The notes under the pieces: model-generated | Told to the model about the DNA's origin: nothing | The model's input: the letters and a program-made list of their open reading frames with translations, nothing else | The model's database searches: none | Assembly: GCA_036524855.1 (NCBI GenBank) | Contig: DATDBL010000191.1 | Span: forward strand, 1-24,000 | DNA: 24,000 nucleotides | Source: Aldersonia sp. | GTDB lineage: Bacteria > Actinomycetota > Actinomycetes > Mycobacteriales > Mycobacteriaceae | Reading direction: 5' to 3' | Program-made: the position numbers and the translations under genes | Shown: piece by piece, positions 1 through 24,000 of the stretch | Position numbering within the stretch: position 1 is the first letter of the stretch | How the letters are laid out: each line of letters opens with the position of its first letter

Positions 1-1
1 C

Positions 2-1483
2 GACCCCGGCGAGCGGCTCTACCGCACCGGCGACCTCGTCACCGCCACCCTCACCCGCGACACCGTCGAGTTGCGCTACCTGGGTCGCAGCGACAGCCAG
101 ATCAAGCTGCGCGGCAACCGGATCGAACCCGCCGAGATCGACGCCGCCCTGACGGCGCACCCGGCTGTCGCCCAATCCGCGACCCGTCCGCGCACCACAC
201 CCGCCGGCGACACCGTCCTCGTCTCCTATGTCGTCGCCGACACCACGTCCGATCCGAAGACTGCGTCCGATCCGAAGCGGCTGCGCGCCTTCGCAGCCGA
301 GTTCCTGCCGCGGCAGGTGATGCCCGCCGCGATCGTCGTCCTCGACCGGCTACCGCTCACCCCGAGCGGGAAGCTCGACGACAGGGCCCTTCCCACACCG
401 GACTTCACCGACACCGCCCGCTACCGCGCCCCGACCACGCCGGCCGAACAGGCTGTTGCGGAGATCTTCGCCGATATCCTCGGCGTCTCGAGCCCCGTCG
501 GAGCCGACGACGACTACTTCGACCTCGGCGGCAATTCCCTGTCCGCGGTCAGGGTGATCGCCGCCCTGCGCAAACGCCTGGACGCCACGGTGACCCTGCC
601 GGCGATACTGACCGACCCGACCCCTGCCGGCATCGCCGCTGCCCTCACCCGGACCGACGGTGCCGCGACAGAGCTCGAGGTGCTGCTGCCGATCCGACCG
701 CGCGGCACCCGTACACCGGTCTTCTTCGTCCATCCGATCGTCGGATTGTCCTGGTGTTACGGCGGATTCGCCAGATACCTCGGTGACGACCGGCCACTGT
801 ACGGCCTGCAGACGCCGAACGTACGGACCGAGGAGACCCCTGCGCAGTCGCTGTCCGAACTCGCGTCCCGCTATGTCACCGAGATTCGCAACATCGCACC
901 GGACGGCGCGTATCACCTGATCGGATGGTCGCTCGGCGGGGTGATCGCACACGAGATGGCCGTGCAGATACGCGCCTCCGGTCGCCACGTCGCCTCGCTG
1001 ACCATGCTCGATGCCTTCGCGACCCAACCCATCAGGGACGTCGCAGCCGAGCATCTGCAGGCCGCCGACCTGCTGGCGGGACTGGGCTACGCCGGTCCGC
1101 TCGACCTCGTCCACGGCTCGCTGCAGTCGTCGACGCTCGAGGACCTGCTCGCCGAGGTCGAGGGCCTGCTGCCGACGCTGAGCCCCGAGCACATCCGGCG
1201 ACTGGTCGCCGCTGCGAGCCACAATTCCCGGCTGCTACGCGAACACACACCGGGCGTATTCGACGGTTCCGCAATACTGTTCAGCGCTGCGAGAGACGGT
1301 CACGGGAGCGCCGCTGCCGATTCCTGGACCGGGCATGTGCACGCGGTCACGGATCACCCGGTCGAGAGCACGCACTGGCAAATCTGCGCACCCGACGCCC
1401 TCGCCGTGATCGGCCCGATCCTCGCCGACCGCCTTCGGCGCAGCGAAATCGTATCCCCGGCAATCGAACCGGAGGCTGACTGA
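2..1483 (+). CDS. Non-ribosomal peptide synthetase, C-terminal end of the final module (adenylation-domain tail, PCP, thioesterase); 5' partial
   Basis: Frame 2 is open from the window edge. Translation begins DPGERLYRTGDLV (adenylation core A8-like), then FLPRQVMPAAIVVLDRLPLTPSGKLD (A9/A10-like) and DYFDLGGNSLSAVRV (carrier-protein Ser site). It ends in an alpha/beta thioesterase domain with the GWSLGG nucleophile elbow. Stop TGA at 1481-1483. Confidence 0.9.
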   Translation, partial: DPGERLYRTGDLVTATLTRDTVELRYLGRSDSQIKLRGNRIEPAEIDAALTAHPAVAQSATRPRTTPAGDTVLVSYVVADTTSDPKTASDPKRLRAFAAEFLPRQVMPAAIVVLDRLPLTPSGKLDDRALPTPDFTDTARYRAPTTPAEQAVAEIFADILGVSSPVGADDDYFDLGGNSLSAVRVIAALRKRLDATVTLPAILTDPTPAGIAAALTRTDGAATELEVLLPIRPRGTRTPVFFVHPIVGLSWCYGGFARYLGDDRPLYGLQTPNVRTEETPAQSLSELASRYVTEIRNIAPDGAYHLIGWSLGGVIAHEMAVQIRASGRHVASLTMLDAFATQPIRDVAAEHLQAADLLAGLGYAGPLDLVHGSLQSSTLEDLLAEVEGLLPTLSPEHIRRLVAAASHNSRLLREHTPGVFDGSAILFSAARDGHGSAAADSWTGHVHAVTDHPVESTHWQICAPDALAVIGPILADRLRRSEIVSPAIEPEAD

Positions 1484-2469
1484 TGCGGATACGCGCCGTC
1501 GTCGTGAGCCTGATCGCCGCGCTGCTCATGGTGGGCGCGGCTCTTCCGGCGGCCGCGGCGGCGTCGACCGGCACGCTGGAACAGATCGAGCAAGTCGGCT
1601 CGCAGCGGTGGCGGATCTTCGTCCACTCCCCGGCGATGGGGCGCGACATCGAACTGGAAGTGCTTCGGCCGGCGGACACGAGTGTGCCGCATCCCACCCT
1701 CTATCTCCTCAACGGCGCCGGCGGCGGCGTCGACGGTGCGAACTGGTTGCGGCAGACCGACGTCGAGGGGTTCTTCGCCGACAAGAACGTCAACGTCGTC
1801 ATCCCCGTCGGGGGATACGCCGCGTACTACACCGACTGGCGGGCCGACGATCCGGTGCTCGGCCGCAACCAGTGGCAGACGTTCCTCACCCGGGAATTGC
1901 CGCCAGTGCTCGACGAGGTCCTGGGCACGACGGCTCGAAACGCGATTGCCGGGCTGTCCATGTCGGCGACGTCCGTGCTCGACCTCGCTATCCAGGCACC
2001 GGGCCTCTACCGCGGGGTCGCGTCCTACAGTGGCTGCGCGATGACGAGCGACCCACTAGGCCAGGTGCTGGTCCGCACCGTCGTCGAGGGCGGCGGGCAC
2101 GGCGACGCCGACAACATGTGGGGACCGCCATGGGACCCCGAATGGGCCGCACACGACCCGTATCTCAACGCCGAGAAGCTCCGCGGCGTGGCCCTCTACG
2201 TCTCGAACGCGACAGGCGTGCCCGGCCCCTACGAGCGCCCCGACGCGCCCCGCCCGTTGGGCGCACCCCCGCTTCCCGACCAGATCGTGATCGGCGGCGG
2301 CATCGAGGCCCTCACCAACGTCTGCGCACACCGCCTCGAGGAACGCTTCGAACGACTCGCCATTGCCGCGACGTTCGACTTCCGCCCCACCGGAACCCAC
2401 TCCTGGCTGTACTGGCAGGACGCCCTGCACGCGTCGTGGCCGCTGCTCGAGAAGGCGCTGCGCGGCTAG
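1483..2469 (+). CDS. Secreted antigen-85 / mycolyltransferase-family esterase
   Basis: Sec-type signal peptide MRIRAVVVSLIAALLMVGAALPAAAAAS. LYLLNGAGGG..GANW, the Ser elbow GLSMSAT and the C-terminal GTHSWLYWQ match Ag85/FbpA-type esterase motifs as I recall them. The ATG overlaps the NRPS stop (TGATG at 1481-1485). Confidence 0.8.
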   Translation: MRIRAVVVSLIAALLMVGAALPAAAAASTGTLEQIEQVGSQRWRIFVHSPAMGRDIELEVLRPADTSVPHPTLYLLNGAGGGVDGANWLRQTDVEGFFADKNVNVVIPVGGYAAYYTDWRADDPVLGRNQWQTFLTRELPPVLDEVLGTTARNAIAGLSMSATSVLDLAIQAPGLYRGVASYSGCAMTSDPLGQVLVRTVVEGGGHGDADNMWGPPWDPEWAAHDPYLNAEKLRGVALYVSNATGVPGPYERPDAPRPLGAPPLPDQIVIGGGIEALTNVCAHRLEERFERLAIAATFDFRPTGTHSWLYWQDALHASWPLLEKALRG

Positions 2470-3200
2470 CTGCTGCCGAACCACCGGTTCGCGTAGCGGC
2501 CGAAATCGCCCTGCGCTCCGCTGTACACGTTGAGGTCGACGCCCACCGCCACACCGGGAATCCGACCGCGGTCGGTGTATTGCCAGAACGTCCAGGTCGG
2601 CCACCCACCCGGCACCTCGGGCGCCGGATTCCCCCGGTAGTCGGCGATCCACAGCGGATAACCGGTGAACTGATTGGTGTTAGCCATCGCCGTCTTCCAG
2701 AAGTTCGGGTATGTGTAGATGATCGGCTGCCGGCCGGTGAGCGCGCGCACGGTGGTCAGGTAGCGATGCGTCCAGTCGATCAACGCGCCGGGCGGCAGTC
2801 CGCCCGAGTGTTCGAGATCCAGCACCGGCGGCAGATCGTCGGGCCCGTTGATGCCGAGGACCATCGTGGCGTAGTACGCGGCCTGCAACTCCGGCGACAG
2901 CTCTGGCCGCGCATAGTGGTACGCACCGCGCGCCATCCCCGCCAACCGCATCTGCAGGCAGTCCTGGATGAAGAACGGGTTGACGTAGTCGAGGCCCTCT
3001 GTCGCCTTGACCATGGCGAACTGGTGCCCGGAGTTGCGCACGGCGAACCAGTCGATCCCGGCCCCGCCCGGATGCTGCCACGAGGCGACGTCGGGCCCAC
3101 GTGGCTCGGCACCGGCGCTTCCCGGACCGGAAACCGCCAGCAGGGCAGCAAGAACCATCGGGCCGGCAGCGACGAGGCCACGGCGCACAACCGCGTTCAT
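2466..3200 (-). CDS. Secreted GH25 muramidase (lysozyme)
   Basis: GPDVASWQHPGGAGIDWFAVRNSGHQFAMVKATEGLDYVNPFF is a typical GH25 N-terminal catalytic region. I prefer the ATG at 3200 (MNAVVRRGLVAAGPMVLAALLAVSGPGSAGA, a signal peptide) over the ORF-track start at 3278. Confidence 0.8.
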   Translation of the reverse strand: MNAVVRRGLVAAGPMVLAALLAVSGPGSAGAEPRGPDVASWQHPGGAGIDWFAVRNSGHQFAMVKATEGLDYVNPFFIQDCLQMRLAGMARGAYHYARPELSPELQAAYYATMVLGINGPDDLPPVLDLEHSGGLPPGALIDWTHRYLTTVRALTGRQPIIYTYPNFWKTAMANTNQFTGYPLWIADYRGNPAPEVPGGWPTWTFWQYTDRGRIPGVAVGVDLNVYSGAQGDFGRYANRWFGSS

Positions 3201-3325
3201 GCCGACCGAGGCTAGCGGTTCGGGGGCTGCCGCGCAGCCGATCGCAATGAGGTTGCTCGGTTCTTCATCCACCCGCAACGTGCTCGTTCTAGGATCGGAT
3301 ACCTCTTGATGAGGGGTTGTGAACG

Positions 3326-4864
3326 ATGAGCGAGGCGCATCCGTCGACCACCGGATCGACCCGACGGCAGTTTCTGCAGCGCGCGGCGACGGTCGGCGGT
3401 GCGGCGGCCTTCACCGCCTGGGCGAACCCCATCATCGAACGGGCGCACGCGGCCGACCCAAACGGACACGGAGCCCTCGCCGACATCGAGCACTTCGTGT
3501 TCCTCATGCAGGAGAACCGCTCCTTCGACCATTACTTCGGCACGCTCTCGGGGGTGCGCGGGTTCGCCGACCCCTCGCCGTTCTGGCAACAGTACGGCTG
3601 GGCGCCGGGGGTGGGGCCGACGCCGACCGGCTACCTCGAGCCGTTTCGCCTGAACACGACGCTCGGCACGAGCCTGTCAGGGGAATGCGTCAACGACCCG
3701 GCACACGACTGGGCGGGAATGCACGGCATGTGGAACGGCGGCATTATGGATCGCTGGCTGCCGGTGCAGATCGCGCACGCGGGGCCGTTGAATGGGCCGG
3801 CGACGATGGGGTACCTGACCCGCGCCGACATCCCCGTCCACTACGACCTCGCCGACGCGTTCACCGTCTGCGACGGCTACTTCTGCTCGGTGCTCGGGCC
3901 CACCGACCCGAACCGGCTGTACTGGATCAGCGCCACCATCGACCCGGACGGCACCGGCGGCGGACCATTGGTGGAGACGCCGACGCTCATCCCGAAGAAC
4001 GTCTACACCTGGCGCACCATGCCGGAGAACCTGGAGGCGGCCGGCATCAGCTGGAAGGTGTACCAGAACCGCGATGTGGGGCCGGTGTCCAGCGTCATTC
4101 TCGACGGCATGCTCGGCTCGTTCAAGCAGTTCAACACGCCGGGGACGAGCCTCTACGCGCGGGGAATCGATCCCGTGTTCCCGTTCCACTTCGAGGCCGA
4201 CGTGCGGGCGGGCACACTGCCGGCGGTCTCGTGGGTGGTGCCGTCGATCTTCACCTGCGAGCACCCGGCGCTGCCGCCCACCGCTGGGGCGGTCGGGATC
4301 GTGCAGGTCCTGGACATCCTCACCGCCAACCCCGCGATGTGGGAGAAGACCGCGCTGATCGTGACCTACGACGAGAACGGAGGCTTCTTCGACCACGTCG
4401 TTCCCCCGACCGCACCGCCCGGGACGCCCGGCGAGTACCTCACCGTGCCGCTGGACTCGGTGATGTCCTCCGACGGCATCACCGGCCCGATCGGCCTCGG
4501 GTTCCGGGTGCCGACGCTGGTCATCTCGCCGTACTCGCGCGGTGGCCTGGTGGCCTCTCAGGTGTTCGATCACACCTCGCAATTGCGCTTGCTGGAAACC
4601 CGATTCGGGGTGGAGGTACCGAACCTGACCGCCTGGCGGCGGTCGGTGGCGGGCGACATGACCTCGACCTTCGACTTCGGTGCGACGCCGGACCCGGTCC
4701 GGCCGGCGTTGGGGGTGGCCTTCGATCCGCTCGGTCCCAGGGTGCAGCAGTGCGTCCCCAATGCCCTGATCGGCACCCTCAACCGCGGCATCCCGTACCC
4801 GGTGCCGCCCAATGCCATGCCGGTGCAGGAGCCGGGGTCGCGGCGGGCACCGTCGGGGGTGTGA
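3326..4864 (+). CDS. Tat-exported phospholipase C / phosphoesterase family protein (mycobacterial PlcA-D-like)
   Basis: Twin-arginine signal [23 protein letters not shown]. The phosphoesterase-family motif [19 protein letters not shown] is present. At 512 aa it is similar in size to mycobacterial Plc proteins. GAGGGG lies about 10 nt upstream of the ATG. Confidence 0.88.
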
Positions 4865-4887
4865 CGGCGACCCTCGTCGCATCCGGA

Positions 4888-5142
4888 TCACCTGCTCTTC
4901 AGTGCTTTCTTGCGAACCAGCGACCACAGGCTGGGCTTTGCGGCGGTCGTGGTCACGACGTCCAGGAGCCAGAGCCGCGACCGGGAAACCGCCTCGGCCG
5001 GCGCGAGCCCGTCCTCGCGTAGCAGCGTGCAGAGGAGCAGCGTGTAGAGGAGCACCGCGAACAGTGCGGATGACGAGTCCTCCGCCGCCCCCGACACCTG
5101 ACTCCGCCTGGTGCCGGGCCGGAAATTTGTCGGTGAGCCCAC
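4888..5142 (-). CDS. Hypothetical small membrane protein (uncertain; could be a gene remnant)
   Basis: G/C-rich third positions by eye and one hydrophobic span (ALFAVLLYTLLLCTLL). The GTG at 5142 has no Shine-Dalgarno. An internal GTG at 5097 is preceded by GGCGGAG and may be the real start. No family recognised. Confidence 0.3.
   Translation of the reverse strand: MGSPTNFRPGTRRSQVSGAAEDSSSALFAVLLYTLLLCTLLREDGLAPAEAVSRSRLWLLDVVTTTAAKPSLWSLVRKKALKSR
5021..5055. repeat. 15-bp tandem duplication (agcagcgtgCagagg / agcagcgtgTagagg plus a partial third copy)
   Basis: Read directly from the sequence. It is in frame within the 4888-5142 ORF and encodes the LLYTL/LLCTL duplication in its hydrophobic span. 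Confidence 0.9.
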
Positions 5143-5473
5143 CTAGCACGACGCGCACGCACCAGTCTGCAACGCCACCCCCTGGCACGGCTCACTTGTC
5201 GCTCTCCGGGTCGGACCGACGCGGCTTCGGATGACATGCCGCCCGGCGGGGTATGTTTCTCAGTTCCGTTGGGGCACAGCATCTCGCGGAATCATCGCGT
5301 ATCGCAGAATCGAGACGGAGCACATGCCGCATGGTCGACGCGAGTCTTTGACACTCCCGAAGCTGCTGGAGACAACCGAATCACACCTACGCTCGACGGT
5401 TTCGCGCTTTCGGGTTCACGTGGGTGGCGCCGCGGGCGGGCATGCGGCGCGAGTTGCGTTGGTGGCGTTCGGC

Positions 5474-5785
5474 TCATCGAGGGATCAACGCATCGGTCTG
5501 CAGGCGCTGCCGGGCCGCGCGGCGAGCGGCGACGATGTCGGCCTCCCAGGAGGCGAGCAGCGTCCGGACTTCGCGGCGCACGTCGGCAGGGTGCCGACCG
5601 GGACGGGCGTGAGACACGGCGCCCCAAGCGCAGCGGTACACCTCGTCCACGGTGTAGCCGTCCTGCGATGGCGCGTAGGCAACCCGGCGCATCCAACCGA
5701 GCCCATCCCTGCTGCTCTCGGAGAGGTAGAGCGCACGCGCCCACGCGAGTACGTCCTGGTAGCTGATCTCGACGTCGGTAGTCAT
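5474..5785 (-). CDS. Hypothetical protein, 103 aa (may be the distal part of a frame-disrupted larger gene)
   Basis: The ATG at 5785 is preceded by GGAGCGGGG. This ATG overlaps the TGA of the upstream 80-aa ORF (ATGA at 5782-5785). No family recognised. The same frame stays open upstream to 6001. Confidence 0.45.
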   Translation of the reverse strand: MTTDVEISYQDVLAWARALYLSESSRDGLGWMRRVAYAPSQDGYTVDEVYRCAWGAVSHARPGRHPADVRREVRTLLASWEADIVAARRAARQRLQTDALIPR

Positions 5786-6024
5786 CCCCGCTCCGTCCCC
5801 GTGCCGGTCGAACAGACCAGTGTGGTGCACGTACACCGCGATCGCAGGACGAACATACCGGTTGCGGGTAAAGGACAGACACCTTGCGGCGCCGGCAGCA
5901 CGGGCGGGGGCGGCGCCGCGGTGGTGCCGTGGCCGGGGCGTGCCGCACCCAGTTCCGGCGATTCCGCCGCCATGTCGGTGTGTGCGATGCCCGTGGGGCA
6001 CGATGTCACGGCGACGAACTGCAT
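5782..6024 (-). pseudogene. PTS EIIB (fructose-family)-like N-terminal fragment, apparently degraded after about 25-35 codons
   Basis: The ORF starts MQFVAVTSCPTGIAHTDMAAES, matching the phospho-Cys loop (VAVTxCPTGIAHTxMAAE) of fructose-type EIIB domains as I recall it. Downstream the sequence becomes Pro/Cys-rich with no EIIB likeness. By my hand count, A/T-ending codons rise from 6 of the first 46 to 12 of the last 34. No EIIC or EIIA gene lies nearby. Confidence 0.4.
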
Positions 6025-6128
6025 GTCACGCGCCTTTCAACGGTTCGCTGTTGAACCGCATTCGATGCGACGAGCCGTCAGGCTGCTCTGCCTGATCCTG
6101 CGCCGCTGTGTGAGTAAGCCTGCCGACA

Positions 6129-6157
6129 ATTATCGTGTGACACGCGCCTCATGTCAA
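6129..6157 (-). promoter_or_regulatory. Candidate housekeeping-sigma promoter TTGACA-N17-GATAAT, reading toward 6024
   Basis: On the minus strand: TTGACA (6157-6152), a 17-nt spacer, then GATAAT (6134-6129). It sits in a locally A/T-richer stretch about 100 nt upstream of the ATG at 6024. A CGGTTC-N6-GAACCG hairpin (6041-6058) lies in the putative leader. Confidence 0.4.
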
Positions 6158-6344
6158 CATATACGGGCTGAAACAGATGTATTCGGGCATTCAATGACAG
6201 GTGATCCAACGCGCCGGAGCGGTGTGCACCCGTCGAGGTCCCATCGTGGCCGGTCGCGGACCGCAGCGGCACAACGCTGATCGCGACACCGGCGCTGCCG
6301 TCGAACAGCGCCCGATCCAGCCGCGCCAGCGCCGCGGTCATTCG

Positions 6345-6829
6345 TTAGCACAGCCCGGTGACGAACTCGGTCGGATCCAGCGGGCTGTCGCAGCACGGCG
6401 TAGTGGACCTCGCGGGCGGTGTCGAAGAGGACGTCCATGATCGGCCGGTAGGCGGTGTTATCGCAACTGAACTGCAGCGCCCGAGCAGCGGCGGCAGCAT
6501 CCGCCGGTAATAGGTTCGAATACGAGCCGCGCAGCACCGTACGCACCCGGGCCTGGAACTCTCGTTGGTTGGCGTTGGCCTCGCGGACCAACTCGCGCAG
6601 TGTCTTCTCCCCACCCCCGGGTACAGCGCGTCGCGGCACCGTATCGTCCGGGTCTCGATCGCGGCTCGGCCAGCCGAAACAGGATCGCCTCCTTACCGCG
6701 CATGAGCCGCAGGTCGTCGAGCAGCTCCCGCTCCACCCGCCGATCGGCGCGAGCATTGAACTTGTGCAATCGGGTCATAACCTTGATCGTTTCAACCGCA
6801 ACCACACCCGCGATCTCGATCTCTGTGAA
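6345..6829 (-). pseudogene. Tn3-family transposase (TnpA) internal fragment, multiply frameshifted relic
   Basis: Motifs I recognise from the central part of Tn3-family TnpA appear in order but across three frames. FTEIEIAGVVAVETIKVMTRLHKFNARADRRVERELLDDLRLMRGKEAILFRLAE is at 6829-6662. DPDDTV.RRAV.GGGEKTLRELVREANANQREFQARVRTVLRGSYSN is at about 6660-6514. YYRRMLPPLLG is at 6512-6480. ALQFSCDNTAYRPIMDVL is at 6480-6406. Both the N-terminal roughly 300 aa and the catalytic C-terminal half are absent. Weak further similarity may extend down to about 6200. Confidence 0.6.
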
Positions 6830-7077
6830 CTATGTTCGTAATGCCCTCGCGTCTGCCAGGTTCGCAGGTCGAGCTTCGCGGCGCGGGGCAGGTGGGTGTC
6901 GCGCCCGGAGGTGGCCGGGCTGATGCTCGCGGCCGGCCACGTCATCGGGGTGACATGGGCGAAGAGCGCAGCAGACCCGAGCGACCGGTGCCTGTCCGCT
7001 TGGTCATTTTCCAGTAGCGTCGTAGTCGTGACCAGTGGCGTGAGACCTGGGTGGAGGCCCGGCGGGAGATCAGTTCG

Positions 7078-7899
7078 GTGTGCCTGACGTTGTTCGCGTG
7101 GAAGGCGCATCCCGAGTTCGCGCTGGTGGTCGCGAACAATCGCGACGAGGTGTACACGCGCGCGGCGGAGCCGCTGCACTGGTGGTCCGATTCGGCTGTA
7201 CTTGCGGGGGTGGATGTTCCGTCTGGCGGGACCTGGATGGGTGTCGCCGCGGACGGCCGGTTCGCGGTGGTGTCCAATGTTCGGGAGGGTCGCCCGTCCG
7301 CCGGCGCGGCGGCGGAGGTGTCGAGGGGGTGGTTGCCGACGGGATTCCTGCAAACAGGTCTGTCGCCCGAGGAGTATGCGACACGAACGCAGGCGGCTGG
7401 CGGTGACTATCGGGGCTTCAGCCTTCTCTGCGGGGACCTCCGAGAAATGTGGTGGGTGAGCAACCGGTCGCGCAGATCGCCGCGACGTGTCGACCCCGGA
7501 GTGCACGGTGCGTCGAACGCGCCGGCAATCGACCCCGGGTGGCCCAAGGTCGTGGGTGGGCGAGTAGCGTTCGCCGCTGCGGTCGAGGGCGACGACGGGT
7601 CGCCCGAGGCGGGGGCGGCGTATTTCGATCTGCTGCACGACACCACGTTTGCTCCTCGGAAGAGGCTGCCCCACACCGGTGTCGGTCTGGTGACCGAGAA
7701 GCTTCTGTCGGCCCGGTTCGTTCGGATGGGTGTCTACGGGACGCGGGCGTCGACGGTGTTGCGGATGCGCTACGACAGGTCGTTCGACATGGTCGAGCGT
7801 AGGTTCGGCCGCTGGCGTCGGATCGGGGAAACACGATTCACGACCACGTCGGCGAGGGCGTCGGGACCTGATTCGAGCCCGGATCCGCCATGGGTCTGA
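7078..7899 (+). CDS. NRDE-family protein (DUF833 / TANGO2-like)
   Basis: It contains the family-naming NRDE motif (FALVVANNRDE) near the N-terminus. I place the start at GTG 7078 so the protein begins (M)CLTLFAW, the Met-Cys start typical of this family. GGGAGA lies 8 nt upstream. Confidence 0.8.
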   Translation: MCLTLFAWKAHPEFALVVANNRDEVYTRAAEPLHWWSDSAVLAGVDVPSGGTWMGVAADGRFAVVSNVREGRPSAGAAAEVSRGWLPTGFLQTGLSPEEYATRTQAAGGDYRGFSLLCGDLREMWWVSNRSRRSPRRVDPGVHGASNAPAIDPGWPKVVGGRVAFAAAVEGDDGSPEAGAAYFDLLHDTTFAPRKRLPHTGVGLVTEKLLSARFVRMGVYGTRASTVLRMRYDRSFDMVERRFGRWRRIGETRFTTTSARASGPDSSPDPPWV

Positions 7900-7900
7900 C

Positions 7901-7936
7901 GTGCTGGCCTGGCGACTACCCCAGCCAGTCCAGCAC
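7901..7936. terminator. 13-bp-stem hairpin at the convergent NRDE / hydrolase junction (possible bidirectional terminator)
   Basis: GTGCTGGCCTGGC (7901-7913) pairs with GCCAGTCCAGCAC (7924-7936) at 12 of 13 positions, with a 10-nt loop. The first arm starts 2 nt after the NRDE stop. The second arm lies in the last codons of the minus-strand gene. There is no U-tract. Confidence 0.4.
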
Positions 7937-9265
7937 CGACGCCGCCGTCCACGACTGCTGCATGCTGCCGAGTGGTTCGCCGGTGAAGGGCTCGTAGTAC
8001 TCGGCGAAGCTGCCGTCGCTGGCCTGGCGCAGGCCCTCGGCGCGTAGCATCAGCGAGCGTTCGGACCACCCGCGGCGCGCGAACGCCCACGAGAACAGCC
8101 AACTCATCACCGGCCACACCGGCCCACGCCAGTACTCCTTCGGCCGGAATGCCGCAGACACCGGCGACGTCGACGGCGGCAGCGCGTATTTCAAGTCGGG
8201 ATGACCACAGAACCGTGGACCCTCGAAGATCCGCAGCAGCGCGCGTTCGGTGTTGCGGGGCAGCCCACCCGACAGCAGTGGCGCGAACATCGCCAACGTC
8301 TCCGTCGGGATCCACCGCCCGGTGCGCACGTCGAAGTCACGCGCCGCGCCCGAGCGTGCATCCGTCGTCGCGACGACTCCCTTGCGGAACCGTTCGGCCC
8401 ACGAATGCAGATCCCGCACATCGGCATTGGGTTTGCGGTAGTCCTCGCCGATGATGGCGAGCACCTCGCACGCGAGGGCGAACACGGCACTGACGAACAC
8501 GTCCTCGACGACGAAGCTCATCGTCGCGGCGAGTTCGGTGTCGTCGTAGCGCGCGCGGCGCATTTCCTCGACCAGCCACAGGTAACGGTCGTACTCGAGG
8601 TCCGACGGTCGCTGGGCGGCGTCGGTGACGATGTGCTTGTCCTCGCGCTGATACGCGGGCAGGTCGGTGCCGGGAACGACGTTGGCGTACGCGCGATCCC
8701 ACCGCGGCGAGTTGTCCATCCCGGACTCCCAGCCGTGGTAGAGGGTGATCCGGCCGTCCTGTTTGGGGTCGCGCGCGTGAGCGAGCCAGCGGTGCCAGCG
8801 GACGAAGTCGGGCCAGCGCCGGTCGAGGAAGCCCTCGGCCACCGCGCGGGTGGTGCGACCGTGCCGCCGGGAGTGGTCGAGGATCCGCTGCAGCGCGATC
8901 GCGTGCACGGGCGGCTGGGTGATGCCGGATGTGTCGGGCCCGGGCGGCGCGTGCAATGCGAGCTCGCGGCATTCCCAGCGTGCGGGGCCGGGGAAGTAGC
9001 CGTCGACGCCGTTGGCGAAGACGATGTGCGGGATCATCCCGTTGCGCCACTGCGCCGACAGCAGTGTGTCGAGTTCGACGACGGCACGCTCGACGCTCAG
9101 CGGCGCGAGCCCCACCGACACGAACGCCGCGTCCCAGCTCCACATGTGCGGGTACAGCCGCGGTGCCGCGCTGGTCATGGTGCCCAGGTCGTTGCCGCGC
9201 AGCAGGTACGCAGCCCGCGCCGCGAGCTGCGTCGGAGTGAAGCCCGGATCGTTCATCGGTTCCAT
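7916..9265 (-). CDS. ggh: Glucosylglycerate hydrolase (GH63-like MGH/GgH family)
   Basis: Near-collinear with the Mycolicibacterium hassiacum GgH sequence as I remember it. Shared stretches include FTPTQLAARAAYLLRGNDLGTMT..PHMWSWDAAFV, LLSAQWRNGMIPHIVF, ITLYHGWESGMDNSPRWD and the end SDGSFAEYYEPFTGEPLGSMQQSWTAA.VLDWLG. An alternative start is the ATG at 9256. Confidence 0.8.
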   Translation of the reverse strand: MEPMNDPGFTPTQLAARAAYLLRGNDLGTMTSAAPRLYPHMWSWDAAFVSVGLAPLSVERAVVELDTLLSAQWRNGMIPHIVFANGVDGYFPGPARWECRELALHAPPGPDTSGITQPPVHAIALQRILDHSRRHGRTTRAVAEGFLDRRWPDFVRWHRWLAHARDPKQDGRITLYHGWESGMDNSPRWDRAYANVVPGTDLPAYQREDKHIVTDAAQRPSDLEYDRYLWLVEEMRRARYDDTELAATMSFVVEDVFVSAVFALACEVLAIIGEDYRKPNADVRDLHSWAERFRKGVVATTDARSGAARDFDVRTGRWIPTETLAMFAPLLSGGLPRNTERALLRIFEGPRFCGHPDLKYALPPSTSPVSAAFRPKEYWRGPVWPVMSWLFSWAFARRGWSERSLMLRAEGLRQASDGSFAEYYEPFTGEPLGSMQQSWTAASVLDWLG

Positions 9266-9318
9266 TTTGCGGTCAAGACGGCCGATCCGCTCGACGGAGC
9301 CGCGTAGGTTGACTGCAC

Positions 9319-9995
9319 ATGCGTCCTCTCGCCCTCGTCACCGGCGCCAGCCGCGGCCTCGGCGCACCATCGCGCACCAACTCGCCCCGACCCACGACCT
9401 GCTGCTCGGCGCCACGACCGCCGGCTCGCTCGCCGCCGTCCTCGACGAACTGCCGAACACCACCGGGTGGCCTGTCGACGTCACCGACTACGCCGCCGTC
9501 GCACAGGCCTGCGCCGGCATCGACCGGCTCGACGTACTCGTACACAACGCCGGCGTCGCCGACCTCGGCACGATCGCCGAGTCGACGGTCGAGCAGTGGC
9601 GGACGACGCTCGAGTCGAACGTCGTCGCGGTGGCCGAACTGACCCGACTGCTGCTGCCGCCCCTGCGAGCGGCGCGCGGGCACGTCCTGCTCATCAACTC
9701 CGGCGCGGGCCGGAGTGCGCGCGCCGGGTGGGCGTCGTATGCGGCGAGCAAGTTCGCGCTGCGGGCGTTCGGCGACGTCCTGCGCGCCGAGGAGCCGGAC
9801 CTGCGGGTCACCGCGGTGTTCCCGGGACGGATCGACACCGACATGCAGCGGGCGATCGTCGCCGGCGAGAACCGCGCCTACGACCCGTCGCAGTTCATGA
9901 AGCCCGAGACGGTCGCGATCGCGGTCGCGCTGGCCGTCCACACCCCGCCCGACGCGCACCCGACCGAGATCGTGCTGCGCCCCACCGGCGCATGA
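9319..9995 (+). pseudogene. Classical short-chain dehydrogenase/reductase with an apparent 1-nt deletion in the cofactor-binding motif (pseudogene or sequencing error)
   Basis: MRPLALVTGASRGLG is encoded from 9319 in one frame. The rest (R)TIAHQLA...HNAGV...NSGAG...YAASKFAL...FPGRIDTDM continues in the -1 frame from 9363 to the stop at 9993-9995. The observed ggcctcggcgcaccatc is 1 nt short of the ggc ctc ggN cgc acc atc needed for GLGRTI. Confidence 0.7.
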
Positions 9996-10003
9996 CCCGG
10001 CGC

Positions 10004-12874
10004 CTACGCCACGATGTTGACCAGTTTGCCGGCCACGACAATGACCTTGCGCGGGGCCTTGCCCGCCAGATGTGCGACGATCTTCTCGTCGGCCAGGGCC
10101 GCCGCCTCGACCTCGGCGGCATCCGCATCGGCCGGCACGGTGATGCGGCTGCGGACCTTGCCGTTCACCTGGATCGGGTACTCGACCGTCTCCGCGACCA
10201 GAAACTGCGGGTCGGCTACCGGGAACGGTCCGTGCGCAAGAGATTCCAGGTGACCGAGGCGCTCCCACAACTCTTCGGCGACGTGCGGGGCCAGCGGCGC
10301 GAGCATCAGCACCAGCGGTTCCACCACCGCACGCGGAGCACCGTTCGGGTACTCCTTGGTCAGGTGGTTGTTCAGCTCGATCAGCTTCGCACCGGCCGTG
10401 TTGTCCCGCAGCGCAGCATAATCCGCGGTGACGCCGTCGATGGTCTTGTGCAGCAGGCGCACCGTCTCGAGTCGTGGATCATCCTCGGTGATTCGCGGCT
10501 TGCCGGTTTCCTCGTCGAGCACGACGCGCCACAGCCGCTGCAGGAACCGGTGTGCGCCGACGACGTCCTTGGTAGCCCACGGCCGCGACGCGTCCAACGG
10601 ACCCATCGACATCTCGTAGAAACGCAGCGTGTCCGCGCCGTAATCGGCGCAGATCTGGTCCGGCGCAACGGCGTTCTTCAGGCTCTTGCCCATCTTGCCG
10701 TACTCCTGGATCACCTCGGCGTCGCCGTGCACGAACGTGCCGTCCCGCTCGACGACCTCCTCGGCCGGCACATACACCCCCCGCGCGTCGGTGTAGGCGA
10801 AGGCCTGGATGTAGCCCTGGTTGTACAACCGACGGTACGGCTCACTGGAGGTGACGTAGCCGAGGTCGTAGAGCACCTTGTGCCAGAACCGCGAATACAG
10901 CAGGTGCAGCACGGCGTGCTCGACGCCGCCGACGTACAGGTCTACGCCGCCGGGGTCGTTCGGACCGTGCAGGTCCGGCCGCGGACCCACCCAGTACGCC
11001 TCGTTCTCCTTGGCGCAGAAGGCTTCCGAGTTCGTCGGGTCGACGTAGCGCAGCTGGTACCAGGAACTGCCGGCCCACTGCGGCATCACGTTGGTGTCGC
11101 GGTGATAGCGGCGTAGGCCGTCGCCGAGGTCGAGGTCGACCTCCACCCAGTGCGTCGCCTTCGCCAGCGGCGGGGACGGCTCGGAGTCCGCGTCGTCCGG
11201 GTCGAACGACACCGGCGCGAACTCGTCGACCTCCGGGAGCTCCACCGGCAGCGCGGTTTCCGGCAGCGGATAGGGCTGGCCGGCGTCGTCGTAGACGATC
11301 GGGAACGGCTCGCCCCAGTACCGCTGCCGGGCGTACAGCCAGTCCCGCAACTTGTACGCGATGGTGCCCTCGCCGTGCCCGTCGGCCTCGAGCCGGGCGA
11401 TCACCGTCGCCTTCGCGGTGTCGACGTCGAGCCCGTCGAGATAGTCGGAGTTGACCAGCGAGCCGTCTCCGGCGTAGGCGCCCTGTGTCACGTCGCCGCC
11501 GGAGATCACCTCGATGATGTCGAGGCCGAACGCGCTAGCGAACTCCCAGTCGCGCTGGTCGTGGCCGGGCACCGCCATGATCGCGCCGGTGCCGTAGCCG
11601 AGCAGCACGTAGTCGGCGATGAACACCGGCAGCCGATGCCCGTTGACCGGATTGACCGCGTGCGTGCCGAGGAAGACTCCGGTCTTCTCCTTGCTTTCCT
11701 GCCGATCGAGGTCGGACTCCCCGACGATCGCCTGACGGTAGGCCGCCACGGCCTCGCCCGGGGTTGCGAAACCGCCGTAGGTCCAGCGCGGATCCACCCC
11801 GTCGGGCCACCGCGCGGCGGTGAGCCTCTCCACCAGCTCGTGCTCGGGCGCGAGCACCATGTACGTCGCCCCGAACAGCGTGTCCGGGCGGGTGGTGAAC
11901 ACCTCGATCGTGGCGTCGCCGGCGTCGAAGCGGACCTGCGCACCGCGCGAGCGCCCGATCCAGTTGCGCTGTATGGTCTTGACCTTGTCCGGCCAGTCCA
12001 GGTACTCGAGGTCGTCGATCAGGCGGTCGGCATAGGCGGTGATCCGCATCATCCACTGCCGCAGGTGCTTGCGGAACACCGGGAAGTTGCCGCGGTCGCT
12101 GCGCCCGTCGGAAGTGACCTCCTCGTTGGCCAGCACCGTGCCCAACCCGGGACACCAGTTGACCAGCGAGTCGCCGTGGTACACGAGCCGGTAGGTGTCG
12201 ATCAGCTCGCGTCGCTGCGCCACCGACAGCTCAGCCCACGAACCGCCGTCGGGCAGCGCGCGAAGGCCGGCGGCGAACTCCGCCTCCAGTTCCGTGATCG
12301 GGCGGGCCCGGTCCAGATCCGCGTCGTACCAGGCGTTGTAGATCTGCAGGAAGATCCACTGCGTCCAGTGGTAGTAGTCGGTGTCGGTCGTGGCGAACGC
12401 GCGGCGCTCGTCGTGGCCCAGCCCGAGCCGGTCCAGTTGCGCCTTCATCGTCGCGATGTTCGCCTCGGTGGTGACCCGCGGATGGGTTCCCGTCTGCACC
12501 GCGTACTGCTCGGCGGGCAGCCCGAACGCGTCGTAACCGAGGGTGTGCAACACGTTGTGCCCGTTCATCCGGTGGAAGCGGGCGAACACGTCGGTCGCGA
12601 TATAGCCGAGCGGGTGGCCGACGTGCAGGCCGGCCCCGGACGGGTAGGGGAACATGTCCTGCACGAACAGCTTGTCGGTGGGGACGTCGTTCGGGTCGGC
12701 GGGCGCCAGGTCACCCACCGGATTCGGGGCCTCGAACGTGCCCCGCTCGCGCCAGCGCTGCTGCCAGCGCGCCTCGATAAGCCCGGCCAGTTCCGCGTCG
12801 TAGCGATGTGCAGGCGTCGACTCAGGCGTCACGGGGGCGGGTGCGTCCGGGTTGTCCACGGCTGGATCTCTCAT
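10004..12874 (-). CDS. leuS: Leucine--tRNA ligase
   Basis: 956-aa class I synthetase with HVGH ([16 protein letters not shown]) and KMSKS-type (KMGKSLKN) signatures. The CP1 editing region and overall LeuS collinearity are present. Confidence 0.97.
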
Positions 12875-12962
12875 CTGCTCGACGGGGCGCTGACCCTCCC
12901 AGCCTAGGCGCCGGGTTCCACCGATTTACAGCCGCGCCGGGCCTGCCCGTATCCTGACGGAC

Positions 12963-13361
12963 GTGCTGGTCGTCGCTGTGTTCCTGTTCGTCCTCGCCGT
13001 TGCCGCGCTCGCGACCGGGGTCGCCGGGCTCACCGGCCGGTTGCCGCGCAATCGCTGGGTGGGTGTGCGCACCGAGCAGACCGTCGACGACGACCGCGCG
13101 TTCGCGCTCGCCAACCGCATCGCCGCACCGACCACCATCGCCGCCGGGGTGCTGCTCGCAATCGGCGGCACGGTCGCGCTGCTGTTCGACGGGCTGTTCG
13201 GAATGCTCGCGATCGTCGCGACAATCATCGCCGCCGTCGCCACAGCGGGTGCCGGTGCGTCGCTGGGCGCCCGCGCCGCCGCCACGGCGACCGTCGGTAC
13301 CGGATCGTGCGGCCACGCATGTGGGTCGTGCACTCTGGCCGGCGGCTGCGAACGCGCCTGA
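12963..13361 (+). CDS. SdpI/YhfL-like small membrane protein with a Cys-rich C-terminal tail
   Basis: GTG start. Three hydrophobic spans are present. GRLPRNRWVGVRTEQT resembles the SdpI-family loop motif. The C-terminus is GSCGHACGSCTLAGGCERA. TATCCT (12950-12955) ends 7 nt before the GTG, so a leaderless transcript is possible. Confidence 0.6.
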   Translation: MLVVAVFLFVLAVAALATGVAGLTGRLPRNRWVGVRTEQTVDDDRAFALANRIAAPTTIAAGVLLAIGGTVALLFDGLFGMLAIVATIIAAVATAGAGASLGARAAATATVGTGSCGHACGSCTLAGGCERA

Positions 13362-13370
13362 TCCATCCCG

Positions 13371-13405
13371 CCTGATTGTCACTGCGTCCTGATTGTTCAC
13401 TGCCT
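13371..13405. repeat. Imperfect tandem direct repeat CCTGATTGTCACTGCGT / CCTGATTGTTCACTGCCT
   Basis: Read directly from the sequence. A third CCTGAT (13357-13362) overlaps the stop codon of the SdpI-like gene. Confidence 0.85.
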
Positions 13406-13531
13406 CGCGTCGTGTGGCGCCGTCCGCGCCGGTCACGCCCGGGCGCGACGTCGCGCAGGTTCTATACGTGTCGCGCGGGTTCAGCCTGCGCGGCGCGTGC
13501 AAAAGCTGCGCGACGTGCACTCACAGGCGCG

Positions 13532-13573
13532 TCAGCGCCTTCAACTCAGCGCCTTCAACTCAGCGCCTTCAAC
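13532..13573. repeat. Perfect 3 x 14-bp tandem repeat TCAGCGCCTTCAAC, covering the stop codon of the aminotransferase gene
   Basis: The copies are at 13532-13545, 13546-13559 and 13560-13573. On the minus strand this reads GTTGAAGGCGCTGA x3. The gene's TGA (13557-13555) lies in the GTTGA at the start of the second copy, right after the junction with the first. Confidence 0.95.
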
Positions 13574-14592
13574 ACCGCCGCGCTGGCTTCCGAGTCGCCG
13601 ACCGCGATGCGGGCGGACCCGTCGGGATAGGCCTTCACCGAGATGCCGGCCACCCGCAGGCGGGAGGCGATGTCGGGTCCGTCGAGGTAAAGAAAATTCG
13701 CGTGACTGCGCGGCACGTGCACACCCGCACGCAGCAGCGCCGCCCGCAACCGCTCCCGCTCGGCCGTGATCCGCGCCACCCGGTCGCGCACCTCCGACTC
13801 CGCCGCATACGACGCGGACACCGCCGCCACCGCGACCGCGCCCATCCCGAACGGCACCTGCCACCGGCGCACCCGGTTGGCGAGTTCGAAGCCCGCGAAC
13901 GCGTAGCCGATCCGCAGCCCCGCCAGGCCGTAAGCCTTGGAGAACGTCCGCAGCACGAGCAGGTTGGCGTGGCGGCGCACGAGCCCGACGGTGTCGAGGA
14001 CGTCCGCGCCGGCGAGGAACTCGACGTACGCCTCGTCGAGCACCACCGTCACCCGCCGCGGCACGGCTGCGAGGAACGCCGCGACCTCGTTGGCGGAGAC
14101 GAGCGTGCCGGTCGGGTTGTGCGGCCGGCACAGCACCACCACCCGGGTGCGGGAATCGATCGCCCGGACCATCGACCAGAGGTCCTGGCGGCCCTCGGGA
14201 TCCAGGTCGACGGCGATCGCCCGCACGTCCAGCATCTTCGCCATGATCGGGTAGCCGTCGAAGGTCGGGCGGGCGAACAGGATCGACTCACCCGGTCGCA
14301 GCAGGGCATGCATCAGTTGCATCGCCACGCCCGTGGCGCCCGACCCGACCACGACCTGGTCCGGATGCACCCCGACGTGGTTGGCGATCACCCGCGGCAA
14401 CCGCTGCGGCAGGAACTCCGGATAGCGATTCGCTCGACCCATCACGCGCTCGAGTTCGCGCCGCACCGACGGTAACGGTGGATAAGGGTTCTCGCTCAAC
14501 GTCAGGTCGAACCGCTCGGTGACGCCGACACCGTCCGCCGTCTCGAAGTACGGCCGGGTCTCGTCGAAGGCGACCGTGCCGCGCCCGCTCAT
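13555..14592 (-). CDS. Class I/II-fold PLP aminotransferase, HisC/Pat-like (histidinol-phosphate / aromatic aminotransferase family)
   Basis: LSENPYPP, PHNPTG and the Lys motif RTFSKAYGLAGLRIGY are typical of HisC-type enzymes. I choose the ATG at 14592 (MSGRG...) because it overlaps the upstream gene's TGA (ATGA at 14589-14592). The longer ORF-track N-terminus is Arg-rich junk. Confidence 0.85.
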   Translation of the reverse strand: MSGRGTVAFDETRPYFETADGVGVTERFDLTLSENPYPPLPSVRRELERVMGRANRYPEFLPQRLPRVIANHVGVHPDQVVVGSGATGVAMQLMHALLRPGESILFARPTFDGYPIMAKMLDVRAIAVDLDPEGRQDLWSMVRAIDSRTRVVVLCRPHNPTGTLVSANEVAAFLAAVPRRVTVVLDEAYVEFLAGADVLDTVGLVRRHANLLVLRTFSKAYGLAGLRIGYAFAGFELANRVRRWQVPFGMGAVAVAAVSASYAAESEVRDRVARITAERERLRAALLRAGVHVPRSHANFLYLDGPDIASRLRVAGISVKAYPDGSARIAVGDSEASAAVLKALS

Positions 14593-15629
14593 GCCGGCTT
14601 CGCTCCCCATCGCACCGCGGCCGCCCCCGCGTAGTCGCCGGCATGCGCGAACGCCGACATCAGCACCAGCGACCCGTTCGCGATCCGGCCCGCCCGGTTC
14701 TCGGTGTCGAGCGTGACGGGAATGCCCGCGCCGAACAGGTTTCCGCACTCGTCGAAGGTGTCCGGGTGCTTGCCGCCCGGAATCTGCAACGCGTCGTGCC
14801 AGTTTCGCAGAAACAGCCGGTTTGGCTGGTTGCTCACGAAAACGTCGACGTCGCCCGGCTTGGCGTCGATCTCCTCGAGCACCGCGTAACCGACCTCGGG
14901 CACCAACCGGTTTCCGCGGGTGAACACCTTCGCGATCTTCGACTCGGTGAAACCGATGGTGGGCTGACCGATTCCGGGCTCCCAGTACTTGCGCGGGACC
15001 GCGTCCTTCGGCAGCCCGACGGCCTCGAAGGTCATGTCACCGGCAAACTCCGGGTACGTTCGGCCGACGACGCCGAGGATCGGCGCGTCCTCGTTCTTCA
15101 CCAGCAGGCCGACGCCGCACCCGTCGCCCGGAACCGGGGCGAACGCAAGCTTGCGGATCTCGCTCTGTGTCATCGAGGGACCGGCCGCGTTCTGTACCGC
15201 CGCGATCATGGCGGTCTTGGCGTCGGTGGTCTGCAGGATCTTCTGCGCCAGCGCCATCATGTGCGGGAACGAGGCGCAGCCGCCGTTGTGCACGTCGATC
15301 ACCCAGTCCGGTCGCAGGCCGAGCCGCCGCGCGACCTCGGGCCCCGAGCCGAGCACCGGGTTGTCCGGCAGCTGCACGTGGGTGAGCAGCACGTCCACGT
15401 TGCCGATCGTGTCGCGGCCGTGCCGCTCGATCAGCGGCGCGACGGCGCGTTCGACCATGTCGACCGCGGTCTCGTCCCGTGCGACGTGGTGGCGGTAGCT
15501 GGGCGAGCGGAACATGACGTTCTTCGCCATCCGCTCCGACCGCGAGAACTGCGTGAAATATTCGGTCGGAACCCGATTCTCGGGCAGGTAGCTGGCGACG
15601 TCGACCAGGCTGACGGTGGGGAACTCCAT
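14589..15629 (-). CDS. KAS III (FabH)-like thiolase-fold enzyme with Asn in place of the catalytic His
   Basis: The protein is collinear with E. coli FabH from memory. The Cys elbow DVHNGGCASF aligns with DVAAACAGF, and PGDGCGVGLL with FGDGAGAAVL. VFVSNQPN aligns with WLVPHQAN, and ECGNLFGAGIP with RHGNTSAASVP. The N-to-N spacing is exactly the 30 residues of FabH His244 to Asn274. Confidence 0.85.
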   Translation of the reverse strand: MEFPTVSLVDVASYLPENRVPTEYFTQFSRSERMAKNVMFRSPSYRHHVARDETAVDMVERAVAPLIERHGRDTIGNVDVLLTHVQLPDNPVLGSGPEVARRLGLRPDWVIDVHNGGCASFPHMMALAQKILQTTDAKTAMIAAVQNAAGPSMTQSEIRKLAFAPVPGDGCGVGLLVKNEDAPILGVVGRTYPEFAGDMTFEAVGLPKDAVPRKYWEPGIGQPTIGFTESKIAKVFTRGNRLVPEVGYAVLEEIDAKPGDVDVFVSNQPNRLFLRNWHDALQIPGGKHPDTFDECGNLFGAGIPVTLDTENRAGRIANGSLVLMSAFAHAGDYAGAAAVRWGAKPA

Positions 15630-15630
15630 G

Positions 15631-16287
15631 CTATTTCATCCAATCCGGCTTGATGGGCAGGCCGTGGCTCGCGCGGTACTCGCAGATGGCCTTGAGGGTG
15701 TCCATTTCCATTTGGTGACCGGCGTAGAAGAGATCCCAACCGTCACCGACCCACACCGGACGCTTGGGCGGCGCCGTCTCCGGATACGGGTTCTCGTCGT
15801 AGAAGGGGTGCTTGCAGTTGACCCAGGTGACCACGCTGCCCGGCTTGTTGAGCACCACCTGCGCGTCGACGACCCGCATCAGGTAGACCATCCACAGGTG
15901 GAACCCCTGGTCCCAGGCGCAGTGGTAGTCGACGGTCATCGCATCGGGGTTCGCGATCGTGCGGGTGTAGCACCTGGTCTGCCCACCGACCCGGTCGAAC
16001 GACTCCCACAGGCCGGGCTCGTCGGTCTCGACGAACCCGCGCAGGCTGTAGGTCCACTCCTCCAGCGACCGGGTGTCGGCGAGGTACTCGTACACCTCGC
16101 GCGGCGGCGCGTCGATGTAGGCGTTGATCGGGCAGAACTGCCCGTAGATCTGGTCGTGCGGGTACACCGCGCGGGTCATCTCGAACACGATCTCCTTGGC
16201 AACGTCCTTGTCGGAGGTCTCGATCCGGGTGACTCCGGGGATGTCTTCGCCGATGTCGGACAGGGCGGGCAGGGCACTGGTGGTCAT
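15631..16287 (-). CDS. Hypothetical protein, tentatively SRPBCC (START / Bet v1 / polyketide-cyclase-like) superfamily
   Basis: 218 aa. The ATG at 16287 is preceded by AAGGAG and overlaps the upstream TGA (ATGA at 16284-16287). CPINAYIDAPPREVYEYLADTRSLEEWT resembles the N-terminal strand-helix signature of SRPBCC proteins. The family call is tentative; the CDS itself is well supported. Confidence 0.6.
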   Translation of the reverse strand: MTTSALPALSDIGEDIPGVTRIETSDKDVAKEIVFEMTRAVYPHDQIYGQFCPINAYIDAPPREVYEYLADTRSLEEWTYSLRGFVETDEPGLWESFDRVGGQTRCYTRTIANPDAMTVDYHCAWDQGFHLWMVYLMRVVDAQVVLNKPGSVVTWVNCKHPFYDENPYPETAPPKRPVWVGDGWDLFYAGHQMEMDTLKAICEYRASHGLPIKPDWMK

Positions 16288-17981
16288 GCGGATGCTCCTT
16301 CGGTGTGGGCGGGCAGGGCAGCGAGAAAGGGCACGAACGGCGGGATCTCGTCGGGATCGCAGTCCAACGCGAGGAACGCGGGCCCCTCGGCGTCGGCGAG
16401 GTCGCGCAAGCCGACGTCGAGTTCGGCGAGTGTTGCGGCGGTGCGCACCTTCAGGCCGGGGAACATGGCGGCGACGCCCTCGCCGATGCGCGTGGGCGCA
16501 AACCGGTTGAAGCTGTATCCCCCTCCGTAGTAGAGCTGTTCGCGGGTCACGCACATGGCGTGGGCGTTGTTGTTGAACACCATGAACGTGATCGGCAGTC
16601 GGTGCTCGACGGCGGTGTGGATCTCCATGCCGTGCATGAAGAACGCGCCGTCGCCGGCGATCACCACCGTGCGCTCCTCCGGTCGGGCGAACGCCGCGCC
16701 GACCCCGGCGCCGAAGCTGTAGCCCATCCCTCCCATGCCGAGCGCGACGACGAAGCGTCCGTCGCGCGGGATCGGCAGGTGGTGCACCACCGCGGCGCCG
16801 GTGTTGCCGGCATCGGCGAACACCGCGGTGCCGGGCCGCAGCGTCGCGCCGATCGCCTCGACGGCGTCGCGGTAGCGCAGACCCGGCCCGTCCGCCGGCG
16901 GCACCGCCAGCGGCCCGACCGGCTCTCCGCCTCGCGGCCGCGTCTCCTCGTCGAGCGCCTCGGCGAGATCACGCAGGTCGCGGCGCAGATCGGTGCTGGT
17001 CGCGTGGGCCGCGTCGACGTGCGGTGCGTCCGCGCCGATGCTCAGCAGCGTCGTGGCAGCGAACGCCGGGTCGAGGCCGCCGCGACCGGTCACCGGCATC
17101 CTGGTGCCGACGAACAGGCAGGCCGCCGACCCGCGGATCGCGTCGCCGAGTTCGGTGTGCCCCATGATCCCCGCGACTCCGCAGTAGCCGGGTTCGAGAG
17201 GACCATAGACGTCCTTGGCGTCGGGCAGCACGCCCACAGACGCGTCGAGTGTCGTCGCGAGGTCGCGCAGCTCGGCGCGGGCATCGTTGCGGGCGACCTG
17301 GTCCCCGGCGACGATCACGATCTTGCCGGTGCGGCGCCGGGCGGCCAGACTCGCCCGCAGCCGCAGCAGCCGCGACGTGTCGTGCGCATGCCGGATCGGC
17401 GGCGGCACGAAGGGCGGCAGATCGACCTCGGCCTGCTGGACGTCCTTGGGCAGCAACAGCACCGCCGGTCCGCCGGAGAGGGCGGCGGTGACCGCGCGGC
17501 GCAAGCGGTCGGCGATGTCGGCGGGGTCGTCGACACGGGCGCAGTAGCGCGTGATCGCGCCGAACAGCGCGGTCGCATCGATGGTCCCGGCGCGTCCGCT
17601 GGTGTCCTGGAAGGCGCCGTGCCCCTCGAGCGGCCTCGGCGGCTGCCCGACCAGCGCCAGCACCGGTACCCGGGACTCGAAAGATTCCGACAGCCCCGCA
17701 ACGAGATTCATCGCGCCGCCACCGGAGGTCGCAGCGACGACGCCGAGGCCGGACCGGACACGGGCGTACCCGTCGGCCATCGTCGCGGCGCCGAACTCGT
17801 GCTTGGCGACAACGGCGGTGATGCCGGGAGAGCCGGCTCGCCTCGATAAAGCGGCGGCGTCGTAGAGATCCTCGATGTTGGCGCCGTCGACCCCGAACAC
17901 GGTGTCGACGCCCAGTGCCGTGATCGCGTCGACGAGGTAGTCCACAACTCGGCCCGGGCGCGCGGAAGTCTGCTTGGTCAT
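16284..17981 (-). CDS. Thiamine-diphosphate-dependent enzyme, acetolactate-synthase / carboligase-like
   Basis: 565 aa. The catalytic-Glu region is VAKHEFGAATMADGYARV. The ThDP motif is GDG-X24-NN (IAGDGAFFMHGMEIHTAVEHRLPITFMVFNNN). The ATG at 17981 is preceded by GAGGAG. The ORF-track start at 18287 would add an Arg/His-rich extension overlapping the anti-sigma gene. Confidence 0.85.
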   Translation of the reverse strand: MTKQTSARPGRVVDYLVDAITALGVDTVFGVDGANIEDLYDAAALSRRAGSPGITAVVAKHEFGAATMADGYARVRSGLGVVAATSGGGAMNLVAGLSESFESRVPVLALVGQPPRPLEGHGAFQDTSGRAGTIDATALFGAITRYCARVDDPADIADRLRRAVTAALSGGPAVLLLPKDVQQAEVDLPPFVPPPIRHAHDTSRLLRLRASLAARRRTGKIVIVAGDQVARNDARAELRDLATTLDASVGVLPDAKDVYGPLEPGYCGVAGIMGHTELGDAIRGSAACLFVGTRMPVTGRGGLDPAFAATTLLSIGADAPHVDAAHATSTDLRRDLRDLAEALDEETRPRGGEPVGPLAVPPADGPGLRYRDAVEAIGATLRPGTAVFADAGNTGAAVVHHLPIPRDGRFVVALGMGGMGYSFGAGVGAAFARPEERTVVIAGDGAFFMHGMEIHTAVEHRLPITFMVFNNNAHAMCVTREQLYYGGGYSFNRFAPTRIGEGVAAMFPGLKVRTAATLAELDVGLRDLADAEGPAFLALDCDPDEIPPFVPFLAALPAHTEGASA

Positions 17982-18037
17982 ACACGCTCCTCTGCCCGCG
18001 CGGGTGGCGCGGGCTGGTGGATGGTTCTGGCTGTGAA

Positions 18038-18062
18038 TACGAGACAGCCGTCCCGGCGGTTC
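18038..18062 (-). promoter_or_regulatory. Candidate ECF (SigL-type) promoter upstream of the four-gene cassette
   Basis: The minus strand reads tcGAACC-GCCGGGACGGCTGTCT-CGTAttCAC, that is GAACC-N16-CGT. It lies in the 89-nt gap between the anti-sigma stop (18071) and the ThDP-enzyme ATG (17981). It shares GTCTCGTnnnCAC with the promoter candidate upstream of the sigma gene. Confidence 0.6.
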
Positions 18063-18070
18063 GATCGGGG

Positions 18071-18811
18071 TCAGAGCACGCTGGTCAGCAGGACCCGATC
18101 GGTGGCGGTGGAGCGGATGCCGACCTGCCGGACGTCGGAGGGCGGCACGTCGATCATGGCGGACTCGGTGACGGTGTCTCCGGGGGAGGCCTTCCAGGTC
18201 GCGACGTGCGACTGCCCACCGTCGGAGGTGCCCACCCACAGCGAGTACTCGCCGGTGTAGGACCGGCCGGTCTCGTCGTAGCGGCACACCATGTCGATGC
18301 GGGTGCCGCCGGAGGGATCGGCGAACAGTTCGAACTCCGCCGACAGCGGGGATGGCACGAGCTTGTCCATCGAACGGGACGCGACGAGTTCGGCCTGCGT
18401 CGTGGGGGTGCTGCCACCACTACCACCACCGCCACCACTGCCACCACCGTCGGCGGACCCGGCGAGGGTCACCGGGACGGCGATCGCCACCGCGGCGGCG
18501 GCCGCTGCCACGGCGGCACCGACCGAAACCCACAGGCCACGGCGGCGACGTCGCTGTGCTGCGGCCGCGAGCCGGGGCAGCAGATCTTCGGGTTCCGGGT
18601 CGGATTCCGGTTCGTCTTCGAGCATCGCCAGCGCGGTGTCGCGGGGGACGAGCGCAAGCATCCCAGGGACGCCGGCGAGTTCGGCCACCGCCTCGCGGCA
18701 GCGCGCGCAGTCCTCGAGGTGGTGTTCGAACCGGCGCCGGTCGGTGGGGGACAGCGCGCCGAGCACGTAGGCGGCGTCCCAGGTGGCGAACTCGTCGCCG
18801 GGCTCGGTCAT
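18071..18811 (-). CDS. rslA: Membrane-spanning zinc-binding (ZAS) anti-sigma factor, RslA-like
   Basis: The HxxxCxxC motif is present (HHLEDCARCREAV), preceded by WDAAYVLGALSPTDRRRFE. One TM span is present (LWVSVGAAVAAAAAAVAIAVPV), followed by a Gly/Ser linker and an extracytoplasmic domain ending RVLLTSVL. This matches the architecture and motifs of M. tuberculosis RslA as I recall it. The ATG overlaps the sigma gene's TGA (ATGA at 18808-18811). Confidence 0.8.
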   Translation of the reverse strand: MTEPGDEFATWDAAYVLGALSPTDRRRFEHHLEDCARCREAVAELAGVPGMLALVPRDTALAMLEDEPESDPEPEDLLPRLAAAAQRRRRRGLWVSVGAAVAAAAAAVAIAVPVTLAGSADGGGSGGGGGSGGSTPTTQAELVASRSMDKLVPSPLSAEFELFADPSGGTRIDMVCRYDETGRSYTGEYSLWVGTSDGGQSHVATWKASPGDTVTESAMIDVPPSDVRQVGIRSTATDRVLLTSVL

Positions 18812-19311
18812 TTCGTCACCCCCAGCTCCTGCATCGCGAGCCGAAGCGCACGCATCCCGTAGTGCATGCGTGACTTCACGGTACCCTCGGGAATGTCCAG
18901 GTCAGCGGCGATCTGCTGGGTGGAGTACCCGCCGTAGTAGGAGCGGACGATGACGTCGCGGTGGTCCTGCGACAGTCGCGACAGCGCCTCGGCAACAACC
19001 CACGAGTCGACCGCCCGGTCGGTCGCGTCGGCGCTCGGCCGCTCCGGGGGCGCGTCGGTGCGCACCTCCCGGCGGCTGCGCGCGCTGCGGTGTTCGTCGA
19101 ACGCGAGGTTGCGCGCGACCGTGAACAGCCACCCCCGCGCCGACGCGGTCGACTGGTCGAGCACCTTCGGGTGCTGCCAGGCCCGCAACAGGGTCTCCTG
19201 CACGATGTCCTCCGCCCGCTGTCGATCCCCCACCAGCCCGACGGTGTAGCGCCAGAGCACCGCTGCGTGCTGTTCGTACAGCACCCGCATCAGCTCGGCC
19301 TGATCGGGCAT
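18808..19311 (-). CDS. sigL: ECF sigma factor, SigL-like
   Basis: LMRVLYEQHAAVLWRYTVGLVGDRQRAEDIVQETLLRAWQHP, WLFTVARN and EGTVKSRMHYGMRALRLAMQELGVTK closely track M. tuberculosis SigL from memory. I place the start at ATG 19311, which is preceded by GGAGGTGAGC. The ORF-track start at 19428 would put the promoter candidate inside the coding sequence. Confidence 0.85.
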   Translation of the reverse strand: MPDQAELMRVLYEQHAAVLWRYTVGLVGDRQRAEDIVQETLLRAWQHPKVLDQSTASARGWLFTVARNLAFDEHRSARSRREVRTDAPPERPSADATDRAVDSWVVAEALSRLSQDHRDVIVRSYYGGYSTQQIAADLDIPEGTVKSRMHYGMRALRLAMQELGVTK

Positions 19312-19330
19312 GCTCACCTCCGGCGTGTCC

Positions 19331-19355
19331 ACGAGACGCGCGACCGACTGGTTCA
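19331..19355 (-). promoter_or_regulatory. Candidate autoregulatory ECF (SigL-type) promoter
   Basis: The minus strand reads TGAACC-AGTCGGTCGCGCGTCT-CGTggaCAC, that is TGAACC-N16-CGT. It ends about 20 nt upstream of the sigL-like ATG. It matches the TGAACC / CGT-type consensus I recall for mycobacterial SigL. Confidence 0.65.
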
Positions 19356-19451
19356 CCGCGTCGGCGCGGCCCTCACCCGAGCCGGATGAGATCCGCGTCC
19401 GTCGGTGGAATAGCGGCTCGCCGCGCATACGTTTACACCTACGCTCGCAGG

Positions 19452-20822
19452 GTGAAGAAGATCCCGCACCCCGACGGCGTTCTCACCCCGGCCTACACCG
19501 GCCGCCTCGCAACCGACCCGATCCCCGCGCTGCGCCTGCCCGACTCGCCCCGCGAGCCGGAGGAGGCCTACCAGTACATCCACGACGAGCTGATGCTCGA
19601 CGGAAGCTCACGGCTCAACCTCGCCACGTTCGTCACCACCTGGATGGACGAGCACGCGGGCAAGCTTATGGCAGAGACGTTCGACAAGAACATGATCGAC
19701 AAGGACGAGTATCCGGCGACCGCGGCGATCGAGACCCGCTGCGTGAACATGGTCGCGGACCTGTTCCATGCTCCGGGGCTGGACCCCACCGACCCGACAT
19801 CGGCGACGGGCGTGTCGACCATCGGGTCGAGCGAGGCCGTCATGCTCGGCGGGCTGGCGCTGAAGTGGCGCTGGCGGGCCGGGGGCAAGGGGACCGGCAC
19901 GCCGAATCTGGTGCTGGGCAGCAACGTTCAGGTCGTGTGGGAGAAGTTCTGCCGTTATTTCGAGGTGGAGCCGCGCTACCTGCCGATGGCGCACGACCGC
20001 TACGTCATCACCCCCGAGCAGGTGCGTGAGGCCGTGGACGAAAACACGATCGGCGTCGTCGTCATCGTCGGGACGACCTTCACCGGCGAACTCGAGCCGG
20101 TCGCGGAGATCGCGAAGACCCTCGACGAACTCGCCGCGGGCGGCGGACCCGATGTCCCGATCCACGTCGACGGGGCCAGCGGCGGATTCGTCGTGCCGTT
20201 CCTGTACCCCGACCTGGAGTGGGACTTCCGGGTGCCGCGGGTGGCGTCGATCAACGTCAGCGGCCACAAGTACGGGCTGACGTACCCGGGCATCGGGTTC
20301 GTCGTGTGGCGCGACAAGGAGTGCCTACCCGAGGACCTCGTGTTCCGGGTTAATTACCTCGGCGGCGACATGCCGACCTTCACGCTCAACTTCTCCCGCC
20401 CGGGCAACCAGGTGGTGGGGCAGTACTACAACTTCCTGCGCCTCGGCCGCGAGGGCTACACCGACATCATGACGGCGCTGCGCGACACGGCCGTGCGGAT
20501 CTCCTCGGCAATCGCGACGATCCCGGAGTTGAAGGTCGTCGCCGACGGCACCGCGATCCCGGTAATCGCCTTCACCCTGGCCGACGAACGGCCCTACACG
20601 GTCTTCGACGTCTCGCATGAACTGCGTGCCCGCGGCTGGCAGGTCCCCGCCTACACCATGCCCGACGACGCCACCGACGTTGCGGTGCTGCGGATCGTCG
20701 TCCGCGAGGGCTTCAGCGCGGACCTCGGCCACCTGCTCGTCCACTCGATCCGCGAGGTGATCACCGAACTCGACCAGATCAAGCCGCAGAAGCACTCGGA
20801 CACAACGCATTTCGCGCACTGA
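19452..20822 (+). CDS. gadB: Glutamate decarboxylase (PLP-dependent)
   Basis: Near-collinear with M. tuberculosis GadB from memory. Shared stretches include APAYTGR, IHDELMLDGSSRLNLATFVTTWMD, FDKNMIDKDEYPATAAIE, SINVSGHKYGLTYPGIGFVVWR and FSRPGNQVVGQYYNFLRLGR. I chose GTG 19452 by N-terminal alignment. The ATG at 19386 is the ORF-track alternative. Confidence 0.93.
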   Translation: MKKIPHPDGVLTPAYTGRLATDPIPALRLPDSPREPEEAYQYIHDELMLDGSSRLNLATFVTTWMDEHAGKLMAETFDKNMIDKDEYPATAAIETRCVNMVADLFHAPGLDPTDPTSATGVSTIGSSEAVMLGGLALKWRWRAGGKGTGTPNLVLGSNVQVVWEKFCRYFEVEPRYLPMAHDRYVITPEQVREAVDENTIGVVVIVGTTFTGELEPVAEIAKTLDELAAGGGPDVPIHVDGASGGFVVPFLYPDLEWDFRVPRVASINVSGHKYGLTYPGIGFVVWRDKECLPEDLVFRVNYLGGDMPTFTLNFSRPGNQVVGQYYNFLRLGREGYTDIMTALRDTAVRISSAIATIPELKVVADGTAIPVIAFTLADERPYTVFDVSHELRARGWQVPAYTMPDDATDVAVLRIVVREGFSADLGHLLVHSIREVITELDQIKPQKHSDTTHFAH

Positions 20823-20843
20823 GTGCCATAACCACAGCTCCGC

Positions 20844-21875
20844 CTATTTGTTCATGTCGAGCACGATGCGGCCGTCGATGCCGCCCTTCTCCATCTCCTC
20901 GAAGACGTCGTTGATGTCGCCCATTGGCCGCACGGAGTAGGTCGGGGTGATCTTGCCGCGGGCGAAGAAGTCGATCGCCTCGGCCATGTCCTTGCGGGTA
21001 CCGACGATCGATCCGCGGACGGTGAGGCCGAACAGCACCGTGGTGAAGATGTCGAGCGGGAACTTCTCCGGCGGCAGCCCCACCAGCGCCACCGTGCCGC
21101 CGCGCCGCAGGGCGCCGACGGCCTGGGGAAACGCGTGGGCGTTGACAGCGGTGACGAGCGCGCCGTGTACGCCGCCGCCGGTCTTCTCCTGTAGCTCGGC
21201 GGCGGGATCGGAAGAGGTCGCGGCGTTGACGGTCACCTCGGCGCCGTGCTTGCGGGCGAGGTCGAGCTTGGCGTCGTCGACGTCGACGGCTGCGACGCGG
21301 CGGCCCATCGCGACGCCGTACTGCACGGCGATGTGGCCGAGGCCGCCGATGCCGGAGATGAGCACCCATTCACCGGGCTTGGTGTCGGTGACCTTGAGGC
21401 CCTTGTAGACGGTGACACCCGCGCAGAGGATCGGGCCGACCGCGGTGGGATCGACGTTGTCGGGGACCAGCGGTGCGTAGCGCGAATCCACGAGCATGTA
21501 CTGGCCGAACGAGCCGTCGACCGCGTAGCCGCCGTTCTTCTGGTTGGGACACAAGGTTTCCCAACCGGTCTCGCAGAACTCGCACTCGCCGCAGGCGCTC
21601 CACAGCCACGCGTTGCCGACCTTGTCGCCGACCTTCACTCGGGTCACGCCGTCACCGACCGCCACCACCGTCCCGACGCCCTCGTGTCCCGGAATGAACG
21701 GTGGGCTGGGCTTGACGGGCCAGTCGCCGTGCGCGGCGTGCAGATCGGTGTGGCAGACGCCGGTGTAGTCGACCTTGACGAGCGCCTCGTTCGGACCCGG
21801 CGTCGGTACCTCGACGTCCTTGACGACGAGCGGTTCGGTGAACGACTCGACGACGGCAGCTTTCATCGTGCTCAT
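20844..21875 (-). CDS. Zinc-dependent medium-chain alcohol dehydrogenase (AdhP/AdhA-like)
   Basis: The catalytic-zinc region is GVCHTDLH..GHEGVG. The structural-zinc Cys cluster is CGECEFCETGWETLC. The Rossmann motif is GIGGLGH. GAGGAG lies 9 nt upstream of the ATG. Confidence 0.9.
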   Translation of the reverse strand: MSTMKAAVVESFTEPLVVKDVEVPTPGPNEALVKVDYTGVCHTDLHAAHGDWPVKPSPPFIPGHEGVGTVVAVGDGVTRVKVGDKVGNAWLWSACGECEFCETGWETLCPNQKNGGYAVDGSFGQYMLVDSRYAPLVPDNVDPTAVGPILCAGVTVYKGLKVTDTKPGEWVLISGIGGLGHIAVQYGVAMGRRVAAVDVDDAKLDLARKHGAEVTVNAATSSDPAAELQEKTGGGVHGALVTAVNAHAFPQAVGALRRGGTVALVGLPPEKFPLDIFTTVLFGLTVRGSIVGTRKDMAEAIDFFARGKITPTYSVRPMGDINDVFEEMEKGGIDGRIVLDMNK

Positions 21876-21905
21876 GCCCTACTCCTCTTCGAACGGGTAG
21901 TTCTT

Positions 21906-22589
21906 TCAGTTGCGGTCGAGATCGATCGGGTGGGTCGCGAGCAACGCCAACGGCATGGGCTGACGGCGCAACACCGCCGCCCACAGATCCCGCCGCGCCG
22001 GGCCCAGCAGATCCGACGCCAGAGCGGACGTGACCATCCAGTCGTTGCGAGCGAGTTCCCCGTCGAGTTGACCGAACGTCCACCCGGAGTATCCGGCGAA
22101 CACACGGATCCCCTCCACGAACGGCTGGAGATCAGCCGGATCCGAATCGAGGTCGACCATCGCGATCCGGCCGTCGACGCGGCGCAGTCCGGCCACCGTC
22201 TCGACGTCGACACCGACGCTGACGATGGCCAGACACAGTGCGGCGTCGCGCTTGACCGGGCCACCGACGAACAGCGCCTTGGGTTTGGCGGCGAGATCGG
22301 CCCATCGCGGCAGCACGTTCACCACCGCAGCGTCGCTTGGTCGGTTCAGCACCACCCCGAGGGTGCCGGAGTCGTTGTGTTCGATGATGTAGACGACCGT
22401 GCGGCGAAACGCCGGTTCGGTGAGGTCCACGGCCGACACGAGCAGGCTGCCGGGCCGAACCGCGCCCTCATGAGCGGCGGCGCCCGTATCGTCGGGGCCC
22501 CACCCGCTGTGTTGTTCGTGTTCGCTGTGTTCTTCGTGTCCTCGGTGCGTGGTCCGATCCTCGGGTTCCTCCGCGTGTGCCACGCTCAC
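21906..22589 (-). CDS. YqgE/AlgH family (UPF0301) protein, Rv0038-like
   Basis: FRRTVVYIIEHNDSGTLGVVLNRPS, GGPVKRDAALCLA, FAGYSGWTFGQLDGE and the C-terminal LLATHPIDLDRN track the M. tuberculosis Rv0038 sequence as I recall it. GTG start. The N-terminus is His/Glu-rich. Confidence 0.85.
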   Translation of the reverse strand: MSVAHAEEPEDRTTHRGHEEHSEHEQHSGWGPDDTGAAAHEGAVRPGSLLVSAVDLTEPAFRRTVVYIIEHNDSGTLGVVLNRPSDAAVVNVLPRWADLAAKPKALFVGGPVKRDAALCLAIVSVGVDVETVAGLRRVDGRIAMVDLDSDPADLQPFVEGIRVFAGYSGWTFGQLDGELARNDWMVTSALASDLLGPARRDLWAAVLRRQPMPLALLATHPIDLDRN

Positions 22590-22637
22590 ATCATCGCACC
22601 GTGGAGCGCGCGGCGGGCCGCAAGAGCAATCTCACCC

Positions 22638-22677
22638 GTGAGTACTTGAAGAGTCTGTGCACTCATCAAGTATTCAC
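22638..22677 (-). terminator. Hairpin overlapping the tetR 3' end (possible terminator or regulatory element upstream of the yqgE-like gene)
   Basis: GTGAGTACTTGA (22638-22649) and TCAAGTATTCAC (22666-22677) are complementary at 11 of 12 positions, with a 16-nt loop. The stretch is locally A/T-richer and has no U-tract. Confidence 0.3.
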
Positions 22678-23373
22678 GGGTCGACGCAGGCCCACTGCCT
22701 CCGCGAGGACGTCGAGGTGGTGGTCGAACAGGGCGGCCGGGTCGGCGAAGGTGTCGGGGCCGTACTGGTCGAACACCTCGAAGCTGACCGCACCGAACAG
22801 CGCGGCCCAGGCGAACACGCCGCGGGCGCAGAGGTCGTCCGGCAGCGTCAGACCGAACTCTGCGCGGATCGCGGCGAAACTCGGTTCGAGGCTGGGCGGC
22901 GCGGCGGTGGTGTCCGGTGGGGTGAGCGCGCCCGCCACCCACGCGTGTTCGATCGTGTCGATCAGGGTGGCGATCACCCGGGTGCCGGCGGGGACGGTCT
23001 GCTCCGGCGGTGCGGCGTAGCCGGGCACGGGGGTGCCGTAGAGCAGGCCGTAGCGCGCGGGTTCGCGCAATGCCCAGCCCCGCACTGCGCGCCCGAGCGC
23101 GAGGAACCGTATGACGTACTCGTCGGCGGGTTCGGCGGCGACGGCGGCGTCGACCTCATCGGCCATCTCTGTGTAGCCGTCGACCACGAGCAGGGTCAGC
23201 AGTTCGTCGCGACTGCGCACGTAGCGGTAGACGGCGGAGGAGACCACGCCGAGGTCGCGGGCGACGGCACGCAGCGACAGCGCCGCCGCGCCGTGCTCGA
23301 CCAGGTGCGCCCTGCCGATCCGCGTGATGTCGGCCATCGTCTGGGCTCGGGCGCGCTCGCGTGGCGTGGTCAC
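22666..23373 (-). CDS. TetR-family transcriptional regulator
   Basis: The N-terminal HTH region is RERARAQTMADITRIGRAHLVEHGAAALSLRAVARDLGVVSSAVYRYV. I prefer GTG 23373 over ATG 23433 because 10 of the 19 intervening codons end in A/T (hand count), unlike the gene body. Confidence 0.85.
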   Translation of the reverse strand: MTTPRERARAQTMADITRIGRAHLVEHGAAALSLRAVARDLGVVSSAVYRYVRSRDELLTLLVVDGYTEMADEVDAAVAAEPADEYVIRFLALGRAVRGWALREPARYGLLYGTPVPGYAAPPEQTVPAGTRVIATLIDTIEHAWVAGALTPPDTTAAPPSLEPSFAAIRAEFGLTLPDDLCARGVFAWAALFGAVSFEVFDQYGPDTFADPAALFDHHLDVLAEAVGLRRPVNT

Positions 23374-23415
23374 AACCCAACCCTGCTCGCGAGAGCGAGC
23401 GGTGTCAACAAAAGT

Positions 23416-23481
23416 GAGCGGTGCTCTTGACATCGATCCGAACGAGGCGCAAGCTGGACCTAGGAACAGAGAGCAGTGCTC
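23416..23481. promoter_or_regulatory. Two palindromic GAGC-N3-GCTC boxes (candidate TetR operators) in the divergent intergenic region
   Basis: GAGCGGTGCTC is at 23416-23426 and GAGCAGTGCTC at 23471-23481. The extended arms GTGAGCGGTGCTCT and AGAGCAGTGCTCAC are inverted copies of each other (12 of 14). A related half-site GAGCGGTG is at 23397-23404, and a GCTCGC-N4-GCGAGC inverted repeat at 23385-23400. Confidence 0.4.
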
Positions 23482-23500
23482 ACATTTTGGAGGGGTTCGC

Positions 23501-24000
23501 ATGACGGAACTACACGTTGTCACCGGAGCCGGGCCGGTCGGCTGGACGGTCGCGGAGCAACTCGCCCGGGCCGGCCACCGGGTGCGGGTGCTCACCCGGT
23601 CGGGGAGCGGACCGACGCATCCGGTGATCGAACGGCGGCGCGTCGACGTCGCAAAGCCGGGTGCGCTCGACGCCGAACTCGACGGGGCAGCGGCGGTGTA
23701 TCACTGCATTCACGGGTCGGCGTACTCCGCGAAGGCGTGGCGCGCCGAACTCCCCGCCGCCGAGCAGCTCGTGCTCGCCGCGGCGGGCAAGGTCGGGGCG
23801 GTCGTGGTGTTCCCGGAGAGCCTCTACGCGTTCGGGCGGGTGCGCTCCCCGATGACGGAGGACTCCCCACGCGACGCGACGGGCGGCAAGCTCGGCGTGC
23901 GGGCGGATCTGCTGCGGGCGCGGGAGGTGTCGTCGACGCCGACGGTCAGTGTCGCGGCGTCGGACTTCTTCGGGCCGCGGGTACGCGGCGCGCACGCGGG
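23501..24000 (+). CDS. NAD(P)-binding epimerase/dehydratase-like (atypical SDR) protein, 3' partial
   Basis: This gene is not in the ORF track because it is open at the window edge. The ATG at 23501 is preceded by GGAGGGG. Translation reads MTELHVVTGAGPVGWTVAEQLARAGHRVRVLTRSG, a Rossmann GxGxxG fold, and stays open to 24000. Confidence 0.75.
   Translation, partial: MTELHVVTGAGPVGWTVAEQLARAGHRVRVLTRSGSGPTHPVIERRRVDVAKPGALDAELDGAAAVYHCIHGSAYSAKAWRAELPAAEQLVLAAAGKVGAVVVFPESLYAFGRVRSPMTEDSPRDATGGKLGVRADLLRAREVSSTPTVSVAASDFFGPRVRGAHA

Follow-up and report, generated by a model that had tools for sequence, protein, structure and literature searches.

The established bacterial carbazole route runs from CqsB7 through CqsB3 and CqsB1 to CqsB2 (PMC7466098). 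Primary metabolism is the presumed source of the acyl donor in the carbazomycin pathway (PMC11610953). Mono-oxygenated carbazoles require a reductive variant of the cyclisation, which is yet to be identified (PMC7466098). Antioxidant lipocarbazoles, which belong to the 3-oxygenated class (PMC7466098), are known from Tsukamurella (PMC7466098 ref. 7; PMC11387468).

Within the window, a stretch of 24,000 nucleotides from Aldersonia sp., genes for a ThDP enzyme, an SRPBCC protein, a KAS III-like enzyme and a HisC-like aminotransferase are tightly packed on the minus strand at 13555-17981. This cassette is a pared-down relative of the carbazole-alkaloid core of bacteria and is conserved in hundreds of species of the Mycobacteriales. 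With the cqs cluster itself (locus L085) as the source of the comparison enzymes, the closest characterised relative of each of the four proteins is a carquinostatin/neocarazostatin carbazole-core enzyme. The preliminary description did not recognise the combination as a described pathway. It is one, known from the carquinostatin, neocarazostatin and carbazomycin cores; the cassette therefore maps, at the level of homology, onto a known BGC, an outcome that the description had itself named as its refutation.

The packing reported earlier was confirmed from ORFs, domains and sequence. The ThDP and SRPBCC genes share an ATGA overlap (gcATGAcc at 16287-16284), the SRPBCC and KAS genes meet in a junction of the TAG-n-ATG type (aaaTAGcATGgag at about 15633-15627), and the KAS and aminotransferase genes share a further ATGA (gcATGAgc at 14592-14589). 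The overlap of the ThDP stop with the cyclase start was also found in other genera. A search of the four-gene block retrieved no sigma-70-like promoter, and terminator-like sites within it were not above the shuffled expectation. A perfect 14-bp tandem repeat in three copies (13532-13573, no strand assigned) lies at the 3' end of the aminotransferase gene, whose stop codon arises at the first repeat junction. The block is surrounded by the housekeeping genes leuS and gadB and an AlgH-like gene.

The ThDP enzyme (16284-17981, minus strand) contains the Pfam domains TPP_enzyme_N, M and C. As described previously, its motif and catalytic Glu region are intact: the translation reads AGDGAFFMHGMEIHTAVEHRLPITFMVFNN for GDG-X24-NN and KHEFGAA for the Glu context. 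It aligned with CqsB3 over its full length (38% identity, E 4e-90). The best PDB matches were BbmA and CsmA (E 2e-53 and 1.5e-51), with acetolactate synthases behind at 7e-36 or weaker, and the protein scored far under every NCBIfam acetolactate synthase cut-off. The class I/II aminotransferase (13555-14592, minus strand), of the aromatic-type HisC family and CqsB7/NzsD-like, is 45% identical to CqsB7 (E 1e-91). Its best PDB match was the M. tuberculosis phenylalanine/aromatic aminotransferase 4r2n (2.6e-56), against 1e-35 for genuine HisC, and it fell under the NCBIfam hisC cut-offs. By these sequence matches, it groups with the aromatic aminotransferases.

The SRPBCC protein (15631-16287, minus strand) is a CqsB2/NzsI-type cyclase ('carbazole synthase') of the Bet v1/SRPBCC fold. 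Pfam retrieved only a sub-threshold Polyketide_cyc2 match. The sole significant match in the PDB sequence search was CqsB2 (6ipv, E 6.7e-46), to which the protein is 40% identical over 205 aa. The AlphaFold model (pLDDT 81, pTM 0.82) likewise returned 6ipv at the top of the fold search (E 1e-18, TM 0.69), with the next matches around 1e-7. Four of the five catalytic residues, with roles as given in PMC7466098, are kept: Tyr144, Tyr172, His206 and Glu209 are identical, and Glu105 is replaced by Asp. Because the cyclase has the CqsB2 catalytic residues, a cyclised tricyclic carbazole is favoured as the product, and the acylated acyloin or amino-alcohol proposed earlier is less likely.

The KAS III-like condensing enzyme (14589-15629, minus strand; ACP_syn_III_C in Pfam) belongs to the CqsB1/NzsJ lineage. 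It had been described as lacking the histidine, correctly: its triad is Cys118-Asn267-Asn297, with Asn at the FabH His position (VSNQPN) and Cys118 and Asn297 kept. It matched CqsB1 with 103 bits and 24% identity, against 52 bits for CqsB5, the classical KAS III of the same cluster, and has the QPN and GN(L/M)F motifs in common with CqsB1. Across this KAS clade, all 85 copies carry Cys-Asn-Asn in place of Cys-His-Asn, whereas the His is retained in CqsB1 and in a Sorangium homologue. Given the low identity to CqsB1 and the clade-wide Asn in place of the catalytic His, the KAS reaction could differ.

The cassette was previously called an orphan, but few versions of the carbazole core are conserved as widely. 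The co-conservation of the four genes held: the order ThDP-cyclase-KAS-aminotransferase, the strand and the compactness were kept in 77 of the 78 loci holding all four genes, an arrangement that is far beyond chance. Genomes of at least 597 species encode the cyclase; of those kept, most are Nocardia. Its homologues form more than 1000 clusters at 62-88% identity, in Nocardia, Rhodococcus, Gordonia, Mycobacterium, Williamsia and Tsukamurella; the cyclase matches did not include M. tuberculosis. Exporters or an O-methyltransferase adjoin the cassette in other genera. The ABC or MmpL transporters linked to it in related genomes probably serve export of the product or its placement in the envelope.

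The preliminary description also stated that the cassette has no carrier protein and no regulator. The first part stands: the window neighbourhood, compared with the cqs cluster, contains no dedicated ACP (CqsB6/NzsE), and neither a starter KAS III (CqsB5/NzsF), a prenyltransferase nor a P450 was found there. The second does not: co-conserved genes for an ECF sigma factor and a zf-HC2 anti-sigma factor, likewise on the minus strand, lie immediately upstream. A description of the unit as six genes served by two promoters is more apt. The sigma factor (18808-19311, minus strand; Sigma70_r2 and r4 domains) is of the SigL type and passes the curated NCBIfam NF007227/PRK09645 cut-off (250 bits vs 202). 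Its gene is 59% identical to that of M. attenuatum at the secY-adk-mapA-sigL-rslA position. The true start is probably the ATG at 19311 (167 aa), for which the ribosome-binding site ggaggtg was read. With the mechanical ORF start at 19428, the gene would contain its own promoter. The anti-sigma ATG overlaps the sigma stop codon. This RslA-like, membrane-anchored zinc-finger protein (18071-18811, minus strand; H-x3-C-x2-C) reads HHLEDCARC, after which come a single hydrophobic helix and an extracytoplasmic C-terminal part, and its gene is co-conserved with that of the sigma factor in most loci.

An ECF-type promoter motif, TGAACC-N17-CGTGGA (19328-19355, minus strand), precedes the sigma gene and probably mediates its autoregulation. 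Among 67 related loci, 65 have TGAAC[CT]-N15-17-CGT ahead of the sigma gene. The motif reads TGAACC-N16-CGTGTC in M. attenuatum; the M. tuberculosis SigL consensus is TGAACC at -35 and CGTGTC at -10 (PMC2703886, Table 1). A second motif, cGAACC-N16-CGTATT (18036-18063, minus strand), begins 8 nt past the anti-sigma stop, about 80 nt ahead of the ThDP ATG. Of 81 loci, 72 have the strict form with a 16-nt spacer at 20-130 nt ahead of the ThDP gene, where 0.008 would be expected per 100 nt. It combines the SigL -35 hexamer with the CGT core of the -10 element (compared with PMC2703886), although the window itself has CGAACC, not TGAACC, at -35. Conservation extends to flanking positions that the search left free (T before GAAC, 97%; A after CGT, 96%). 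Of the 66 loci having the sigma gene, 63 have the cassette motif, which is absent in five loci without that gene (L004, L008, L084, L089 and L090). Seven loci have the motif with no sigma gene detected in the sequence available (four with full flanks, three with short flanks), and a two-component system takes the place of the sigma factor in Gordonia and Tsukamurella; the sigma link is therefore lineage-specific. In the window, the adjoining SigL-type stress sigma factor apparently switches on the cassette, as judged from these motifs.

We consider it fairly probable that the locus comprises an autoregulated SigL-type sigma factor with its anti-sigma factor, followed by a four-gene minimal carbazole core under its own sigma-dependent promoter, with a 1-alkyl carbazole as the product. 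The enzyme logic suggested earlier (aminotransferase, acyloin-type adduct of the ThDP enzyme, KAS acyl addition, SRPBCC cyclisation) was essentially right and equals bacterial carbazole logic. The aminotransferase would convert an aromatic amino acid, most likely L-tryptophan, to the 2-oxo acid (indole-3-pyruvate). The ThDP enzyme would decarboxylate pyruvate and ligate the hydroxyethyl unit to this acid. Cys118 of the KAS would be acylated by acyl-CoA or acyl-ACP from fatty-acid metabolism, a borrowed donor being proposed because there is no dedicated ACP or starter KAS, and the enzyme would condense the acyl group decarboxylatively with the ThDP-product acid. The CqsB2-like cyclase would then close and aromatise the third ring, giving a 1-alkyl-2-methyl-3(,4)-oxygenated carbazole. 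A compound of this kind, of the carbazoquinocin, carazostatin or lipocarbazole type, would be lipophilic and redox-active, as a phenol or an ortho-quinone. Most likely, to judge from the protein sequences, it is a lipophilic 1-alkyl-2-methyl-oxygenated carbazole akin to the antioxidant Tsukamurella lipocarbazoles. Expression is expected to follow release of the sigma factor by the anti-sigma factor upon an envelope or redox signal. Substrate choice is not legible from the sequence, and Phe or Tyr would lead to a non-carbazole ring system.

That the same families carry out other chemistry is rather unlikely. Phenylpyruvate or 4-hydroxyphenylpyruvate might be used, or the Cys-Asn-Asn KAS might transfer its acyl group without decarboxylation, giving a naphthalene-type ring or an acylated acyloin. 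The invariant His-to-Asn change sets the KAS clade, at 24% identity, apart from CqsB1; the best solved relative of the aminotransferase is annotated as a phenylalanine aminotransferase, and those of the ThDP enzyme are BbmA and CsmA. The identity to the Trp-specific Cqs aminotransferase and ThDP enzyme (45% and 38%) is nevertheless high, the cyclase is 40% identical to CqsB2 with four of five catalytic residues, and long-alkyl carbazoles are known from a Mycobacteriales genus with the cassette (PMC7466098). A chance cluster of acetolactate synthase, FabH and histidinol-phosphate aminotransferase, serving branched-chain amino acid, fatty-acid or histidine synthesis, is very improbable. Three of the proteins do fall in the IlvB, FabH and HisC superfamilies (Pfam, NCBIfam), and leuS, gadB and the AlgH-like gene are housekeeping neighbours. 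However, all three score far under the NCBIfam cut-offs (IlvB-type 196 bits vs 538, FabH 85 vs 249, HisC 250 vs 277), the KAS lacks the His required for malonyl-ACP decarboxylation, no small AHAS subunit is present, and the fourth gene encodes a specialised cyclase whose sole solved relative is CqsB2.

A carbazole core under sigma control is also preferred over a reading in which the sigma/anti-sigma pair is a mere neighbour and the cassette, transcribed from another promoter or by read-through, lies outside the sigma regulon. Such independence is improbable, although motif matches are no proof of function and cassettes unaccompanied by the sigma gene are present in Tsukamurella, Gordonia, Mycolicibacter terrae, M. 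tokaiense and a Streptomyces. In more than 60 divergent loci, the bipartite motif with fixed spacing stands ahead of the sigma gene and again ahead of the cassette, with conserved search-independent flanks. In Nocardia, the pair and the cassette are set apart by a divergent transporter block of 2.6 kb, yet the motif is kept. It is missing in the five sigma-less loci, though seven loci without a detected sigma gene have it.

Three features appear to be new: a cassette without a dedicated ACP or tailoring genes, a KAS that is invariably Cys-Asn-Asn rather than Cys-His-Asn, and the SigL-promoter-like TGAAC(C/T)-N16-CGT ahead of both the cassette and the sigma/anti-sigma pair. The scytonemin and sattabacin/xenocyloin pathways, cited earlier as precedents, share ThDP carboligation of an aromatic 2-oxo acid, but they are more distant than the carbazole pathway. 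The xenocyloin pathway reportedly involves KAS III-like acyltransferases. Unlike the window, all three pathways lack a CqsB2-type cyclase, and their enzymes were absent among the best solved or characterised relatives of the window proteins.

The regulatory pair resembles SigL-RslA of M. tuberculosis: the sigma factor passes PRK09645, the anti-sigma factor has zf-HC2 and one membrane helix, and the promoter TGAACC...CGT is equal. The M. tuberculosis SigL regulon (sigL-rslA, mpt53, pks10-pks7 and Rv1139c-Rv1138c) holds no such cassette (PMC4105308). In M. attenuatum, the pair is found in synteny at secY-adk-mapA, and the cassette is inserted ahead of the Rv0737-like MarR gene (PMC13002591). In the window, it lies between the AlgH-like gene/gadB and leuS, not beside secY.

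Tsukamurella pseudospumae, the lipocarbazole producer, also belongs to the Mycobacteriales, and the same four-gene cassette was seen in Tsukamurella sp. 8F. Lipocarbazoles were reportedly described with a long alkyl chain, and a core that lacks a short-chain starter system of its own would be expected to give a long-chain product. The proposed link of the compound to the genes is by analogy, the cassette being known from sp. 8F and the compound from T. pseudospumae; the literature searched reports no experimentally identified lipocarbazole gene cluster.

The carbazomycin cluster of Streptomyces (cbzB-F) is likewise compact and without an ACP, and its ThDP-cyclase-KAS III order (cbzD-E-F) is like that of the window (PMC11610953). 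In contrast, it has an extra FAD protein and an O-methyltransferase, and its aminotransferase gene is upstream. Its KAS is 55-57% identical to NzsJ/CqsB1 (PMC11610953 table) and thus within that lineage, whereas the window KAS is 24% identical to CqsB1. The carquinostatin A and neocarazostatin A core of Streptomyces (CqsB7-B3-B1-B2 = NzsD-H-J-I) comprises the same four families, as mutual best characterised matches, and the cyclase fold and catalytic Tyr/Tyr/His/Glu are common to both. The logic of transamination, ThDP carboligation with pyruvate, KAS-type condensation and cofactor-free cyclisation is also the same (PMC7466098). The cqs/nzs clusters have an ACP, a starter KAS III, a prenyltransferase and a P450, all absent from the window cassette. 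CqsB1 has Cys-His-Asn where the window KAS has Cys-Asn-Asn, CqsB2 has Glu105 where the window cyclase has Asp, and the cqs order is B1-B2-B3...B7 rather than ThDP-cyclase-KAS-aminotransferase. Unlike cqs/nzs, the window cassette is apparently under ECF sigma control, and its conservation is vertical across an order rather than sporadic.

The cassette comprises four minus-strand ORFs at 13555-17981, in a window of ~69% G+C. Translations and Pfam bore out the genes and domains of the preliminary description: a ThDP enzyme with three TPP domains (16284-17981), a 218-aa cyclase (15631-16287), a KAS III-like protein (14589-15629) and a class I/II aminotransferase (13555-14592). The junctions claimed there (ATGA, TAG-c-ATG and ATGA) read exactly so in the sequence, and the GDG-X24-NN motif and catalytic Glu attributed to the ThDP enzyme are both present in its translation, the latter in the context KHEFGAA. 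No sigma-70-like promoter was found inside the block, its terminator-like sites showed no excess over the shuffled expectation, and tRNA genes are absent. A perfect 14-bp tandem repeat in three copies (13532-13573; TCAGCGCCTTCAAC on the plus strand) is located where the aminotransferase gene ends, and the stop codon of the gene arises at the first repeat junction. With a single repeat copy, the protein would terminate in ...VLKALTRL instead of ...VLKALS.

The window holds other genes as well. At its left end (71-4864), an NRPS that runs off the window is represented by its C-terminal portion (AMP-binding_C, PCP and thioesterase); next come an esterase (1483-2469), a GH25 muramidase (2466-3278, -) and a phospholipase-C-type phosphoesterase (3326-4864). 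A small membrane protein encoded on the plus strand (12963-13361) matched no family; its C-terminus is rich in Cys (CGHACGSCTLAGGC), and the protein is kept beside leuS in most Nocardiaceae loci with 44-58% identity.

The cyclase is an SRPBCC protein. Pfam did not identify it beyond a sub-threshold match to Polyketide_cyc2, and NCBIfam holds no model for it. CqsB2, the carbazole synthase encoded in the carquinostatin (Cqs) cluster of Streptomyces, was its sole significant sequence match in the PDB (E 6.7e-46), with 40% identity in pairwise alignment (E 6e-51). CqsB2 was also the top fold match of the AlphaFold model of the cyclase (pLDDT 81; TM 0.69, E 1e-18), generic Bet v1/START proteins trailing it by at least 11 orders of magnitude. 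Five residues have been proposed as catalytic in CqsB2 cyclisation, namely Tyr144, Tyr172, His206, Glu209 and Glu105 (PMC7466098). In the alignment, the first four are identical in the cyclase and Glu105 is conservatively replaced by Asp. The protein can be assigned to the cofactor-free cyclases of the CqsB2/NzsI type, NzsI being the neocarazostatin counterpart. The cqs cluster itself was located through a protein 100% identical to CqsB2 on locus L085, where CqsB1-CqsB7 lie in the published order.

The ThDP enzyme is 38% identical to CqsB3 over its full length (E 4e-90, pairwise), and its best PDB matches, BbmA and CsmA (E ~1e-52), stand well above the acetolactate synthases (AHAS). The aminotransferase shares 45% identity with CqsB7 (E 1e-91, pairwise). 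Its nearest relative in the PDB search was the M. tuberculosis aromatic aminotransferase 4r2n rather than a genuine HisC, which places it in the aromatic-aminotransferase subgroup. By homology it belongs to the CqsB7/NzsD lineage, with a putative role in supplying indole-3-pyruvate.

The KAS III-like enzyme of the cassette is 24% identical to CqsB1 (103 bits) and 23% identical to the classical KAS III CqsB5 (52 bits) in pairwise comparison, and it has QPN and GNxF motifs in common with CqsB1. A place in the CqsB1/NzsJ lineage is supported, although identity is only 24% and the triad His is replaced. The triad reads Cys118-Asn267-Asn297, with Asn in place of the His of FabH and CqsB1. The enzyme had been described as a 'His-less' KAS III, and this is a real, clade-defining feature, since Asn is found in 85/85 KAS copies of the clade examined, whereas His is kept in CqsB1. 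Two metagenomic relatives also carry Asn, and a Sorangium homologue keeps His.

None of the four proteins reaches a curated NCBIfam cut-off, which is why routine annotation gives them generic names, and a recognisable biosynthetic core is annotated only as 'acetolactate synthase / SRPBCC / FabH / HisC'. Taken at face value, such names would describe a primary-metabolism operon. This reading was rejected because all scores fall under the curated cut-offs: the ThDP enzyme obtained 196 bits against 538 for acetolactate synthase (TIGR00118), the KAS III-like enzyme 85 against 249 for FabH (NF006829) and the aminotransferase 250 against 277 for HisC (TIGR01141). An amine/aldehyde route would recruit the neighbouring PLP decarboxylase and Zn-dependent alcohol dehydrogenase as pathway members. 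The decarboxylase, encoded at 19386-20822 and divergent from the sigma gene, is a glutamate decarboxylase equivalog (TIGR01788, 647 bits), and the linkage is limited to Aldersonia and Antrihabitans, so this route was rejected as well. Homology to the Cqs enzymes, together with the absence of any score at an NCBIfam cut-off, identifies the cassette as a homologue of the CqsB7-B3-B1-B2 (NzsD-H-J-I) core, whose carbazole-forming chemistry is reviewed in PMC7466098.

The cassette is widespread in Mycobacteriales. The cyclase matched more than 1000 database clusters with 62-88% identity, in Nocardia, Rhodococcus, Gordonia, Williamsia, Tsukamurella, Mycolicibacterium, Mycolicibacter and Mycobacterium; at 50% clustering the family shrinks to ~150 representatives, of which many are fragments. 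When one genome was scanned for each species, the cyclase was retrieved in at least 597 genomes, and the nearest among the matches listed were Aldersonia (87-88% identity). A look-up of the window's cyclase by exact sequence gave no match. All four genes were present in 78 of the 84 surveyed loci, and the ThDP-cyclase-KAS-aminotransferase order on one strand was kept in 77 of these 78. The only order change seen was in A. stalactiti (L052 10773-12761), where the aminotransferase gene lies ahead of the KAS gene. In Antrihabitans sp. YC2-6 (L075 12817-13758), a second KAS copy is encoded downstream of the aminotransferase. A distant relative with a 47% identical cyclase was found on a metagenome contig (L088 5038-15932), in the order aminotransferase-ThDP-cyclase-KAS and with the KAS in the Asn form. 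Downstream of it, two ACPs, an HMG-CoA synthase, two enoyl-CoA hydratases and two ketosynthases form a beta-branching cassette, suggesting an elaborated side chain.

In Nocardiaceae, the block is flanked by an AlgH-like gene and leuS, as it is in the window. In M. attenuatum, the order is secY-adk-mapA-sigma-anti-sigma, then the cassette, then a MarR gene, which puts the cassette exactly between homologues of M. tuberculosis rslA and Rv0737 (PMC13002591). In Mycolicibacter terrae (L091 2567-9722), the cassette directly follows secY-adk-mapA with no sigma/anti-sigma pair between, and thus occupies the place held by sigL-rslA (the SigL sigma and RslA anti-sigma genes) in M. attenuatum and M. tuberculosis. 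M. tuberculosis was absent among the listed cyclase matches. For M. smegmatis, we take sigL-rslA to be MSMEG_1486-1487. There, 'Ms_1488' has its own promoter fragment and Ms_1492 is the Rv0737 homologue (PMC13002591). If our assumption holds, the numbering leaves exactly four genes between rslA and Ms_1492, and Ms_1488-1491 would fit as a candidate cassette. PMC13002591 gives no description of these four genes, and other literature reports MSMEG_1488 only as up-regulated.

The preliminary description found no regulator in the cassette, but one adjoins it. An ECF sigma gene (18808-19311) and a zf-HC2 anti-sigma gene (18071-18811) are encoded immediately upstream, in the same orientation as the cassette. 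The sigma factor scored 250 bits on NCBIfam NF007227 (cut-off 202), that is PRK09645, presumably the SigL model of CDD, and has 59% identity to the sigma factor that M. attenuatum encodes at the syntenic sigL position; it can be placed in the SigL family by these comparisons. The anti-sigma gene directly follows the sigma gene, its start codon overlapping the sigma stop codon, and its translation has a zf-HC2 domain with an H-x3-C-x2-C motif and one membrane helix.

Promoter-like motifs precede both the cassette and the sigma gene. In the window, cGAACC-N16-CGTATT lies 8 nt past the anti-sigma stop codon, and TGAACC-N17-CGTGGA is found at 19355-19328 ahead of the sigma gene. In the 110 nt preceding the ThDP gene, searched in all loci, the strict pattern GAAC[CT]-N16-CGT was retrieved in 72/81, against 0.008 expected per 100 nt. 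Positions outside the pattern were conserved too, namely a T ahead of GAAC (97%) and an A behind CGT (96%), giving the consensus TGAAC(C/T)-N16-CGTA(T). The sigma gene was preceded by the motif in 65 of 67 loci (consensus TGAAC(C/T)-N16-17-CGT(G/T)). According to a secondary source, the M. tuberculosis SigL consensus is TGAACC at -35 and CGTGTC at -10 (PMC2703886), and the motifs would match SigL-type target promoters of the form TGAACC-N16-17-CGTGTC. Among loci with a sigma gene, 63 of 66 have the motif, and five loci without the sigma gene also lack it (Tsukamurella, M. tokaiense, Gordonia sp., R. aetherivorans and S. piniterrae). On the strength of this motif conservation, the cassette is very probably under direct control of the adjacent SigL-type factor. 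A mechanically called sigma ORF of 206 aa (start 19428) takes in the promoter motif of the sigma gene itself and extends into the glutamate decarboxylase gene, which is divergent from it. The motif at 19355-19328 argues against that start; the true one is probably the ATG at 19311, behind a ggaggtg ribosome-binding site. In Tsukamurella (L089 6239-8271) and Gordonia (L092 3054-5113), a response regulator/histidine kinase pair adjoins the cassette in place of the ECF sigma pair. Of these two loci, that of Tsukamurella was checked for the TGAACC...CGT motif and lacks it. Lineages have apparently exchanged one regulator for another.

Neither a PP-binding protein nor a second KAS III is encoded within 5 kb on either side of the cassette in the window, nor in the surveyed loci. 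Lacking a dedicated starter unit, the pathway most plausibly draws its acyl group from fatty-acid metabolism, and the predicted product would therefore be 1-alkyl-2-methyl-oxygenated carbazoles, the tricyclic products of such cores being derived from tryptophan, pyruvate and an acyl unit. Mycobacteriales are known to make compounds of this kind: Tsukamurella pseudospumae is the source of the antioxidant lipocarbazoles (PMC7466098 ref. 7; PMC11387468), and the four-gene cassette is carried by Tsukamurella sp. 8F. That isolation report aside, the mainly open literature searched, in part through the top-ranked papers among several thousand, yielded no paper linking the cassette or carbazole biosynthesis genes to Mycobacteriales; an absence of this sort is weak evidence.

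Putative exporters are encoded near the cassette in several genera. In Nocardia (L021 5773-8188 and 65-67 other loci), a divergent block of three genes, absent from the window, lies between the anti-sigma and ThDP genes and encodes a 186-aa protein without Pfam match, an ABC ATPase and an ABC-2 permease; the ABC-2 pair is likely the exporter of the cassette product. Elsewhere (L090 12758-16080; L004 4320-6686; L008 ~14420-16603; L091 9719-12948; L092 9847-10896), the cassette is flanked by MmpL and a phenol-type (Methyltransf_2-type) O-methyltransferase in M. tokaiense, and lies beside MmpL in S. piniterrae and R. aetherivorans, an ABC/FtsX exporter in Mycolicibacter terrae and an ABC-2 permease in Gordonia. 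Such neighbours fit an exported or envelope-located lipophilic phenol. An attractive proposal for its role is a radical-scavenging lipid made when the zinc-finger anti-sigma factor is released. A broader joint reading is possible, though we regard it as doubtful: the ancestral output of SigL-RslA envelope/redox stress signalling in Mycobacteriales would be a membrane-resident, lipocarbazole-like long-chain carbazole antioxidant, made by the cassette from tryptophan, pyruvate and a fatty acyl thioester. The clade-specific Cys-Asn-Asn KAS and the Asp-variant cyclase would then be the machinery for mono-oxygenated long-chain carbazoles, and the cassette would have been lost from M. tuberculosis, where the sigma system was retained.

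Bacterial carbazoles have so far been regarded as rare Streptomyces metabolites. If the assignment is correct, the pathway has its largest and best-conserved branch in Mycobacteriales, which include clinically relevant Nocardia, Gordonia, Tsukamurella and non-tuberculous mycobacteria. It would also provide the first candidate genes for lipocarbazoles and a naturally occurring Cys-Asn-Asn form of a KAS III-type enzyme on which the mechanism could be studied. The SigL-type sigma factor would gain a concrete, testable output, proposed to be a lipophilic radical scavenger or a redox-active quinone produced during envelope or redox stress.

The enzyme logic initially suggested (aminotransferase, ThDP carboligation, KAS-type acyl transfer and cyclisation) appears right, matching the CqsB7-B3-B1-B2 core by homology; the accompanying view of an orphan pathway with no known precedent was mistaken, the Cqs/Nzs carbazole core being a homologous precedent. 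As judged from sequence, the cassette is a new, very widespread variant of that core, marked by its minimal composition, Cys-Asn-Asn KAS and putative ECF sigma control. In the Cqs and Nzs systems, a dedicated ACP and a starter KAS III supply 3-hydroxybutyryl-ACP, whereas the cassette has neither; compared with the cqs cluster on L085, it also lacks a prenyltransferase and a P450. The minimal core nevertheless has a precedent in the carbazomycin cluster of Streptomyces, which is likewise without ACP and starter KAS III and has the same ThDP-cyclase-KAS order as the cassette (PMC11610953).

Follow-up and report, generated by a model that had tools for sequence, protein, structure and literature searches.

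SigL is among the least-understood sigma factors of Mycobacterium tuberculosis, its known regulon amounting to four small operons. ECF sigma factors often share AAC/CGT-type motifs, and many of their groups use GAAC...CGT-like promoters. The consensus reported for SigL is TGAACC in the -35 region and CGTGTC in the -10 region (PMC2703886 Table 1; PMC6372665), the latter having been detailed as C-14 G-13 T-12 G-11 N C/A-9 A-8 G-7, where His54 of the sigma factor reads position -12 and Asp60 reads position -11, and where the G at -11 is the strongest preference of the M. tuberculosis protein (PMC6372665). In the same organism, the anti-sigma factor RslA frees SigL on oxidation or upon Rip1 cleavage (PMC2877774; PMC10449499).

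Herein we analyzed a stretch of 24,000 nucleotides from an Aldersonia sp. contig (hereafter "the window"), which probably carries a SigL-RslA ECF module with two SigL-type promoters, one in front of its own gene pair and the other in front of a four-gene carbazole-type operon (Table 1).

Table 1 Coordinates of the predicted promoter elements, leader features and genes of the sigL-rslA-cassette locus.
Feature	Position	Strand	Basis or remark
-35 of sigL promoter, TGAACC	19350..19355	-	equals M. tuberculosis SigL -35 consensus (PMC2703886)
16-nt spacer of sigL promoter, AGTCGGTCGCGCGTCT	between TGAACC and -10 region	-	read from sequence
-10 of sigL promoter, CGTGGACA	19326..19333	-	numbering C-14 G-13 T-12 G-11 after Lin et al. 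(PMC6372665)
sigL, ECF sigma factor, 167 aa	18808..19311	-	Pfam Sigma70_r2 + Sigma70_r4; NF007227
rslA-like membrane anti-sigma factor, 246 aa	18071..18811	-	Pfam zf-HC2; 3hug_B
-35 of cassette promoter, CGAACC	18058..18063	-	best matrix score of the window, 22.2
16-nt spacer of cassette promoter, GCCGGGACGGCTGTCT	between CGAACC and -10 region	-	read from sequence
-10 of cassette promoter, CGTATTCA	18034..18041	-	CGTA[T/G] is the conserved Nocardiaceae form
G+C hairpin in predicted 5' leader, 8-bp stem, 5-nt loop	17994..18014	-	folding
Shine-Dalgarno GAGGAG of ThDP gene	17987..17992	-	5 nt before ATG at 17981
ThDP-dependent carboligase-like enzyme, 565 aa, CqsB3/NzsH position	16284..17981	-	Pfam TPP_enzyme N, M, C
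CqsB2/NzsI-type carbazole synthase homologue, 218 aa	15631..16287	-	6ipv_A (CqsB2) match
KASIII-like enzyme, 346 aa, CqsB1/NzsJ position	14589..15629	-	Pfam ACP_syn_III_C
Class I/II (HisC-like) aminotransferase, 345 aa, CqsB7/NzsD position	13555..14592	-	Pfam Aminotran_1_2
SdpI family gene	12963-13361	+	convergent neighbour of aminotransferase gene

Against the NCBIfam model NF007227 (SigL; PRK09645) the sigma factor scored 249.8 bits (cut-off 202), while remaining below the cut-offs of the SigK, SigM and SigE models, and its domain content is confined to regions 2 and 4. Among solved structures, M. tuberculosis SigL (6dv9_F, E 1.2e-58; next distinct ECF structure E 1.9e-15) came closest, and the two proteins are 60% identical. 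Judged by these sequence matches, the gene product is a SigL orthologue. His54 is retained, and Asp60 is replaced by Gln with an Asp one residue earlier (LDQ for IGD), a change common to all Nocardiaceae loci. The gene is preceded by GGAGG 5 nt before its ATG, and its stop codon is overlapped by the ATG of the rslA-like gene (ATGA, 18811-18808). The N-terminal domain of the anti-sigma factor matched RslA (3hug_B) at E 2.5e-18 and keeps the HxxxCxxC motif, with H31, C35 and C38 aligning to His50, Cys54 and Cys57, which are zinc ligands in RslA (PMC2877774). The fourth ligand, His25, is aligned with Asp6 and hence is not retained, so that redox sensing by the Aldersonia protein is not assured. 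A hydrophobic segment at approximately residues 92-118 (LWVSVGAAVAAAAAAVAIAVPVTLAG) and a Gly/Ser linker can be read from the sequence. The identities that an earlier note had proposed for this gene pair therefore hold on the matches to 6dv9_F, NF007227 and 3hug_B.

Both promoter sites are on the minus strand. The first, TGAACC-N16-CGTGGA, is located 40 nt upstream of the sigma gene; its spacer is followed by CGTGGACAC at 19333-19325, then by GGAGG at 19321-19317 and the sigma ATG at 19311, and transcription is predicted to start at ~19319-19322. The second, CGAACC-N16-CGTATT, precedes the ThDP gene within the 89-nt gap that separates the anti-sigma stop codon (18073-18071) from the ThDP ATG at 17981; here the spacer is followed by CGTATTCAC at 18041-18033, and the predicted start falls at ~18027-18030. 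Our sequence read-out reproduced the two sites, the 16-nt spacers and the 89-nt gap described in the earlier note, whose assignment to a TGAACC/CGT-type SigL consensus agrees with the published one (PMC2703886 Table 1; PMC6372665). With respect to that consensus, the sigL promoter is identical at six of six -35 positions, and its CGTGGA keeps CGTG as well as the A at -9. The cassette promoter matches at five of six, its first base being C where ~98% of the orthologous sites have T, and its CGTATT retains CGT only, with A in place of G-11. Given the A at -11, the cassette promoter may be weak, or may be read with altered specificity. Sigma-70-type promoters were searched for within 13300-19600, and none were found.

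In a genome of 69% G+C, the likeness of the two sites could be due to chance, or they could represent the operator of a DNA-binding regulator. The minimal pattern GAACC-N16-CGT would be compatible with this, as it occurs three times in the window (1.4 expected) and 13 of 100 shuffles also reach three, which is not significant alone; the GTC and CAC parts of the block that the two sites share are, moreover, not conserved elsewhere. However, the extended block GAACC-N12-GTCTCGT-N3-CAC is found exactly twice in the window, even with two mismatches allowed (expected 0.05), and not one of 100 shuffles contained at least two copies. Scoring the whole 24-kb window with an orthologue-derived matrix gave 22.2 for the cassette site and 14.5 for the sigL site, with the next best at 9.4. 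The element is, in addition, asymmetric and bipartite, its two parts being held 16 nt apart by a spacer whose sequence is free, as is typical of a sigma-factor promoter and not of a dimeric operator. Together with the positions of the strict matches in related loci (see below), the extended block and the form of the element make a chance or operator origin highly improbable. The shared block highlighted in the earlier note is thus present in two copies in the window, but only its T-CGT portion is conserved in other loci. The same note had found no third GAACC-N16-CGT copy, although there is one at 3542-3565 (-). We rejected it as a SigL site given that it lies antisense inside a phospholipase C gene with a matrix score below 8, and it is best read as chance. 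A TGTACC-N16-CGTGTC near 5640 (-) scored 9.4 but is ~460 nt from the nearest small ORF, and was rejected as well.

The predicted leader of the ThDP gene contains the hairpin reported previously at 18014-17994 (GCCCGCGC-CACCC-GCGCGGGC, ending 1 nt before GAGGAG), although its stem measures 8 bp rather than following the 7+N5+7 arrangement given at the time. Folding of the leader gave an MFE of -22.4 kcal/mol (z = -3.3); the hairpin has no T-run and was not called as a terminator. Among 59 folded leaders, the mean z was -0.8 with no common position or sequence, and the predicted mycobacterial leaders are only ~8-10 nt long. The hairpin is a local feature, and we rejected it as a conserved leader element. 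Rfam models at gathering thresholds gave no match in the whole window, and no terminator was found in the 89-nt rslA-ThDP gap. Read-through from the sigL promoter into the cassette, across this gap, may contribute.

The four cassette genes overlap (ATGA) or are one base apart: the ATG of the CqsB2 homologue overlaps the ThDP stop codon and that of the aminotransferase overlaps the KASIII stop codon, and the operon ends after the aminotransferase gene because the next gene, of the SdpI family, is convergent. The ThDP enzyme scored below every acetolactate-synthase equivalog cut-off, and among solved structures it is closest to BbmA and CsmA (E ~1e-53). The CqsB2 homologue, a family that databases label only as "SRPBCC family protein", matched 6ipv_A at E 6.7e-46 over residues 26-210; in the alignment Tyr144 and Tyr172 are conserved and Glu105 is changed to Asp (residues named in PMC7466098). 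The KASIII-like enzyme is far under the FabH cut-offs, with the FabH family of the PDB at E 3e-14 or weaker, and the aminotransferase reached 318 bits against NF002878, below the cut-off of 374. Putative counterparts of the other carbazole-pathway enzymes, namely the ThDP enzyme, the KASIII-like enzyme and the aminotransferase, are thus encoded side by side in translationally coupled genes, where the matches are at the Pfam/PDB family level and not directly to the CqsB3, CqsB1 and CqsB7 sequences. With regard to a dedicated ACP and a priming KASIII for 3-hydroxybutyryl-ACP, a carrier-protein gene is absent from the four-gene operon. By homology, the cassette corresponds to the carbazole-core enzyme set and would encode a carbazole-synthase-type pathway, not a polyketide synthase, and the connection to pks10/pks7 made in the earlier note stands as an analogy only.

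We compared the locus with 80 orthologous loci from Nocardia, Rhodococcus, Aldersonia, Antrihabitans, Mycobacterium and Mycolicibacterium, the closest genomes being those of Aldersonia (69-88% protein identity). Of the 80, 74 have a TGAAC-N16/17-CGT motif in the 120 nt preceding the ThDP gene, and the spacer of the orthologous cassette sites is 16 nt long in 71 and 17 nt in 4. In 63 of the 80 loci, sigL-rslA is encoded no more than 8 kb from the cassette; the pair directly adjoins it in 14 loci, lies apart from it on the same strand in 45, and is convergent to it in 4. Without exception these 63 carry the cassette motif, and 55 of them have TGAAC[CT]-N16/17-CGT in the 260 nt preceding sigL, the remaining 8 having close variants. 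Since the loci are phylogenetically related, these counts overstate the number of independent events. The information content is concentrated in T-GAAC-C and T-CGT-A/G-T-C, while the spacer mostly contains no more than 0.5 bit per position, and in an alignment of the gap across nine genera GAAC and CGT alone are invariant (mean column identity 36%). The strict form TGAAC[CT]-N16-CGT[AG] occurs 125 times in 2.63 Mb of loci (~6 expected in total), and 90 of these matches are at the two predicted positions, with 70 in front of the ThDP gene and 20 in front of sigL. An unbiased 6-mer count upstream of the ThDP genes also ranked TGAACC first (64 of 79 regions, 39.5-fold).

These comparisons bear on an alternative arrangement, in which the sigL promoter alone transcribes sigL, rslA and the cassette as a single operon and the gap motif is a non-functional relic. 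The genes are close and on the same strand, the gap is devoid of a terminator-like site, and the first base of the cassette -35 is non-consensus, all of which this arrangement would accommodate. However, the motif is kept at the ThDP gene where sigL is 2.6-6 kb away behind divergent genes, is convergent downstream, or is absent; it therefore represents an independent promoter, and a relic would not be expected to stay conserved around a spacer that drifts. We consider the single-operon arrangement improbable.

The cassette also exists under other regulators. In Gordonia, Tsukamurella and Williamsia the same four genes are found beside a two-component system, and in one Streptomyces beside a LysR regulator, with no SigL-type site within 7 kb on either side of these cassettes; conversely, the Gordonia two-component system was found in none of the 80 sigma-type loci. 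The prediction of the earlier note that the cassette is the local regulon of this sigma factor thus passed the comparative test, the motif being frequent in the orthologous loci, invariably present with sigL-rslA and absent under other regulators.

A further explanation is that the cassette promoter is read by another ECF sigma factor of similar AAC/CGT specificity, its linkage to sigL being merely genomic. The motif is present in 11 loci without a sigL gene within the examined range, and in L087, where a local sigL is absent; CGTATT departs from CGTGTC at -11, the most specific position; and GAAC...CGT-like promoters are common to many ECF groups. Against this, several of the sigma-less loci are truncated contigs, the motif accompanies every one of the sigL loci and is gone where a two-component system or LysR regulator replaces sigL-rslA, and sigL itself has this motif in front of it, which in the M. 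kansasii complex (L086) is identical in type to that used experimentally for M. tuberculosis P-sigL. In addition, the -10 form of the cassette promoter changes between clades with the residue of the sigma factor that reads -11: it is CGTA[T/G] in Nocardiaceae loci and CGTGTC in Mycobacterium loci, and 12 of 12 loci with Asp/Gly60 and 49 of 51 with Gln follow the pairing of Asp60/Gln with G/A at -11. This covariation is absent for the sigL promoters, and it falls on a single phylogenetic split, so it can only serve as a lead. All things considered, control by a different ECF factor appears unlikely, and we infer that the cassette promoter depends on SigL.

Under control by SigL-RslA, TGAACC-N16-CGTGGA would drive the translationally coupled sigL-rslA pair, resulting in positive autoregulation, and CGAACC-N16-CGTATT would drive the operon of ThDP carboligase, CqsB2-type carbazole synthase, KASIII-like enzyme and aminotransferase. 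At rest, SigL would be held by membrane-bound RslA. A signal would then inactivate RslA, which in M. tuberculosis takes place by oxidation with loss of zinc or by Rip1-dependent proteolysis, and free SigL would both boost its own expression and turn on the cassette. The substrate of the cassette would probably be an aromatic amino acid, with tryptophan the most likely, and its product an acyl-substituted carbazole-type metabolite, formed by way of the arylpyruvate, acyloin coupling, and finally acylation and ring closure.

The locus from the M. kansasii complex connects this arrangement to M. tuberculosis. Its gene order is secY-adk-M24 peptidase-sigL-rslA-cassette-MarR, its SigL is 89% identical to that of M. 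tuberculosis, and its sigL promoter (TGAACC-N16-CGTGTCAG) and cassette promoter (TGAACT-N16-CGTGTTAC) obtained the two top matrix scores in 20.7 kb. The -10 element of this sigL promoter is the same as that of the M. tuberculosis P-sigL used for SigL-dependent transcription in vitro (PMC6372665). M. tuberculosis has the MarR gene rv0737 immediately next to sigL-rslA (PMC13002591), and thus lacks the cassette at this location. The conservation of the wiring in Nocardia, Rhodococcus and Mycobacterium suggests that a local task of SigL was lost from M. tuberculosis.

We tentatively extend these observations to a broader evolutionary reading, which as a whole we hold to be possible though short of probable. 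In this reading, SigL-RslA would ancestrally be the switch dedicated to an antioxidant pathway of the carbazole type (probably lipocarbazole-like) that occurs across Mycobacteriales, where oxidative or envelope stress would inactivate RslA and SigL would turn on the cassette, in some species together with a divergent ABC exporter and tailoring genes. The SigL-RslA-cassette module would move as a unit between genomic contexts; in Gordonia, Tsukamurella and Williamsia, a two-component system would have taken the place of SigL-RslA; in the M. kansasii complex, the cassette lies exactly between rslA and an Rv0737-type MarR gene, and it would have been lost in the M. tuberculosis lineage; and the change of Asp60 to Gln would have co-evolved with that of G to A in the cassette promoter. 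If the cassette was indeed lost in the M. tuberculosis lineage, SigL would have been left there with only secondary targets.

In most relatives of SigL, sigL is tied to a conserved small-molecule cassette via a conserved promoter, and the closest relatives of the tubercle bacillus have this cassette at the corresponding chromosomal position, which provides a testable hypothesis for the original target of SigL-RslA. Deletion of rslA or overexpression of sigL offers a genetic handle to wake a silent, widespread cassette, which may yield an antioxidant carbazole. Sister genera, in which a two-component system stands in for the sigma module, moreover provide a clean natural example of the regulatory rewiring of one operon.

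When compared to described systems, the type of regulation (a SigL-RslA ECF pair) is known, while its predicted target here, a carbazole-type cassette, is new. The likeness to SigL-RslA of M. tuberculosis (Rv0735-Rv0736; P-sigL, P-pks10, P-mpt53, P-Rv1139c) comprises an orthologous sigma factor at the identity given above, a ZAS-type anti-sigma factor with HxxxCxxC encoded by a gene overlapping sigL, a sigL promoter of the TGAACC-N16-CGTG type, which is autoregulatory in M. tuberculosis, and a small regulon of short operons. In the M. kansasii complex, the cassette even lies inside the M. tuberculosis-type context secY-adk-mapA-sigL-rslA...MarR (PMC4105308; PMC13002591), whereas the context in the window is gad ... 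leuS. The differences are that the target operon is not among the four of M. tuberculosis, that the cassette -10 is CGTAT instead of CGTGTC, and that the sigma factor has Gln at Asp60 and the anti-sigma factor Asp at His25.

For the enzymes, the closest systems are the carquinostatin and neocarazostatin cores of Streptomyces (CqsB7/B3/B1/B2 = NzsD/H/J/I), which have the same four enzyme types, those of the ThDP and KASIII proteins being assigned at family level, with three core genes adjacent and Tyr144 and Tyr172 kept in the CqsB2 homologue (PMC7466098); the Aldersonia cassette differs in being without an ACP, a second KASIII (NzsE/NzsF), a prenyltransferase and a P450, and in the change of Glu105 to Asp. 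ECF-sigma control of a carbazole pathway was not found in the literature searched. Lipocarbazoles are antioxidant carbazoles from Tsukamurella pseudospumae, a species of a Mycobacteriales genus (PMC7466098 ref. 7; PMC11387468), and a Tsukamurella genome (L083) has the same four-gene cassette. Long-chain acyl carbazoles would fit a cassette without its own ACP, and antioxidant activity would fit a redox-sensing anti-sigma factor; no published link of lipocarbazoles to this gene set was found in the literature searched, and the neighbour of the Tsukamurella cassette is a two-component system, not SigL-RslA. Finally, the locus follows the general design of ECF sigma/anti-sigma systems in having a co-transcribed pair, its own promoter and a second promoter copy before neighbouring effector genes, and departs from it in that the effector genes form a cassette for small-molecule biosynthesis, which has been rewired to two-component control in sister genera.

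On the minus strand of the window, two SigL-type promoter-like sequences lie before sigL and in the 89-nt gap from the anti-sigma stop codon to the ThDP-enzyme ATG, at the coordinates reported in an earlier note. That note had found no third GAACC-N16-CGT in the window; one does exist, antisense within a phospholipase C gene, and the three matches to this minimal pattern against 1.4 expected are alone not significant. The extended pattern GAACC-N12-GTCTCGT-N3-CAC occurs in the window only at the two promoter sites, even at two mismatches (0.05 expected; two copies in 0 of 100 shuffles), and a scoring matrix made from orthologues, with the window excluded, gave the same sites the two highest scores (22.2 and 14.5; next 9.4).

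Coordinates of the promoter sites, genes and other features in the window.
Feature	Position	Strand	Remark
sigL promoter, -35 TGAACC	19355-19350	minus	sequence reading
sigL promoter, -10 region CGTGGACAC	19333-19325	minus	16-nt spacer after TGAACC
GGAGG upstream of sigma gene	19321-19317	minus	sigma ATG at 19311
Sigma gene (sigL)	18808-19311	minus	regions 2 and 4 only
9-nt repeat in anti-sigma gene	18411-18449		~4 copies
Anti-sigma stop codon	18073-18071	minus
Cassette promoter, -35 CGAACC	18063-18058	minus	sequence reading
Cassette promoter, -10 region CGTATTCAC	18041-18033	minus	16-nt spacer after CGAACC
Leader hairpin	18014-17994		8-bp stem, 5-nt loop
ThDP-enzyme ATG	17981	minus
AlgH-like gene	21906-22589
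leuS	10004-12874
Tandem repeat TCAGCGCCTTCAAC	13532-13573		14 nt, 3.0 copies, 100% match
Non-coding-like stretch	5142-7051		~1.9 kb
TGTACC-N16-CGTGTC	~5606-5640	minus	matrix score 9.4
Small ORF	4888-5142	minus
Third GAACC-N16-CGT match	3542-3565	minus

The third-best matrix site in the window, TGTACC-N16-CGTGTC, has a perfectly M. tuberculosis-type -10 and a -35 with one mismatch; the closest small ORF downstream of it is ~460 nt away. The non-coding-like stretch contains no ORF with a coding-type third-position G+C signature, its long ORFs are without Pfam match, no Rfam match was found, and G+C falls to 0.61-0.65 in parts.

The sigma factor passes NCBIfam NF007227 (249.8 bits, cut-off 202) and fails the models for SigK, SigM and others, and its closest solved structure is M. 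tuberculosis SigL (6dv9_F, E 1.2e-58), with the next distinct ECF structure at E 2e-15. The anti-sigma gene overlaps it by ATGA and encodes 246 aa, with an N-terminus that aligns with RslA (3hug_B, E 2.5e-18) followed by a hydrophobic stretch and then a Gly/Ser linker. Of the RslA zinc ligands His25, His50, Cys54 and Cys57 (PMC2877774), the last three are retained as H31, C35 and C38, whereas His25 is replaced by Asp. The 9-nt repeat codes for the linker, GGGSGGGGGSGGS, which is rich in Gly and Ser and sits immediately outside the membrane segment.

M. tuberculosis SigL has the consensus TGAACC / CGTGTC (PMC2703886 Table 1); Lin et al. refined the -10 to C-14 G-13 T-12 G-11 N C/A A G and transcribed P-sigL in vitro in a SigL-dependent manner (PMC6372665). 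The window's sigL promoter fits this consensus well (TGAACC, 16-nt spacer, CGTG), whereas its cassette promoter retains GAACC, the 16-nt spacer and CGT but deviates at two well-conserved positions, starting its -35 with C in place of T and carrying A at -11. Lin et al. assigned SigL His54 and Asp60 to reading -12 and -11 (PMC6372665). Mycobacterial loci have Asp60 (Gly in one) and a cassette -10 of CGTGT, and in Nocardiaceae loci, the window among them, this position is Gln (LDQ/LEQ) and the cassette -10 is CGTA, with two exceptions. The pattern fits sigma-promoter co-evolution, a lead that rests on a single phylogenetic split and is not followed by the sigL promoters of the loci compared.

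The four cassette genes overlap or lie one base apart and are followed by a gene of the SdpI family in convergent orientation, thus the operon comprises four genes. The ThDP enzyme scores under every acetolactate-synthase equivalog cut-off, with BbmA and CsmA as best PDB relatives. The second protein (218 aa, no Pfam family) is a homologue of carbazole synthase CqsB2 (6ipv_A, E 6.7e-46) in which Tyr144 and Tyr172 are retained and Asp replaces Glu105 (PMC7466098); the third and fourth products are a KASIII-like enzyme and a HisC-like aminotransferase. In bacterial carbazole core synthesis, an aminotransferase gives indolepyruvate, a ThDP enzyme couples this to pyruvate, a KASIII-like enzyme acylates and CqsB2 performs ring closure (PMC7466098). 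Judged by homology, the cassette is the predicted enzyme set of this core, although it differs from the known pathway in lacking a dedicated ACP and a priming ketosynthase. Proteins homologous to the CqsB2-like product occur widely across Mycobacteriales, where their annotation goes no further than ‘SRPBCC family protein’ or hypothetical. The perfect tandem repeat TCAGCGCCTTCAAC spans the aminotransferase stop codon, its extra copies each repeating the last codons (LKALS-stop).

Using the ThDP protein as query against one genome per species, we retrieved 80 loci from Nocardia, Rhodococcus, Aldersonia, Antrihabitans, Mycobacterium, Mycolicibacterium and metagenome-assembled genomes; these are related by descent, and the counts below do not represent independent events. 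The order ThDP, CqsB2-like, KASIII-like is kept in 79/80 (L080 deviates; L071 ends before the KASIII gene), and most loci also have the aminotransferase gene. The sigL-rslA pair lies within 8 kb of the cassette in 63 loci (adjacent in 14, on the same strand but separated in 45, convergent downstream in 4), with divergent ABC transporter genes in between in Nocardia. Of the 80 loci, 74 have TGAAC-N16/17-CGT no more than 120 nt before the ThDP gene, including 63/63 with sigL; in one of the six motif-less loci the contig ends 104 nt upstream of that gene. Conservation extends beyond the search pattern (T before and C after GAAC, T before CGT, then A/G-T-C), while spacer information is far lower, mostly ≤0.5 bit per position, and GAAC and CGT are the sole invariant parts of a nine-gap alignment. 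The strict pattern has 125 matches in 2.63 Mb (~6 expected), 90 of them at the two predicted positions, and TGAACC tops a pattern-free 6-mer count (64/79 regions, 39.5-fold). Before sigL, 55/63 loci carry the strict form and the remainder close variants. The cassette site could also be read by a different ECF sigma factor; retention of the motif before the cassette supports the proposal in the earlier note that SigL controls it.

In a Nocardia subgroup (L038, L043, L047, L048, L050, L051, L055, L057-L061, L063), a short upstream ORF of six or seven codons is conserved between a TGAACT-N16-CGTTAC site and sigL; it has its own AGGAG and reads, for example, ATG AAT TAC GAC GAG CAG TGA (MNYDEQ). 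A further element, ACTATACGTAGATGTATACGTACACGCAAG, is conserved in Nocardia loci (39/80) at 33-75 nt before the cassette -35; on the opposite strand it reads TTGCGT-N17-TATAGT with an ATG closely after and looks like a housekeeping-type leaderless promoter of a small divergent gene (MPNKT...).

The sigL-cassette unit is flanked by the AlgH-like gene and leuS in Nocardiaceae (window, L005, L006) and follows secY-adk-M24 peptidase in Mycobacterium, and therefore occupies two distinct chromosomal contexts. Locus L086, whose contig carries a protein named by NCBI from M. attenuatum, which we take to belong to the M. kansasii complex, reads secY, adk, M24 peptidase, sigL, rslA, four cassette genes, MarR. 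The sigL of this locus shares 89% identity with M. tuberculosis SigL and is preceded by TGAACC-N16-CGTGTCAG, with the -10 of the experimentally used M. tuberculosis P-sigL; the 51-nt gap from rslA to the ThDP gene contains TGAACT-N16-CGTGTTAC, and the two sites are the best matrix matches in 20.7 kb. M. tuberculosis has the MarR gene rv0737 immediately next to sigL-rslA (PMC13002591), so the cassette is absent at that site. In the M. nebraskense group (L064, L066, L067, L069, ~7860-7945), two adjoining SigL-type promoters point away from each other, GGTTCACCC-gccgg-GGTGAACC; the cassette lies on one side and a divergent, apparently leaderless ABC ATPase and FtsX permease operon on the other. 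Mycolicibacter terrae (L087, ~19123, minus strand) is without sigL-rslA after the M24 peptidase gene, and TGAACC-N16-CGTTTA still precedes its cassette; a second site (score 21.2) precedes a FAD-monooxygenase/DUF4389/methyltransferase operon divergent from a MarR gene.

The same four-gene cassette in Gordonia (L082), Tsukamurella (L083) and Williamsia (L084) has an OmpR-type response regulator and divergent histidine kinase upstream in place of sigL-rslA, and a Streptomyces locus has a LysR gene there. Pattern and matrix searches found no SigL-type site within 7 kb on either side in these loci, and thus the cis-element changes with the linked regulator. In the first three, the DNA ~60 nt before the ThDP gene carries a common CTCAGCG...CTTTCAGCG-type direct repeat, likely a response-regulator site.

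The hairpin described earlier in the cassette leader is present; the predicted leader folds at -22.4 kcal/mol (z = -3.3), with part of the Shine-Dalgarno sequence paired upstream, and the hairpin is without a T-run and not conserved among orthologous leaders. Since no terminator was found in the rslA-ThDP gap, read-through from the sigL promoter possibly contributes to cassette transcription. The best-supported reading of these sequences is that SigL would be sequestered by RslA until a signal inactivates the latter, which in M. tuberculosis occurs by oxidation with zinc release (PMC2877774) or, alternatively, Rip1-dependent proteolysis (PMC10449499). SigL would then amplify itself from the first promoter and start the cassette operon from the second, and the cassette would make a carbazole-type metabolite. 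Because bacterial carbazoles are radical scavengers and the lipocarbazole genus Tsukamurella has this cassette, an oxidative-stress logic is attractive as an inference. The antioxidant lipocarbazoles come from Tsukamurella (PMC7466098 ref. 7; PMC11387468).

In the literature searched, neither SigL nor any other ECF sigma factor was linked to a carbazole-synthase-type cassette. The architecture itself is of a familiar kind, in which an ECF sigma/anti-sigma pair controls its own expression and a neighbouring operon has a second promoter; what is new here is the putative target, a conserved carbazole-synthase-type cassette that is SigL-linked across Mycobacteriales and is missing beside sigL in M. 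tuberculosis.
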